DNA of 64,000 bases from a virus (IMGVR_UViG_3300032287_003869:27810-91809); one strand, 5' to 3'; numbered from the stretch's first letter, positions 1 to 64,000 are shown. The notes: generated by a model from the sequence alone, not told the origin. Translations and numbers: made by a program.

Positions 1-282
1 GTCTCGGCATCTTTTGGCTTCTTGATGGTGATCAAATATTTGAACATTTTTTTCATCTATCAAGTGCATTATAGGACAAGTATCTAATGCTACAAAATAA
101 ATTTCATCGTAATCTTCCAATTTATTTTTTAAAAGCCATCTTGAAATATCGCTTTTCATATTCAGATGGTTTGTCATCGTGTATGAAGGTGTATTCCAAA
201 GATACCAGTGCAATAGCAAATAACACGCCGATCCATCCAAGTCGGAATGAATAAAGACATGTATTTTTTTATTGTTTTGCAT
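1..282 (-). CDS. DHH-family phosphoesterase (partial, runs off window start)
   Basis: Manual translation from ATG at 282: MQNNKKIHVFIHSDLDGSAC...VQIFDHHQ; HxDxDG and DHH motifs. Not in the ORF track. Confidence 0.8.
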   Translation of the reverse strand, partial: MQNNKKIHVFIHSDLDGSACYLLLHWYLWNTPSYTMTNHLNMKSDISRWLLKNKLEDYDEIYFVALDTCPIMHLIDEKNVQIFDHHQEAKRCRD

Positions 283-307
283 TGTCCATTAATTTATTGC
301 AATTACA

Positions 308-1645
308 CTAATCTTCAAGTGCTTTTATTGATTTATTGAAATCTGCCAATTCTTCAGTGTCATTTTGAATGTCTTCCTCTTCCAAGGTCAATGTTGTATA
401 ATCTATCTTCAGAACGGTAGATCCGAAATTTGGGCCAAATCGATTTTTCGCAATACCCATATTGATATATCCGTTTTCTTTATCTTCATCGCTTTGCCAA
501 ATATTAAAAATACAGTCAGCTGTATTTGCCAAGCTGATTCCCTCCGATATTTTATCCAAGCTGGGGTCTTCTTCGGAGAAACCGGATCTTGTTATCTGGG
601 AGGCACTTATGATTGGAACATTGTATGTATAGGAAATCGCTCTTAGTTGTTCAGATATGTGTTTAATTCGTTCATACATTGTTGTTCCACTTGAACTACT
701 CATCAAATTTAAGTAATCCAATACAAGGCAATCTACCTTTATTCCTCTCTGTTGGAGTTTTTTCAAATATGCTCCAACTTGGAATGGCGAAATTGTCGAT
801 GGCGGAAATTCTTTAATTAAAATTTTAGCTTCTTTGTTTCTTTTCTTAATGTCGGTCAATTGATCTTTCAGGTTGTTGAAATCTGTTTTGAGTTCAAACA
901 TTGGAATCTTGGTGAGTTTTGATGCAAATCTCATACCATACATGATTTCAGACATTTCCAAAGAAATTACAAGGGCGGTTTTGCCTTGCATGGCGACATT
1001 TGCCGCAATATTTCCCAAGAAAATGGATTTACCAACATTTGTCTGCCCAATGAAAATATACAATGCCTTTCCGTTTTCCAAAAAACCGCCGCCAATCTTG
1101 TTGTCCAGCCATTTCCAACCACTTGAAATTTTGCTTTCATTCTTTGAAAGCTCTGAAATAAAATTATCAACGTCTTCCAAAAGATTAAGACCCATCGATG
1201 ATGATAAATTGATTCCGACAGCTTGCTCCATCTTCATCAACAATTCAGCCGCATCCAATTTTCCATTATCGTGACTATTAGCCGCTTCCAACAATGTGTT
1301 GAATACGGATTTCTGTTTCAGAAAAGTCTCGGTATTTTCGAACAATTCTTCACGATTGAACTTTGTTCCATCTAAATCCTGCATTTTAATCAAAACGTTC
1401 TTATACGAATCCTTCAACTTCGGATCACTCAAATACGTTTTAATTTCACTTAAAGTAGGAACTTCATTTCTTTTAAGATAAAAGTCACGAATAATACCTA
1501 TGGTGGATTTGATGTCCTTATCGGAAAACAAATCCTCCTTTAGATAATCTATAACGGAACCCAAATATCCCTCATCGAATATGCAGTTATATACGATGAC
1601 TTTTTCATAAAAATCCAGATCTAGTTTTGCAGTTTTTTCGTCCAT
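308..1645 (-). CDS. gp41: T4 gp41-like replicative DNA helicase (DnaB family)
   Basis: Walker A GQTNVGKS, ISLEMSE, LDYLNLM, SASQITR, KNRFG motifs; T4-like replication context. Confidence 0.93.
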   Translation of the reverse strand: MDEKTAKLDLDFYEKVIVYNCIFDEGYLGSVIDYLKEDLFSDKDIKSTIGIIRDFYLKRNEVPTLSEIKTYLSDPKLKDSYKNVLIKMQDLDGTKFNREELFENTETFLKQKSVFNTLLEAANSHDNGKLDAAELLMKMEQAVGINLSSSMGLNLLEDVDNFISELSKNESKISSGWKWLDNKIGGGFLENGKALYIFIGQTNVGKSIFLGNIAANVAMQGKTALVISLEMSEIMYGMRFASKLTKIPMFELKTDFNNLKDQLTDIKKRNKEAKILIKEFPPSTISPFQVGAYLKKLQQRGIKVDCLVLDYLNLMSSSSGTTMYERIKHISEQLRAISYTYNVPIISASQITRSGFSEEDPSLDKISEGISLANTADCIFNIWQSDEDKENGYINMGIAKNRFGPNFGSTVLKIDYTTLTLEEEDIQNDTEELADFNKSIKALED

Positions 1646-2310
1646 TTGTTTTTAAAGTATTCGTTTGATTCGTTCCAGTCTTTTGTGAATTCTCGAAGAC
1701 CTGGTGAGCTATGATCCAGCAATATTGGCCAAGTTCCTATCTTCAATTTGTTCATATTGCAAGACATGGAAAAGTCCATATCGTAATGGTGGAACATAAA
1801 TTTTTCATCAAATCTCGTATTGGTTTCTAAAACTCTTTTAGAGTTTATTGCAATAAAAACACCATCAATTATAGCAACCCTGCTAGGGGATGGTCCAAAA
1901 ACAGTCAATAAAAGTTCATTTCCAGTACCTTCCCAAGTGTGTCCAGCAAAACCTCTTAAATCCTTCCTGTCAGCCATCAAATGCCAAAGGTTTTGATTCT
2001 TTATTTGAGGGTTAATACATCCAGCCACCCCCAAAACATCGAACTTCTCCATTCCTTTCTCTATTTGATATGCTATATCCATGTTTATGAATTCCACGTC
2101 ATCGTGAACGAAGATCATATAATCGCATACGTTCGCATAGGTGTCAATACATTCGTTGTAATATTGCGACAGCCCAACTTTCGTATTGTTGTGTTTTAAT
2201 TTCAATTCAATTTTAATTTCAGAGTGCTTATTAAGCTCTTTAAAACTTTTGAAAATTTTAGTTTGACAAGGATCTGTTTTCTTTGATAGACTGCAAGCAA
2301 CAATATTCAC
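1621..2310 (-). CDS. GT-A fold (GT2-like) glycosyltransferase
   Basis: YMIFVHDDV (DxD-like), IIDGVFIA, FDEKF.FHHYDMDFS motifs; overlaps the gp41 start. Confidence 0.75.
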   Translation of the reverse strand: MNIVACSLSKKTDPCQTKIFKSFKELNKHSEIKIELKLKHNNTKVGLSQYYNECIDTYANVCDYMIFVHDDVEFINMDIAYQIEKGMEKFDVLGVAGCINPQIKNQNLWHLMADRKDLRGFAGHTWEGTGNELLLTVFGPSPSRVAIIDGVFIAINSKRVLETNTRFDEKFMFHHYDMDFSMSCNMNKLKIGTWPILLDHSSPGLREFTKDWNESNEYFKNKWTKKLQN

Positions 2311-2316
2311 ACGATT

Positions 2317-2344
2317 ATTGTAACAGAAAAACTAAATAATTCAA
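2317..2344 (-). promoter_or_regulatory. Sigma70-type promoter TTGAAT-N16-TACAAT with a plus-strand late motif TAAATA (2333-2338) in its spacer
   Basis: Direct sequence; the -10 element lies 6 nt before the GTG at 2310. Confidence 0.65.
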
Positions 2345-2349
2345 CAACT

Positions 2350-3021
2350 ATGAAAGATAAAGATCAAGTAGCTATATTCGAATCCTATAGAGAAGACATC
2401 CTCAACAAGTTTAAAAAGAGCTTGGAAGGAAACAACGAGCCAGAAATGGAACAAGAACCAATTGAAAACGATCCTTCGGACGAGGTTCCTGATTCGGTAT
2501 CAGATGAAGATTCCGACATGGATGATATTGGTGAAATCGAACTTCCTAAAAAGAAAAACGTAATTGTTCGTTCACAAGAAATTGGAATTCAAATGCATCC
2601 TCAGCTTAGAGAAATTTTAAGACATCTTCCGGATACTATTGAAGACGTTGATGTTCTTTCATCTATTAAAGATGCTATCAAGGAAGTGAATGCTGACTTG
2701 GCAGATGAAGACCATATAAAAGATTCCCCTCTTTCAATTTATGATGATTTAATTAATTCTGGAATTTATTCCGAAGAAGAAGTTGATTCAGATGATTTGG
2801 AAGACAAAGAAATTGACGTTCTTCAAAGCATGGAAGACGATGACTACTCAGACGATTCCGATATTGAGAACGAATTCGATCTTAGTAAGAAAACTCGTAG
2901 GGAAAGAGAAGATTTTCGTTCTGGAATGAGGGGCGATGTTGAGAGATCAAAGGCTGAGGATTACCTTCGCCAAATGGGTGTCGATTGGGAGGATCGTGGT
3001 CTTCCTGAAAACGATTACTAA
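2350..3021 (+). CDS. Highly acidic late protein, putative head-internal/core protein
   Basis: D/E-rich; N-terminus MKDKDQVAIFESY; upstream TAAATA. Confidence 0.55.
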   Translation: MKDKDQVAIFESYREDILNKFKKSLEGNNEPEMEQEPIENDPSDEVPDSVSDEDSDMDDIGEIELPKKKNVIVRSQEIGIQMHPQLREILRHLPDTIEDVDVLSSIKDAIKEVNADLADEDHIKDSPLSIYDDLINSGIYSEEEVDSDDLEDKEIDVLQSMEDDDYSDDSDIENEFDLSKKTRREREDFRSGMRGDVERSKAEDYLRQMGVDWEDRGLPENDY

Positions 3022-3659
3022 TTAATCGAGCAATCGCAAGAGGCTACATTTGTAATTCCCTCTTTCGTTAACAAATACAATTCACCATCTTCGAGGGGTT
3101 CCGACCCCTCGAATTTTGTTGTAGAGAAAGTATTTTCGTAAATATCCGCATACAGATCGGTATTGCATTTAAACAAAAATGTATTTCTGCTGTCCAAATC
3201 ATGTATCCACATTGCATAGCTTCCTTCCATTAAGGAAACTGCTTGTTCTATAACATGAACATCGCTACCATCTCCTTCTGTTTGTTCATATACAAAATTC
3301 AACAAAGCAAACAATACTCTGCTGTTTAACGTTGGATCAGATATAGAACCTTTAAAGTCTTCTATTACTTCCTTTTTATTGGTTATATTTCCTATGCAGG
3401 AAACTATCCACTTGTTACTTATAAGAGGATTCATTGAATCTGAATCAAACTCTTTTGTTCTTTTCTCGCTGATTCCTAAAAATGTATTATATTTCCTTCT
3501 AGGAAATTTGAAATCCTCAGCTAAAACATGAACTTTATATATGTCGAATAAATCATCCCTCAAAAGAAGCATAGAATTGTTTTTTTTAACTTTCCCACTA
3601 TTCAGCTTCTGAAGTTCTAGGAACTTTGATTTATTATTCGACCCGTATATAGTGTTCAT
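3018..3659 (-). CDS. Degenerate class II glutamine amidotransferase (Ntn-fold)-like protein
   Basis: NPLISNKWIVSCIGNITN and MEGSYAMWIHD resemble GATase-II segments; no N-terminal Cys. Confidence 0.5.
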   Translation of the reverse strand: MNTIYGSNNKSKFLELQKLNSGKVKKNNSMLLLRDDLFDIYKVHVLAEDFKFPRRKYNTFLGISEKRTKEFDSDSMNPLISNKWIVSCIGNITNKKEVIEDFKGSISDPTLNSRVLFALLNFVYEQTEGDGSDVHVIEQAVSLMEGSYAMWIHDLDSRNTFLFKCNTDLYADIYENTFSTTKFEGSEPLEDGELYLLTKEGITNVASCDCSIN

Positions 3660-4915
3660 TTTCCAAATCCTACAATTCTATCGCTTTTTTCTTCTTCCTT
3701 ATAAAATTTATTATCATCATTGATGTTGTAAATCTCACTCAATGACATTGGTTCTTTAATGGATTCTATTTGGGAATCCTTGAATTTCAAAGAATTGGCT
3801 AATTTTTTAGAGTCTTCTATCGAGAGTTTATCAAACTTATAGTCTGCCATTGTTCTACCCTTTCTTCTTAAAGCCTTATCGATTTTAGTCTCATCGCAGT
3901 TATATGTGATAATAATGGAAGCTTGAATCATGTCTGAAAGTATACCGTCAGATAGATTCAAAATTGTTGAAATGTACTCGTTATCCTGTCTTTCTCTGGA
4001 AATCAATATTTTTTCAGCATCTTCCAAGATAATTACACATTTCTTTCTTTTTACTAAAATTGAAAAAATGTCAGGATCGGATATGAATTTTTCGATAAAA
4101 CTTGTTGGAATAAAAATAAATTCCTTATTGATAACACTTGTTAGATATTTCACGAAACTACTCTTCCCTGTACCTGGATCTCCGTGAAACATATAAAGTC
4201 CTTTATTATTCGCTTTCAGTTTGTGTATAATTTTATCATACACTGGTTTGAATTTTTGCCCATAGTTTAACTCCAAATCAATCTTCGGAACCTTAATATC
4301 TAGCGGTTCGAAGTCATACTCCCCATATTGATTTTTCATCAACACAGAAACGAAGTTTCTTTCCGAACATTCTATTTTAAATTTCTCCAAAAATTTGAAC
4401 TCATCCATGAATTCCTTTGAAATGAATTTATAACTAGGATAATGAATCGTTATATTGATCTTCGAATTGTTTTCATCTATCTTTTTTAGATTTTCATCCT
4501 TTTCATCTGACGTTTCTGGACTGTATCTATGAGTTTCTGGCATCAAAAACTCATAATCATCATCCCCTTGGAATGTTGATTCCTTTTCGCTCCTTTCGTT
4601 CAACCCCAATATTATGATATATTCGTTGTGATAAAAATAAAAATTGGGTTTTTTTCTCTTACATACATGATTCAAAATATTTTTGAAGTCCAATTTTTTC
4701 TTTAAAGAATCAACTGACATTGAAAAACCAGAATGATACATAAATGTAAAATTCTTAAAACAATACTCTAAAAGAGAAAGATCGAATGATTCTGAAAAAT
4801 TTACACTAGAACATTCGGTATTATAAAGTTTTTCATAAAATCTTTTTACATTAAAATTATGCTGATGTGGATCAGATGCATGTAAATCTAATTCTTTTAT
4901 TTCTAATGTTTTCAT
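3656..4915 (-). CDS. AAA+ ATPase
   Basis: Walker A GDPGTGKS, Walker B IILEDAE, SRH-like IDKALRRKGR. Confidence 0.88.
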   Translation of the reverse strand: MKTLEIKELDLHASDPHQHNFNVKRFYEKLYNTECSSVNFSESFDLSLLEYCFKNFTFMYHSGFSMSVDSLKKKLDFKNILNHVCKRKKPNFYFYHNEYIIILGLNERSEKESTFQGDDDYEFLMPETHRYSPETSDEKDENLKKIDENNSKINITIHYPSYKFISKEFMDEFKFLEKFKIECSERNFVSVLMKNQYGEYDFEPLDIKVPKIDLELNYGQKFKPVYDKIIHKLKANNKGLYMFHGDPGTGKSSFVKYLTSVINKEFIFIPTSFIEKFISDPDIFSILVKRKKCVIILEDAEKILISRERQDNEYISTILNLSDGILSDMIQASIIITYNCDETKIDKALRRKGRTMADYKFDKLSIEDSKKLANSLKFKDSQIESIKEPMSLSEIYNINDDNKFYKEEEKSDRIVGFGK

Positions 4916-4919
4916 TTTT

Positions 4920-5558
4920 TCAATTCCAATTTAGTGCTTTTGATATATTTGGGAAGTTCAATTTAAATATTTTTTGAATTTCTACCGCTATATTTCTATG
5001 TTCTTTTTGAGTGTCTTGTTTTGTTCTGAGTTGCAAGTAGTGTATAAAACTACGGATGTTGCCTGACATGTAAAGAGTTGTTTGAGCGCATAAAGGCAAA
5101 ACCATTCTTGCACATTCTTTAGCCACGCCTTCCCTAAGAAGCTTTTCGTATGTTTTAATAGAAAAATCAATAGCATATTTTGCAGCATTGTTTAAAACAA
5201 CATCAGCCATTACTTCTTCACTGCTTTGTCTGTTTTTTATCTCTTGTTTTCTTAGCTCAAGATTCTCCATTTCTGTCGTTTCCGAATACCTCTGAGAGAA
5301 CTCTTGAAAATTAAAACTTTTATGCCTAAGTACTTGAGCGGCAATAGCTCTCGATGTTTTAATTTCAACGGTCATACTAGCCTGTTCAAATATAGACCAA
5401 TGACCATGATCTATGCAATATTTCAATAATTTAGGAGCAGTTTCCGTGTTGAGTTGATTGCTGGGATTGGATACTCTGGCGCAGTATCCAATTAAATCCT
5501 CAGCTGTTTTCAACCCTTCAATTTCAGGTTTTGTTATAGAAATTAGTTTAACAGTCAT
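4920..5558 (-). CDS. thyX: FAD-dependent thymidylate synthase ThyX
   Basis: RHKSFNFQEFSQRY signature and HWSIFE; start reassigned to MTVKLIS at 5558. Confidence 0.95.
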   Translation of the reverse strand: MTVKLISITKPEIEGLKTAEDLIGYCARVSNPSNQLNTETAPKLLKYCIDHGHWSIFEQASMTVEIKTSRAIAAQVLRHKSFNFQEFSQRYSETTEMENLELRKQEIKNRQSSEEVMADVVLNNAAKYAIDFSIKTYEKLLREGVAKECARMVLPLCAQTTLYMSGNIRSFIHYLQLRTKQDTQKEHRNIAVEIQKIFKLNFPNISKALNWN

Positions 5559-5880
5559 ATGGCTTGGCGAATCCCTCTTTAACCAAAAGATCATTCACAT
5601 TTTTACCATCAACGGAAACTATACCCAACCAACGACCATATTTTTCCTTTTTGTCTTTGATTGTTTCTAGAATGATTTCCTTATTGATGGTTAATTCGCT
5701 CAAACGATCTCTACTAGTGAATCCAAGTGATCTAAATTCACCTTTTAATTCTGGTGCATTGATACCATAGAGTCTGATAATTTGATCTTTTAACCAAACG
5801 CCAAAACCCAAATCAATATCTACAGTGAAGGTGTCGCCATCGTGAACCGATTTCACGATGGCTCTATAATTATATTTCAA
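5548..5880 (-). CDS. Thermonuclease (SNase-like)
   Basis: VHDGDTF, IRLYGINAPE, KYGRWLG motifs. Confidence 0.88.
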   Translation of the reverse strand: MKYNYRAIVKSVHDGDTFTVDIDLGFGVWLKDQIIRLYGINAPELKGEFRSLGFTSRDRLSELTINKEIILETIKDKKEKYGRWLGIVSVDGKNVNDLLVKEGFAKPYDC

Positions 5881-6113
5881 TCAGCCTCCTCTTGTGTTTG
5901 AGGAGATTTCTTTCTTTGGTTTCTTTCTTGCTTCTGAGCTTTAACGGCCCTCTTCTGATCTTCAGAAAGAATCCCAAGAATATCTTCCCTCCAAGTTCTA
6001 TTGGCTTCCTTTCGAGAAAGGGTAGTACTTCCTTTGGGTGCTACTCTTTTTAGTTGTTCTCTGATCTCCTGCATGATAGGAGACTTAATTGATTTCCACG
6101 TTGCTAGGTTCAT
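5877..6113 (-). CDS. Small basic hypothetical protein
   Basis: 78-aa ORF tightly packed in the operon. Confidence 0.55.
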   Translation of the reverse strand: MNLATWKSIKSPIMQEIREQLKRVAPKGSTTLSRKEANRTWREDILGILSEDQKRAVKAQKQERNQRKKSPQTQEEAD

Positions 6114-6116
6114 ATG

Positions 6117-6809
6117 TTATTCATTTTCCTTTTCTGTTGAGTTTTCATTTTTAAATGCTAGTTCTTTTTGTAATTTTTCATCCAGCACAGGAAGAATCTT
6201 TTCCCATACTTCGTTGTTATCTCTAAATTCTTTATAAAATCCAAGACTTTCACCGTTAAAAGCATAACGATGTCCTTGTTTTTCCAAAACACCATATGCT
6301 TCGGCCATTTCCAATAAACCAGAATACTTTGCTAGACCAGTTTTGAAATTCAAATATAATTCTGTCTCTAGGAATGGTGTCACGAATCGATTCTTTGTGG
6401 TTAGAAATCGTAATGTAAGTCCATTGACATCTTTGGACATTGAAGTGGATTCTTCCACTGCATTCTTGTTGTCCAACTTCGATGCTTTCTCTTGCTTCAT
6501 TGACATTTGAACAAGAACGCTAGACATGTACAGAGGACCAGAACCTCCAGCTTGGCTTTTTACAAGTGTGGGATATAGGGCGCCTGGATTATCATATGTA
6601 TGGTTAGAAAACAATACAGGACAATTTGCCTTGGATGCTGAGTGTGTAATGGCCCTCAACATGCTTTTACAATTGTGGCTTATTATTTTATCGTCTGTTA
6701 TGCAAAAAGTTTCATCTTCATCTACTGTAATATCTATTAGATTTTTATCCTCAATGATATTTTCTATTTCTAGAATTTCAATTTCTTCGTAGTTATTTTC
6801 AATGTACAT
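6117..6809 (-). CDS. uvsX: Split-intein C-fragment (46 aa) fused to the C-terminal half of UvsX/RecA-like recombinase
   Basis: ...IDITVDEDETFC...ISHN|CKSMLR: His-Asn then +1 Cys; the extein has FSNHTY, GGSG and KNRF recombinase motifs. Confidence 0.92.
   Translation of the reverse strand: MYIENNYEEIEILEIENIIEDKNLIDITVDEDETFCITDDKIISHNCKSMLRAITHSASKANCPVLFSNHTYDNPGALYPTLVKSQAGGSGPLYMSSVLVQMSMKQEKASKLDNKNAVEESTSMSKDVNGLTLRFLTTKNRFVTPFLETELYLNFKTGLAKYSGLLEMAEAYGVLEKQGHRYAFNGESLGFYKEFRDNNEVWEKILPVLDEKLQKELAFKNENSTEKENE
6672..6809 (-). mobile_element. Split intein, IntC
   Basis: Block F/G-like sequence ending HN; the next codon (6671) is TGT. Confidence 0.9.
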
Positions 6810-7899
6810 ATGTTTTTATTTCTTTGTTATTTTTGATTATATTGATGTTTTGAACTATGTCAAGTATTAGTTTTTCTTCGTTTTCTTTAAATGATTTTTC
6901 CCAAACAATTATTACTGGTAGTTTTAATTCGCTCTTCAATTCTTCTATTCTGTAATTATCTTTTTCCCATTTTTCTTTCACTAAAATTTTACTGTAACTT
7001 ATGCCTATAATGTCATCTGCTTTATATATTTCCGGATTACCGTGCCAAAAATCACCATAAAATTCAATAATGACCAAATCTTTTATTAAAAGATCCATGT
7101 GATATTTCCAATGCGGATTTTCTCTAATATATTCGTTTTCTTGTAAATTTAATACAGTTATAAGTTTAGATATAAACTTTTTTGCTATTTTACTATTACC
7201 GTCAAAATCAGTTCTCCCAAATAAACCGGACGATCCTTTTTTATTGTATGCCTTCATTCTATTATCAGTCCACTCTTTCCATTTTTCAGAAGATAATTGA
7301 TTCAAAGTGTCCAATCTATTTTTAACCATTTTTTCTAAAATTTCTGGAACTTTTGTATTATGAGGAACTCCCAATTTTCTCATATATGTATTTTTGGTTT
7401 TTTCGTAAAATACTTCTTTATAATTTTCTCCATATCTTTCTGTCAATATTTGGTTTTTATTTTTAATAACATTTGGATCCATTATAACAAACTCAAAACC
7501 ATACTTTTCTAAACATGTTTTTTTTCTTTTTTCTAGACCATTTTTAGAATTTTCTGAACTTGTGCAAGTTAAACACATTTTGCTAAAATGCGAAGATGGT
7601 TTTAATTTTTCCGTATTTTCCGATAGTTTAAATGAAATTTGTTTCGATAATAAAGTTTTGCCCAAACTACGTCCGCATATATTGCATAATTTTTCAATTT
7701 CTATTTTTTCATGCCATTTAAAATTTAAAGAAACATCTTTACCCATATAATCGCAATACCATTTATATATTATTTGATTTTTAGGTTTTGATATAAAAGG
7801 TTTAACTTTTAAATTTTTAATCAAATTTAAATTATGTAAAGATTTTTCTGTCAATTTTACATTGTGTTTTTTAAAAAAATCTATGAATATATTTACCAT
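6799..7899 (-). CDS. Free-standing Vsr-like (EDxHD-type) homing endonuclease
   Basis: C-terminal DLLIKDLVIIEFYGDFWHGNP...VIIVWE; Cys pairs; T.LEKYG-type repeats; lies between the split-intein halves. Confidence 0.85.
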   Translation of the reverse strand: MVNIFIDFFKKHNVKLTEKSLHNLNLIKNLKVKPFISKPKNQIIYKWYCDYMGKDVSLNFKWHEKIEIEKLCNICGRSLGKTLLSKQISFKLSENTEKLKPSSHFSKMCLTCTSSENSKNGLEKRKKTCLEKYGFEFVIMDPNVIKNKNQILTERYGENYKEVFYEKTKNTYMRKLGVPHNTKVPEILEKMVKNRLDTLNQLSSEKWKEWTDNRMKAYNKKGSSGLFGRTDFDGNSKIAKKFISKLITVLNLQENEYIRENPHWKYHMDLLIKDLVIIEFYGDFWHGNPEIYKADDIIGISYSKILVKEKWEKDNYRIEELKSELKLPVIIVWEKSFKENEEKLILDIVQNINIIKNNKEIKTYVH

Positions 7900-7914
7900 A
7901 TATTCATATTTATA
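7882..7914 (-). promoter_or_regulatory. Late promoter TATAAATA (7914-7907) plus an 11-bp hairpin covering the endonuclease start codon
   Basis: Minus strand TATGAATATAT-GGTAA-ATATATTCATA is a perfect inverted repeat (7882-7908) spanning the ATG at 7899. Confidence 0.75.
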
Positions 7915-7931
7915 TCTTTTGCTCTAATTTT

Positions 7932-8219
7932 TTAGAGATTTGGCTCTATAATTTTCAATAATTTATCGGATGATTTTATATATTGAGCCTCGATATAAGA
8001 TAATTTTGAATTTCTTTTTACCAAAAGTTTATGATTTTTAGATAAAATAATTTCCGAATCTTTAGTTTTTATTTTAATATATTCCGAATGTTTTGTATCC
8101 CACTTATTCAAAACTTTTCTATATCGGCCCAAATGGGTCAATACCAAATCTCCAACATTTATATCTGATAATTTTTTAAAACCGTTTATAGTATAAATCA
8201 AAGTATTTGGACACAGGCA
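7932..8219 (-). mobile_element. Split intein, IntN
   Basis: Cys1 codon at 8219; block A CLxxxT; block B SxxH. Confidence 0.9.
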
Positions 8220-8786
8220 AGATAAAGCGCGGCTTCCCATATCTGCGCTATCTTTTTGATCTTCAATGACTTTCGCCTCTCTTGCTGAAATAAGATTACC
8301 CAAAGAATCAATGATAATCATGAACTTTCCTTGTAGTTTATTATCCACAATCGCCTTTAAAAATTTCACAATTTGATTTCTACAATCTTCAATGATTTCA
8401 ATTGGGCAATGTTTAATCTTACTCACATCACATCCCAACCTTTCAGCGGTATCCATGTCCAAGGCATTTTCAGTATCGAAATAAACAACATTGATTCCCT
8501 TCTTTTGAGCATTAGATGCGATCTTATTCAATATTAATGTTTTTCCGCAACCACTTGGCCCTGAAAAACCAGTAATTCTACCCATTGGAACCCCCTTGAA
8601 AGGAGATCCTGAGATAATCGAGTTAAGTGCATATGAACCAGTGCTGATCCATTCCTTTACAGTAGAAAGTGAATTCTCACTTAAAAATGTCGCCTCTGGG
8701 TTTAATTCCTCTAGGACTTTAAATGCATCCTTGATTGAACCAGTGTCGATGTTTTCTTCTTCGGTTTCTTTTTTTGTTCTAGCCAT
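7932..8786 (-). CDS. uvsX: N-terminal half of UvsX/RecA-like recombinase fused to split-intein N-fragment (95 aa)
   Basis: ISTGSYALN, GPSGCGKT, YFDTENA, IIDSLGNL, ADMGSRALS, then CLCPNTLI...VGDLVLT...SKNH intein blocks A/B. Confidence 0.93.
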   Translation of the reverse strand: MARTKKETEEENIDTGSIKDAFKVLEELNPEATFLSENSLSTVKEWISTGSYALNSIISGSPFKGVPMGRITGFSGPSGCGKTLILNKIASNAQKKGINVVYFDTENALDMDTAERLGCDVSKIKHCPIEIIEDCRNQIVKFLKAIVDNKLQGKFMIIIDSLGNLISAREAKVIEDQKDSADMGSRALSCLCPNTLIYTINGFKKLSDINVGDLVLTHLGRYRKVLNKWDTKHSEYIKIKTKDSEIILSKNHKLLVKRNSKLSYIEAQYIKSSDKLLKIIEPNL

Positions 8787-8803
8787 ACAACATATATATT
8801 AAC

Positions 8804-8840
8804 AAAAGATCCGCCAAAGTCAAACCTTGGCGGATCTTTT
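8804..8840 (-). terminator. Intrinsic terminator hairpin overlapping the uvsX promoter
   Basis: AAAAGATCCGCCAA-N9-TTGGCGGATCTTTT is a perfect inverted repeat with T tracts; TTGACT (8823-8818)-N16-TAATAT lies on the minus strand. Confidence 0.8.
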
Positions 8841-8874
8841 TTTGTATGTCAAACGAAATTATTTTTTTGAAATT

Positions 8875-9219
8875 TTACTCGTCGAACAGCTTGATCGTGG
8901 GGGCTTCTTTCTTTTCTTCTTTCTTTGCGACTTGGAACATGTTTACATATTGCTCAACAAGGCGACCTTCAAGAGCTATTTCAGATTTAACAATCCTATC
9001 AGCAGGATAATCAAAAATAGATCCGCCTTCTCGCTTATCTAATTGAATGAATTCCTTGAAGAATTGAGGAACAAGCTGAACGCTAAGTTGACCATTACTG
9101 TTAGGTTGGGCCATAAGAATTGCTGGGTTCTTTACTTTAAGAATAGAACCTTTTGATTCTAGAACTTCTCCAACAATAGTGTGTCCTACATGATCGATGA
9201 ATACTTTAATATCTTGCAT
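8875..9219 (-). CDS. Hypothetical protein (possible Sm-like fold) downstream of DNA polymerase
   Basis: 114-aa ORF, beta-rich pattern IVGEVLES..LKVKNPAIL. Confidence 0.6.
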   Translation of the reverse strand: MQDIKVFIDHVGHTIVGEVLESKGSILKVKNPAILMAQPNSNGQLSVQLVPQFFKEFIQLDKREGGSIFDYPADRIVKSEIALEGRLVEQYVNMFQVAKKEEKKEAPTIKLFDE

Positions 9220-9257
9220 AGGTAACGATTTAATAACTTAAATCGAAAAAGCAAGCA

Positions 9258-11828
9258 TCATTCTTTAAAAAAATCCATCAAATCGCATGTTGTCATTTCA
9301 CTCGGCTTTTGAGCTACCCAATTAACGCTTTCAAAAAAACTTTCAACTGGCGCAAATATCACCTTTTCAAACATTTTTTCATAATCGGGTTCAAAGAAGT
9401 TTCTAAATTCTTCTGGATAGTAATATTTGAAAGCAATAGAATCTATCGCATATTTGTTTGGTTTTTTGAGATAGAATATTTTTAATTTATCTCCGCTTTG
9501 GATTTTTTCATATTTCCCTATCAAATCCAATTTGTCCAATAAAAGATTATAGAAATATGCCGCCTTAACATGATTTGGCATACTTTTAACCGTCTGAAAA
9601 TCATTACATTGAGATGCATATTTTTCGTAGTTTTTAATTCCCTTGTTAATTGCAATCTCTTCAAGAGGCAATCCTATGAATGCATCATGTGCTTTTGTTA
9701 CTGCATCATTGGTTTTAACGTTATCCAATGTTAAAATAAGAGTCTCAGCAATATTTTTAACATAAGGTTTGACCTTTTTCGGCATTGTGCTTTTCACAAC
9801 ATCAACTCCTGTATATTTGAACTTGTTACACTTAATCCCTTCGTTGTCTAAAATGTGTAAAATGTAGTGTTTTTTCTTCAAAAGCATTCCAATATCGCAT
9901 ATTTTTTCTCTCTTGAATAGAAATCTACAATCTTTCGAATTTAACTCTTTTTCTCCCCACTTGATAATCTCCTCATTTAAATATTTTGCAGTATCATCAA
10001 TAATATTATACATCTCTTTTGTGACTTTATTGTTTTCAGAGAATTTTATATTTTTGTGTTCAATAACATCATCGAAAGAAATAAACAAACTGTCTGTATC
10101 AATATATCTGATAACATCTCTAGATACTTTTTTACCTATATTCTTCTCCACATACTCAGTAAGGATATCAGAACCTTTGTTAATAATCGCTTGACCTGTT
10201 AATGTGATTGATCTCGCAAGATCATCATCTCCAAGTGCAAAATATTTGTTACCGAATGCGCCATAAACGGAATTCAAGAAAATCTTTTTCGTTTTTTGAT
10301 CTATATCCAAAAGTCTAGCTTTAGCCTCCAGTTTGCTTTTTGCGACTGGATCTTCTTCGGCTTCTATCTCCTTCTTCGTTTTTTTAAGATTTTTTACAGC
10401 ATCAACACGTTGTTCATAGTATTTGTCGATGATTTCTGGAAACAGTCCTTTTCTTTTTTGAGAGAACAGGACATTCGCTTTCGATATCGCTATCTTTTCC
10501 TTTTCAACTAATTTGTCGAAGGCATTATGAGATATTTTATGTTGAGTGTGATTGGCGTCTCTTATGATAACGTGTTCCGATGTCTTTTCTATAATTGTAC
10601 CTAGTTTTGTCTCTGGTGAAATGTTCAGAGTTATCATGGTATTTGGATAAAGAGAGTTTGCATCAAAAGACACCAAGTGCTTATGTATTCCACTTTCTGG
10701 TTCTTTTACAAAAGCTCCCTCGTTTTTAGATATTTTATTTGGATCTCTTATAAAGGTTGGTATTTTAATGTCTCTTTTTCTGGCTTGAATTGCGGTTGCT
10801 CCTGTAATAACACCTAGACTCCTCAATGCGCTTTCCATTGTGGTTAATCCTGTGACGGCAAGAGAACGTAACAGTGGCATATATTTCAATGCATCGTCTA
10901 ATTTCACAAGAATGTTGACGTCTTGAATGTTATAATCAACAAATGTTTCCCAATTCGTATCCGCTAGATCTGAAAGATTTCCTCCACCGTAGTCTATCTT
11001 ATTTTCTCCAAGTTCAACCGATGCTATCGTGTTTAGTTTGTAATTTTCTCTTGGGTCTAGACAAAATTTCTTGTATGCATCCATGTAATCGATGCTAGAT
11101 ACGCCATCCAATACCCAAACTTTCTCTTCTTTTCCGAATTTATTAAACTCTGTTCTGCTATATATGTTTTTTGTCGGAGAAAGTCTCGTAGCTTCATTTT
11201 CATCACAAATCTTACCGATTCTATTGACGAGATACGGAATATCGAAAAACTTACTATTCCATCCAGACAGCACATCCATGTGATCCTTTTCCACATATTC
11301 CAAAAATTTGGTCAGTAATTGTTTTTCAGAGGAACAATGACTATATTTTACATTCGGAAGTTTAGGAACATATGCCTTTGTACCCCAAACATGAAACATC
11401 TGGCTCAATGTATCGTATATGGTGATAACATTAACTGGGGCATTTGCTTGATCTGGATGGGGGAAGCCTTCATCTTTGGAATAAACCTCAATATCCAAAT
11501 AAAAAATCTTCAAAGGATGCTGAATGAATTCAGGCTTCTCGTATTCTTGATAAAACATATCAACCAGAAATTGTTGATATACACTGAGGTTCTCAAATAT
11601 TCTAACGTTATCTGTTTCTTTAATGTATTTCGATCTATCGTATTGAGTATTGAATGATTTTTTCTTCAGTTTCGTATTGAATAAACTGATAGAATCATGT
11701 GTTCCGTTTGTTTCTGTATAGACATAAGGTCTATAGGAACATTCCGCTTTAATTCTCTTTCCACTTGTGTCCCAAGTAAAGAGATTCATGCAGCGTTCTT
11801 TTGGATTATACGATAGATTTCTATACAT
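9258..11828 (-). CDS. gp43: Family B DNA polymerase (T4 gp43-like)
   Basis: ExoI LDIEV, GWNSKFFDIPY, SFDANSLYP, KIFLNSVYG, YIDTDS. Confidence 0.97.
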   Translation of the reverse strand: MYRNLSYNPKERCMNLFTWDTSGKRIKAECSYRPYVYTETNGTHDSISLFNTKLKKKSFNTQYDRSKYIKETDNVRIFENLSVYQQFLVDMFYQEYEKPEFIQHPLKIFYLDIEVYSKDEGFPHPDQANAPVNVITIYDTLSQMFHVWGTKAYVPKLPNVKYSHCSSEKQLLTKFLEYVEKDHMDVLSGWNSKFFDIPYLVNRIGKICDENEATRLSPTKNIYSRTEFNKFGKEEKVWVLDGVSSIDYMDAYKKFCLDPRENYKLNTIASVELGENKIDYGGGNLSDLADTNWETFVDYNIQDVNILVKLDDALKYMPLLRSLAVTGLTTMESALRSLGVITGATAIQARKRDIKIPTFIRDPNKISKNEGAFVKEPESGIHKHLVSFDANSLYPNTMITLNISPETKLGTIIEKTSEHVIIRDANHTQHKISHNAFDKLVEKEKIAISKANVLFSQKRKGLFPEIIDKYYEQRVDAVKNLKKTKKEIEAEEDPVAKSKLEAKARLLDIDQKTKKIFLNSVYGAFGNKYFALGDDDLARSITLTGQAIINKGSDILTEYVEKNIGKKVSRDVIRYIDTDSLFISFDDVIEHKNIKFSENNKVTKEMYNIIDDTAKYLNEEIIKWGEKELNSKDCRFLFKREKICDIGMLLKKKHYILHILDNEGIKCNKFKYTGVDVVKSTMPKKVKPYVKNIAETLILTLDNVKTNDAVTKAHDAFIGLPLEEIAINKGIKNYEKYASQCNDFQTVKSMPNHVKAAYFYNLLLDKLDLIGKYEKIQSGDKLKIFYLKKPNKYAIDSIAFKYYYPEEFRNFFEPDYEKMFEKVIFAPVESFFESVNWVAQKPSEMTTCDLMDFFKE

Positions 11829-11850
11829 CGATTGTTAAATAATATCAATT

Positions 11851-12045
11851 ATGGAAGAGATTGCAAGGCAATTTTTCAATACACTGGACCCATGTCCACA
11901 AGAAATCCCAGATTGTGAAAATCTTAGAAAAGAATACACAAGAACATTGGATTCTTTAAAAGTCAAAAGCGGATGCAGTCCTTGTGCTGAGAGAAATCTT
12001 AAAAACACATTCATATCTAGAATTAAAAATTTGATCGGAAAATGA
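11851..12045 (+). CDS. Small Cys-containing late protein
   Basis: DPCP..CE, CSPC; TAAATA at 11836. Confidence 0.6.
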   Translation: MEEIARQFFNTLDPCPQEIPDCENLRKEYTRTLDSLKVKSGCSPCAERNLKNTFISRIKNLIGK

Positions 12046-12365
12046 TTTGGTTTTATACATCTGGTCTTTTGGCCGTTAATAGTATTCTTATACTATGGTT
12101 TTATTCTCCTATTGCTAATTCTATAGGCAAATTGTTCTTGAAAAGAAATGATATTTATGCCTTGGACGATCTTCTCGATATAATTGCAATCAAAAGTGAA
12201 GTTCTATCTACGCTTTTATCATGCTGGGTATGCATGAGCTTTTGGTTGTCTTTAATCGTCGGGCTTGTCTTTATGTTTATTTTCGGATTGTATTGGTGGT
12301 ATCCAATTTTAACATATCTGACTTATCCATCGATTCTTTTCGCTATCAAGCAATTATACCGTTGA
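12042..12365 (+). CDS. Small membrane protein with CxxCxSxW motif (DUF1360-like)
   Basis: Hydrophobic segments; LLSCWVCMSFW. Confidence 0.55.
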   Translation: MIWFYTSGLLAVNSILILWFYSPIANSIGKLFLKRNDIYALDDLLDIIAIKSEVLSTLLSCWVCMSFWLSLIVGLVFMFIFGLYWWYPILTYLTYPSILFAIKQLYR

Positions 12366-13572
12366 TAGCGTTCAAGACTTTTCTATCTGGGTGTCCATGA
12401 GGATATTTGAACAATTCAGCATAGCATTCAATATTATCTCCGTTTTCCAACCAACGCTTGTTTGCATCATTTCTCGCTTTTGCACTGATATTCATGTAAC
12501 GTCCTTTTTTGCTTAGGACGTCATCAATCACGGAAACCATTTCTTCTCCTGTATCGAATTTAAATGGTGCATTCTCATATGTGCAAAGATTTTGACAAGC
12601 GATTGGAATTCCGAATGCATTTGCCTCAACAAGTTTCAAATCAGATTTAGATTTGTTGAAATTGTTATTTTGCAAAGGAGCAACCATCATGTTAATTCTT
12701 AGATTTTTGATCTTCTCTCCATAGTGGTAGAGATTTTGCCAAGGGTGGAATTCTATTTTTCCAGACTTCACTAAATTTGTCAAAGGAAGAGGATATGCTC
12801 CAAGAAATACCCATTGGTACTTATCCACGGTTTTTGCAATAATATCTACAACGTGCGCAAAGTCATCTTTTTGACCAACTCTGTTATCAACGTCAAAATG
12901 TGCTCCAGATCCAGCATAAAGGATTCTTGGTTTCTTTTTGTAAGTGTCGTAATTTGACGATATCTGCTTCTCGTCATAGAAATGCCCAAGCCAAAACTTT
13001 GGAGGGAAATTGGGAATAATTGTCACGCTTTTATGCCCAGTTTTTTCCGTGTAGTAATCCTTCATGAATTGATTTGTAACCGTAACCTCATCGCAAAGAA
13101 GCATTATATCTTGGCAATTTTTTCTAATCTGAGGGTCTGTAAATGCTGGTTTATATTTGTTATAATCCGGAATATCTTCTGAGAAAACAAGATCGTCAAT
13201 TTCATAGATAATTCGGAAACCGACTTCTTTGGAGAGTTCTTTTAAGAACTGAACAAACTTTAATTGGTGGCTTGTGGCTTGTCTTTGAATCCTAACGACC
13301 TTTGTATTGATATATGATCGTGGGTCCAAGTTCATAACAGTAGTACCATGAACTGTAAACATATTGAATGCATTAAGCAAATGTTCTGGCCAAATCATTC
13401 TCCAAAAACCGCATCCGCTATAGTCAGCATAATACTGAATAACTCTTGGTAGATGATTTTCAGGTGGAGTCATGTCCTCTTTTTTTGTTGCTGCCTTGTT
13501 TCCAATGTGCGTAAACTGCATCGAGTTCCTCAAAAGAGGGGATGTAAATTGGCTGTTGGGAATTTGAATCAT
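12346..13572 (-). CDS. GT-B fold glycosyltransferase
   Basis: SGCGFWRM, YEIDDL, APLQNNNFNKSKSDLKLVE motifs. Confidence 0.8.
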   Translation of the reverse strand: MIQIPNSQFTSPLLRNSMQFTHIGNKAATKKEDMTPPENHLPRVIQYYADYSGCGFWRMIWPEHLLNAFNMFTVHGTTVMNLDPRSYINTKVVRIQRQATSHQLKFVQFLKELSKEVGFRIIYEIDDLVFSEDIPDYNKYKPAFTDPQIRKNCQDIMLLCDEVTVTNQFMKDYYTEKTGHKSVTIIPNFPPKFWLGHFYDEKQISSNYDTYKKKPRILYAGSGAHFDVDNRVGQKDDFAHVVDIIAKTVDKYQWVFLGAYPLPLTNLVKSGKIEFHPWQNLYHYGEKIKNLRINMMVAPLQNNNFNKSKSDLKLVEANAFGIPIACQNLCTYENAPFKFDTGEEMVSVIDDVLSKKGRYMNISAKARNDANKRWLENGDNIECYAELFKYPHGHPDRKVLNAINGIIA

Positions 13573-13601
13573 AGTGTTATTAATTTTCTGTTACGTTAAA
13601 A

Positions 13602-15398
13602 TCAAGCGGTTTCTAGAGGAATTCTTTTAGTTATTCCATTTGTTTTCTCCAAATAAACGACCTCGCCATTTGCTAATTTTGAACATTCTTTTCTGTGGGA
13701 AATCACATAAATGCCATAAGAATACTTCTCTACAAAGTCATTTAACAATCTTACGACATTCTCGACTCCAGCGGAGTCCAAGCTTGTATCCAAAAGCTCA
13801 TCATAAAATTGAACATTGTAATAAACATTTGTTTGCATCTTCAACATATCAATAAATGCAAACATTACAGCGAGGTCTATGGCCTTTCTTTCTGCTCCAC
13901 TATAGTTGAAATACATAGTCGGCTTACCTCTCTCGTTTTTTATCTCCTCCTCAAAATATTGGTCAAAAGTTATGATAGAGTTGGCATTTAATTCTTTTAG
14001 ATAAAAAGCTATCTTTGAATTAAACAATGCCAATATTTTCTTCACAACATAACTTTTAACGCCTTCTTCTGATAAAACGAACTTAACATTGTCTAAAACT
14101 TTGAATCTTATCTTCAACCCGTCCAGTGTTTCCCCAAGTTTCAAAAGATCATTTTTAATCCCATCAATACTCTTGGATTCTTCTTCTTTGAAGTTTTGCA
14201 ATTCGGTTAATGATGTTTTTTCCTTTTCCAGTTGTTTTTCAAAATACTCTTTTTTCTCTTCGTCGTTTTGTTTCTTTTGAATCGCAAGTGCATTCTTTGT
14301 TATACCGTCCTTTAATAGTGAGATTGCTCTTTCAATTAAAGATATTTCGGATTTCAATTCCGATTGCTTTTTATACAATTCCTGTTCAAGAATAGTGTTT
14401 TTTTGTTCAATTGTTGAGCGGATTTCGTTTTTTCTTTGCTGAATATGATCCAAATCGTCCGCTGTGACTTTTCTCATGCAAACTGGACACTCATCTTCTT
14501 CTGTTCCAATTTTTGATAAATCTGATTTTAAAATTTTAATCTCTATTAAAACCTCAGTGCATTTTTTAACAATCTGCTGATTCTCTTCATTTTTGTCTTT
14601 ATTTTTTTCTTCAAGTTTCTTCAGCTTTTCCTTGTTTTGTTGAACATCTTCTATCTTATATGTTAATATTCTATCTGTGGTTTCAGTTAATTGTTTTTCA
14701 ATTCTGGATATGGTTTCATCTATCGCATTCTTTCTACGATCTCTTTCTTCTGAATTTCTTTTATTTTGATCCAATACTAGTTTTATTGTTTTTTCCAAAT
14801 CGGAATATTTTTCAGATTTTGATTCTATTTCCTTCTTTACCTCAACATATTCTTCTTTCAAATTGGAATTCATTCTTGAGAATACGTCCAAATTGAATAT
14901 CCCTTCAATGAATTTTTTCTTCTCCAACTTCTTCTGGGCCATGAAGGGTATCGTGGAGTTAATCGAGAGGCATATGCAATTCGTGAATATCTCTGGCGTG
15001 AGGTTTAAAATTGAAAGAATGTATTCGGTGGTGTTTGATATGCTGTCCCTGCTTACATCTTGACCGTTCTCGAACAAATTCAACTTGGAGGGTTTTATAG
15101 TCCTGATGATCTCGTATTCATTCTTGTCTATGGAAAATGTTAAAGACACCTCCGCAGTTTCATTTGTTAGGTTGTTTACAACAAACTCCTTTTTAAGTTC
15201 TCTTGTTGTCTCCCCAAACAATGCAAAATAAAAGGAATCGACAAGAGAACTCTTTCCAGTTCCATTTTGACGATCCATCAAGTCCTTGTTTATTCCCGTT
15301 ATGATGTTCAGTCCCTTTTGAAAATCCACAACAACAGGAGTCTTTCCTATGCTTAGGAAATTTTTAACTTTTAATGTTTTAAATACTACTTTTTTCAC
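13602..15398 (-). CDS. gp46: Recombination endonuclease ATPase subunit (gp46/Rad50-like)
   Basis: KNFLSIG, NGTGKS, CPVC hook, YSGAE signature, DELLD. Confidence 0.95.
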   Translation of the reverse strand: MKKVVFKTLKVKNFLSIGKTPVVVDFQKGLNIITGINKDLMDRQNGTGKSSLVDSFYFALFGETTRELKKEFVVNNLTNETAEVSLTFSIDKNEYEIIRTIKPSKLNLFENGQDVSRDSISNTTEYILSILNLTPEIFTNCICLSINSTIPFMAQKKLEKKKFIEGIFNLDVFSRMNSNLKEEYVEVKKEIESKSEKYSDLEKTIKLVLDQNKRNSEERDRRKNAIDETISRIEKQLTETTDRILTYKIEDVQQNKEKLKKLEEKNKDKNEENQQIVKKCTEVLIEIKILKSDLSKIGTEEDECPVCMRKVTADDLDHIQQRKNEIRSTIEQKNTILEQELYKKQSELKSEISLIERAISLLKDGITKNALAIQKKQNDEEKKEYFEKQLEKEKTSLTELQNFKEEESKSIDGIKNDLLKLGETLDGLKIRFKVLDNVKFVLSEEGVKSYVVKKILALFNSKIAFYLKELNANSIITFDQYFEEEIKNERGKPTMYFNYSGAERKAIDLAVMFAFIDMLKMQTNVYYNVQFYDELLDTSLDSAGVENVVRLLNDFVEKYSYGIYVISHRKECSKLANGEVVYLEKTNGITKRIPLETA

Positions 15399-16435
15399 GA
15401 TTGTTTATATAATTCCACTGTGTATTTTGCAACATCTTCTTTATTGTCGATGTCTAAAAGTTTAACAAAATCAAAAATCGCTTTTTCCATATCAATTCCA
15501 GACAAGTCAAACTCTTCATCCAATTCTTCAGAAACAGGATTGAATGCAATTGTATTGTCAAAAGAAAGAGATATTGGGTTTAAATTTTTTATATTGGCTG
15601 AATATTTTTCCAATTCCTCGCTTTCTATGTTTTTATCGACAATGATTCTTACAATGTTGTTTTCTACATTTTGTTCCGAACTGTCATATTCCGACAGTTT
15701 AATTTTTTTATGTTTGGGTGAATTTTTGTTTTCATAGAATGTATAAGACGTGTCATCGAAATTAACAATATAATATCCCTTTGTCGATTCAGTATCTCCA
15801 AAGTCCATCTCAAAGGGGTTTCCGACATATATAATCTTGGATTCCTTATATTCTCTCTCATCTCTCAAATGAAAATGCCCACTAAAAACAAGTGGTGCCT
15901 TCTTGGATACGCTTGAGGGTGAAAATCCATGTTCACATAATTTATATGTGTTCATTTTGAAGCTTTCTATTTCAAAATGCCCCATCAACACATCGCATTG
16001 AGGAATATCCTTCATTTCAGTTCCCCAAGGACACATGAATACTTTCTTTCCACCAAATTCAAACATCTTTGGCTTATCTATGATTTCAATGTTAGGATAC
16101 CCCCTAAAAACAGAAAGAGAGTGAATATCAGCCTTGTCTTTTAAGAAGCTGCAATGATTTCCAACAATCATTTTAAGCTCGAAGTCTTTAAACTTATCAG
16201 TTATATCGGATGCAACGTGTAGAGTATTAACCGATATATCAGACCTAGAATGGAAATAATCTCCAAGAAAAAGTATGTTTTTTATATTCTTCTTTTTTAA
16301 TTCTGAAACAAACCAATCACTCCAATCGTCAGCTATCTTATGCCAAGTAGAACTGTTTTGATGAACTCCTAAATGGAGGTCTGAAAAAATCGCATAATTG
16401 TTATCCACTTGATTGTGATTATAATTCAATTTCAA
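15395..16435 (-). CDS. gp47: Recombination endonuclease nuclease subunit (gp47/Mre11-like)
   Basis: SDLHLG, LGDYFH, VGNH, GHFE, SGHFH motifs. Confidence 0.95.
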   Translation of the reverse strand: MKLNYNHNQVDNNYAIFSDLHLGVHQNSSTWHKIADDWSDWFVSELKKKNIKNILFLGDYFHSRSDISVNTLHVASDITDKFKDFELKMIVGNHCSFLKDKADIHSLSVFRGYPNIEIIDKPKMFEFGGKKVFMCPWGTEMKDIPQCDVLMGHFEIESFKMNTYKLCEHGFSPSSVSKKAPLVFSGHFHLRDEREYKESKIIYVGNPFEMDFGDTESTKGYYIVNFDDTSYTFYENKNSPKHKKIKLSEYDSSEQNVENNIVRIIVDKNIESEELEKYSANIKNLNPISLSFDNTIAFNPVSEELDEEFDLSGIDMEKAIFDFVKLLDIDNKEDVAKYTVELYKQS

Positions 16436-16905
16436 TAATTGTCAATTTTGTCGATTGGTGCTGGTCTTGTGTAAACCTTATGTGAACCGTATTCCTCACT
16501 ATCATTCATCATGATATCGAAATTTCTTTCCTTGTATTCCTCAACAACTTCGTGGTGCTTCTTTTCTTTTTTAATTCTACAAATAAATGCATGATAAGCA
16601 ATTGTTGTAAAATAACCGAAAGGTGAAAAACCTTGATTCAATTTAAACTTCTTATGAAGAATTGCTTGATACATTTTTAGAACAGCATCTCCCACCATGT
16701 CTTCTTTGTAGCTGTAGTTAATAAAATTACCAGCATAGGAAAGCCCTTGGGCTATTTTCTGAATGCTATCTCCAAGATAATTGGTTATGATTCCATCATC
16801 GTAATACTTGATCAGGGCATCTTCGAAATCTTTAGCATTCACATAATGGGGTTTATCTTCTGCTTTTTTTCTTTTTCTTTTTACTGGTTTGTCGTTATCT
16901 TTCAT
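16432..16905 (-). CDS. gp55: Late transcription sigma factor (gp55-like)
   Basis: HYVNAKDF, NFINYSYKEDMVGDA, PFGYFTTIAYHAFICRIKKEKK; synteny with gp47; start probably 16905. Confidence 0.92.
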   Translation of the reverse strand: MKDNDKPVKRKRKKAEDKPHYVNAKDFEDALIKYYDDGIITNYLGDSIQKIAQGLSYAGNFINYSYKEDMVGDAVLKMYQAILHKKFKLNQGFSPFGYFTTIAYHAFICRIKKEKKHHEVVEEYKERNFDIMMNDSEEYGSHKVYTRPAPIDKIDNY

Positions 16906-18352
16906 TGATTTTAATTCTTTGGTGTGGGATATTTTCCTGTTCATAGAATTCTTGGCGTTTCATTTGATGTTGCATTCCATAATACAATTGATCGGCCACA
17001 TCTATGATATAAAGTGTATTTTTCTTTTCGTGTAAACGAAGACCTCTACCAATGCTTTGTAAAACTTTTATTTTGGATTTTCCTCCACCTCCAAAAATAA
17101 TATAGTGAAGGTTTTTAATATTGATTCCTGTTGAAAATATTTTGGAAATGGCTATACATATGACATTTTCCTTAGTTTCCATTATCTTTCTTATTTTTTC
17201 TCTATCATCCACTCCCATTTCTCCAGAAATATAAAAGACTTCTTTGTTTTCCAAGCCTTTACTTAAAACTTTGTAAAGAGTTTCACCATGTTCAAGATAA
17301 TCTACAAGAATCAATGCGTTGTTTTGACAGTTAAGTGAAAGTTTTCGTATGGTTTCATTTCTGAATTGACTTTTTATAAGGAAATCAATTTCATTTCTAT
17401 AGTTGTCCGTTGCAGCATTGCCTCCAAAATTTCTTATCGGTTTGGTTTTATATTCCAATTCGACAACTTGAGCTATTGCGGGAACAACGTGTTTATCCTC
17501 CCTTAATTCAAAGCTTCTTCTTTGGTAAATTATAGGACCAATCTTCCCTATAATTGTCCATTGGTCTATTTTGTCTTCTGGCATCGTACCAGTAAACCCA
17601 AACTTGTGGCTTGTTTGGCATGTTTCTATAATTTTTGTTATTTCGTTGGATTTTCTGATTTGGTGACACTCATCTACAACGAGAACATCTATATATTTCA
17701 ACCAATCTATGTCGCTGTTCTTAGATTGCAGTATGGCACTTGTGCATACAACGACATTTCTACTCAAATCGAGCTTATCATCACCTGTCCACTTGGAATA
17801 TCCAAACGGAACACCGTATTCTTGAAAGTCACCACAAGTTTGAACAACTAGGCTCCTATTGGGAACAACCAAGCAACACTTGAAGTTGCTGTCCATATTG
17901 TGTATTTTTGACAACAAGGAAGCCATTGTAAGCGTTTTTCCGCCAGCAGTGGCTAGAAGTATCGTTCCTCTTCCAAAATTCAGACATTTATCGACTATTT
18001 CCTTTTGGTAATCCCTCAATTTCAAATTAAGGGGATATTCTTCCAAAGAAAACGATTCTGTTTTCCTCCAATCGTATGCTGCTGGATTATTTTCCCTCAA
18101 TAAATCCTGATGAATCTTCACACGATCCATCGAATATTCCGTATTGTTCTTTATGAACTTTAAAATCTCAGGAAGAAGACAAGAATCGAATCTTCCGGTT
18201 CCTGTTATAACATACTTTCTGGATGGAATGAACCTGTTTCTCGCAAACTTGGCACCATCGTTCTTTACGGAAAAGAATTCTTTTACTTCATCGAAGTAAT
18301 CGCCTGAGTAAATTCCCTTTTTCTTCTTGTCATCGTATCCAAGATCTATCAT
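16895..18352 (-). CDS. uvsW: UvsW SF2 helicase
   Basis: LRDYQ, ATAGGKT, VDECH, GFTGT, QSIGRGLR. Confidence 0.95.
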   Translation of the reverse strand: MIDLGYDDKKKKGIYSGDYFDEVKEFFSVKNDGAKFARNRFIPSRKYVITGTGRFDSCLLPEILKFIKNNTEYSMDRVKIHQDLLRENNPAAYDWRKTESFSLEEYPLNLKLRDYQKEIVDKCLNFGRGTILLATAGGKTLTMASLLSKIHNMDSNFKCCLVVPNRSLVVQTCGDFQEYGVPFGYSKWTGDDKLDLSRNVVVCTSAILQSKNSDIDWLKYIDVLVVDECHQIRKSNEITKIIETCQTSHKFGFTGTMPEDKIDQWTIIGKIGPIIYQRRSFELREDKHVVPAIAQVVELEYKTKPIRNFGGNAATDNYRNEIDFLIKSQFRNETIRKLSLNCQNNALILVDYLEHGETLYKVLSKGLENKEVFYISGEMGVDDREKIRKIMETKENVICIAISKIFSTGINIKNLHYIIFGGGGKSKIKVLQSIGRGLRLHEKKNTLYIIDVADQLYYGMQHQMKRQEFYEQENIPHQRIKINER

Positions 18353-18741
18353 GTGGTTTCCAACTGAACTATCTTGATAATGTTTCCAATGTCGAAACTC
18401 ATGGATGACATTACCTTTTCAATCTTTTCCAGAAAATCGATAAGATTTTTACTTTCTTCTATCTTTTCATCGATTTCCAGAACGGATTCATGTTTTTCTG
18501 CAACATTCCTTAGAACGGGAGCAGAAATGGAGGCCACAGCCTCTTGTTTTATTTTCTCAATGACAATGTTTAATTGCTTTTTCTTGTCTTTCTCAAGTCT
18601 GTTTAAATTGTTTTTCTCTAAAATTAAACGAGAAACCCACTTTGCCTTCTTTGCTGGAAGAAGAAGAGAAGATTCCTTCAAGTTCATCTCATCAACAATG
18701 CAATCTTGTTTTAGTTCCTCTATGTAATTTGATAAAGACAT
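18349..18741 (-). CDS. uvsY: UvsY-like recombination mediator
   Basis: 130-aa helical protein directly upstream of uvsW; IVDEMNL, FDIGNII pattern. Confidence 0.75.
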   Translation of the reverse strand: MSLSNYIEELKQDCIVDEMNLKESSLLLPAKKAKWVSRLILEKNNLNRLEKDKKKQLNIVIEKIKQEAVASISAPVLRNVAEKHESVLEIDEKIEESKNLIDFLEKIEKVMSSMSFDIGNIIKIVQLETT

Positions 18742-18786
18742 TTAAAATCTAAATAAATATAACTTATTTTTCAAAAAAGTCAAATA

Positions 18787-19023
18787 ATGAATTTCGATAA
18801 ATTAGTAAAATGTATTTTAGAGGACAATGCCGCTGGTGATGGAGGCTCATTTGGGTCTGGTGAATCATTCGGACATGGTGGTGCTGTCGGTAATTCTGAC
18901 TTTTGGAATACCGGAAGTGCAATTATCCCCTATGTAATGGGGACATTTAGAAGATCGGGGAAAGTAAAAGGGAAAAGAAAAAGAAAAAATGCAAAAAGAA
19001 GAAAGAAAAATAGATCTAAGTGA
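18787..19023 (+). CDS. Small Gly-rich/basic protein with capsid-targeting-like N-terminus
   Basis: MNFDKLVKCILE N-terminus; basic tail. Confidence 0.6.
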   Translation: MNFDKLVKCILEDNAAGDGGSFGSGESFGHGGAVGNSDFWNTGSAIIPYVMGTFRRSGKVKGKRKRKNAKRRKKNRSK

Positions 19024-19441
19024 TACTGGTCACTGGATTCTTCCTCCAAGTGTGGAAGAATTTGGAGATAATTCCAAAGATTACTTCGGTTTTGTATATA
19101 AAATAACTCTGCCCAATGGTTTCTGGTATATTGGGTCCAAGCAATTCGAATCTAAGAGAAAATTAAAGCCTTTGAAGGGTAAAACAAGAGCAAGAAGGAC
19201 GGTTGTGGAGAGTGATTGGAGAGAATACACGTCATCCTCAAACATGATAAACGACATTATATCCAAAGAGGGGAAAGGAAATATGAGGTTTGAAATCATA
19301 ACTCTTGCAAGGGGTGGGAAGTTTGAATTAAAATATTGTGAAATGAAACATCAAGTTTTGGAAAATTGTCTTTTTGAAGAGAATTGCATGAACCAAATAG
19401 TGAACGTAAGGCTTGGGAAGAAAAAAACTTTCAATTTTTAA
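18989..19441 (+). CDS. GIY-YIG-like nuclease-domain protein
   Basis: FGFVYKIT...YIGSKQF...ESDWREYTSSS. Confidence 0.75.
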   Translation: MQKEERKIDLSDTGHWILPPSVEEFGDNSKDYFGFVYKITLPNGFWYIGSKQFESKRKLKPLKGKTRARRTVVESDWREYTSSSNMINDIISKEGKGNMRFEIITLARGGKFELKYCEMKHQVLENCLFEENCMNQIVNVRLGKKKTFNF

Positions 19442-19462
19442 AAATATTTTCACTTTACCCTA

Positions 19463-19491
19463 TTGACTTTTTGGGGTAGTTGGGTTAAAAT
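19463..19491 (+). promoter_or_regulatory. Near-consensus sigma70 promoter TTGACT-N17-TAAAAT
   Basis: Direct sequence in the largest intergenic gap. Confidence 0.75.
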
Positions 19492-19661
19492 CATTCTGTG
19501 GATGTTTCAAAACCCTTTACACACAACAAAACATCTGAATATAAGAAAACTAGAAATGCATTTTTTGTAGAAAAAACAAATTTTTCAATTGTATTTTTAA
19601 ATTTCTGTTTTAAAATGAATCTGTGAATGATTTGAAAAGGAATTAGATTTTTAAACATAAA

Positions 19662-20132
19662 ATGCTCTACGAATTGATTAATTATAACACTTTATACAAG
19701 AATATCAAACTAGATATAGAAGAATTCTGTAAGAAATATGAAATTTCATTTGAAAATTCCAAAGTAAAAACAAAAAGAGAACTTTTAATTTATTTTTCTC
19801 TTATTGAGATTTTAAAAAAATTGGAAAAAAGAAAATTAGAAAAACCAATTGTAATCTTCGATTCAAACTTCAATAATACTTTGTTTCAATTCTGTTTTAA
19901 ACAAATATCAAAAATTCTAGTTATTCCTGTATTTTTTGTTGAAAATGAAATTTCAAATGGAACAAAGAAAGAATTGATATTAAAAGCTGATTCTTTTTAT
20001 GATTTAAATATTTTTACAATTAAAAAACTAAAAAAACAATTATGTTTTAAAAAACATAGTTCTCTTGTTTCAAATATTTGTAATTTTAAATCTTTGGGAT
20101 GCTCTCAAATGATGGAGCATAGCGTTGAATGA
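19662..20132 (+). CDS. Hypothetical protein (very AT-rich)
   Basis: 156-aa ORF; no motif recognised. Confidence 0.5.
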   Translation: MLYELINYNTLYKNIKLDIEEFCKKYEISFENSKVKTKRELLIYFSLIEILKKLEKRKLEKPIVIFDSNFNNTLFQFCFKQISKILVIPVFFVENEISNGTKKELILKADSFYDLNIFTIKKLKKQLCFKKHSSLVSNICNFKSLGCSQMMEHSVE

Positions 20133-20451
20133 TTGGGAGAAATTGTCTTAATGCCTCTTTTGCATTGTTTTCATTGATATCTCCGAATTCAACAATTTTA
20201 TTCTCTTCATCAGCATCTAGTCTTTCGATCATAAGAGCCTTTGCAATCATTCTTACAAGAAGAACCATTCCTTCAGGGGAAAGTGCTTCGGTATTAGAAG
20301 GTTGTTCCGGAATTTCAGGAACTGGTGTTGGTGCTGCCTGATCTGGTGCAGCCTGTGCAGGAGCTTCTGGTGTTGGAGGAACAGGGGGTTGATCTTGTTC
20401 AGTAATAAGTTCCTTGTATCCTTTGTTGAGTATTTTGTGAAATCTGCTCAT
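20086..20451 (-). CDS. Putative head-internal protein, Pro/Ala-rich linker
   Basis: MSRFHKILNKGYKELITE N-terminus. Confidence 0.6.
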   Translation of the reverse strand: MSRFHKILNKGYKELITEQDQPPVPPTPEAPAQAAPDQAAPTPVPEIPEQPSNTEALSPEGMVLLVRMIAKALMIERLDADEENKIVEFGDINENNAKEALRQFLPIIQRYAPSFESIPKI

Positions 20452-20452
20452 A

Positions 20453-21103
20453 TTATTTGCTTTCCTTTAAAATTTCCAAATTGAAAATAATTCTCTTCAA
20501 TACTTCTTCATTTACTTCTTTTCCTTCACCATTCAACATGCTTGTAATTTTGGAAATCAAAACCATATCATTTGAGAAGTCATCCATTGGCTTTGATACA
20601 TTTTTTTCATAGGATTCAAACTCTATGACATTCTTAACAGCACAAAGATAATCAGCTGCTTTCACAATCTTGGAAAGCATCCATGCTTCGATTTTATTTC
20701 CACATCCAACAAGAGACATGAGAGCATCTGCATATTTTTTGATTTTGAATACTTCAGATTTTGCCATATCAAGATTTCCAGAATCATGCACATCGTAATC
20801 GCATTCCTCACACCCCTCTTCTTCCTCTTGAGAATGTTGACCACACTCTCCACTTTCGCATTCTGGGCAACTCTGTCTATTCATGTCAATAGTATTGGCC
20901 GTTTGTTCCATTTCCTCTGGACTCCTTCTGAATGTTTCAATTTCTTCTGGTTTTGTTGCAATAAATTCTATTTCATTTTGGTCGGGATTTGTTGCATTTT
21001 TAATCAATACGTTTTGGGGCATTTGTTCGCCTCCAACATTCATTTCTTCCAAAACTTGTTCATATGCTTTGGAAAGTTCTAAAAGACTGGATTTTCTTGT
21101 CAT
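20453..21103 (-). CDS. Acidic late protein, putative head protein
   Basis: AYEQVLE N-terminal motif; TAAATA 5 nt upstream; MAKSE...EAWMLSKIVKAADYL domain. Confidence 0.65.
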   Translation of the reverse strand: MTRKSSLLELSKAYEQVLEEMNVGGEQMPQNVLIKNATNPDQNEIEFIATKPEEIETFRRSPEEMEQTANTIDMNRQSCPECESGECGQHSQEEEEGCEECDYDVHDSGNLDMAKSEVFKIKKYADALMSLVGCGNKIEAWMLSKIVKAADYLCAVKNVIEFESYEKNVSKPMDDFSNDMVLISKITSMLNGEGKEVNEEVLKRIIFNLEILKESK

Positions 21104-21140
21104 AAGATTATTTAGTTGTCGAATGATAAATAAATTTGTT

Positions 21141-21419
21141 ATGAGTAATTTTGATCAACTTGTTAATGTCATTTTGGAAGCTGCTAGATGCACAGGTCCA
21201 ACAAAGAAGGCATCTTCAACAGCTAAAGGTAAAAAATGGATGCAATGTGTAAAAAATCCAAAAGGAAAAGGTTACAAAAGAGTTCATTTTGGACAAAAGG
21301 GTGTGAAAGTTACAGGAAAATCAGGCAACACTAAGAGAAAAAAAAGCTTCCGCGCACGGCATGGATGCTCCAAAGCAAAACCAGGAACCGCAAAATTTCT
21401 AAGTTGTAAGAATTGGTAA
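21141..21419 (+). CDS. Small basic Cys/His late protein
   Basis: Start reassigned to MSNFDQLVNVILE after TAAATA; VHFGQKG...RKKSFRARHGC...SCKNW. Confidence 0.7.
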   Translation: MSNFDQLVNVILEAARCTGPTKKASSTAKGKKWMQCVKNPKGKGYKRVHFGQKGVKVTGKSGNTKRKKSFRARHGCSKAKPGTAKFLSCKNW

Positions 21420-21446
21420 ACGTTTTATTTGTAATAATTTACATAA

Positions 21447-21857
21447 ATGAAATTCAACGACCTCTACAACTATCTATTGGAAACAGCACTTGGTCTTGTT
21501 GAAGACATCACAATAGAGGGAATTGGAACTCTAAAGGCAAAAACAGACACAGGAAATTCAGCACACAATGTTCTCCATGGTTTGATCAAAGGAAAACAAG
21601 AAGGAAGCGTTACATTTGAAACAATAGATGGTAAAGTTGTAACATTCCCATACAATGAAGAAATAAAAATTCACATTGGTTCAGGTAACAAAGAAGACAG
21701 ACCAGTTGTTAATTTCAATGTGGAAATTAATGGAGAAAGATATGAGAATGTCCCATTCTCAATAGCAGATAGAAGCGAGAACGAATACAAGGCACTTCTT
21801 GGGGAAGAATTCATAAAAGCCAATGGTGGAATTGTTGATGCAACAAAAGAGGATTAA
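21447..21857 (+). CDS. Retropepsin-like (RimK-associated type) aspartic protease
   Basis: LKAKTDTGNS catalytic DTG, EDRPVV, FSIADRS, ALLG. Confidence 0.8.
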   Translation: MKFNDLYNYLLETALGLVEDITIEGIGTLKAKTDTGNSAHNVLHGLIKGKQEGSVTFETIDGKVVTFPYNEEIKIHIGSGNKEDRPVVNFNVEINGERYENVPFSIADRSENEYKALLGEEFIKANGGIVDATKED

Positions 21858-21865
21858 ATATTTTA

Positions 21866-22633
21866 ATGCGTGACAATGATAGTTTGATTTTGGAAAAATT
21901 ATATTCTACTATTTTGGAAAATAGTGGTTTAGATGCAAAATATGCCGAATTGGAACAAAGATCAAAAGATGGAGATGAAGAAGCTGAAGCGGAAGCGCAG
22001 AAAATGGTGGATGAGGCTGCGAAAAAATCTGAATATAATATTGCTGATGTTTTCCACGGAAGTCCGACTCACGGGTTTACTGTGTTTACTCCACAAACAG
22101 ACATAACGGGTTCTATTAGAAATCAAGGGGTGCATGTGTTTTCAAAAGGAACCAAAATACCTCGTAGATATTCGGGCAGCAAAGGAGAAATTCGCAAGTT
22201 TTTTTTGAATGTTAATAATCCTTTTGATCATAGGAATCACGATCAAGTTAGGTATGTTTTGCGTCACATTTTTTTTAATCGCAACAATTATCTTGATATG
22301 GAAACTCCAAATGGAGTGGTTCCAGACCTTTATAAACTTTTGGAAGATAAATCTAAAGACTACGAAACAGTAAACAAAAATGACACATCGGCTGAAAAAC
22401 TTTTTAAGCTTGCATCAGCACCAGATTATGAGTTCGTAGAAACATCTGGAGTTCCACAAGTTCTTAAAGAATTGGGATATGATGGTTATATAACAATGGA
22501 GGGTGGGGAATTGGTTTATGGGGTTTTTGATTCTTTTCAAATCAAATCCGCCACCCCCTTCACCTATGATAATGGAGAATTGATTCCCCTTTCCCAAAGA
22601 TTCGATTCTTCAAACAATGATATAAGATATTGA
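21866..22633 (+). CDS. ADP-ribosyltransferase-fold protein, putative virion cargo
   Basis: VFHGS, GVHVFS, FFLNVNNPFD, LGYDGY...E.VYGVFDSFQIKSA. Confidence 0.65.
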   Translation: MRDNDSLILEKLYSTILENSGLDAKYAELEQRSKDGDEEAEAEAQKMVDEAAKKSEYNIADVFHGSPTHGFTVFTPQTDITGSIRNQGVHVFSKGTKIPRRYSGSKGEIRKFFLNVNNPFDHRNHDQVRYVLRHIFFNRNNYLDMETPNGVVPDLYKLLEDKSKDYETVNKNDTSAEKLFKLASAPDYEFVETSGVPQVLKELGYDGYITMEGGELVYGVFDSFQIKSATPFTYDNGELIPLSQRFDSSNNDIRY

Positions 22634-22665
22634 TTATTTTATATTCCAAATGAATAAATAATTAG

Positions 22666-23139
22666 GTGAAATTTCTAAACCTATTGGAAAATGCAGTCAA
22701 ATCCATAAAACTTCAAAAGGTCCGCATCAAGGTTGATCCTATGTGGAGTGAGAAGCTGGGTATTATTAATTCACCATATTATGAAGGATACATACTACAG
22801 GAGTGTCCGGGCAGCAAAATGGACTTCAAAGTTTTCATTGTCAACACTCCATCAGGAATTAACCCTATACAAACTGTGCATAAAGCTCATTTGGAGCCTG
22901 TTGAGGTCGAGACTCCACAAGAAACTGAAAAAGTTTCAAAATTCAATGGCTCAAGACTATCGGTCTTTAAGAAACACCTTGTTGAGAAACTCAAGGAATT
23001 AGGTAAAGAATTAGAATCTCCAGAAGTTTCCCAAGTTATTGCATCCACAGATATCGGTTTTATTGAAACCTATTTGAAACAAATGGGACTAAATGAAGAA
23101 GATCTTTTAAATTTGTATAGAAAATGCTTACAAAAATAA
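22666..23139 (+). CDS. Late hypothetical protein
   Basis: MKFLNLLE N-terminus; TAAATA 5 nt upstream of GTG. Confidence 0.65.
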   Translation: MKFLNLLENAVKSIKLQKVRIKVDPMWSEKLGIINSPYYEGYILQECPGSKMDFKVFIVNTPSGINPIQTVHKAHLEPVEVETPQETEKVSKFNGSRLSVFKKHLVEKLKELGKELESPEVSQVIASTDIGFIETYLKQMGLNEEDLLNLYRKCLQK

Positions 23140-23155
23140 CTAAATATATAAAATT

Positions 23156-23698
23156 ATGCCACTAAAAAAAGGAAAATCAAAAGAAACCATCTCTAAAAAC
23201 ATTAAAGGAGAGATGAAGAAATACAAGAAAACCGGAAAAATTGGAACTTCCAAGCCCAAGTCCAAGAAGAAAGCTCAGAAACAATCTGTTGCAATCGCAT
23301 TGAGCAAGGCACGTGAATCCGGTGCAAAGATTCCAAAAAAGTCAAAAAAATCAGTTGTAAAGGAATCTTTTGACAAATATATCAATCTTTTGGTTAAAGA
23401 ATCTTTTGGTTTAAGTGAAATGGACGGCCCCTTGGTTAATAGCTCATTTGATGATAAATCAAACGATCATAATGACCCAGACGAGAGCGAATTTCCTTCA
23501 AAGTTGAAAGAACTCCCAAAAGGTGAATATTTCAAAAGAAAACCTGATTCTAAAAAAATATGGATCAAGGGCGATCATGTAAGATTCCGCAAAAATGGAA
23601 AAATCATTATTCGTTATTCTTGTTCAGCAGCGGACGACATGAATCAAGAGATTTTTCTAAATCCTCTTACTCCAGTTTATACAGAGTTTGAATATTAA
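23156..23698 (+). CDS. Basic late protein (possible DNA-binding N-terminus)
   Basis: MPLKKGKSKETISKNI...QSVAIALSKA; internal ESFDKYINLLVKE motif. Confidence 0.65.
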   Translation: MPLKKGKSKETISKNIKGEMKKYKKTGKIGTSKPKSKKKAQKQSVAIALSKARESGAKIPKKSKKSVVKESFDKYINLLVKESFGLSEMDGPLVNSSFDDKSNDHNDPDESEFPSKLKELPKGEYFKRKPDSKKIWIKGDHVRFRKNGKIIIRYSCSAADDMNQEIFLNPLTPVYTEFEY

Positions 23699-23735
23699 TA
23701 TTTGACTTTTTCTTTTTAGATTCTAAATTCTTTAC

Positions 23736-24011
23736 ATGCCAGTAAAAAAGGATTTTAGAAAAGAATTAGAAAAACTCATATCCAAATACGATGATTCCGT
23801 ATTGGCTAAACATATTGATCATTGCTTGAAAGAATACGATCATACTGAATATATGAAGGGCGCAGAGAATCCATTTGGGGTAGATTTAAACAAGGTTCCT
23901 GAAGTTAAACCAAACACACCTCAACCGCCTCAAGCCATTCCAGCGAATATTGGAAATATCACAACGCAAGGTTGGTCTAATCCGTTTGCAGGAACAAGCT
24001 GGGGAGTTTAA
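23736..24011 (+). CDS. Hypothetical early protein
   Basis: Preceded by TTGACT-N16-TAAATT, 6 nt before the ATG. Confidence 0.6.
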   Translation: MPVKKDFRKELEKLISKYDDSVLAKHIDHCLKEYDHTEYMKGAENPFGVDLNKVPEVKPNTPQPPQAIPANIGNITTQGWSNPFAGTSWGV

Positions 24012-24697
24012 CCTTCCCCTCTAGCTCCCCTAGCGAATCCTCTCTCCCATTCGGATACATTATGCGCCCAATTGGGATCTTTTGTTCTGTTGGAGTCACT
24101 TTTTCCAGAGCTAGAAACTCTACTCTTATCACCGCTGAAGAAACCTGCAATTTTATTTGGTATAGTTTCAGTTGCTGGTTTTTGAGCAGTAACGTCTTTA
24201 CGATATATTGATGGGTCTCTTGGACGTGGAGCAGATACCGGAGCTTGTACTGGCTTTTCAAATTTCATCGGACCCAATTTATTAAAGTCCAATGGACCAC
24301 TATCTCCGAAAAAATCCGCCTCAGATGACGGTTGCTCCTCATCTTCAGGCAATCTTTCGGGGTTTTCTTTTTGTTGCTTCTCCCTCTCTCTTGCTAGTTC
24401 CTTTCCGAACTTAGGATCAGGCTCATTTGCGGTTTCTTGATCATCCTGTGCAGGAGTAGCCTCTGGATAAGAAGCATAACCAGCTGTATCGGCATCTCCT
24501 ACTCTGTGTAAAATGTTATATGCCCTCTCAACCATTGGATTTCCAAAAAGTTCTAAAATTTCGGATTTTAATCTTTGATCAAAATTAGCTGCTCTGACTT
24601 TATCGATAAAAGATTGAAAACTTTTAGTTTCAGCTTGCTCCAAAAGGATTGATTTGTATTGATTGAAAATATCGTGGTTGTCTTTTTTACCTAACAT
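24008..24697 (-). CDS. Putative head-internal protein
   Basis: KKDNHDIFNQYKSILLE N-terminal motif; start probably 24697, after TAAATA. Confidence 0.6.
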   Translation of the reverse strand: MLGKKDNHDIFNQYKSILLEQAETKSFQSFIDKVRAANFDQRLKSEILELFGNPMVERAYNILHRVGDADTAGYASYPEATPAQDDQETANEPDPKFGKELAREREKQQKENPERLPEDEEQPSSEADFFGDSGPLDFNKLGPMKFEKPVQAPVSAPRPRDPSIYRKDVTAQKPATETIPNKIAGFFSGDKSRVSSSGKSDSNRTKDPNWAHNVSEWERGFARGARGEG

Positions 24698-24739
24698 ATT
24701 AATTATATTTAGCATTTTATCCAACTAAATAATCATACA

Positions 24740-25462
24740 ATGACCAGATTTGATAAATTTTGTAATTTAATTCTAGAGGTATATGGTAAAAGAATAACAT
24801 CAGCTACAGGAACCGACAACAGTGGAAAAACGGAAGTTACTTATAGCGATGGATCTTCTGCTGTATTGACCGGACCCAGACCAGTGAGAAACAACAATCC
24901 CGGTAACATTGAGTATGGGCCATTTGCCAAAGCAAATGGAGCAGTAGGAGGTGATGGGAGATATGCGGTTTTTCCAGATGTTGAGACTGGGACAAAGGCT
25001 CAAATAAATTTATTAAAAACATCCACTTATCAAAATTTAACATTAAAAGATGCAATTACAAGATATGCTCCACCAAATGAAGGCAACAATGCATCATATC
25101 CTAATAAACTCAGCAATATGACTGGAATTTCATTGGACACCAAACTTAGCAATCTATCGCCAAGTCAATTTTCTAACATGGTAGATAAAATGCAAGCAAT
25201 TGAAGGGTTTAAATCGGGAAACGTCGATTCCACCCCATCCCAACAATATGCTGGAACTGGAGCAACACAACAACCACCAGAAGGAGGGGAAAAGGACAAA
25301 GAGCAATCACCATATGCCGCAATGTTTGCTCAATATTTGCCTTCCGTAGCAGGAGGATTTACTAAAGAAAAGGGAGCAGAATCCCTTAAAGGAATAATGA
25401 ACACAGCAGTCGGAGCAATAGAGGGAATGACAGGGAAAAAACTACCAATACCAAAGGTTTAA
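24740..25462 (+). CDS. Lysozyme-like virion protein (RNNNPGNI family)
   Basis: RNNNPGNI...GRYAVFPD..TG...AITRYAPPNEGN...IEG. Confidence 0.7.
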   Translation: MTRFDKFCNLILEVYGKRITSATGTDNSGKTEVTYSDGSSAVLTGPRPVRNNNPGNIEYGPFAKANGAVGGDGRYAVFPDVETGTKAQINLLKTSTYQNLTLKDAITRYAPPNEGNNASYPNKLSNMTGISLDTKLSNLSPSQFSNMVDKMQAIEGFKSGNVDSTPSQQYAGTGATQQPPEGGEKDKEQSPYAAMFAQYLPSVAGGFTKEKGAESLKGIMNTAVGAIEGMTGKKLPIPKV

Positions 25463-25464
25463 TT

Positions 25465-26223
25465 ATGAACGAAGACGTAAATGCTATTTTTGAAAAATAT
25501 GTTCTTGTGTTGGAACAAGAACAACAATCACAGGCTCAAAGTGAAGGCAAGCCATTAGGTCAATTAGTAGGAGCTAAAGGTGGAGGAGAAGGAGGAGATT
25601 GGGGAGGATCTATGCCAAAACTCATATCTCTTTTGCCTTTTGGCGTTTGGAAACCATCATCATTAAAAAGGGCAAGACTAAGCACAAGGTCCGGTAACAT
25701 GTCTGATCACTATGAGGGAAATAGTATAGCATATGCTGCGGACTTTGGACTGAATACCACATTCGGAACAAGAGTCGAAGATGCTACAAGATTTGCAATC
25801 GCCGTTGCTAGAAATGCAGGAGCAAATGTTTCTTCTTGGGAACCATTTAAGGGAAATTATTTTAATCACGAAACCCCAGATGGATATAGAGTTCAAATTA
25901 TTTGGCTATCAAATGTGGGGGGAAACCATTATGATCACGTCCACGTTGGAGTTAAAAAAGGAAGAAGCTCGGCTAAATTTAAAGGATCGGCGGCTCCTGT
26001 CTTAAATGCAAAGACAAAGACAGACGCAGAAACCAACCAACAAACAGATCAACAATTTTTTACAAAAGACCCCGAAGGTAAAGAACCATCTCCTTATTTA
26101 AATCAATTAAATCAAATGCTTCAAGGGGGCTTCACAAAAGAAAAAGGAATAGAAGCACTTCAAGGAATAGTTGGAAATGCAATATCCGATATAGGAAAGG
26201 CTGTTGGAAAAAAACTTTTCTAA
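25465..26223 (+). CDS. Peptidase M15-like (HxH) cell-wall hydrolase-like protein
   Basis: SDHYEG..AYAADF...NHYDHVHVG metal-binding pattern. Confidence 0.6.
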   Translation: MNEDVNAIFEKYVLVLEQEQQSQAQSEGKPLGQLVGAKGGGEGGDWGGSMPKLISLLPFGVWKPSSLKRARLSTRSGNMSDHYEGNSIAYAADFGLNTTFGTRVEDATRFAIAVARNAGANVSSWEPFKGNYFNHETPDGYRVQIIWLSNVGGNHYDHVHVGVKKGRSSAKFKGSAAPVLNAKTKTDAETNQQTDQQFFTKDPEGKEPSPYLNQLNQMLQGGFTKEKGIEALQGIVGNAISDIGKAVGKKLF

Positions 26224-26239
26224 AACAATAAATAATACC

Positions 26240-27109
26240 ATGAGAGATAAAGATGCACAGTTGATTTTCGAAAGTTATTTAAATTCCAAAAATAACATAA
26301 TTTTAGAAGACGATGGTAAAAAATGGGAGGATGAAAGCTCTGTATGGTTTTGGTTGAAAACATTTGATCCAACGGGATTTAGTTCTTGGCCTGATGTTAG
26401 GGAGGCTTACTATGGAGTTAGAGAAAATCCAGCAGACGTTGGCCCTTGGGCATTTTTTATATTGCAGATGTTTTTAGCTTTACCTAATTTTGGATTATTG
26501 GCAGCAGGAATTGGGGGAATAGGATGGGCTGGATTGAGGACTGTGGCCAAAGCTGCGATTAAAGCTGGTCCATCTAGTCCAGCGGTTTATAAAATTGCTG
26601 AAACAATATTAAAATATGCTACTGAGACTAAATGGTTTCAGGCAATATTGGTTAAATTTGGAAAAATTCTTAAAGAAAAAGGAGTCATGAATCAAAATAT
26701 GCTCGATATTTACGAAAATATGATTACGTCTGGAAATTTTGCTAAATTAGGTTCAAAAGGAGGAGCTTTGGCTATAGCTGCAAAAGAAACAATTGGTGAC
26801 GGGATTAGGTATGTTCCAAAAATACCATTGGTAGGAATTCCAATATTTGGAAAAGGCGGTCAAATTGCTCAATATGGTGGAAGGGCGGGAATGTCCCAAG
26901 CGGATGAGGTTAAAGCTGAATTTGAAAAATTTAAACAAAATATAAATAAAGGTTCTAATAAAGGACAAGGACCAACTAAAGAAGCCGCCAAAGAAGGAAA
27001 ATATCCAGTTGGAAAAAGAGTTAAACCTGATCAACAGACTCCTGATAAAAAAACAGAACCTGCTCCAGCTAAAAGCAAATCTAAATATGCACTTGAAAAC
27101 TTAGACTAA
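26240..27109 (+). CDS. Putative head cargo protein with hydrophobic/membrane segment
   Basis: Start reassigned to MRDKDAQLIFESY; FDPTG...WAFFILQMFLALPNFGLLAAGIGGIGW hydrophobic stretch. Confidence 0.65.
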   Translation: MRDKDAQLIFESYLNSKNNIILEDDGKKWEDESSVWFWLKTFDPTGFSSWPDVREAYYGVRENPADVGPWAFFILQMFLALPNFGLLAAGIGGIGWAGLRTVAKAAIKAGPSSPAVYKIAETILKYATETKWFQAILVKFGKILKEKGVMNQNMLDIYENMITSGNFAKLGSKGGALAIAAKETIGDGIRYVPKIPLVGIPIFGKGGQIAQYGGRAGMSQADEVKAEFEKFKQNINKGSNKGQGPTKEAAKEGKYPVGKRVKPDQQTPDKKTEPAPAKSKSKYALENLD

Positions 27110-27112
27110 TAT

Positions 27113-28108
27113 ATGAACAAATATAATACCTTGAAATATATCATGGAGCAAACGTCTTCCGATTTAGAAAAAAATGTTAATAGATTAAAAAAATTAATAG
27201 CTATTTACAATTCAGATTCTGAAGAAAACAAGGATTTGTTGTCAACGGATCCTAATTCTGAAGATAGTTTGAAATTTTGGAATTCGGTAGAAACGCTTTT
27301 AAAAAATATTGAAAATGCTGATGCATATTCTCCCGAATCTTCAAAATATTTACAAGAACAGGGAGAAGATGTGGCAAAAGCAATGTCTGATATAAAAGAA
27401 ATCGTTAAACAACATCCTGAAATATATAATGCCAATTTTAAAGAAATATTAGACCCAATATCAAGCGAGCCTTTATCGACAAAACCAACAGAGCAACAAA
27501 CCGCGCCTTCAAATGCTCCATCTAGTGAACAAAAACCAGAATCCACCGCAACCGGAACTTCTGAAAAGAAACCGGAAGATACATACACTAAAGATTACAC
27601 AGGAGTATCTATTGTGGATTTCTTAGATCAAAGTGGAAAACCAAGTGATTTTGAATCGCGTAAAAAATTAGCTCAAAGTCTTGGAATTCAAAATTACACA
27701 GGAACCGCATCTCAAAATACTCAAATGCTCAATACATTAAGAGGCGGTAAACAATATTCCGATGGAGTTGAAGTTCAAAAAGCAGAACTCGCCAAACCAT
27801 ATACTACACCCAAAGATGGAAAAGGTCCAACAATTAGATATGGTCAAATGGAATATCCCGCATATATTGACATGGGTGGAGGAAAATATCGCCTTGCAAA
27901 ACAAGAAGAATTGGATAACCCGAATATGCAACTTTATATTCCAAATCCCAAAAAGGGACAACAGGAATATGGAAAGCCAAATTTTGTTAAAGTTAGAAGA
28001 GAAGGTAGCGATATTAGACGCCAATCTCAATTCGGTGGAGCAATTGGATCTGCTTCCAATTTATTCGGAGACATTGGAAACACTCTTGCAAAACCATTCA
28101 GAAAATAA
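27113..28108 (+). CDS. Late protein with DUF3597-like domain
   Basis: SIVDFL...SDFESRKKLAQSLGIQNYTGTASQNTQML. Confidence 0.65.
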   Translation: MNKYNTLKYIMEQTSSDLEKNVNRLKKLIAIYNSDSEENKDLLSTDPNSEDSLKFWNSVETLLKNIENADAYSPESSKYLQEQGEDVAKAMSDIKEIVKQHPEIYNANFKEILDPISSEPLSTKPTEQQTAPSNAPSSEQKPESTATGTSEKKPEDTYTKDYTGVSIVDFLDQSGKPSDFESRKKLAQSLGIQNYTGTASQNTQMLNTLRGGKQYSDGVEVQKAELAKPYTTPKDGKGPTIRYGQMEYPAYIDMGGGKYRLAKQEELDNPNMQLYIPNPKKGQQEYGKPNFVKVRREGSDIRRQSQFGGAIGSASNLFGDIGNTLAKPFRK

Positions 28109-28142
28109 TTGATTTTTTGGAAAATTGAAGTAAGATAATTGC

Positions 28143-28853
28143 ATGAGAATAGCAATTTCTGGATGTGCCGCTTCTGGTAAAACCACAACAATTCAACATT
28201 TTCTTCAAAAATGGCCAAGTTATTCATTGATCAATAGTGAATATAGAAAGTTAATTAAAGATAATAACCACTCCAAAAACACTACTTCAAAGCTCCAAGG
28301 TGAAATATTAGATATACTAGTCAAAGAGTGTGAACCATATACTCTCCACCAGAATGTGATATTTGATAGATGTCCAATAGATAACCTCGTTTATAGTATG
28401 TGGTGCTATGGAAATAACGTGGAAGGATTCACTGACAAATTTATAGAGCAATCAATTTTAAAAGTCAGAAAAGCAATGCAATATTTTGATGTTATCTTTG
28501 TTTGCACTAGAGATTTAATGCCTCCAATTGAAGATAACGGAGTTAGGGAAATTGATCCTAAGTATGTGGAAGAGACTGATAATCTTTTTAAAGCCATCAT
28601 TAACAAATATAAAAAAGGAGCAGAAGAATTGCCATTTTTTGAAAAAAATAATGCACCAGCCATTATCGACATATATGGTCAACCACATGAGAGGCTTGCA
28701 CAGATTGCAATGTATGTCACCGAGGATGGTAATATGTATGGTGAAGATCAATCACTTATAAACTTGGATGAATTAGGAGAAATGAACAAACTCGTTAGAG
28801 AACAACAAGACGCATTAAAAAATGAAAAAACTCCAATCTTTGGCATTAAATAA
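28143..28853 (+). CDS. P-loop nucleotide kinase-like protein (AAA_28/dNMP kinase-like)
   Basis: MRIAISGCAASGKTT, IFDRCPIDN, DNGVRE. Confidence 0.75.
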   Translation: MRIAISGCAASGKTTTIQHFLQKWPSYSLINSEYRKLIKDNNHSKNTTSKLQGEILDILVKECEPYTLHQNVIFDRCPIDNLVYSMWCYGNNVEGFTDKFIEQSILKVRKAMQYFDVIFVCTRDLMPPIEDNGVREIDPKYVEETDNLFKAIINKYKKGAEELPFFEKNNAPAIIDIYGQPHERLAQIAMYVTEDGNMYGEDQSLINLDELGEMNKLVREQQDALKNEKTPIFGIK

Positions 28854-28857
28854 TTGA

Positions 28858-29070
28858 GTGAAGTTTCATAAACAGGCTAACGCTCTCTTAGAGGGATATA
28901 ACTCTATTTTAACTAAATCTAGGATGTTTTATCCTAGAAATTTCAATCTTTCCAAAGAATTTCTTAATTCATTCAAGAAAGAGGTTGCTAGGTTGAAAGC
29001 CGAGAATGTTGGAGAAAAAGACATTGTGAGAAAAATCACAAAAGCACTTCATTTCCACGTTAAAGATTAA
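28858..29070 (+). CDS. Small late protein
   Basis: MKFHKQANALLE N-terminus; TAAATA 5 nt upstream. Confidence 0.6.
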   Translation: MKFHKQANALLEGYNSILTKSRMFYPRNFNLSKEFLNSFKKEVARLKAENVGEKDIVRKITKALHFHVKD

Positions 29071-29633
29071 AAGTATTTTAAAACCTTTGTCTCAAAGGTA
29101 GCATCACCCACGACTGCTGTCGTGGAAGAAATTGTGATGGTATAGGTGTAGGGGAGAGGGTCCGGAGGGGAGCCTGGATTCTGTATCGAGGACAACAACA
29201 ATGCCCATGTCATTTTTGAGGCACTTCCATTTGTAGGAATCACATTTATATCACTAACTCTTATACTTCCAATTTCACTATTAAAATTAGTCTGTCCCTT
29301 ATATGCTCCATTTAATACTGTGATAGCGGTTGGATACACTTCAAAATATCTAGGATAATTTGCTGTTAATGCACTTATCTTTGTATTAACGGCACTTAAT
29401 ACGTTTGTGGAAAGGGTTTGAAACTTGCTATCAACAGTAGCGGACATTGAAACTTGTTTCGAACAAACACTTTCTATAGTAGTGTAAAACGATGCATTTT
29501 CTGGCCCAATTACAAAGTTTTGGAAATCCAAAATATAAGTCCCTTGGTCATTTTCCACTATAAGATAATTACCGTCTACAATTTCTTCTAATTCGGGTAA
29601 TTCCTTTATGTTTGTTTCGTTGTATAACGCCAT
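29067..29633 (-). CDS. Putative virion structural (tail/baseplate-associated) protein
   Basis: TATAAATA upstream; NIKELPE..EI..G.YLIVE N-terminus; S/T-rich. Confidence 0.55.
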   Translation of the reverse strand: MALYNETNIKELPELEEIVDGNYLIVENDQGTYILDFQNFVIGPENASFYTTIESVCSKQVSMSATVDSKFQTLSTNVLSAVNTKISALTANYPRYFEVYPTAITVLNGAYKGQTNFNSEIGSIRVSDINVIPTNGSASKMTWALLLSSIQNPGSPPDPLPYTYTITISSTTAVVGDATFETKVLKYF

Positions 29634-29667
29634 TTGAATTATTTATACTTTAAGCTAAATCATCTAT

Positions 29668-30489
29668 ATGGTATTCGTAGGTATTGTTACTTGTAATAGA
29701 GAAGATTTTTTCAAAAAATGCTACGACTCTGTAAAGAGTTCAATAGGAGTGGATTTTATAGCCGTAGTTAACGATGGAAAAACAGAAGTAAATGTCGATA
29801 AAGACGACATTTATATAAAAAATAAAGTAAATTTAGGGGTCGGAAAGAGCAAAAATACATTGTTCAGAGAGGCATTTAAATTAAAAAAACAAGGTAAGGA
29901 CATTCAACACGTATTCATTATTGAAGATGACATTGTGATGAAAGATCCGAATGTGTTCAACGAATACATAAAGGCCAGAAACATTACAGGGATACAGCAC
30001 TTTTGTTTTGCATATCATGGTCCAGCCAATAAAAACGGAATATCTGGAGGAAAACCATGCCCAAGATATATCATTGATTATGGAAACTCAAAAATAGCAA
30101 TCAACACTCATAGCGTTGGTGCATTTTGTTATTATACAACAGAAGTTTTGGAAAAAGTTGGACTGATAGATGAGAACTTTCACAATGCATTTGAACACGT
30201 TGAGCATTCTTATAGAATAGCAAAAGAGGGATATACGACACCATATTGGAATTGGGCTGATCTTGCAAACAGCATGGATTTACTGGATGAAATTCAATGC
30301 TCGGAGCAAAGCAGCACAATAAGACCAAGAAAAGACTGGAAAGACAATATTATAAAGGGCGCATCTTTGTTTCAAAGAAAACATGGATATTCTCCAGCAT
30401 GGCAAAATGCTGTCCCAGATACATCTGAAAAAGATGTAAAGGAAACTATGAAGAATATCTTCAAGAAGTTTGCTCGGAACTCCCCATAG
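29668..30489 (+). CDS. GT2-family glycosyltransferase
   Basis: GIVTCNR, VVNDG, NLGVGKSKN, FIIEDDI, VGLIDENF..AFEHVE. Confidence 0.85.
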   Translation: MVFVGIVTCNREDFFKKCYDSVKSSIGVDFIAVVNDGKTEVNVDKDDIYIKNKVNLGVGKSKNTLFREAFKLKKQGKDIQHVFIIEDDIVMKDPNVFNEYIKARNITGIQHFCFAYHGPANKNGISGGKPCPRYIIDYGNSKIAINTHSVGAFCYYTTEVLEKVGLIDENFHNAFEHVEHSYRIAKEGYTTPYWNWADLANSMDLLDEIQCSEQSSTIRPRKDWKDNIIKGASLFQRKHGYSPAWQNAVPDTSEKDVKETMKNIFKKFARNSP

Positions 30490-31402
30490 TCTCTCTTTTA
30501 TTCGTCTTTGGGTCTAGCAAATGGAGAGTGTTTTTCTTGTTAGAAAAACAATTCATGGACCCAGCTATTTTTGTCATTTGAGCACTATGAAGACCGACAA
30601 CTGCTTTACATTGTTTCAATATCTCGACATTCTTCATGAACATTAAAGTTTCCTGCTCTCTTAATGCTGGATTTCTAGTAACCATATCAGCATTTGACAT
30701 TTTTTGATCACCATATCTTTTCTCTTCACTATCATATACGAAATTATATTGAGGATATTTTTTTTCCATTTCGTGTATATAATCCAACTCATCACTTGTT
30801 ACAAAAAAAGAATCTCCAAGATTATTTTCTTCAACGTATTTGAAAAGATATTCGTCTGAAAGATAAGATGTTTCCATTATCTTATCGCCCCTACGAAGGT
30901 GCAATGCTGTTAAGTTTTTAAATCCTTTTATCTCGTATTTCTCTTTGATAAAGTCGATACATTCTTCCACCTTGTCCTTGTATGTTTTATTCAATTTCAG
31001 CAAACCATACATATATCCAGAATACATTGTGTAATCGGCATCATTTGGACACCAGCATTGATACTTGTGCATGTTTTCACTATTCCAATATTTCCCAAAA
31101 TCGAAAAACACAACCTCTTTGTCATTTTCTGTGAAGTCGAATATTTCGACTTCTTTTATTCCCTTCTTTTTTAAAGTATCAAGATTCACGTCAAATTGCT
31201 TGAAAGGATCTTCATACACATAACTCGTATACCTGAAAATAGGAGTTCTTCCAAATGCATGTCCAATTTGCATAATCAGTTTTCTTCTGGCATACATTGC
31301 CCCAAAACCACCCCATTCAATGTCGCCTATAATATATTTTTTAGAATCAAATAATTCGTAATTCACTTTCTTATTGAGAAGAATTTTGAAAGAAATCAAC
31401 AT
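30461..31402 (-). CDS. GT23-like (FUT8/NodZ-type) fucosyltransferase; start uncertain
   Basis: GFGA, ALHLRRGDK, FFVTSDE motifs. Confidence 0.7.
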   Translation of the reverse strand: MLISFKILLNKKVNYELFDSKKYIIGDIEWGGFGAMYARRKLIMQIGHAFGRTPIFRYTSYVYEDPFKQFDVNLDTLKKKGIKEVEIFDFTENDKEVVFFDFGKYWNSENMHKYQCWCPNDADYTMYSGYMYGLLKLNKTYKDKVEECIDFIKEKYEIKGFKNLTALHLRRGDKIMETSYLSDEYLFKYVEENNLGDSFFVTSDELDYIHEMEKKYPQYNFVYDSEEKRYGDQKMSNADMVTRNPALREQETLMFMKNVEILKQCKAVVGLHSAQMTKIAGSMNCFSNKKNTLHLLDPKTNKRETMGSSEQTS

Positions 31403-31434
31403 TTGTTTTTCAAAAACACATTCTAAATATCATC

Positions 31435-32112
31435 ATGGAAAAAGATTCAAAATTTATAGAAGAATGTACAGGAGCCTGCGATTGGGATTCTTTAATTTTA
31501 AAAAGATTTTTGGAGTTTGTTCCAGAAAATTCTATTGTTGCGGACATAGGCGCTAATCATGGAATATTCACTTTGAATATTACTAAAAACATAAAAACAA
31601 AACAAATATATGCGATTGAGCCTGATCATCAAAACTTTGAAATATTGAAACTCGGAACAAAAGGAGAATCAAATGTTAACCTCATAAATGCAGCTGTTTC
31701 TGATCATAATGGTGAAGTCGATATTTGGGATGGAAACGGGGATCATGCCACAAGAAACATTCTTGGGGAAAAGTCATTTTGGGGAGAAGGTAGAATTAAG
31801 AGAAAGACATGCACTGTGGATTGCGCCACATTGGATTATATTTTTGGTGAAAAATTGAAAGTCGCCCCAGACGCCTGTAAAATTGATGTTGAGGGCGCTG
31901 AATTATTGGCATTTGAGGGTGGGAAGAAGACAATTCCAAAAATGAAATGTTTATTTGTGGAATGCCACACCAATGAAACATATCAGGGTATTGTGAAAAT
32001 GTCTTTGGAAAACAATTGGGAAATATTTTGTCTCAAAAATCTCCACAAAATAACTTCAGTGGAAGAACTCGATTTCTGTTACCAAGTTATTATTTTTCCA
32101 CAAGGGAAATAA
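31435..32112 (+). CDS. FkbM-family methyltransferase
   Basis: DIGANHG, AIEPD, KIDVEGAE. Confidence 0.9.
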   Translation: MEKDSKFIEECTGACDWDSLILKRFLEFVPENSIVADIGANHGIFTLNITKNIKTKQIYAIEPDHQNFEILKLGTKGESNVNLINAAVSDHNGEVDIWDGNGDHATRNILGEKSFWGEGRIKRKTCTVDCATLDYIFGEKLKVAPDACKIDVEGAELLAFEGGKKTIPKMKCLFVECHTNETYQGIVKMSLENNWEIFCLKNLHKITSVEELDFCYQVIIFPQGK

Positions 32113-32971
32113 TTCGTTCACAAACCTTATCCAAGGTAAAGAAGTTTTTATACGCTTCTTTACCGTTTTGTGACATAACATCTATTTCGGATTGAGTCTT
32201 GGATTTTAAAATATCTTTAAGATTTTCAATATTTTTTACATCCAAAACAACACTAAATGAGTTGTAATTCAATACGTCAGAGAAAGGAAGATATGGAACA
32301 TCGTCATATATGTAAACAGGAATCGATCCAAGTTGCAATGTTTCGTAAAACCTAAAACTCTGTTTACCATAACCCCTTGCACATATTGTAAAAACCGATT
32401 TTTTAGTTGTTTCCCTGAATATATCCAAATCACTCTTGTTGATATTATATTGCCAAGTTTTACTGGATATATGAAAATCGCTGTCTTTTTTACAATATTC
32501 TATCGTTTTTCTCCTGACATCGTGAGTCTCTGATCCAACAAAACTACAAAATATACTTTTATCGTATTTTACACCATCGTCAGGAATAGGAGAACATACT
32601 AAAGGAATAGGTATCCCCTTTGGATAATTACCACCAGCGGAATAAACATCCACATCCAAGTGTTCTGTTTTTTCACTTGGAGCATCATCGTGCTGTGAAA
32701 CTATAAAATATTTTTTATCTTTTGGTATTGTATTAAGATAACATTGGATGACAGGATTCTTGTAATTGTGTATCCAATTTCTTAGATATATATTTGTCCA
32801 AAATATTGGAAGATAATATCTGGAATACTCTTTATCCAAACAATTTTTAATGAAATAATCGCAAAAATATTCCTCCAAATAAAGACCTTGATGGTAACAA
32901 GGATAGGGGGGAAGAGGGTATTTTATCCTCAAATAAGTAGTATCATGGAACAGTTTCTCTTGAAAGTTCAC
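32090..32971 (-). CDS. Exostosin-family (GT47) glycosyltransferase
   Basis: SFVGS, SVFTICARGYGKQSFRFYETLQLGSIPVYI, YLPF. Confidence 0.85.
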   Translation of the reverse strand: MNFQEKLFHDTTYLRIKYPLPPYPCYHQGLYLEEYFCDYFIKNCLDKEYSRYYLPIFWTNIYLRNWIHNYKNPVIQCYLNTIPKDKKYFIVSQHDDAPSEKTEHLDVDVYSAGGNYPKGIPIPLVCSPIPDDGVKYDKSIFCSFVGSETHDVRRKTIEYCKKDSDFHISSKTWQYNINKSDLDIFRETTKKSVFTICARGYGKQSFRFYETLQLGSIPVYIYDDVPYLPFSDVLNYNSFSVVLDVKNIENLKDILKSKTQSEIDVMSQNGKEAYKNFFTLDKVCERIISLVEK

Positions 32972-33626
32972 TCTTAATATATTCTAATAGTTTGATTTTA
33001 TTGTTCACACCGACAGTCCAATTGGCATGGTGCATTAAAATTGATTTTGGAATATTATCATATTCCTCACCATTCCATACAGCATTTCCAGTATTATATG
33101 CTATCGTGTAATACTTGTCTTCAGGAAATGTTCTCCAATTCAGAGAATTTCTACCAAAGTAGTTGAAAGCATACTGGTCATGTTCGAACTTGTCAATGTG
33201 TAAAATAGAATTTTCGAAAACTTTTTTTAATTTTTCTGTGCAAGTCATAACCATGAAACCTGTGCATAAAATTACATTTTCTGGACATTTAGGTGTGTCG
33301 CACTGACAAAAAAGATCAACATCGGGTTCCAAGTCTTTATATTTCAATATGTCTTCTGTAAATCCATCGAAGAACTGAATGTCGGGATCAGAATAAATGA
33401 TCCTCTCTCCCATATTGTCTTCAATCGCTTTGATTATGACTTGAACCTTATCGGAAGTTGATTTACGAAATCCGTAAGTGCTATAGGAACCATCATTGCT
33501 AACTTGATCCATTTCTGACACATATAAAGAAAAATCTTTATTTTTATTTTGTTTTTTATATGTGGGGAGGAAATAATTGTCAAAAAACGGTTTATGAGAA
33601 GCGGTAAAAGATGTATATATCTTCAT
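32943..33626 (-). CDS. Nucleotide-diphospho-sugar transferase (GT77-like)
   Basis: YSDPDI, LCTGFM, DQYAFN, HHANW...KIKLL. Confidence 0.8.
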   Translation of the reverse strand: MKIYTSFTASHKPFFDNYFLPTYKKQNKNKDFSLYVSEMDQVSNDGSYSTYGFRKSTSDKVQVIIKAIEDNMGERIIYSDPDIQFFDGFTEDILKYKDLEPDVDLFCQCDTPKCPENVILCTGFMVMTCTEKLKKVFENSILHIDKFEHDQYAFNYFGRNSLNWRTFPEDKYYTIAYNTGNAVWNGEEYDNIPKSILMHHANWTVGVNNKIKLLEYIKSELSRETVP

Positions 33627-34534
33627 AGAAGAGATGGTATGTTATTTATAAATCCGGTTGGAGAAAGATAGTTTTCCCAAATCTCTCTGCATCTTTTTTG
33701 TCTTTCAGCTAAATCGTTTTTTTCACAATACTCTTGTATTTTATCTGGAAGAGAATTCAATTCTTTTTCTTCAACAAAAACTATTTCTTTTTTATAATCA
33801 ATTAAATTTTCAAAAGGAAGAACACAATCCGTATCGATAAAGACTGGAATTCTACCAAAACACATGGTTTCATAGAAACGATAGGAAAAGTTACCACACC
33901 CTCTAGGACAAAGAATAAAGATATTGTTTTGCAAATTATTGAAAAACTTCTCTCTTCCTTTCATCTTATCCACAGATGGGTTTTGAAAGAAAGAGAAAAC
34001 CTCATCATGCTGAATCATGAATCCACTTGTTTTTAATATTTCCAATGCTTCTTTTCTTATCGGCCTATTACTATCTCCGCAAAATCCAATAGAAGCTCTA
34101 TCTGAAAACCCCTTAGAATTCTTCAAAATATCTGGAATGAAAACTGGAAAGGCGAATTCGTTTTTCTTTTTTTCAGATGCAAAGAAAGATGTTCTAAAAA
34201 GTATAACATCTTCAGGAATGTTATAATCCCCTCCGAAATCATCATTGTTCAGGCATATCAATTTCTTTCCATTTTTTCTGGAAAGTTCCAATATATCTAG
34301 GAATCTCTTTTCCAGAGACGATATAAATTTGAATGGGAGAACGAAGTAATCACACTCTTTTTCATCAGCATATTCTATTCCTGTAAGATTTTGAAAAATA
34401 CCTGATTCCCAAAATCTATTTCCATCGATATGATCTTTTGCTTGTTTGGAAAGAAGAGGATAGGTGAAAAGAAGCTCAGTGACCAATTCAAGGTCGGATT
34501 GTTTCAAATATTGTTTAGGAACGTGGTATTTCAT
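33623..34534 (-). CDS. Exostosin-family (GT47) glycosyltransferase
   Basis: IGFCG, FILCPRGCGNFSYRFYETMCFGRIPVFI, VLPF. Confidence 0.85.
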   Translation of the reverse strand: MKYHVPKQYLKQSDLELVTELLFTYPLLSKQAKDHIDGNRFWESGIFQNLTGIEYADEKECDYFVLPFKFISSLEKRFLDILELSRKNGKKLICLNNDDFGGDYNIPEDVILFRTSFFASEKKKNEFAFPVFIPDILKNSKGFSDRASIGFCGDSNRPIRKEALEILKTSGFMIQHDEVFSFFQNPSVDKMKGREKFFNNLQNNIFILCPRGCGNFSYRFYETMCFGRIPVFIDTDCVLPFENLIDYKKEIVFVEEKELNSLPDKIQEYCEKNDLAERQKRCREIWENYLSPTGFINNIPSLL

Positions 34535-35331
34535 GGGTTAAAGTATTTGTTTTCCAGTTCAACTTCATTATCAAAAGGTGTCCAATAATTTTGACCCTTT
34601 CTTCTTAAAAGAACATTGAAAAGAAAATCATGCCACATCTTGCAATCGTCTTTATGTATATTCCAAAGAATATTCTTATTGTATTCCAATTCGGGCGATT
34701 GGTTGGAAGAAACTTCTTCATGCATTATGTGGAAAAGCATTGGAGGCCATTTGTTACAAAAATCGCAATTTCCTATTTTTTTCATTATAGTTGCATAATG
34801 AACATCCCATCCACTTATTGCATAAATGTATTTTGGAAATTCATTTTTATGTTTTTTCCACCATTCTGTTTTTACAGCATATGCATCGAATCCCGCCACT
34901 TGATAATGAGAAATTTCTTTAGGCTGCTCATCTATAGATGATATGTCACCAATTGCCAATCTTGCTGCACAGTAGGTATCGAAATTTGTATTTAAAATAT
35001 GTTTTATAAATCTATCAGAAATAATAATATCCGAATTTACAAAAATAAACATATCGATATCATTTTGGTCGGAATATTCGCAAAGAACATTAAACATGTC
35101 ATGTATCATTGGTAAATCCCTATCAAAACCATTAGTATAGGATTTGCTATGTTCTGTTAATTTTGGAAGAAAAACAATATCATCATTTTTTTGTGGATTT
35201 TCAGAACCCTCAAAATCCATGTTTAAAAGAGTCAATCCAAATTGTTTTTTTAATTTTAAAAGACTTTTTTGAGAAATTTCAACCCTTTTATTCAACGGGT
35301 AGTGTAAATTAAATCCAATGGCAATTCTCAC
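34531..35331 (-). CDS. GT-A fold glycosyltransferase-like protein
   Basis: FIFVNSDII, GFDAY, GWD, FHIMHE; cluster context. Confidence 0.6.
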   Translation of the reverse strand: MRIAIGFNLHYPLNKRVEISQKSLLKLKKQFGLTLLNMDFEGSENPQKNDDIVFLPKLTEHSKSYTNGFDRDLPMIHDMFNVLCEYSDQNDIDMFIFVNSDIIISDRFIKHILNTNFDTYCAARLAIGDISSIDEQPKEISHYQVAGFDAYAVKTEWWKKHKNEFPKYIYAISGWDVHYATIMKKIGNCDFCNKWPPMLFHIMHEEVSSNQSPELEYNKNILWNIHKDDCKMWHDFLFNVLLRRKGQNYWTPFDNEVELENKYFNP

Positions 35332-35353
35332 GAATAAGATTTATTCAAACTCG

Positions 35354-35951
35354 TTATGTTTTCAATCCAAAAAAATAATCATTATGAGTGCCATCCCAAT
35401 TAGGATTGTTTAGAGGATTATAGTTGGTAACATTTTCTAAACACTCATATCCGAAAAAAGAAAGATAATCAAATATTTCTTTTTTATCTTTTTCATATAT
35501 CTCTATTAACATGAAAGATATTTGTTTTTTTGTGAGATCTATTCCCTTGAGAACTTCCAACTCGTAACCCTCAACGTCCAATGAAAGAAAATCTATTTTA
35601 TTAAATCCGCTTTCATCTATTATAGATTGCAATGTTCTTGCTTTAACTGAAACTAAATTTGAATCATTAAGCCTATGCCCACCAACAGAAGACATCGCGT
35701 GTCCATTAAAATTTCCCAAAACTTCATTTTTTTTTATAATCAAAAGAAACACAAGCACTATTAAAAATTTTATTATTCGGTCTAGTTTTTAAGCAAGCAT
35801 CATATCCTACAAAAGACGGCTCAATCAATATTCCACTCCATCCAAAATCATCTTCCAGCCATTTTGTATTGGATTGAAACGCTCCATCATTCGCTCCAAG
35901 TTCAATGTAAGCCCCGTTTCTGAAATCCAAAGACTGCTTGTAAATTGACAT
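35354..35951 (-). pseudogene. FkbM-family methyltransferase interrupted by a frameshift in an A9 run
   Basis: The N-half (IELGANDG, ILIEP) and C-half (FLSLDVEGYE) are in different frames; removing one A from 35727-35735 joins them. Confidence 0.8.
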
Positions 35952-35968
35952 TAAGAATAGTTAAGCAA

Positions 35969-36661
35969 TCAAGCACAACTTTCAACCATCTTCGCTTCTT
36001 GCTCTCTTCTTTTAAGAAGACCATCCAAGCCCTTGCCTTCCCAAAGTCTTTTCATGCTTCTGATTTCTCTAGCAATTCCTTTGTAATCTTTATTGGCAAC
36101 CAAATCTCTGATATTAACCATTTCCACTCTCGATGGCCCTTTAGTTGATGTTCCTCTATTGAAAGCGATACTGACCAATCCTATTTGTGCCTTTTCGCAA
36201 AGCTCATTAGTCTTGGGCCAAAGAGCATTTGTCAATTTCCAGAATTTTGGAAGAGTCCAAGAAACAAAGGCTTTTGATGCATTTTCCCAAGATAATTCTA
36301 TATCTTTCACTTTAGAAAGAGAGTTTTTGGCATTTTCCGCTTTTAACCCAATTACTGATTTTAATCTTGAACACTCTTCTTCTGTAAAAAAGGATGAAAA
36401 ATGTTTATCGAATTCATCTTGAATCATGTATCCCAAATCAGCACCTATGCCCATTGTTATTCCGGATTCACCTTTTGGCCAAGTCATTTTTTTCAAACAT
36501 TTTTCGTAATATGATTTTCCACCAGTTTCAAACTCTATTAAAGGAGTCCAATCGTAATCCAAATATGTTCTTTCTTTTTTAGGCGCTTCTACAACTTTTT
36601 TTTCGGAATCTTGTTCCTTTTTTAAAGCAGAAAATATAAAATTTAAAAATTTAGACAACAT
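35969..36661 (-). CDS. Endolysin, lysozyme-like (pesticin/GH24-like) muramidase
   Basis: FETGG..YY, WPKGESGITMGIGADLG, LVSIAFNRG, GLLKRREQEA. Confidence 0.8.
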   Translation of the reverse strand: MLSKFLNFIFSALKKEQDSEKKVVEAPKKERTYLDYDWTPLIEFETGGKSYYEKCLKKMTWPKGESGITMGIGADLGYMIQDEFDKHFSSFFTEEECSRLKSVIGLKAENAKNSLSKVKDIELSWENASKAFVSWTLPKFWKLTNALWPKTNELCEKAQIGLVSIAFNRGTSTKGPSRVEMVNIRDLVANKDYKGIAREIRSMKRLWEGKGLDGLLKRREQEAKMVESCA

Positions 36662-36846
36662 TAGAAATCAGCTCCTCCTGAAATTTTAAATGAAACTTTA
36701 TTTTTTACATCATCAACAGAATTTATTTTTTTTGCTGAAAATGAAATTGCTGGCCTGATAGAAAGCAATAATCTCAACCAAAAAGGGCGATCATCCTCTT
36801 TTCTACTAGGATTGGTTATGAATCTGGAATAATCCTTTTCAGGCAT
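36661..36846 (-). CDS. Small protein in the lysis cassette
   Basis: 61 aa; coupled to the endolysin start. Confidence 0.5.
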   Translation of the reverse strand: MPEKDYSRFITNPSRKEDDRPFWLRLLLSIRPAISFSAKKINSVDDVKNKVSFKISGGADF

Positions 36847-36851
36847 TTTAT

Positions 36852-37145
36852 TTAATCCTTAGATGCCACCTTTAAATTGGTTACAGCCATTTCGATGGCA
36901 AGATTTAACAAAGAATTAGCAGCATTCATTCCTTCATTCTTTGCAGCATCAGCCAATTTCTCAAAAGCCTGTTCTCTTTTTTCCGAATTGCTGATATTGT
37001 TGTTTTCAGCCAATTCTTTTACGATACCCAATGCTATTGGGAGAAGAACCGTCAAAGACATTCCGACTTGTTTAGTGACCAATGGCCAAACGAATGTCCA
37101 TAGCAATTTAGGAACTCCTAGTATTTTTGATATTAATGATTTCAT
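36852..37145 (-). CDS. Putative holin-like membrane protein
   Basis: Hydrophobic N-half; SEKREQAFEKL...LAIEMAV pattern; upstream of the endolysin. Confidence 0.6.
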   Translation of the reverse strand: MKSLISKILGVPKLLWTFVWPLVTKQVGMSLTVLLPIALGIVKELAENNNISNSEKREQAFEKLADAAKNEGMNAANSLLNLAIEMAVTNLKVASKD

Positions 37146-37483
37146 GGTTTTAAATTGGTAGCTGCTTGAACTGTTTGAGGCCCAACATATCCATCCACAT
37201 CAACAGTAGCGCCAGCATCGTTAAGCATTTGCTGAATTTCTTTTCCATATTTTTTGGAAATATTTGCAGGAATTAGACCGTATGCATAGTCAACCAAAAC
37301 CCAAAGGATTCCGGTAAGGACGTATTCGTTAAGGTAAACCTCAACACCTGGTAGCTTTTGAGCTAGAACAGCAACAGCGGAAGCAACCAACGCCGTCACA
37401 CCCTTAGTGACAAGGGGTCCGCTTTTTGATATTGCCATTTTAACAATCGCTGTTTCTAAGAAGTCTGGAAGTTTTATTTTCAT
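37142..37483 (-). CDS. Membrane protein with a C-terminal peptidoglycan-binding-like motif
   Basis: Two hydrophobic segments; IQQMLN...VDGYVGPQT; TATAAATA upstream. Confidence 0.55.
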   Translation of the reverse strand: MKIKLPDFLETAIVKMAISKSGPLVTKGVTALVASAVAVLAQKLPGVEVYLNEYVLTGILWVLVDYAYGLIPANISKKYGKEIQQMLNDAGATVDVDGYVGPQTVQAATNLKP

Positions 37484-37559
37484 AGCATAATTATTTATAT
37501 CTAGATATATAAGTTTGACAAAATTATTATTTTTTTGTTCAAAAGCGATAAATAATAAT

Positions 37560-37820
37560 ATGGCTCAAAAAATAACTTCTTATCAAACCGCTGAACATGG
37601 TAAATTTGTAGAAATTGTTGGAAATACTCAATATCCAGCTATTTCCGTAGTAAGATGGTCTTATCCAGATACTTCTGATGCATTTCCTGAAAATGCTGGA
37701 TTACCTCCAGTTAGTTCTGTTGACGTATATTCAAAATACGCCGTTTTAGTGGAACCAGTTGGATTAATGGCACAATTGACCACAATGACAAACGTCCTCT
37801 GCGCTATATTGAACAAGTAA
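37560..37820 (+). CDS. Late hypothetical protein
   Basis: Start reassigned to MAQKITSY, 5 nt after TAAATA. Confidence 0.6.
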   Translation: MAQKITSYQTAEHGKFVEIVGNTQYPAISVVRWSYPDTSDAFPENAGLPPVSSVDVYSKYAVLVEPVGLMAQLTTMTNVLCAILNK

Positions 37821-37825
37821 TTTAA

Positions 37826-38200
37826 ATGAAAAAAAATTATTGGCAACCAGATATAGATAACTGGATCATTAACGAAAATGATACCAACAATGTATTTGGG
37901 TCTTCTTCTTTTTTGGCCGACAAAATGGCAAAAAATGTTCCAGTAAAAAGTGAGGAAGAGGATGAAAAACACGACAAACTGGAACAACCATACAAGGGAA
38001 TCGATACTCTTGAGAAGTTAAAAAAAGAAATAACAAGACTTTTGGGCGATATACATCATCTCTCCGAAGGAGATCAAGATGTTAAAAGTAAAACAGACGT
38101 CTACGAAATAATAATTAAAAAATTAGATGAGCCAGATTTAAGGACTATGCTAGATATAGCATCTGAAGAAGTTAAGAAGAGGAATCTTTCTTCTTTTTGA
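37826..38200 (+). CDS. Hypothetical protein
   Basis: 124-aa ORF in the operon. Confidence 0.55.
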   Translation: MKKNYWQPDIDNWIINENDTNNVFGSSSFLADKMAKNVPVKSEEEDEKHDKLEQPYKGIDTLEKLKKEITRLLGDIHHLSEGDQDVKSKTDVYEIIIKKLDEPDLRTMLDIASEEVKKRNLSSF

Positions 38201-38414
38201 TTTTTTTCTTCTTTTTAGGCCATTTTACCAAAACCTGTGACGTGGATGATGGTGCTAATCCTGCGGGACCAGAACCCTTGAATCCCGATGGGACCGAACC
38301 ATGATGAATCACATTTTTAGAAGGAACTGGTGCATGTCTTCCTTGAATCGCTTTCGCTCTTGGGTATACATTATGCCCTTCAAGTATTTTTTGTATTTCC
38401 TTGTTAAATTGCAT
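38172..38414 (-). CDS. Small basic protein with capsid-targeting-like N-terminus
   Basis: MQFNKEIQKILE. Confidence 0.55.
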   Translation of the reverse strand: MQFNKEIQKILEGHNVYPRAKAIQGRHAPVPSKNVIHHGSVPSGFKGSGPAGLAPSSTSQVLVKWPKKKKKIKKKKDSSS

Positions 38415-38415
38415 T

Positions 38416-39549
38416 TTAGTATGCCTTGATGCACTTCATAACAACGGCACTTGGTTGAATGATATTGAAAGGTTCACCCAAGGGTCCGTCATTTAATCCA
38501 TTGTCGGTTCCATCTCCAGTGACATATGTGTTCGATTTCAACGATCCCCCAATTGCGCTTAAAGATAGTGCGCCTCCAGTAGATACTGCATCATAAGAGT
38601 GAGTATGGGATGGGATATTTTCTTTTTGAAGAATTGTATTTTCCGATCCACCAATTGCTCCAACATAGGAACTCAATGTTGTTGTCTCTGTTCCACCAAA
38701 TCCAACTGTTGTTCTTCTTCTAAGGTCTGGAAGATTAAAATCATTTCCGCTTCCTCCCCAAGTATAACCTATTGCGGCAAACAGATCCGGATATTCTGAA
38801 GCTGAAAGAGTGCTTCCATCGCATGTAAGATATCCTGTAGGCGCATTACCTCCAGCAAAATCAATAATTGTCCCAACGGGAACTCCGAAATTTGCATTTA
38901 CGCCCACAAGCAAAGGAGCAAGAACATTTGCCAATGTTTGAAGAGGAATGTCTTCTATATCTCCAGCGGGGCCAAGATTCCCTTTTATAGTATTTCCATT
39001 CATCCCCTCAAGCATTCCGTTTGTAACGGATCTATCAGCAATCTTTAATTTACCGCTTAAATCAAAATCCAATCCACCATCAGTAGCAGTATCAGATAAT
39101 CGAATTTGAGTTCCACTTTTTTCCAATCCACGCCCATATATTAAATTTGAAAAATAATCTGAATTTAAACTGAATTGTTTTACAGAAATGGCACTTGTTT
39201 CATTTAATGTCGTTGTAACATTATCCGCTGTAAAATTCCTTGTAATTCTGGCATAAGACGCCAAATTGGCTGGAGTCGATCCTGTCAATGCAAAGAGATT
39301 GTTAGTTGTTCTATCGAAAACAAGATCGCCTCGATATGCATACGTAATGCCTGTAGATCCGGTATTTACATCAAATGTAGCAAATCCTAAAAATTTATTG
39401 GAAACCAACACTCCACCTTCTGTGACGCCATCCCCAACGAACATTCTTTTAAAATTGGTAATATATAAAGGCTCACCAACAGAATACACAACATCCCCTC
39501 TATCGTTCTCAACACCTTGTCTTAATATGATCTTTGTAAAATCGGGCAT
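38416..39549 (-). CDS. Tail fibre/baseplate protein with tail-collar domain
   Basis: N-terminal IILRQG...GEP...FVGDG.T.GG; C-terminal PVGTIIDFAG...GYLTCDGS...FNLPDLR. Confidence 0.85.
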   Translation of the reverse strand: MPDFTKIILRQGVENDRGDVVYSVGEPLYITNFKRMFVGDGVTEGGVLVSNKFLGFATFDVNTGSTGITYAYRGDLVFDRTTNNLFALTGSTPANLASYARITRNFTADNVTTTLNETSAISVKQFSLNSDYFSNLIYGRGLEKSGTQIRLSDTATDGGLDFDLSGKLKIADRSVTNGMLEGMNGNTIKGNLGPAGDIEDIPLQTLANVLAPLLVGVNANFGVPVGTIIDFAGGNAPTGYLTCDGSTLSASEYPDLFAAIGYTWGGSGNDFNLPDLRRRTTVGFGGTETTTLSSYVGAIGGSENTILQKENIPSHTHSYDAVSTGGALSLSAIGGSLKSNTYVTGDGTDNGLNDGPLGEPFNIIQPSAVVMKCIKAY

Positions 39550-39581
39550 GGAATTATTTAGAGGCGGCGTTAAATAATTTC

Positions 39582-39806
39582 GTGAAAAATGTAATTTATG
39601 CCGTGATTGTGGATGGCCAAAACTTGAAATGTATAGATACGTCTAACGGATCGACCCTTGGCGGTACAAATATTATAGGGGAGGTTGTTTCGGGACCAAT
39701 TGTGACAGATGACAGATGCACTGTAGTTTTCAAAAACCACATGGGAAGAAAGGGAACAGTATACAAACTTCCACATTTTTCCGTAGTTTCAGGATTTGAT
39801 GCTTGA
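39582..39806 (+). CDS. Small late hypothetical protein
   Basis: TAAATA 5 nt before GTG. Confidence 0.6.
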   Translation: MKNVIYAVIVDGQNLKCIDTSNGSTLGGTNIIGEVVSGPIVTDDRCTVVFKNHMGRKGTVYKLPHFSVVSGFDA

Positions 39807-39836
39807 TAATTTTGGTTCTCTTTGTATCATGGTTTC

Positions 39837-40304
39837 ATGATTCAAGAATTTAATCTTTATCAAAAACTGCCAATACTCTCCTACGAAGCATTAGACTCTC
39901 CAAAGGTTTTTATTGGATGTTGCATCAAGAGCCAATATGATGAAGAAAGAATTCACATTGAATATAAATTTGAACCTAAAAGAATAGATCACTGTGGAAG
40001 ATATTTGTATGGGATCCTAATAGAACCTTTTGGAAAATATGAGGACTCTCTTAAAGAGTTCTATAAAATTAAATCAATTGATTTATATTCTTATAACAAG
40101 ACTTTAATAGAAAATAATCTCTCATGTGAAGAAAATTTCTCATATTTGGAAGACGGACTGTATCCCGTTGACCCGAAATACATTCAAGACTTCATTCCAA
40201 ACTTCAAATATGATTCTTTCTTCTCAGAAGAAGAGGAAAGTCCTATATATCAAAGAATTAAATGTGTTAATCTGTTTCTGTTGAAACCCAATTTTGATTA
40301 TTGA
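39837..40304 (+). CDS. Hypothetical early protein
   Basis: TTGATA-N16-TATCAT, 6 nt before ATG 39837 (start reassigned). Confidence 0.6.
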   Translation: MIQEFNLYQKLPILSYEALDSPKVFIGCCIKSQYDEERIHIEYKFEPKRIDHCGRYLYGILIEPFGKYEDSLKEFYKIKSIDLYSYNKTLIENNLSCEENFSYLEDGLYPVDPKYIQDFIPNFKYDSFFSEEEESPIYQRIKCVNLFLLKPNFDY

Positions 40305-40340
40305 TTTCGTTCTAAATACTCCAACCAATAGGCAGATTTA

Positions 40341-41063
40341 ATGGACAATTTTCAACCAAAAAGAATACTCACAAAGACATTTTACCAATATGTCGAAGAA
40401 AGATCTCTTTTAAGAGAAGGATTGATCGTGTCCTATAGTAAAGATAGATTGAAATCTAATTTGTTTTCAGAATTTAAAAAAAACATAAAATATGTGGAAG
40501 ATGTTCCAATCTACAAATCCGATAAAAAAACAAAATTTGGAACTCCAAATACTCTGACATTCATTATAAAAAATCTAGAAGATTTTGATAAAGATGAATT
40601 TTTGAAAAGAATCGATGCCTATGGATATTTTTTGATAAAAAATGAAAAATACGATGACGATAAAGAGATTTTTCAAATTGAACCGAAATATCCTATAGAG
40701 ATAGAAAAAAACGAATTTGAAGGAAATCGAATTTTTCATGTAACCGACAAGAAAAATCTAGAAAAAATAAAGAAAATTGGATTGGTTGCTAAAGATAGCA
40801 CCACCGCATTTTCACACCCGAATAATAGAATTTATTTTTTTGCAACAAATGATCCTGAAAAATACATTCCAAGATTAAAGGATATTATATCTAAAGGTAA
40901 AAGAGATTTGGGTGATTATATTGTATTTGAACTTTCAGTGAATGATTTGCCAAGGGAAGATGTTTATTTGGACGAATCATTTGAGCAAAATTTTGGAAAT
41001 TATTTTGCATTTTTCGTATTGGATGCTATCGCACCATACAAACTTAAACTCACAAACTTTTAG
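40341..41063 (+). CDS. Protein with ADP-ribosyltransferase/Tpt1-like C-terminal domain
   Basis: IFHVTDKKNLEKIKKIGLV...RIYFF; KTFYQYVEE..LLRE N-terminus. Confidence 0.55.
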   Translation: MDNFQPKRILTKTFYQYVEERSLLREGLIVSYSKDRLKSNLFSEFKKNIKYVEDVPIYKSDKKTKFGTPNTLTFIIKNLEDFDKDEFLKRIDAYGYFLIKNEKYDDDKEIFQIEPKYPIEIEKNEFEGNRIFHVTDKKNLEKIKKIGLVAKDSTTAFSHPNNRIYFFATNDPEKYIPRLKDIISKGKRDLGDYIVFELSVNDLPREDVYLDESFEQNFGNYFAFFVLDAIAPYKLKLTNF

Positions 41064-41075
41064 AAAAATAATATT

Positions 41076-43343
41076 ATGGAAAAAGAAATTCAGGTTATAA
41101 AAAGATCAGGGGATAAAGAAAAATTTAACATCGATAAAATTAATCAAATGGTACAATGGGCTGTTGATGGAATTAAAGATGTAAATTTGACTGATATTGA
41201 AATAAATGCAAAATTGAATATCAGGGATGGTGTTACCACGGAAGAAATACATCAAGTTCTTATCGAATCTGCTGCAAATTTAATATCTTTGGATACTCCA
41301 AATTACCAATATGTTGCTAGTAGATTGTTAACATATCAACTTAGAAAAAATGTATGGGGAGGCAAAAATCCTCCTAAATTAATAGACCATATAAAAAGGA
41401 ACATCGCATCTGGAGTTTATACTCAAGAAATATTGGAAATGTATTCTGAGCAGGAAATAAACAAAATGGATGAATTTATAGATCATGATCGTGATTTTAT
41501 TTTTACCTATGCTGGAATCAAGCAATTAATTGACAAATACTTGGTTCAGAATAGAAAAACAAAAGAGATTCATGAAACCCCGCAGTTTGCATATATTTTG
41601 ATAGCTGCCATTATTTTTGCGAAATATCCAAAAGATAAAAGAATGGATTATATTAAAAAAGCATACAATTATTATAGCAAACATAAAATAAATCTTCCAA
41701 CTCCAATCATGGCTGGAGTGAGAACCAATTTGAAAAGCTTTGCATCCTGTTTGTTGACCGAAGTTGGGGATTCGATGGAATCGATTTTAGCGAACGTTTC
41801 AGTTATAGGTCACGCTACATCAAAAAGATACGGTATAGGTTTTAATTTTTCACATATTAGGGCATTGGGTTCTCCGATTAGAAACGGTGACGTTATACAT
41901 ACTGGTAAAATTCCGTTTTTAAAGGTTTTTGAATCCACAGTCAAAAGTTGCCACCAAAACGGAATTCGAGGAGGATCTGCAACGACCACTGTTTTTATTT
42001 TTGATTATGAAATTGAAGATATCGTTGTTTTAAAAAATAATGCGGGAACGGAAGAAAACAGGGTCAGAAAGCTCGATTATTCTATTGGAATTTCAAAATT
42101 GTTTTATCAAAGATGGTTGAATAATGAAAATATCACTTTATTTTCATCCCACGAATGTCCTGATTTGTTTAAAAGCTATGGGACAGAAAAATTCGATGAA
42201 TTATATTTGAAATACGAAAAAGATAAAAATATAAAATTCAAAAAAACAATATCTGCTAGAAGTCTTTTCGACTTGATCACAAAAGAAAGAATTGAGACTG
42301 GACGAATCTACATATTAAACATAGACAATGTCAACTCACATTCTTCTTGGTGTAACACTGTTCAAATGAGCAACCTTTGCCAAGAAATTTTACATCCAGT
42401 TATTGCTCCAAAATCTTTAAGCGATAAAGATGCCGAAATAGGAATTTGTATTTTAGCCGCTATAAATTGGTTTGAAATTTCATCAGACTCCGAATTTGAA
42501 AAAGTATGCGATATAACGGTTAGAATGTTGGATGAAATCATCGATTATCAAGAATATTTCTGCCCAGCCGCATCAAATTTTGCAGAAAAAAGAAGAAGCC
42601 TTGGAATTGGGGTAACAAATTTAGCTGCAGTTTTGGCTAAAAATAATTTAAAATATGAAGATAAAGATGCTCCTAACTTTGTAGCGGATTTGATGGAAAA
42701 ACAACAATATTTTCTTTTGAAATCAAGCATTGAACTTGCTAAAGAAAAAGGAAAATGTGAAAAATTTGAAGAAACCACTTATTCAAAAGGAAAACTTCCA
42801 ATTGATCATTATAAAAAAGAAAAAGTCGATACGATAGTCACAACACCATTAAAACTGGATTGGGAATTTTTGAGAAAAGATATCATGCAATTTGGTTTGA
42901 GGCATTCGACCTTAACGGCTTGTATGCCATGTGAAAGCTCTTCAGTCATTCAGAATAGCACAAATGGAATTGAGCCAATTAGAAGTTTAATAATTTATAA
43001 AAAGTCCAAAGCATCCACTGTTCCAGTGATTGCTCCAAATGCATCTAGTTGGAAAAACAGATACACTTTAGCTTTTGATATGAAAGACAATATCGGCTAT
43101 CTAAATGTTATCGCCGCTATTCAGAAATTTACAGACATGGCTATATCTGTCAATATGTATTATGATTACTCTCAATATGAAAATAAGATGATACCTCATT
43201 CCAAAGTCATTAAAGAAATGATGTATCATTATAGCGTTGGGGGGAAGACGATATATTATACAAACACTACGGATAATGACAAAGAGCAATTATTGGATGT
43301 TGAAAAAGAATCCGATTGCTCAAGCGGAGCTTGCACAATTTAA
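41076..43343 (+). CDS. nrdA: Ribonucleotide reductase class Ia alpha subunit
   Basis: ATP cone (VIKRSG), PTPIMAG, SNLCQEI, TIYY, C-terminal CSSGAC. Confidence 0.97.
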   Translation: MEKEIQVIKRSGDKEKFNIDKINQMVQWAVDGIKDVNLTDIEINAKLNIRDGVTTEEIHQVLIESAANLISLDTPNYQYVASRLLTYQLRKNVWGGKNPPKLIDHIKRNIASGVYTQEILEMYSEQEINKMDEFIDHDRDFIFTYAGIKQLIDKYLVQNRKTKEIHETPQFAYILIAAIIFAKYPKDKRMDYIKKAYNYYSKHKINLPTPIMAGVRTNLKSFASCLLTEVGDSMESILANVSVIGHATSKRYGIGFNFSHIRALGSPIRNGDVIHTGKIPFLKVFESTVKSCHQNGIRGGSATTTVFIFDYEIEDIVVLKNNAGTEENRVRKLDYSIGISKLFYQRWLNNENITLFSSHECPDLFKSYGTEKFDELYLKYEKDKNIKFKKTISARSLFDLITKERIETGRIYILNIDNVNSHSSWCNTVQMSNLCQEILHPVIAPKSLSDKDAEIGICILAAINWFEISSDSEFEKVCDITVRMLDEIIDYQEYFCPAASNFAEKRRSLGIGVTNLAAVLAKNNLKYEDKDAPNFVADLMEKQQYFLLKSSIELAKEKGKCEKFEETTYSKGKLPIDHYKKEKVDTIVTTPLKLDWEFLRKDIMQFGLRHSTLTACMPCESSSVIQNSTNGIEPIRSLIIYKKSKASTVPVIAPNASSWKNRYTLAFDMKDNIGYLNVIAAIQKFTDMAISVNMYYDYSQYENKMIPHSKVIKEMMYHYSVGGKTIYYTNTTDNDKEQLLDVEKESDCSSGACTI

Positions 43344-43353
43344 ATTAAAAAAA

Positions 43354-44421
43354 ATGAAAACAGTATTAAATGAAAATATAACAAATCCATTAAAAGAACC
43401 TCTTTTTTTGGGGCAAAGTCTCGGCCTTCAAAGATATGATCTTTTAAAATACCCTATTTTTGATGAATTATATTTAAAACAAGACGAGTTTCATTGGAGA
43501 CCTGAAGAGGTTAGCTTAATAAAAGATAAAAATGATTATCAAGAATTAACAGAAGCTGAAAAGTTTGTTTTTGATAGCAATATAAAATTTCAAACATTGG
43601 GAGACAGTATGCTGAGTAGAAGTATACTGTCTCTTAGAGAATTTGTCACTAATTCAGAATTGGAAGCCTGTATGACTAAGTGGGCCGATTTCGAAGTGAT
43701 TCATTCTAGAAGCTATTCTTGGGTGTTTAGAAATCTTTTTGCAAGCCCTCAAGAATTTTTTGATTCAATTTATGCAGACGAAGAAATCATGAAAAGAAAA
43801 GAACTTATAAAATCAAGTTATGATTCTTTACTTGGATTGGATGAAGAATCAGATGATGTTAAGGATAGAATTTTTAAAGCAATTCTATCTACAAATGTCA
43901 TGGAGGGGCTTGTTTTTTATGTATCTTTTGCATGTTCTTTTTATTTTGGATATAGGGGGAAAATGGAAGGAAATGCTAAAATAATAAAATTGATTCAAAG
44001 AGACGAGGCTCAACACTTTGCTATTACTCAAAATTTAATAAAAATATTAAGAGATAAAGAAGAAGAAGGTTTTAAAGATGTTGTTAAAAAATACGAATCT
44101 TTAATATACGATGTTTATCAGAAAGCCACAGAAAATGAAATAGAATGGTCGAAGTATTTATTTTCAAAAGGAAGTCTTCTCGGATTGAATGAAGAATCTT
44201 TAACAGGATATTGTAAATGGCTTTGCGACAATAGACTGAGATCTTTAGGTTACAAGAAAATATACAATCAAAAAGAAAATCCAATATCGGGATGGTTAGA
44301 CTCTTACATGGATTCTAGTAAAGTCCAAGTCGCCCCCCAAGAAACTGAAATATCATCCTATAAAATAGGAGCAAGAAACACAGATATTAATGAAAATGAT
44401 TTTGAAGGATTTAGTTTGTAA
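43354..44421 (+). CDS. nrdB: Ribonucleotide reductase class Ia beta subunit
   Basis: WRPEEV, QTLGDS, FEVIHSRSY, NVMEG, RDEAQH, QVAPQETE; start reassigned to 43354. Confidence 0.96.
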   Translation: MKTVLNENITNPLKEPLFLGQSLGLQRYDLLKYPIFDELYLKQDEFHWRPEEVSLIKDKNDYQELTEAEKFVFDSNIKFQTLGDSMLSRSILSLREFVTNSELEACMTKWADFEVIHSRSYSWVFRNLFASPQEFFDSIYADEEIMKRKELIKSSYDSLLGLDEESDDVKDRIFKAILSTNVMEGLVFYVSFACSFYFGYRGKMEGNAKIIKLIQRDEAQHFAITQNLIKILRDKEEEGFKDVVKKYESLIYDVYQKATENEIEWSKYLFSKGSLLGLNEESLTGYCKWLCDNRLRSLGYKKIYNQKENPISGWLDSYMDSSKVQVAPQETEISSYKIGARNTDINENDFEGFSL

Positions 44422-45206
44422 TGAGTGAAAAATTAACATTAAATGATTTTATAGATAAGTCTAATAAAACGCACAATAGCTTTTACGATTACAGTTGTTC
44501 TAATTATAATAATTACCATGAGAAAATTAAGATAAAGTGTCCAATACATGGTTTTTTTGAACAAAGAGCTAAACACCACATAGCTGGACGTGGATGTAGA
44601 AAATGCGCTAATGTGGTAGTTAAAAATAAATTGACATTTTGGAATGAAGAGAGGGATTCTTTTTTGAAAGAAAATTTCGAAAAAATGTCTTATTCTAAAA
44701 TTGCAAAAAAATTAAATTGTTGTAAAAATACCGTATATAATAGAAAGAGAGAGTTATCTTTGAAGAGAACTCCAAAACCCTCTCACAAATATATACCAAC
44801 TTATTTGTTTCGTAGTTTAAAAAAAGGAGCATTTGATAGAAATTTTTGTTTTGAAATCAACGAAGATGATATTTGGAAATTATATAAAAAGCAAAAAGGA
44901 AAATGTGCTTTGAGTGGATGTGATGTTTTTTTCTCTAAAGAACAAAAAGAAACTACAGCATCCGTCGATAGAATTGATTCAAAAAAAGGATACACGTTGG
45001 ACAATATTCAAATTGTGCATAAAAAAATAAACGTATTAAAAATGGCGTTTCCTGAAGATATTTTCATCTCAATGTGTACAAAAATTGCTGAAAATTTCAA
45101 AAATAAAAATAATAAAAGAAAAATATCGCATTGGGAAATGGATATAATGAATGATAGAGAATATCCGGTATATTCCGATGAATGCTTGCAACCGAATCCT
45201 TTTTGA
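44421..45206 (+). CDS. HNH-like putative homing endonuclease with N-terminal zinc ribbon
   Basis: IKCPIHG.F.Q...H..GRGCRKC; GKCALSG; SVDRIDSKKGYTLDNIQIVH. Confidence 0.8.
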   Translation: MSEKLTLNDFIDKSNKTHNSFYDYSCSNYNNYHEKIKIKCPIHGFFEQRAKHHIAGRGCRKCANVVVKNKLTFWNEERDSFLKENFEKMSYSKIAKKLNCCKNTVYNRKRELSLKRTPKPSHKYIPTYLFRSLKKGAFDRNFCFEINEDDIWKLYKKQKGKCALSGCDVFFSKEQKETTASVDRIDSKKGYTLDNIQIVHKKINVLKMAFPEDIFISMCTKIAENFKNKNNKRKISHWEMDIMNDREYPVYSDECLQPNPF

Positions 45207-45215
45207 TTATTAAAA

Positions 45216-45890
45216 GTGAATCTTGACGAAAAGCACATTTCAAAACTATATGAATCCATTTCAACATTGGATTTTCTAAACTCCACACTTTCAGAAGACT
45301 CCTTCAATTGGGATTCTTTCTTCAAAGAAGCGAGTTATCACAACACATTTTCCACATTTTTGGAAAGTTTTCAATTGGTTGATTCCATAGAAAACAAAAA
45401 CGAAAAAATTGAAAAATACGAAATCATCACATCCAGAAACAAAAAATTCAATTTGTTCATAAATTATCAAGGAAAAAATAAAAGTGATTTGTTTCTGATG
45501 GCTAATATTAGAAGACATGAAGTGAAAAACAATCCTGAACTTTTGGAATATTTTCAAAATCTCAAAAACAATTTGAAAGAAGATGGAATTCTGTGTTTTG
45601 TTCGTTTTGAAGATGAGGAGAAAAGAACCAATTTAACGGGAGAGGTTGGCGCAACGGCATTTGAAGTTTTTTCCTCATTGAAAAATGCAGTGTTGTCCAG
45701 CATGTCGGAAAACATGGATTTGATTAGAAAAACAGAAGCAATTATCATGTTAGTTGATAAAAAAGAAGAAGATAGAAGAATTTCACTATATAGCAGAATG
45801 CTCAATAGGGAAACTCATTTTTTTCCAAATGTTAAAATAGATAGAGAATCTGATCCAGAATTCACATATGTAATTGGCACTAAATATTAG
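45216..45890 (+). CDS. Hypothetical protein
   Basis: MNLDEKHISKLYES N-terminus resembles the cargo motif. Confidence 0.6.
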   Translation: MNLDEKHISKLYESISTLDFLNSTLSEDSFNWDSFFKEASYHNTFSTFLESFQLVDSIENKNEKIEKYEIITSRNKKFNLFINYQGKNKSDLFLMANIRRHEVKNNPELLEYFQNLKNNLKEDGILCFVRFEDEEKRTNLTGEVGATAFEVFSSLKNAVLSSMSENMDLIRKTEAIIMLVDKKEEDRRISLYSRMLNRETHFFPNVKIDRESDPEFTYVIGTKY

Positions 45891-45893
45891 AAC

Positions 45894-47135
45894 ATGCCAG
45901 TTCTAATAGATAACAAGCAAGAAGATGATTCCCTATATCCAACATTGTTTGGATTTCCAACAAAAAACGGATTCGCATCAAAGTCCCTAAACTTCATTTA
46001 TGTCGTTGTTATGATTGTTGCAACGGCATTTGCATTCCATGCATTGAGTTTGATTCTTCCAGACTGGAATACTGGACTAATATTTCTTGCTGCTCTATCG
46101 GTTGTCGGTCTGCCCTATTGTATTAAAATCATAATGTATGGAAGAGAAGTGTTTGAATATAAAATGGCAGTATTATGTATTCTCATAAGCCTTCTACCTA
46201 CAATATTTGATTTTATAGGCTTCTATTCAGAAACAAGCATCAGGCAATCCTTGATGTCTAAAAAGTTTGAGGTATTAGAAATAGTTAATTATTTCGACAA
46301 AGAAGCTAGACAGAGTTTAAATGCGCAATTACTTGAATTGGATAAAGATTTTGCCAACAAAACATCCCAACAAGAACAATTATTAAATTCCGGAATTAAA
46401 AAAATAGATGATCAATTAAACATATCACAGACCCAAATCGAACAAAAATCCAACAATTTTCAAAAACAAATTAACACTAGAGTAAATTCAGCAAAACAGG
46501 CTATATTAGATGAAACTCAAGGAGTCAGAGGAAAATCAACATCTGGTGTTGCAGGAAGTGGTCCAAGAGCACTTGAACTTCAGGCCGATCTAAGGAAAGA
46601 AGAAGCATCAGTTGAATTGGAAAAAAAAGAATTTGATACAAATAAACAAAAAGAAATAGAAAAAATATTATTATCATCTGAACTAGAAAAAAACACATTA
46701 AGACAAAATCACGAAAAAGAATTGGAAAAAATTAAAAAAGAATATGAATCAAAAAAACAATCCTTCAATGAAGGGATTGGGGCAATAGATGCATTAATGG
46801 GAGAAAAGGGTTTGATATTCGATGTTAATAAAGCAAAAAGCTTTACAGAATTGGCTGATACATCTGTAAAGTTAAACAATTCAATAAACATCGTATCATC
46901 CAAATTGAATGTGGAACCGAAATATGTAAAATTCGAATCGGACAATGTAATTCAACTTTCTTTCGGGGCATTATTAAAAGGGGAGATTACAGCAATCATT
47001 TGTTTTCTTCTTGCCATTCTTTTGGAAATCGTTGATACAATAATAGTTTATATGGTGAGAGGCACTAGACCTGATAATAAAAAAAGAAAATATGAAGAAC
47101 CTGTATCCAAATTGAGAGAAAGAATATACTATTGA
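45894..47135 (+). CDS. Membrane-anchored coiled-coil protein (DUF4407-like)
   Basis: Three N-terminal TM segments, long coiled coil with DETQG...G.GPRA, C-terminal TM. Confidence 0.7.
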   Translation: MPVLIDNKQEDDSLYPTLFGFPTKNGFASKSLNFIYVVVMIVATAFAFHALSLILPDWNTGLIFLAALSVVGLPYCIKIIMYGREVFEYKMAVLCILISLLPTIFDFIGFYSETSIRQSLMSKKFEVLEIVNYFDKEARQSLNAQLLELDKDFANKTSQQEQLLNSGIKKIDDQLNISQTQIEQKSNNFQKQINTRVNSAKQAILDETQGVRGKSTSGVAGSGPRALELQADLRKEEASVELEKKEFDTNKQKEIEKILLSSELEKNTLRQNHEKELEKIKKEYESKKQSFNEGIGAIDALMGEKGLIFDVNKAKSFTELADTSVKLNNSINIVSSKLNVEPKYVKFESDNVIQLSFGALLKGEITAIICFLLAILLEIVDTIIVYMVRGTRPDNKKRKYEEPVSKLRERIYY

Positions 47136-47159
47136 CAAGTTGATCATTGCTGTTAAGAT
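47132..47159 (+). promoter_or_regulatory. Sigma70-type promoter TTGACA-N16-TAAGAT (extended -10 TG)
   Basis: Direct sequence. Confidence 0.7.
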
Positions 47160-47173
47160 AGCTTCAATCATTT

Positions 47174-48250
47174 ATGATTAACAATAAAAACCTAGCCGAT
47201 TCGAAGGAAAAAGCCCTTAGAATGAAATCAAAAGGATACTCTGTTGCTGAAACAGCCAATGTGTTAAACCTCCCAAAATCGACAGTTTGGGATTGGTTCA
47301 ATGATCGAAAAAGAAACTCCGATTTTCCTATTGCTAGGAAGAATGAAAACCTCTCTTTCCAAAGAGAAAAATTGGATAAAAAGAATTTTGATGTGCAAGA
47401 GTTCATTTCTCAACTTGCTCCTATAAATTTAAAAGCCCCCAAGCTCAATATTGTGAGTGAGGATTCGTTCAACGATTATGTTGTCATCATGAATGACATG
47501 CACTTTCCCCTGCACTGTCAAAAATCAATAGACATTGCATTTTCTGTAATCGCGGAGCTTAATCCCAAATCAATCATTTTAAATGGCGATTCTTTGGACA
47601 TGCTGGCAATTTCCAGATATCCCAAGGATATTAGAAAACAATTTTCCTTGCTGGATGAAAGAATTGAATACCATAAATTTCTACACTCTTTGATTGAAGT
47701 GTCAGGTGGTGCTCAAATTGTGGAAGTTCATGGAAACCATAGTGGAGACTCAACTGGTGGTCGTTGGTGGCGTTATTTGAGCGAAAGAATCGGAGAACTT
47801 ATTTGTTTGCCAGAAATGGAACAAACATTGAGTTATGATAATATTTTCCTCGGAGACTTCAGGAAACACATTTCAACTGCCGATTATGTTGAAGTTAATG
47901 ATGATCTTGTTGTTTTACACGGTGATGTTGTTAGAAAACACGGTGGATTCTCAGCAAGGGGAACCTTGGAAAAATATTATCAATCCACCATCATGGGACA
48001 CACCCATCGTGTCGGATTCACTGCCCAGAGGATTCCATCAATTGGAAAACGTAAAGATAAACAGATTTATGCGTATGAAATGGGCTGTCTCTGCAAAATA
48101 TCCGCGCTGTATTGCAGCACCCCAAACTGGCAAAATGCATTTGGAATTGTGAGCCTTAGCCAAGATGACAATTCTTTCGGAGTTGAGACAGTGATGATTA
48201 ATAATGGAGTTGCCAATGTCTCAACTTTGGGTAAAACGATATACGCTTGA
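47174..48250 (+). CDS. HTH-fused calcineurin-like metallophosphoesterase
   Basis: GYSVAETANVLNLPKSTVWDW HTH; NDMH, NGDSLD, GNH, HGD, GHTHR. Confidence 0.85.
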   Translation: MINNKNLADSKEKALRMKSKGYSVAETANVLNLPKSTVWDWFNDRKRNSDFPIARKNENLSFQREKLDKKNFDVQEFISQLAPINLKAPKLNIVSEDSFNDYVVIMNDMHFPLHCQKSIDIAFSVIAELNPKSIILNGDSLDMLAISRYPKDIRKQFSLLDERIEYHKFLHSLIEVSGGAQIVEVHGNHSGDSTGGRWWRYLSERIGELICLPEMEQTLSYDNIFLGDFRKHISTADYVEVNDDLVVLHGDVVRKHGGFSARGTLEKYYQSTIMGHTHRVGFTAQRIPSIGKRKDKQIYAYEMGCLCKISALYCSTPNWQNAFGIVSLSQDDNSFGVETVMINNGVANVSTLGKTIYA

Positions 48251-48280
48251 TATTATCTCTAAAAATGATAATTATTATGC

Positions 48281-49528
48281 ATGAGTATTTTTATTCAAAT
48301 CGCGTCTTATCGTGATCCTCAGCTTCTTCCCACTTTAAGGGATTGTTTAAAAAACGCTAAAAATCCAAATGATCTTGTATTTGGAATTTGTTGGCAACAT
48401 ACTGAAAAAGACAGTCTAGAAGAGTTTTACAACGACCCTAGATTTAAAATTATAGATGTACCCCACATGGAAAGTAAAGGGGTGTGTTGGGCTAGAAATA
48501 AGGTACAACAACTCTATAATGGAGAAAAATATACTCTTCAGATCGATTCCCACATGAGATTTGCCCCGAATTGGGACGAAACGTTGATCAAAATGATCAA
48601 TCAGTTGAAGAAAAAAGGACACAAAAAACCTTTACTGACAGGATATGTTCCCTCTTTTAATCCTGAAAATGACCCCGCAGAAAGAATTCAACAACCTTGG
48701 AGAATGGTTTTTGATCGATTCATTCCAGAGGGTGCTGTATTCTTTCTCCCCGAAACAATTCCGAATTGGGAAACATTAAAATCACCTGTACCTGCAAGAT
48801 TTTATTCTGCTCACTTTTGTTTCACTCTTGGAGAATTTTCCAAAGAAGTTCAACATAATCCAGAATATTATTTCCACGGTGAAGAAATTTCAATTGCAGC
48901 TAGGGCATATACTCATGGATATGATTTATTCCACCCACATACAGCGGTCATATGGCATGAGTATACGAGAAAAGGTAGAACAAAACAATGGGATGATGAT
49001 AAGGAATGGGTCGCAAAAAACAATCATTCCCACCTCACAAATAGAAAATTATTCGGAATGGACGGATTATCCCAAGAAGGGCATGATGGACAATATGGTT
49101 TTGGAAAAGTTAGAACACTGAGGGACTATGAAGAATATTCCGGTCTACTTTTCTCAGAAAGATCCGTTCAACAATATACTCTGGATAAGAATAATCCACC
49201 AAATCCTTCAATCGAATCTTGTGGAGGAGAAGAAAATTGGAAAAAGAAATTTGCAAGAGTATTCAAACATTGCATCGATATAGGATACCATCAAGTTCCA
49301 GAAAAGGATTATGATTTTTGGGTCGTTGCGTTTCATTCTGAAGACAATGAAACAATTTACAGAAAAGATGCGGACAAGGATGAAATCCAAAGAATGATAA
49401 ATGATCCTGACAAATATTGCAAAGTATGGAGGGAATTCCAGACCACAAAGAAACCAAAATATTGGGTCGTTTGGCCGCACTCTATATCAAAAGATTGGTG
49501 CGAAAGAATTACAGGGAATTTACCATAA
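48281..49528 (+). CDS. GT60-like polypeptide GlcNAc transferase
   Basis: IFIQIASYRD, SKGVCWARN, LQIDSHMRF..NWD, FHGEEIS.AARAYTHGYD, WHEY. Confidence 0.85.
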   Translation: MSIFIQIASYRDPQLLPTLRDCLKNAKNPNDLVFGICWQHTEKDSLEEFYNDPRFKIIDVPHMESKGVCWARNKVQQLYNGEKYTLQIDSHMRFAPNWDETLIKMINQLKKKGHKKPLLTGYVPSFNPENDPAERIQQPWRMVFDRFIPEGAVFFLPETIPNWETLKSPVPARFYSAHFCFTLGEFSKEVQHNPEYYFHGEEISIAARAYTHGYDLFHPHTAVIWHEYTRKGRTKQWDDDKEWVAKNNHSHLTNRKLFGMDGLSQEGHDGQYGFGKVRTLRDYEEYSGLLFSERSVQQYTLDKNNPPNPSIESCGGEENWKKKFARVFKHCIDIGYHQVPEKDYDFWVVAFHSEDNETIYRKDADKDEIQRMINDPDKYCKVWREFQTTKKPKYWVVWPHSISKDWCERITGNLP

Positions 49529-50293
49529 GTGAAAAATAATTTCGATATAGGAATTACCACATTTTCTTTAAGATACGATTTTGTAGAAAATCTAATAAAC
49601 AAAATTAGAGAATTAGGCGTGGATAACAATATCATTCTTTGTATAAACGGAGAAAGAAACGGAAAATTCAAAGAAGAATATAGAAAAAAAATATTGAACT
49701 TATGTTTATCGCATTCAAATGTTTTTCCTGTATTTTTTGTGGAAATGAGGGGTCTTTCTAAAATGTGGAATACTTTATTGATACATTCATCAAAAGATGA
49801 TATTTTGATTCTAAACGATGATATTTCTATTTTCAATTCCAACATTTTTGATGTTGTTTCCGATCATATAGAAAGTCAGTATTATTTTGGACTATCTAAA
49901 ATAAATGGAACATTTTCTTATTTTGTAGGAAATAAAAATTTAATACAGGATTTGGGTTATTTTGACGAAAGACTTCTTGGATTTGGCGAAGAAGATGGAG
50001 ACATAACATATAGAATGATTGAAAAGAAAGACACTAACGTTTATAATCTAAACGTCCAAGGAGTCCACAACATAGTTTCCGATATAAGACATGAGGATGT
50101 GAAGTCCGGTATTGGTAAATATTCATTTTTTAATAGGGATTTTACCTTCAATCAAAAATATAATTGCAATGATGCAAAGAGCGGAATTTCTGGAATGTTT
50201 GGTATGGTTTGCGATAAGGTTATGATTGATGAAAATCAATATCCTTACGAAAAATTCTTCAGGGAAAACAAGGAAAAGTTGTGGAAAGATTGA
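49529..50293 (+). CDS. GT2-like glycosyltransferase
   Basis: GLSKMWN, ILNDD, GYFDERLLGFGEEDGD. Confidence 0.8.
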   Translation: MKNNFDIGITTFSLRYDFVENLINKIRELGVDNNIILCINGERNGKFKEEYRKKILNLCLSHSNVFPVFFVEMRGLSKMWNTLLIHSSKDDILILNDDISIFNSNIFDVVSDHIESQYYFGLSKINGTFSYFVGNKNLIQDLGYFDERLLGFGEEDGDITYRMIEKKDTNVYNLNVQGVHNIVSDIRHEDVKSGIGKYSFFNRDFTFNQKYNCNDAKSGISGMFGMVCDKVMIDENQYPYEKFFRENKEKLWKD

Positions 50294-51225
50294 AGATCAA
50301 GTTGGAATGTTGGTGGTCCGATGCACTATCACTTCATAATAGATTCATTAAACAATTTGTAGAAGAAAAAGATTCTCAGAAATATGAATTTGTATTGGAA
50401 GATCAGGATTTTACCATTGTTTTTGGTAGAACGAATTGGGATCAATTAAAAACACCAAAGGAAAAAACATTTTATATTTCCCAAGAACCATTGTGGTCGC
50501 CGAATCAACCAAAAGAAGGAATTCATGAATATTGTTCGAAGATTCTAATATCCGATAGAAACGAATATCCAAATAGAGCAGAATATATAGAAACTCTACT
50601 TCCGATGTTTTATGCTGGTAGAGGGGAGATTGACAGTAGGGAAGAGTGGGATTGGTCGTTAAAAATAAGAGATAAAAACTTTAAAAAAACAAAACCAATT
50701 TCGATTGTTGTTAGAAAGGATTATTGTAGTCACTGGAATCATCTATCAAATCCTAATACAAATACCATAAACTATATCGAAAGAACCAATCTGGGAATAG
50801 AATTATCTAAAAATGAATCAATAGATATATATGGGACATATTGGGAAAACAATGGGAAAAATATAAAAGGAGAAGTGTGGAACAAACATGTGGCATTGGA
50901 TGAATATTTCTTTTCAATTGGATGCGAAAATACCATACAAAAAAACTATATAAGTGAAAAGTTTTGGGATATAGTATTAACAGATTCCATTCCGATTTAT
51001 TTGGGCTGCAATAATATATTAGAACATATTCCGGAAAATTGTTTTATTAATTTAAATGGAATGAAAATCGAAGAAATGGTTTTGAAAATCAATGATATCT
51101 TGAATAACTATCAAGAGTACTATAATTTTTATATTCCAAATGTTAGAAATCTCAAACAAGATTTTTTTATAAATCCTGATTTTAATCTTTGGGAAAGAAT
51201 TAAAAAACTAATAAGTGAAAACTAA
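50281..51225 (+). CDS. GT10-like alpha-1,3/4-fucosyltransferase
   Basis: YFFSIGCENTIQKNYISEKFWD...IPIYLG motif. Confidence 0.85.
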   Translation: MERLKIKLECWWSDALSLHNRFIKQFVEEKDSQKYEFVLEDQDFTIVFGRTNWDQLKTPKEKTFYISQEPLWSPNQPKEGIHEYCSKILISDRNEYPNRAEYIETLLPMFYAGRGEIDSREEWDWSLKIRDKNFKKTKPISIVVRKDYCSHWNHLSNPNTNTINYIERTNLGIELSKNESIDIYGTYWENNGKNIKGEVWNKHVALDEYFFSIGCENTIQKNYISEKFWDIVLTDSIPIYLGCNNILEHIPENCFINLNGMKIEEMVLKINDILNNYQEYYNFYIPNVRNLKQDFFINPDFNLWERIKKLISEN

Positions 51226-52099
51226 AATTGTAACATCAATATATTCCGATTTACATGGAACAGAATTTGGAGGAAGACCAAGTAGAGGAGGTCATTATAG
51301 ACATTCTTTATTGAGTCTTATGAAAATGTCTGATGCTGATTTTGTTTGTTATACTTCCGACAGAGAATTCGATGATTTGGTTAAATTTTTTTATTTGGAA
51401 AATAATGTAGATAAGAACAAATTAATCTTAAAAAAATACGATATTTCCAATTTTTCATTAAGTGCGAAAATAGACAAAATAAAAAACATAGAAGAGACAA
51501 AACACTCTGATCGTTGTGTGGAAATTCAATATTGCAAATTCATATGGTCTATAGATGAATCGGATATTGCTAATTATGACAATCTTTACTGGTTTGACGC
51601 TGGATTATCACATGCTGGTCTCTTTCCAAGAAGATACATGAATCAAAGCGGATATTGGCAACAGAATTATCATTGCACTCTATTCAATAATAAAATTCTA
51701 TCGAATCTTATAACATTTACTGGTGACAGGATTTTCCTTTGTGCAAAGGAAAACCAAATGAATTATTGGAGCGGAACAGTTCCAAGAGAATACTACAATG
51801 AACATTGCATGGATCGACACATAATTGGTGGTTTTTTTGGGGGGAAAACACAAAATATGAAAAAATACTGTGATCTTTTCTTGGAATATGCTCACAAATT
51901 GTTAGATAAAGAGCCTATATTATATTTTGAAGAGAATATAATGACTCTCATGTTTTACAATCACAATGAAATGTTTGCTCCAAAGTATTTTGATATTTGG
52001 TGGCATGAGGATGATAAAATGGATGGTCTTGATTTACACGAATATACCAAAACTAGGAAGAGTTTTTACAAAATCATCGAGGAATTGAGAGATGCCTAG
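51215..52099 (+). CDS. HtrL/WlaTC-like glycosyltransferase
   Basis: YWFDAGL, IIGGFFGG, EENIMT. Confidence 0.7.
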   Translation: MKTKIVTSIYSDLHGTEFGGRPSRGGHYRHSLLSLMKMSDADFVCYTSDREFDDLVKFFYLENNVDKNKLILKKYDISNFSLSAKIDKIKNIEETKHSDRCVEIQYCKFIWSIDESDIANYDNLYWFDAGLSHAGLFPRRYMNQSGYWQQNYHCTLFNNKILSNLITFTGDRIFLCAKENQMNYWSGTVPREYYNEHCMDRHIIGGFFGGKTQNMKKYCDLFLEYAHKLLDKEPILYFEENIMTLMFYNHNEMFAPKYFDIWWHEDDKMDGLDLHEYTKTRKSFYKIIEELRDA

Positions 52100-52805
52100 C
52101 CTATCAATTAACATGAAATTTTGGGATGATGGTCAACCTAATTCCACAAGAATTAGAAATGTTTCTTATTGTTGGAATGAGTTGAAAAAGCTATCTTTAT
52201 TTTTAAGAGAGAAAGGAATCGGTGCATTTGAGTCTCTTTATGATTTTTCCGTTGAGAAAATAATAGATGACTCAAAACACATCCCATATCCTTTGGGAAC
52301 ATATAAAAAAGCAGAAAAAACTAATATTATTCTAAAAGATCAACAGAAATATGATTTTTTTATGATGATGGATTGTGATGCTTTCTTTCAGAAAGAAGAT
52401 TATTCCAAGCTATTGAATGTTTTATTGGACATAAAAAAGGGAGATGTTGTAACTTTCGACCTTGCAAAGTTGGAAGATAATGTTTCCGATTATATTGTCG
52501 ATGGGGAATTTGATATTTCCAAAGCAAATTGGTCTTATGCGTATTCTGGAAAAAGAGAAAACGGTCCATTAAATGGATATATGGGTGGGCTTGGAGGGGT
52601 ATATATCTGCGATACCTCTTTGTTATTGGAACTTGGGGGATTTGATGAAAAATATAAAGGATGGGGAGGAGAAGATGGTGAAATGTTAAGTAGAATATGG
52701 GAATCTAAAATTCCACATGCATTCAAACCAACAAGAAATTTTGCACCATTTCACTTGCCCCATTTTTGCGATTGGGGAAATGAATTATACAAAGAGAGAT
52801 TTTAA
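52092..52805 (+). CDS. GT-A glycosyltransferase with GT7-C-like motif
   Basis: MMDCDAF, GGFDEKYKGWGGEDGE, FHLPH. Confidence 0.8.
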   Translation: MPSLSINMKFWDDGQPNSTRIRNVSYCWNELKKLSLFLREKGIGAFESLYDFSVEKIIDDSKHIPYPLGTYKKAEKTNIILKDQQKYDFFMMMDCDAFFQKEDYSKLLNVLLDIKKGDVVTFDLAKLEDNVSDYIVDGEFDISKANWSYAYSGKRENGPLNGYMGGLGGVYICDTSLLLELGGFDEKYKGWGGEDGEMLSRIWESKIPHAFKPTRNFAPFHLPHFCDWGNELYKERF

Positions 52806-52807
52806 AA

Positions 52808-54469
52808 ATGAATAGAACAACATTAGTTACAGGTCTTTGGGACATTAAAAGAGGAGAATTATCTGGAAATTGGTCTAGAAGTTATGATCATTACTTGAAT
52901 AAATTTGAACAACTTTTAAAATTAGAAGATAATTTGATAATTTTTGGGGACGAAGAACTAAAGAAATTTGTGGAAGAAAGAAGAAGTTCGGAAAACACGC
53001 AATTTATTGTTAGAAATTTGGATTGGTTCAAAAACAATGAATTTTACGACAACATTCAAAAAATAAGAACAAATCCAAATTGGATCAATCAAGTCGGATG
53101 GTTGGGTGAATCGACACAAGCCAAATTGGAAATGTATAATCCTCTAGTGATGTGCAAAATGTTCTTGTTACATGATGCAAAGATCATGGATCGTTTTAAT
53201 TCGAAGTTTATGTATTGGATTGATGCTGGATTGGCAAACACGGTACATGCTGGATATTTTACACATGATAAGGTTTTAGATAAATTGGAAAAAGAAATTT
53301 CAAAATTCTTTTTTGTTTCATTTCCATATGCGGCTGAAAAAGAAATCCATGGTTTTGATTATAATAAAATAAATGAAATAGCAGGATGTAAAGTCGAAAA
53401 GGTATCTAGAGGAGGATTCTTTGGTGGACCGAAAGATGAAATATCCGAGATGAATCAGATTTATTATGATTTGATGAAAACCACATTGAATGATGGATAT
53501 ATGGGAACAGAGGAGTCTATATTCAGCATAATGGCCCACAAATATCCGAATAAGGTTGATTCCTTTACAATAGAATCAAACGGATTGATGGGCAAGTTCT
53601 TTGAAGATGTTAAAAATAATAATTTACCAATTGATGAGAAGAGAAAACAAGAACTAAACATCCAAAATACCGCACTTTATGTAATAACATTCAATAGCCC
53701 TAAACAATTTGAAACACTTATTGAGTCGATGCTTTCTTATGATAGGGATTTTATAGATAAACCTAAGAAGTTTTTACTAGATAATTCATCCGATTTATCA
53801 ACAACGCCAAAATATGTGGAATTGTGTGAGAAATATGGATTTGAACACATAAAGAAAGATAATTTGGGAATTTGTGGGGGGAGGCAGTTTATAGCAGAAC
53901 ATTTTGATCAAACCAATTTGGATTTCTATTTCTTTTTTGAGGATGATATGTTTTTAAATCCAAATAAAGAACAAAAATGTAAAAATGGATTTCCAGTTTA
54001 TGTGGAAAGTCTATATGAAAAATCTTTGAAAATTACAAAAGATAACAATTATGATTTCTTGAAACTTTCTTTTACTGAATTTTATGGGGATAATGGTACT
54101 TCTTGGCCATGGTATAACGTGCCGCAGAACTTTAGAATACAAAATTGGCCAGAGAAACCAAACCTTCCTAAAATGGGACTCGATCCAGATGCACCAAAGA
54201 CAAAATTCAAAAACATCAAATCATTTAAAGGGTTGCCTTATGTGGATGGGGAAGTGTATTATTGTAATTGGCCGCAAGTTTTATCGAAACATGGAAATGT
54301 TAAAATGTTTTTGGAAACAAAATGGGAGCGAATTTTTGAAAACACTTGGATGTCATACATTTACCAAGAAACTATCAAAGGAAAAATTAATCCAGCATTG
54401 TTGTTATTGACGACTATTTCTCACAATCGTTTTGATCACTACGCTTCAGGATTGAGAAAAGAAAGTTAA
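52808..54469 (+). CDS. Two-domain glycosyltransferase: HtrL/WlaTC-like plus GT2-like
   Basis: TLVTGLWDI, YWIDAG, GGFFGG, TEESIF; then LDNSSD, NLGICGGRQ, FFEDDM. Confidence 0.75.
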   Translation: MNRTTLVTGLWDIKRGELSGNWSRSYDHYLNKFEQLLKLEDNLIIFGDEELKKFVEERRSSENTQFIVRNLDWFKNNEFYDNIQKIRTNPNWINQVGWLGESTQAKLEMYNPLVMCKMFLLHDAKIMDRFNSKFMYWIDAGLANTVHAGYFTHDKVLDKLEKEISKFFFVSFPYAAEKEIHGFDYNKINEIAGCKVEKVSRGGFFGGPKDEISEMNQIYYDLMKTTLNDGYMGTEESIFSIMAHKYPNKVDSFTIESNGLMGKFFEDVKNNNLPIDEKRKQELNIQNTALYVITFNSPKQFETLIESMLSYDRDFIDKPKKFLLDNSSDLSTTPKYVELCEKYGFEHIKKDNLGICGGRQFIAEHFDQTNLDFYFFFEDDMFLNPNKEQKCKNGFPVYVESLYEKSLKITKDNNYDFLKLSFTEFYGDNGTSWPWYNVPQNFRIQNWPEKPNLPKMGLDPDAPKTKFKNIKSFKGLPYVDGEVYYCNWPQVLSKHGNVKMFLETKWERIFENTWMSYIYQETIKGKINPALLLLTTISHNRFDHYASGLRKES

Positions 54470-54470
54470 A

Positions 54471-55958
54471 TCACACAATTGGCGGATTGTTTTTATAGGG
54501 ATGTCCTATTGGTAAATTAGATGCAAGTCCCCATTTGTGGGCAAGATAACCTTCAATTTTAACTTGAACATCTCCACTAGGAACGCCTTCAATAACAATA
54601 AATTCACACATATGACCGTTAAGTGAAGTTGTAAGGTTGCTTGGCCATGCGAGCCAATTTCCCATTGTCATACCATATAATGTTTCCACTCCAAGTGTTC
54701 CGCTTACAACGTTTGATAGAGTGGATGAAAAGCTTCTATAACAAGATCCATCTACAACATCAGGTTGTTTAATGAATGTTATAATAAATGGATCGGTTCC
54801 AACATTAACACTTCCACCATAATTTTCAATGGAACCATCGCCCTCATCAATATCTCTTGTTAATACTTGAATTATTTCATTAGATGTTCCACTTATTCTG
54901 GAGGAGTATCTATTTAAAACTGGAGGTTGATTGTATACATCAGAATCGAAAAGATGTTGGGTTTTATTTGTTGCCGTTAATTGAGCGACAATTGCGACAT
55001 AATTGGAATTAGATGGTTGGAAGTCAGAGTTTGAAATTCTCAATACATCTCCTTCGCTTCCAAATGTCAATACATTATTTCCATTTATTGTTGTTACATT
55101 ATACGATGGGTCATTAGAAGAATTAGGAGATACTAAATTTCTACTGTTTCCGCTTTTATCATTGACTTGATATACGGAGTTGTTTGTTTGTAAAACTCTT
55201 GAGGAATCAGATGCATCATACCAAGCATATGTTGTTATGTATGATGGGTTCCAAGGATATACAGTGGTTGGTGTCGGTGTAGGTGTTTCTGTCGAAGTAA
55301 TAGTTGGAGTAATACTTGGAGTTGGCGTATTTGTCAGAGTTAATGTATTTGTTGGTGTATTTGTCGGGGTTTCAGTTGGGGTTGGTGTTTGTGTATTTGT
55401 TGGTGTATTTGTTGGGGTTTCAGTTGGAGTTGGTGTTTGAGTATTAGTTGGCGTTTGCGTATTTGTTGGTGTATTTGTAGGGGTTAGGGTGTTTGTGATT
55501 GTCGGGGTATTAGTTGGAGTATTTGTAGGTGTTGGTGTATTGGTTGGAGAACTTGTTGGGGCGGGTTCAACACACCCACAACACTCAAAACCGCTGGAAA
55601 TTGAAAAATACGTGAATCTTTTAATTTCTGATGCTTTTTTATACCCCGCACCATTGAAATAAAGAATATCATAATTTCCTTTTGGGAGATTATCTGGCAT
55701 TTTGAATTGTAAAACAGTTCCACCATTCAAGACATCGTATTCATATACAGGAAAAACATCCACAGCGGGATATCTTCCGCTTATGGATTTTATGTGGGAA
55801 TATAAATTAAGAGAACTTGTGGGTATTGTTGTATTGGAGGATGAAAGATATAAACCATTCAATGTTACATACTGAAACATATCACCATGAATTGTCACAA
55901 TTGCGGATGATAAATTTTGAGTGTCTAACTTGAATGTTGGTTTGGAATAATCCTTCAC
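54471..55958 (-). CDS. Virion fibre-like protein with a mucin-like Pro/Thr stalk and a C-terminal ConA/LamG-like domain
   Basis: About 100 aa of TPT/TPTN repeats; WYDASD...DKSGN..., [12 protein letters not shown]; start reassigned to GTG 55958, 5 nt after TAAATA. Confidence 0.75.
55263..55565 (-). repeat. Pro/Thr coding tandem repeats, including a duplicated 16-aa unit [15 protein letters not shown](Q/L)
   Basis: Direct sequence. Confidence 0.9.
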
Positions 55959-56014
55959 TGTAGTATTTAGATTTTTTTCAAAAAAATTGCAACTTCGGAT
56001 ATAAATAAAATTAT

Positions 56015-56734
56015 ATGGCAATTAATTTTGACAGTTTTTCGGATAAATCCTCTTTTTCTTTAACTGATAAAATAGTGGGATTTGATTCAGCAAGTCCAAA
56101 TGGAGAAAAAAAATGGACGTATAGCACTCTTTTAAAAAGTGTAAGTGGAGATATAACTATTGTTAAAATTCAAGATACAGCGCCGACTTCACCCAAAAGA
56201 GGAGATCTTTGGTTGGATTCTACCTCTGGTGTAACATATGTTTATTACGTTGATGCGAATTCCTCTCAATGGATTGATATTGGGGGTGGAGATTCTGCGA
56301 CAGAACTAAATGTTGTCGATTCACCAACTATAAATTTAAATTACAATACTACAACAAAGGTTTTAAGTGCTGATGTCATTGAAAATTATGTAACTACGGC
56401 TTCATTGAGTGCTTCTCCAATGGCTGCTAAAGCATGGGTGAATTTTAATGGCACCAACAGCACAACTCTTTCAGGGATTCGTTCCAGTTACAATGTTTCT
56501 AGTATTACAAGAAATGGAAACGGAGATTATACTGTGAATTTTGCAAACGGTACTTTTTCTAACACAAACTATACAGTTATCGCGTTCGGAGAACCATCAA
56601 ATGGAAGTAATTTAACTATACCAGTCGGAAGCAATACATTAAATGCAAGAACTGATTCATCAATAAGAATAGTTTTTTATGATAGTAATGCAGGTGTTCA
56701 AAATCCGTTATATGCAAACATTGTAGCTTTTTAA
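56015..56734 (+). CDS. Tail fibre-like protein (cassette 1)
   Basis: AKAWVNFNG...[19 protein letters not shown] tip domain; N-terminus shared with 60384. Confidence 0.75.
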
Positions 56735-56741
56735 TAACACC

Positions 56742-57167
56742 ATGAGCTTTATAACTTACCCTCAAGAAAATAATAAATTAGCAGTCATCATCCCTACTGG
56801 AGATGTTAACAACTCAATCAAAGATGTTCCAGCAGGAGTAGAATACAAGATTGTCGCTTCTTTAGAAATCGACAATGATTTCTTTAACGGATACGAGTTT
56901 GATAAGGAATTAGGAGCCAAATTAAATGTCAGCAAAGCAAAAGAAATTTGGTTAAACTACTACAGAACCGCAAGAACTCCTCTTTTAGCTGCTCTTGATG
57001 TAGACTTTATGAGAGCCGTTGAAAGCGGCGACATAGATCTACAAAAAGAAATTGCTTCTAAGAAACAAGCTCTTCGAGATGTTACTAAAGTAGAACTTCC
57101 AAACACTCTAGAAGAAATTAAAAATACTTGGCCAGAAATTCTTGGGAAGAATCCTTTTAATAAATAA
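56742..57167 (+). CDS. Tail fibre assembly chaperone-like protein
   Basis: RTARTPLLAALDVDFMRA...KQALRDVT...WP. Confidence 0.75.
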   Translation: MSFITYPQENNKLAVIIPTGDVNNSIKDVPAGVEYKIVASLEIDNDFFNGYEFDKELGAKLNVSKAKEIWLNYYRTARTPLLAALDVDFMRAVESGDIDLQKEIASKKQALRDVTKVELPNTLEEIKNTWPEILGKNPFNK

Positions 57168-57173
57168 AAACAT

Positions 57174-57719
57174 ATGGCACTCGATTTTCCAAATTCACCA
57201 ACAAACGGACAAGTATTCACATCAGGAACAAAAAAATGGACTTGGGATGGTTCTTATTGGAATGCTTCTAATATTACACCAAATGCTACAACTACAACAG
57301 ATGGCTCAATGAGTTCCACAGATAAAACAAGACTCGATGATGCTTCTGCAACAAATGGTATTGTAAAGTGTAATGGTTCTGGAGACTTTTCTGCTGCTGT
57401 TGCTGGAACTGATTATTTGACTTCTGCAACTTTGGGAAGTTCTCCTGCTGCTGCTAAGGCTTGGGCGACATATAATGGTGTATCAAACTCTTTATTAAAA
57501 AATTATGGAGTATTGAGCGTAACAAGAACAAGCACAGGAAGATATACCTTTACGTATGATTCAGCTTTTTCGTCAACTAACTACTGTGCTATAGCAGCTG
57601 GTAATGATCATAATATAGAAATAAATAGCGTATCTACAAATTCTCTTGGTGTGGAGTTAAATCCTGGCGGATCACCTGCTAATACATCTTATGTAAATAT
57701 AATAGTGTTCGATTCTTAA
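57174..57719 (+). CDS. Tail fibre-like protein (cassette 2)
   Basis: MALDFPNSPTNGQ...WTWDG N-terminus; AKAWATYNG...GRYTFTY tip domain paralogous to 56015. Confidence 0.75.
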   Translation: MALDFPNSPTNGQVFTSGTKKWTWDGSYWNASNITPNATTTTDGSMSSTDKTRLDDASATNGIVKCNGSGDFSAAVAGTDYLTSATLGSSPAAAKAWATYNGVSNSLLKNYGVLSVTRTSTGRYTFTYDSAFSSTNYCAIAAGNDHNIEINSVSTNSLGVELNPGGSPANTSYVNIIVFDS

Positions 57720-57723
57720 TAAC

Positions 57724-58179
57724 ATGAAAAAAATAATTTATACAGATAAAGAAACAAACAATTTTTGTTTAGTGACCCCTTCCAACAAATACATTGATAA
57801 TTTAGAGTTTGTAGCTGAAAGATCTATTCCAAAAGATTGTGAATATTTTATAATAGACGATCAAGACCTTCCAAAAAATTCAGAGTTTTTTGATGCTTTT
57901 TGTATACAAAAAACTACTGAAGGTGTTTCTGTAGTAGTTGATATTCCAAAAGCAAAAGAAATTTGGGTAAATCATTATAGAACAGCAAGAACTCCTCTTC
58001 TAGCCGCTCTTGACGTAGATTTTATGAGAGCTGTTGAAAGTGTAAATACTGATCTACAAAAAGAAATTGCTCAAAAGAAACAAGCTCTTCGAGATGTTAC
58101 AAAAACAGAACTTCCAGATGATCTAGAAGGTATTAAAACCACTTGGCCTGAAATTCTTGGACAAAATCCTTTCGCATAA
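57724..58179 (+). CDS. Tail fibre assembly chaperone-like protein (paralog of 56742)
   Basis: C-terminal ~75 aa highly similar to 56742. Confidence 0.75.
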   Translation: MKKIIYTDKETNNFCLVTPSNKYIDNLEFVAERSIPKDCEYFIIDDQDLPKNSEFFDAFCIQKTTEGVSVVVDIPKAKEIWVNHYRTARTPLLAALDVDFMRAVESVNTDLQKEIAQKKQALRDVTKTELPDDLEGIKTTWPEILGQNPFA

Positions 58180-58239
58180 TTCTTCACTTTTGAATCCCCT
58201 TTCTAAATAATTCTGTGAATTTTAATGATACAGAATTTT
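58176..58239 (+). repeat. 64-bp direct repeat, copy 1 (late promoter plus a relic 5' end of the 62017 gene)
   Basis: 60/64 identical to 61978-62041. Confidence 0.92.
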
Positions 58240-58286
58240 CACCAAATTGAGTTATTGTTCCAAAGCATTAAATAATTTGGTAATTC

Positions 58287-60347
58287 ATGCAACAAAAGGA
58301 TTCCACTTTCAAATATGTCCAGTTTTGGAACAATCAAGCTCTGGATACAGACCATGACATAATCATAAGTGTTGATTATGCATTGCACAATTACAATGAT
58401 ACTCCAAGTTGCGGATTTTGTATAGCATTATTTGAGAGCATCACAGACAAGCCAAGAGGCGGCGGACCAGCATATAGCCTCGCATATACCCCAAATGATA
58501 TAAAAGTAGATTGTAATATAGAAAACTCATCTGGATTGGAAGCAGCAATATATGGAATTGGTTTCGATCCAAGTGGAATATTTGCAAAAAGAACTCCTTA
58601 TGTTTCCGGAGTAGATTATACAGTATCAAATTCCATTTGCTTGAGAGATGGGATTAAAAATGATTACAAATTCCTAAAACAAACTGAAAATTTACAAAAT
58701 TTTGAGATTGCCCAGCAATTAATAAATCCAGAAGAAAAAATACAATACAAGCAAGCAAGAATTATTTTCTCCAAGTGCATGAGTTATCTCCGTGTTCAGG
58801 TTAAGAATGACGATGAGAAAGAATTTACTCAAGTACTAGAGACAGAACTCCCAATTCTTCCAAAGAAATCAATCAAAATAGGACTTTTCTATACATCAAT
58901 AGATCAGCACAGTAGATTTCTTTTAAAACAATTCAATGTTGCAGGATTTCCAGCAAGAGAAGAAACAAATTACGATACACCTTGCTTTCAGGAGATAGAA
59001 ACCAATTACGACAATCAATTTAAAAGAATAGCAGCAAATGAAAACTGGATTGCATCTAATAGAACAAATGGTTTCAATATATACAAATTTGATGGAAAAC
59101 AATTTTCATTAAAGCAAGAGATAAGAAGCACAAAAGACATTAAGATACTCAATTATAGTGATAATCTTCTTTTTGCGAAATCCAATGAGAGTTTGATAGT
59201 ATACGAGTTTAGAGGAAACAAAATGGTGAAACAAAACACCATAACACTTCCTACAACTGCCGATATTACCTCTTGTGCTGGATATGGGGATACTCTTGTT
59301 GTTGCATCATCTTCTTCTGAAAATTATTTTGTATACAATTACATAAGGGAATCTGAAGACCTTTCAAACATTGGAAAGTGGGAATATTATCAAACATTCA
59401 ATTATCCATTAAGTACTGGATTTGGAACAAACATCGAGATGTCTGATAACTATCTCGTTTCTTATTCCACCAATGATTTTGTAATTTCTTTCAAAAAAGA
59501 TCCAGACTTTGGTTATCAATACCACCAGACATTATTACCTCCATTTTCATCAGCAAAGGGATTTGGATATTCCATGTCGATCCAAAGAGACAATGAGATG
59601 ATAATTGGTGCTCCTTTTGGAGAGAAGAGATATATTACTGGATACAATCAAGGAGAGGCATTCCATTATGTATTGTCACCCTTCACTAAAGAGTGGATTC
59701 TTATATCCGACATTTCACAATACTTCAACATGGACACCCTTTCTGGGGCATTTGGATATTCTGTTAAGATAAAAGGAAATTATGCTGCTGTGGGTTGCCC
59801 ATTTGAACTCGCCTATTTGAGTGACTACCCTTGGATAGAAGTTCAGGCACAAGGAAAAGTTTATCTTTTCAAAAAAGATGAACAGGGGTATTTTACAAAT
59901 AGAACAATATATTATCCCCCAAGTTTTGAGGGAGATGTTGTTAGAAATTACGGAAGACAGGTCAATATATTTGGAAACAACTTGGCGGTATTGATGCCTT
60001 ATTTGTCTTCCGATCAAAATGATGCCATTGACATTTATAATTTGGGATGTCCAGCACTTTCTGCTCCGATGTTGAGGCCCACACCGACCCCAACGCCAAG
60101 CATAACTCCAAGTGCAACGCCAGCATCGACCCCTCCAGTAACACCATCTGTTACTCCCACATATACTCCTACACCAACTCCAACGCCCACAGTCCCAGCA
60201 CTGGAAGGAATTGTGACAATTGTGGATCAAATTTCAATTTCTGAAATAAATGGAGACTTGTTATACCCGATAGAGGATAAAGGAATAGTTACATTTCTAG
60301 AAGAACAAATTTATTCTTTCGACAATGATGGAATTTTTCCATTTTGA
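58287..60347 (+). CDS. Virion adhesin-like protein: L-type lectin-like domain, FG-GAP-like propeller and Pro/Thr tail
   Basis: GFCIALF...GIGFD..GIF; FGYSMSI..IIGAP and FGYSVKI..AVGCP repeats; [11 protein letters not shown] stalk. Confidence 0.7.
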   Translation: MQQKDSTFKYVQFWNNQALDTDHDIIISVDYALHNYNDTPSCGFCIALFESITDKPRGGGPAYSLAYTPNDIKVDCNIENSSGLEAAIYGIGFDPSGIFAKRTPYVSGVDYTVSNSICLRDGIKNDYKFLKQTENLQNFEIAQQLINPEEKIQYKQARIIFSKCMSYLRVQVKNDDEKEFTQVLETELPILPKKSIKIGLFYTSIDQHSRFLLKQFNVAGFPAREETNYDTPCFQEIETNYDNQFKRIAANENWIASNRTNGFNIYKFDGKQFSLKQEIRSTKDIKILNYSDNLLFAKSNESLIVYEFRGNKMVKQNTITLPTTADITSCAGYGDTLVVASSSSENYFVYNYIRESEDLSNIGKWEYYQTFNYPLSTGFGTNIEMSDNYLVSYSTNDFVISFKKDPDFGYQYHQTLLPPFSSAKGFGYSMSIQRDNEMIIGAPFGEKRYITGYNQGEAFHYVLSPFTKEWILISDISQYFNMDTLSGAFGYSVKIKGNYAAVGCPFELAYLSDYPWIEVQAQGKVYLFKKDEQGYFTNRTIYYPPSFEGDVVRNYGRQVNIFGNNLAVLMPYLSSDQNDAIDIYNLGCPALSAPMLRPTPTPTPSITPSATPASTPPVTPSVTPTYTPTPTPTPTVPALEGIVTIVDQISISEINGDLLYPIEDKGIVTFLEEQIYSFDNDGIFPF

Positions 60348-60383
60348 TTGAAAAAAAACATTCTTAGATATAAATAAAATTAT

Positions 60384-61643
60384 ATGGCAGTAGATTTCAC
60401 AGATTTTACAACAGGCGGGACACTTTCACCAGACAACTATCTAGTTGGATATGACGTGGATGCATCTGGTGGAGAGAAAAAATGGAAATATAGTACTCTT
60501 TTAAAAAGTGTAAGTGCGGATATTCCAGCGGTTAAAAACGTTGCAGATTCTTCCACAGTTAATTTACATTTTACTTCTTCTACAGGAACTTTGAGCGCAG
60601 ATGTTATTGATAGTTCTGTAACAAACTCCAAACTAGCTTTTGATGGAGGTTCTTTTGCTTTTAGAAATAAAATTATTAATGGCAATTTTGATATTTGGCA
60701 AAGAGGAACTACTTTGGCATCTGGAACCGGAACTCGATTTTTAGCTGATAGATTTAGAAATAATTCACTAGGCTCAACATATTCTGCATCTCAACAATTT
60801 TTTACTGTTGGTCAAACAGATGTTCCTAATAGTCCATCTTTTTTCCATAGAGTTGTAGTTTCCTCTGTTGCTGGAAATGCGAACAATGTTACATTAAGAC
60901 AAGCAATTGAAAATGTCTCAACTTTTTCTGGTGAAACTGTAACGCTTTCATTTTATGCAAAGGCTGATTCGCCTAAAAATATTGCTGTAGATTTTGCTCA
61001 AGATTTTGGAACAGGAGGAACCTCATCAAGTCCTGTTAGTGGAATTGGAACACAAAAATTAAGTCTAACTACATCTTGGCAAAAATTTACAGGTACTACG
61101 AGTATTCCGTCAATCTCAGGTAAAACTATCGGAACTGATTTAAATAGCTTTTTAAATCTTGTTTTTTGGTTTGACGCTGGTTCAGATTTTAACTCAAGAA
61201 CCAACTCTCTTGGTCAACAATCTGGAACATTTGATATTGCTCAAGTCCAATTAGAAGAAGGTTCTGTTGCAACTCCTTTTGAACAAAGACCGATTGGAAC
61301 TGAATTGGCTTTGTGTCAGAGGTATTTTATAAGCACGAGGATTGGTAGTCAAAATGGCCATTTTAATCTGACAGGAGAAGCAATAAACACATCTACTATA
61401 GTCCTTGCTGGAACTCAGTTTCCTGTTGTAATGCGAGCGACACCAACAACAAACGTGTATTCATCATCAGCAGACATAGCTGGCAGGGTTACTCTTTTCA
61501 ATGATAATTTAACTCCTATTGGTTCAGGTTTCACATTACCGGCCGCAACCCCACAAGGTATTTTTACTCGCTCTAATGGAAGCAACTCTTTGACGATTGG
61601 AGATTATTATTCGTTTAGCTATACCGCTTCTTCAGAGCTTTAA
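60384..61643 (+). CDS. Tail fibre protein with carbohydrate-binding-like C-terminal domain (cassette 3)
   Basis: [16 protein letters not shown]...[24 protein letters not shown]; TATAAATA upstream. Confidence 0.8.
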
Positions 61644-61648
61644 TTATT

Positions 61649-61981
61649 ATGTATAAACTAACTCAACAAAACCAAGGCGTGATTCGTTTATCTGACATCG
61701 CATTTATTCCTTTTGATCCTGCAAATACCGATTATCAAGCATATCTTACTTGGCTCAGAGAAGGAAATACTCCAGAACCTTATGTTCCTCCTGCTCCTAC
61801 TTGGGAACAGATTAGAAGTCAAAGAGATGCTCTTTTAAAAGACTCTGATTGGTCTGTTGCTTCTGATGCTACTCCAAAACCATCCAAAGAAGCATGGTTA
61901 ACCTACAGACAAACTCTCCGAGATCTTCCTCAAAGCTTCGAAGATCCCGAACAAGTAGTTTGGCCCAATAAACCAGAATAA
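61649..61981 (+). CDS. Phage tail assembly chaperone-like protein
   Basis: [14 protein letters not shown]...[10 protein letters not shown]...WPNKP. Confidence 0.8.
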
Positions 61982-62041
61982 TTCTTCACTTTTGAATTCC
62001 CTTTCTAAATAATTCTGTGAATTATAATGATCCGGAATTTT
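61978..62041 (+). repeat. 64-bp direct repeat, copy 2 (late promoter and start of the 62017 gene)
   Basis: 60/64 identical to 58176-58239. Confidence 0.92.
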
Positions 62042-63213
62042 TAAAAGATTTAGAAAAAACTGTAGATAAATTAGATGATTCTGTGTCCTTGGAGCAAATA
62101 CAAGGAGCATTGAATCTTCCAGAACTTTCAGAGTTTTCAAAGCTTGCAGAAGGATTATTACCAGAAAATCTGATAAAAGTAGATGAAAACGGAAAATTAG
62201 GACTCCCAAGCCTTACAGAATTGCAGGGTGCTCTTTTTTCTGGATTATCAGACATCAAAGACTATTTGGATAAAGAAATAAGTGCAGCATTCAATTCCAT
62301 AAAAGGAGAAATTCAAAATGTTATGGATGAAGCAAAGGCCGTTTATGATGATTTGAGCAACCTTTCAGAAACAATATCCAATGCAAGCTCCACTGTATCG
62401 GATATGGCAATAGATGCCCTAAACAATGCCACAGGATTGAACGTGGATGCCCAAGACCTCGGAAATATTCAAAAGACAATAACGAATTCCATAGAAAGTT
62501 TCACACAACTTTCTCCTAAAAAAGTAAAAGATTTGGCTGATCCTGAATTTTATGGAAGGGTTGTCAATGCAACACTCAATACAACACTTGACTTGGCAGG
62601 AAATGCCGCACAACTAGCCGCAATGAATGGACTAATACAAGATCAAGTTGATAGTTCTGGGTATGTTGATATGTTTAAAAGTGCAATAGAGAGGGGAAAA
62701 AACCTTATTCCTAAAAAAAATGAATCCGATGATACTGAATATAAAATTGTTGTAAAAAGAACAGTATATTGGGGCAAGGGAGAAGGGGCGACACCAGAAT
62801 CAGCTGCAAAGAAGGCAAACTCTGGGAACAAACTTGTGGATGATTACAGCCTCCTTGTGGACAATTCCAAGGTTCTTATAGGAAGTAAGGTTAAATTTTT
62901 TGATGATCAGAAAGAAAGAGAGGCTGTTGATGTTGCAACTCCATCAAAGGGTATAAGTATCTCTGGAGAATATCCAACTGTTGCCATATATTTTGATACA
63001 AAGGAAAAGGCCCAAGCATACATGAAAGCTCGACCCGATGAAAACGTTGTTGCATTTGTAACAGTCCCCACCCCAAAAGAAAAAGAAAAGAAACAAAAAT
63101 TAAAAAAAGACGCCAAGGAAATAAAAACAGAAATAAGTAAGGAAGAGGCTCAAAAAAGAATAGCTGAATTGGATGTAAAAATAGCAGATCTGGAGAAAAA
63201 ATTGGCTTCTTAA
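62017..63213 (+). CDS. Baseplate-region protein with a degenerate 3D-domain-like C-terminus
   Basis: RTVYWG...SLLVDNSKVLIGSKV...EAVDVA...PTVAIYF; adjacent to the gp5-like gene. Confidence 0.55.
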   Translation: MNYNDPEFLKDLEKTVDKLDDSVSLEQIQGALNLPELSEFSKLAEGLLPENLIKVDENGKLGLPSLTELQGALFSGLSDIKDYLDKEISAAFNSIKGEIQNVMDEAKAVYDDLSNLSETISNASSTVSDMAIDALNNATGLNVDAQDLGNIQKTITNSIESFTQLSPKKVKDLADPEFYGRVVNATLNTTLDLAGNAAQLAAMNGLIQDQVDSSGYVDMFKSAIERGKNLIPKKNESDDTEYKIVVKRTVYWGKGEGATPESAAKKANSGNKLVDDYSLLVDNSKVLIGSKVKFFDDQKEREAVDVATPSKGISISGEYPTVAIYFDTKEKAQAYMKARPDENVVAFVTVPTPKEKEKKQKLKKDAKEIKTEISKEEAQKRIAELDVKIADLEKKLAS

Positions 63214-63221
63214 AAATAATT

Positions 63222-64000
63222 ATGAAAAATTTACAAGGATTTTATAGAGGAATAATTGTTCAAAACAATGACCCGCAAAAGTTGGGAAGAGTTAAAGTCT
63301 TCATTCCACACATTCATATGGCAATGTTGGATATAGAAAAAGACGACTATGATAAAGAATTTTATTTTGGAGAATTCGGAACAAATTATCAAAAAAAGGA
63401 CAATAATCTCGTAGATCTCACAAAATACGTAGAGAAATCCAAACTAAAACTCCCTTGGGCAGAAGTTTCTCTTCCAATTACAGGAGGAGGATATAGTTCA
63501 TTTAACTCTGGATCTAACAGGGCGACAATATCTGACAGTCCAAATTTTGCAAATCAAATAGCAGACGAAGACGGCTCAACTGGTGCTCCAGATGGTGCAG
63601 AGGTCAAGGCAAATCCACCAACCGATAGATTCTCTTCCTCTTCAGACAACCCAAACCCAATGGGTAGTGCATATACGACTCAATCTTTTTACAATGCACC
63701 GAAGGGGATGTTTGGAGTTCCTCAAGTTAATACAAAGGTTTGGCTGTTTTTCTTGGATGCAAACCCAAATACTCCAGTAGTTTTTGGATACAGCCCGTCA
63801 GCATCCACATACAATCAAATATACGACGATACGAACTATCCAAGCGGATATGAGAACAACGATCCGACTAAAGAAGCCAATCCTGAAAATGTAAAGAGAA
63901 GAAACATGATGGCTATCAACCAAAAAGGTGGAAGTATCAGTTTCAATGGAACAGACAATGAGGAATCACTGAGCATTGCACATGATGGTGGCTCTTATAC
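63222..64000 (+). CDS. gp5-like baseplate hub/spike protein (partial, runs off window end)
   Basis: Manual translation MKNLQGFYRGIIVQNNDPQKLGRVKVFIPHIH...GMFGVPQVNTKVWLFFLDANPNTPVVFG = gp5/VgrG OB-fold. Confidence 0.85.
   Translation, partial: MKNLQGFYRGIIVQNNDPQKLGRVKVFIPHIHMAMLDIEKDDYDKEFYFGEFGTNYQKKDNNLVDLTKYVEKSKLKLPWAEVSLPITGGGYSSFNSGSNRATISDSPNFANQIADEDGSTGAPDGAEVKANPPTDRFSSSSDNPNPMGSAYTTQSFYNAPKGMFGVPQVNTKVWLFFLDANPNTPVVFGYSPSASTYNQIYDDTNYPSGYENNDPTKEANPENVKRRNMMAINQKGGSISFNGTDNEESLSIAHDGGSY

Follow-up and report, generated by a model that had tools for sequence, protein, structure and literature searches.

A GT60-led glycosyltransferase cassette linked to Thr/Pro-rich proteins in large phages: a candidate soluble O-glycosylation pathway

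Organization of the cassette

The window analysed is a 64,000-nucleotide stretch of viral DNA (IMGVR_UViG_3300032287_003869:27810-91809) from a 91.8-kb contig that represents 44% of the genome. ORF calling places six glycosyltransferase genes at positions 48281-54469 on the + strand (48281-49528, 49529-50293, 50281-51225, 51215-52099, 52092-52805 and 52808-54469), which adjoin one another or share a few bases. The stop codon of the last gene (54467-54469) is separated by 1 bp from that of a convergent gene (54471-54473). The initial annotation had described six abutting genes ending 1 bp from a convergent gene, and the ORF coordinates and stop positions agree. Upstream lie nrdAB, an HNH endonuclease gene and a phosphoesterase gene, and the gap to the first transferase gene is 30 bp. 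The carrier of the cassette is an uncultured T4-like freshwater phage. None of the six enzymes has a TM segment and all are predicted to be soluble; among 203 ORFs from the middle of the cassettes at 47 related loci, three have borderline TM segments. No genes for NDP-sugar synthesis were found on the contig.

The GT60-family lead enzyme

The first gene (48281-49528, +) encodes a soluble GT-A glycosyltransferase of the GT60 family, a putative initiating polypeptide HexNAc-transferase. The product matches PF11397 ('GlcNAc') at E 6e-68, scoring 230 bits where the cut-off is 21 and covering model positions 1-44 and 98-348 of 352, and the family originally proposed for it is thereby upheld. It also matches phrog_24687 (1e-164). 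Residues D89-S-H91 (DxH), E202 and H226 are invariant in 43 diverse GT60 homologues of 36-77% identity. The family is very abundant, with >7,600 clusters at 90% identity and 4,643 at 50%.

The AlphaFold model (pLDDT 96) has a GT-A fold and, towards the C terminus, a beta-rich domain of its own (residues about 324-413). Its top Foldseek matches are nearly all GT27 polypeptide GalNAc-transferases (GalNAc-T4, T2, T12, T1, PGANT9 and TgGalNAc-T3; E about 1e-9). These animal-type enzymes have the DxH metal site in common with it, and their substrates are dense Thr/Pro/Ser tracts. The phage enzyme, however, is only 9-17% identical to them, has no GT27 Pfam match, lacks the ricin lectin domain and is predicted to be cytoplasmic, not Golgi-resident.

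GT60 enzymes of T. cruzi and Dictyostelium transfer alpha-GlcNAc from UDP-GlcNAc directly onto Thr of mucin-like domains, with no lipid carrier (PMC8724618, PMC3769586), and Gnt1, the founding member, acts on a hydroxyproline of Skp1 (PMC8724618). The acceptor peptide used with the T. cruzi enzyme is KPPT8KPP (PMC3769586); the candidate acceptors described below are comparable Thr-rich, Pro-flanked tracts. The protist enzymes (TcOGNT, Gnt2 and Gnt1) resemble the phage protein in PF11397, GT-A fold, DxH motif and lack of a ricin-type lectin domain, and the cytoplasmic Gnt1 is likewise soluble. The phage protein differs in being encoded by phages and bacteria, in its C-terminal beta-rich domain, and in its pairing with an HtrL-type two-headed partner that is unknown in protists.

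The other transferases

The second gene (49529-50293, +) is a variable member of the cassette, in cluster c12, and occurs at only 3-4 related loci. The one PHROG match of its product is phrog_29879 'galactosyl transferase' (5.5e-8), and in the ESM Atlas it lies next to GT2-like clusters from viruses (score 0.99); a GT2-like GT-A enzyme is a lead from these matches. The third product (50281-51225, +) matches PF00852 (GT10) at E 9e-15. It appears to be a GT10-like, fucosyltransferase-family enzyme, with fucosyl transfer putative, and is also variable (13 of 80 related loci). The fourth product (51215-52099, +) gave no match in a Pfam search, but hhalign pairs it with the HtrL-fusion family (97%, E 5e-11), with which it has WxDAG, GGxFGG and EE motifs in common. 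This putative HtrL-like glycosyltransferase gene is semi-conserved (51/80) and usually stands directly before the fusion gene. The fifth (52092-52805, +), a GT7C-like or GT2-like GT-A enzyme found at 4/80 loci, matches PF02709 (Glyco_transf_7C) at E 4e-11 and PF10111 at 1e-4. Among the six family labels first assigned, GT60, GT10-like, HtrL-like and GT7C-like are borne by profile matches, whereas GT2 for the second gene goes no further than the PHROG and ESM Atlas lead.

The closing gene (52808-54469, +) had been called an HtrL+GT2 fusion. Its N-terminal half is indeed HtrL_YibB (PF09612, 3e-19, residues 3-249), and the AlphaFold model (pLDDT 86.6) shows two Rossmann-like GT-A halves; the C-terminal half is a GT-A domain to which neither GT2 nor another CAZy family could be assigned. 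W137-I-D139 and E378-D379-D380 are invariant in the fusion family. The top Foldseek matches are LH3, Mimivirus R699, LARGE1, K4CP, COLGALT1 and PmHS2 (E 1e-12 to 1e-7). As in LARGE1, K4CP, PmHS2 and LH3, there are two GT-A domains with an acidic motif in each; a polymerase activity that alternates two sugars is putative. The fusion is present at 74/80 related loci, in Xoo-sp13 and XacN1, and at 31/80 bacterial loci.

The middle genes of related cassettes encode transferases, methyltransferases, a carbamoyltransferase and one sugar-activating fusion, and PLOD-GT, GT25 and RXYLT1-like genes are found as well. The GT60 and fusion genes are conserved bookends between which genes are swapped freely, and related phages would differ in their glycan.

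The cassette might instead serve, during infection, to remodel an envelope glycan of the host (LPS core/O-antigen, capsule or wall polysaccharide), for example to block superinfection, with Thr/Pro genes adjacent simply because the island borders the fibre module. This is the main rival explanation, although an unlikely one. Transferase clusters in cyanophages and jumbo phages are mostly interpreted in this way (PMC7824862, PMC12801897), HtrL_YibB, GT25 and GT10 are LPS-associated in bacteria according to Pfam descriptions, and the fusion model is similar to K4CP and PmHS2, which are capsule polymerases. In the window, the cassette continues from early-type nucleotide-metabolism genes, and there is another transferase cluster apart from it, at 29668-35758. 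On the other hand, neither a polyprenyl-phosphate transferase nor a flippase, polymerase, ligase or any membrane protein was found in the cassettes at 47 loci, and 20 representatives of the gene clusters had no Pfam match to such families, though the host might supply these functions; and the family of the lead enzyme is known only for polypeptide acceptors, its model being nearest to GalNAc-transferases. The islands of P-SSM2 and S-SCSM2R (PMC7824862) resemble the cassette in being hypervariable, in having many transferases in large aquatic myoviruses, and in their GT2, GT10, GT25 and methyltransferase genes. They differ in having NDP-sugar pathway genes; they are read as host-surface modification, and a link of GT60 with Thr/Pro proteins is undescribed there.

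The Thr/Pro stalk proteins

The convergent gene (54471-55958, -) encodes an N-domain, a Thr/Pro stalk and a LamG-like tip. Its start is ambiguous (GTG at 55958 or TTG at 56021). In translation, the stretch from about residue 152 to 255 of a 516-aa frame is a Thr/Pro/Asn tract, about 100 aa in length; the corresponding DNA (about 55255-55570) consists of imperfect 12/36/48/66-bp tandem repeats, and the tip is encoded at 54474-55256. Over its C-terminal 260 aa the product is matched by phrog_10356 'virion structural protein' (8e-25), and PF13385 (Laminin_G_3) is found in several homologues, so that the stalk of ~100 aa and lectin-fold tip seen at the outset are both recovered. The PHROG names and the gene's position suggest a virion protein, and it is the probable acceptor. 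Its description as a late gene is putative: there is no TATAAATA upstream on its own strand, only TCTAAATA 6 nt before the GTG. Nor was a late promoter found in the 30-bp gap before the GT60 gene, so that co-expression of the cassette with the acceptors is putative.

A second probable acceptor is encoded at 58287-60347 (+), between tail-fibre cassettes and flanked by tail-fibre and fibre-assembly genes. It has FG-GAP repeats (PF14312, 3e-7) and, in translation, a ~50-aa Thr/Pro tract near its C terminus (encoded at about 60070-60230), in agreement with the similar stalk first noted in this protein. These two are the only long Thr/Pro tracts in the whole contig, and both lie <=6 kb downstream of the cassette. 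Thr/Pro tracts are also common as linkers that carry no glycan.

Linkage of GT60 and Thr/Pro genes in phages

In IMG/VR, 504 stretches encode relatives. After dereplication at 95% nucleotide identity, 49 related phage loci were compared, adjacency being defined as a Thr/Pro-rich ORF that ends <=150 bp from the GT60 start or starts <=120 bp from the fusion end. By this definition 35/49 loci have an adjacent Thr/Pro-rich ORF, and eight more have one within 2.3 kb. Such ORFs occur once per 42 kb in a 98%-complete relative of 295 kb, so chance adjacency would be about 1.4%. Adjacency is kept whether the ORF is upstream, downstream on the same strand, or downstream and convergent. In the large clade, adjacency may mostly be inherited synteny, and independent events would then be few; among the Thr/Pro proteins, 56/82 share domains outside the tract too. 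Other Thr/Pro tracts lie at a distance from the cassette, and within the window's own GT60 clade the flanks of three of seven loci (L004, L008 and L074) contain no Thr/Pro gene.

A second GT60 clade, at about 40% identity and lacking HtrL, also has a gene for a (PT)n protein, at 57 bp to 0.9 kb on the downstream side. A reverse test started from 36 viral records picked only by a (TP)5.5 run and 28 controls picked by an arbitrary 14-mer: PF11397 was found on 10/36 (TP)n contigs against 0/28 controls (Fisher p = 0.0017), GT60 being absent from the other 26/36. Co-occurrence of GT60 with PT-repeat genes across related phages, proposed beforehand as a check, was therefore found in the adjacency counts, the second clade and the reverse test. 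Remodelling of host glycans leaves unexplained both the pairing in the distant clade without HtrL and the result of the reverse test.

Two cultured Xanthomonas jumbo phages, Xoo-sp13 and XacN1, have the order GT60-carbamoyltransferase-HtrL-like-x-fusion. Their cassette converges on a tail module, with proteins of 3,245 and 3,313 aa that contain PT tracts. The GT60 homologue of XacN1 is ORF334, and at least two bands of XacN1 virions stain with PAS as glycoproteins (PMC5852040). Cultured carriers also include CM1 and RAS14.

The same bands would fit enzymes that glycosylate proteins other than Thr/Pro tracts, such as capsid or tail-tube subunits or other phage or host proteins, or, in a variant, hydroxyproline in place of Thr. 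Precedents are the mycobacteriophage glycans on capsid and tail-tube C-termini, as described in the account of PMC12619734, and the action of Gnt1 on Skp1 hydroxyproline (PMC8724618); 2OG-Fe(II) oxygenases occur in two relatives, in one of them (G003) about 4 kb from GT60. This reading is nonetheless quite improbable: a 2OG oxygenase was found neither on the contig nor in Xoo-sp13, and the Thr/Pro tract is the one feature that tracks GT60 in phages and bacteria, while the domains around it differ, spanning 18 families.

In Xoo-sp13 and XacN1 the cassette is also only a few genes from DNA polymerase and RNase H, and phage transferases often glycosylate modified DNA bases (Pyle et al. 2024, as cited in PMC12619734), in the manner of hydroxymethylcytosine glucosylation in T4. 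Such a role is very improbable here. No ThyA-like hydroxymethylase (PF00303) was found on the contig, which covers 44% of the genome, in the 98%-complete relative (G002), or in G001 or G004, although one is present in Xoo-sp13 and in G003. The cassette enzymes are GT-A, whereas the T4 alpha- and beta-glucosyltransferases are GT-B; six to thirteen transferases per cassette, plus methyl- and carbamoyl-transferases, far exceed the needs of known DNA sugars; and the bacterial homologues are chromosomal and beside Thr/Pro proteins.

Linkage in bacteria

The GT60 gene adjoins the fusion gene in bacterial genomes of several phyla. In Gemmatimonadaceae the Thr/Pro neighbours of GT60 include PqqD-Thr/Pro fusions, and in Ralstonia a VgrG spike with a PT tract is among the neighbours; these, too, would be left unexplained by host-glycan remodelling.

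Proposed pathway and related systems

Families, predicted structures and genomic linkage together argue, on balance, for a cassette that O-glycosylates Thr/Pro tracts encoded by the phage itself, a variable set of enzymes extending the chain. The pathway would be phage-encoded, with soluble enzymes throughout, and would act in the cytoplasm of the infected cell. The GT60-family enzyme would start the chain by transferring a sugar, probably GlcNAc or a different HexNAc, from a host UDP-sugar to Thr (or Ser) in the tracts of fibre-like proteins, which in the window phage would be the products of 54471-55958 and 58287-60347. The GT2-like, GT10-like, HtrL-like and GT7C-like enzymes may then lengthen the chain, and the two-headed fusion may add two further sugars or a repeating disaccharide. 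As GT60 and Thr/Pro genes are found paired again and again, in many phages and in bacteria, a sugar coat on the stalks is probable; it might serve in stiffening, protease resistance, masking or adhesion. The initial proposal of a glycan-coat pathway on mucin-like stalks is thus partly supported, as to the GT60 family and linkage in relatives. The linkage is not universal, in view of the three loci of the window's own clade, and a complete initiate-extend-fucosylate pathway is putative, the contig having no NDP-sugar synthesis genes. No published description of such a system was found in the literature.

A functional parallel is that of mycobacteriophages Che8, Corndog and Myrna, whose own transferases decorate their structural proteins inside the host (Freeman et al. 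2023, as cited in PMC12619734 and PMC11256854). In a system of that type, transferase genes would be expected beside those of the structural acceptors; here the gene for the candidate acceptor stalk lies 1 bp away, and Thr/Pro-rich ORFs are adjacent at 35/49 related loci. In the cases covered by those accounts, the C-termini of capsid or tail-tube proteins are modified by one to a few transferases, whereas here internal Thr/Pro stalks, a GT60 start and a large variable cassette are the candidate components. Giant viruses also encode soluble transferases that act on virion proteins (chlorovirus Vp54; Mimivirus fibrils, collagen-like proteins and R699/L230). The viruses and acceptors differ, the window phage has no collagen repeats, and the resemblance of the fusion to R699, LH3, COLGALT1 and LARGE1 is a fold-level match only (TM about 0.25-0.3 over two domains).

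Implications

To our knowledge, phage protein glycosylation has so far been established only in a few mycobacteriophages. In aquatic and jumbo phages, large islands of transferase genes are routinely dismissed as 'LPS genes' or as DNA glucosylation. Perhaps GT60-initiated, cytoplasmic mucin-type O-glycosylation is common to large phages and bacteria of many phyla, coating Thr/Pro tracts of cytoplasm-assembled proteins (phage fibres, type VI VgrG spikes, and small PqqD-linked or Tat-leader Thr/Pro proteins), with a hypervariable extension cassette that makes the glycan lineage-specific, so that a phage glycocalyx would evolve like O-antigen. This wider generalization is tentative, with the case for and against it nearly in balance. 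If the pathway is real, it is a very abundant gene family that would start a mucin-like coat on the appendages of phages; the long Thr/Pro tracts, which run to hundreds of residues in these phages, would gain a role, the exchange of transferases among relatives would be explained, and mucin-type initiation, considered eukaryotic, would reach bacteria and their viruses.

The cassette and its enzymes

The observation of a glycosyltransferase cassette beside Thr/Pro-rich proteins is confirmed, and sequence comparisons support, within their reach, the reading that the cassette may glycosylate the Thr/Pro tracts. ORF calls bear out the six abutting plus-strand genes at 48281–54469 that the initial annotation described, and Pfam places the lead enzyme at 48281 in the GT60 family, as proposed (PF11397, E 6e-68). 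On the same strand there follow a GT2-like gene at 49529 (with a match to the PHROG 'galactosyl transferase' and ESM Atlas neighbours that are viral and GT2-like), a GT10-like gene at 50281 (GT10 Pfam match, 9e-15), an HtrL-like gene at 51215, a GT7C-like gene at 52092 (Glyco_transf_7C, 4e-11) and a fusion gene at 52808, of which residues 1–249 fall in HtrL_YibB (3e-19). The product of 51215 has no Pfam match; its profile (23 sequences) matches that of the HtrL half of the fusion (33 sequences) with 97% probability. In its AlphaFold model (pLDDT 86.6) the fusion displays two GT-A domains, and the model's best matches are the two-domain transferases LH3, Mimivirus R699, LARGE1, K4CP, COLGALT1 and PmHS2. 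PDB sequence searches with the six enzymes or their profiles gave nothing useful, and a megablast search of GenBank phages with the cassette gave no match.

No genes for NDP-sugar synthesis were found on the contig, which is estimated at 44% of the genome; sugar donors would be supplied by the host, and the contig does not bear out the description of the operon as a complete pathway. Glycosylation of DNA is unlikely, because a ThyA-like hydroxymethylase is absent from the contig and from a near-complete relative, and the enzymes have GT-A folds.

In an alignment of 43 homologues of the GT60 enzyme (36–77% identity), D89-x-H91, H226, E202 and R208 are invariant. The model of 48281 (pLDDT 96.1) has a C-terminal domain rich in beta structure, and GT27 polypeptide GalNAc-transferases, the enzymes that start mucin-type O-glycans, make up nearly the entire top of its Foldseek list. 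In T. cruzi and Dictyostelium, enzymes of the GT60 family use UDP-GlcNAc directly to attach alpha-GlcNAc to Thr residues in mucin-like domains (PMC8724618, PMC3769586). A route through hydroxyproline was also considered; two relatives carry 2OG oxygenases, which speaks for it, but no oxygenase was found on the contig of the window. GT60 and a Thr/Pro tract are found in a single chain in only one of 150 representatives. Four proteins of the representative library (P0244, P0245, P0248 and P0253; 1,600–2,460 aa) contain four GT60-like stretches apiece. Full-text searches found no literature that ties GT60/PF11397 to phage Thr/Pro proteins.

Thr/Pro proteins of the phage

The convergent gene (54471–55958, minus strand) does lie 1 bp from the cassette, measured between its stop codon and that of the fusion (52808–54469), and its product has the described Thr/Pro/Asn tract of ∼100 aa between an N-terminal and a C-terminal domain. 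The C-terminal domain has a PHROG match to virion structural proteins, and Laminin_G_3 is found in its homologues. A scan for close relatives of this LamG tip returned no loci, and only one of 120 distant homologues has a Thr/Pro tract. The stalk DNA (55344–55541) consists of imperfect tandem repeats of 12, 36, 48 and 66 bp, and stalk length could therefore change by slippage or recombination. The second protein said to have a similar stalk (58287–60347) is an FG-GAP protein that does contain a Thr/Pro tract, but one shorter than that of the convergent product. These two are the only proteins with long Thr/Pro tracts on the 91.8 kb contig.

Linkage across related phages

An IMG/VR scan gave 504 stretches that encode relatives, and the best 80 of these (73–83% identity) were analysed. 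Of the 80, 74 have the fusion downstream on the same strand and 51 have an HtrL-like gene ahead of it; the other three transferases of the window are each found in 3–13 loci. Between the GT60 gene and the fusion are 60 different gene clusters over 47 loci. They include further transferases (GT10, GT2, GT1-like, PLOD-GT, RXYLT1-like), FkbM/CmcI-like methyltransferases, a carbamoyltransferase and a fusion of HAD and nucleotidyltransferase; the smallest cassette is GT60-GT25-HtrL-like-fusion.

The proposed co-occurrence of GT60 and Thr/Pro genes is borne out, as 35 of 49 dereplicated loci have a Thr/Pro-rich ORF abutting the cassette and eight more have one within 2.3 kb. Median tract length is 191 aa (maximum 1,213 aa), and the tracts contain 36.5% Thr and 20% Pro; outside the tract, the proteins belong to 18 families, one of them large. 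A 98%-complete relative of 295 kb has seven Thr/Pro-rich ORFs, one of which is 61 bp from GT60, and with seven such ORFs the chance of adjacency is about 1.4%. In this genome the distance from GT60 to fusion is 17.5 kb (G002:C1:59551-79969, which holds locus L030), so the cassette may span about 20 kb there. The GT60 tree shows few independent arrangements. The Thr/Pro gene is upstream in a clade of 43 rows and downstream on the same strand in one subclade; in the 7-row clade of the window it is convergent and downstream, or missing.

Genomic neighbourhood

The window forms the final 64 kb of the contig of a T4-like myovirus with a low GC content (about 33%). The cassette is preceded by nrdA, nrdB and genes for an HNH endonuclease and a metallophosphoesterase; downstream of it are genes for tail fibres and fibre assembly, for a baseplate hub and for a gp5-like lysozyme. 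Remodelling of host glycans is the customary reading of such transferase islands (PMC7824862, PMC12801897), and the LPS-type families in the cassette, together with the early-type genes upstream of it in the window, fit that reading. It is weakened in that the cassette has no membrane or lipid-carrier component and the recurrent Thr/Pro neighbours are left unexplained. A hydrophobic segment, even a borderline one, is found in none of the six enzymes and in three of 203 ORFs from the middle of cassettes.

At 45894–48250 the metallophosphoesterase is paired with a membrane protein of 413 aa that has three hydrophobic stretches and matches DUF4407 weakly. In the GT60 clade of the window (L004, L005, L008, L061) this pair is conserved, either immediately ahead of the cassette or next to it in inverted orientation; it is not conserved at the cassette in the large GT60 clade. 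A second, separate glycan cluster (29668–35758, both strands) comprises a GT2-like, a FUT8-like and a GT77-like Nucleotid_trans gene, two FkbM methyltransferases and two GT47/exostosin-like genes, with no Thr/Pro gene adjoining. The T4-type late promoter TATAAATA has sites here at 29640(-) and 33643(-); it shows no enrichment in the window and is not found upstream of 48281. Sigma-70 and terminator scans scored no better than shuffles.

Among genome assemblies, the nearest relatives of GT60 (L223–L229, 61–72% identity) come from contigs assigned to MAGs of Saprospiraceae, Lewinellaceae and other Bacteroidota, a weak hint of the host group; one contig (230 kb, GC 0.34) could be mis-binned phage.

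Independent recurrences

Among eighty loci chosen only by a (TP)5.5-coding run, five GT60 homologues were found. Three of these belong to an HtrL-less clade (about 40% identity) in which the gene for a (PT)n protein of 535–604 aa lies 57 bp to 0.9 kb downstream of GT60. PF11397 is present anywhere on the record in 10 of 36 (TP)n-chosen viral records and in 0 of 28 controls of similar size picked by an arbitrary AT-rich 14-mer (one-sided Fisher p = 0.0017, from small samples and with phylogeny ignored). One (TP)n-bearing record with PF11397, L154 (IMGVR_UViG_3300042451_001241, 91,801 bp), may be a near-identical sibling assembly of the window's contig (91,809 bp).

In Xoo-sp13 and XacN1, cultured jumbo phages of Xanthomonas, the gene order is GT60, carbamoyltransferase, HtrL-like gene, one more gene and fusion, with 47–48% identity for GT60 and 42–43% over the full length of the fusion. 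The block runs convergently towards a module for baseplate and fibres where proteins of 3,245 and 3,313 aa bear PT tracts; the PT stretch of XacN1 ORF350 is about 270 aa, and XacN1 ORF325 has a PT tract as well. XacN1 virions show at least two Schiff-stained glycoprotein bands, with ORF328 and ORF334 suggested as makers; the proteins behind the bands are not named in the main text or supplement (PMC5852040). ORF334 is the GT60 homologue, as is gp304 in Xoo-sp13; the virion proteome of XacN1 is deposited as PXD008065.

A bacterial scan gave 559 stretches from many phyla. Among the best 80 of these, the fusion is beside GT60 in 31 and a Thr/Pro ORF is within 500 bp in 12. Chromosome 1 of Ralstonia sp. 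25C encodes a VgrG type VI spike (L269:10273-13134) that combines the domains Phage_GPD, Phage_base_V and Gp5_trimer_C with a PT tract of about 146 aa; its gene is convergent with a GT60 homologue 1 kb away. Other neighbours are small Thr/Pro proteins with twin-arginine-like leaders, taken only from individually read sequences since the regex over-called, in part through translation of non-coding upstream sequence. In Gemmatimonadaceae MAGs, GT60 and the HtrL fusion come immediately after genes (L232:7143-7937, L236:7212-7952) for proteins that join a PqqD domain of the RiPP-recognition type to a Thr/Pro tail about 90 aa long, and this arrangement looks like a dedicated peptide-glycosylation unit.
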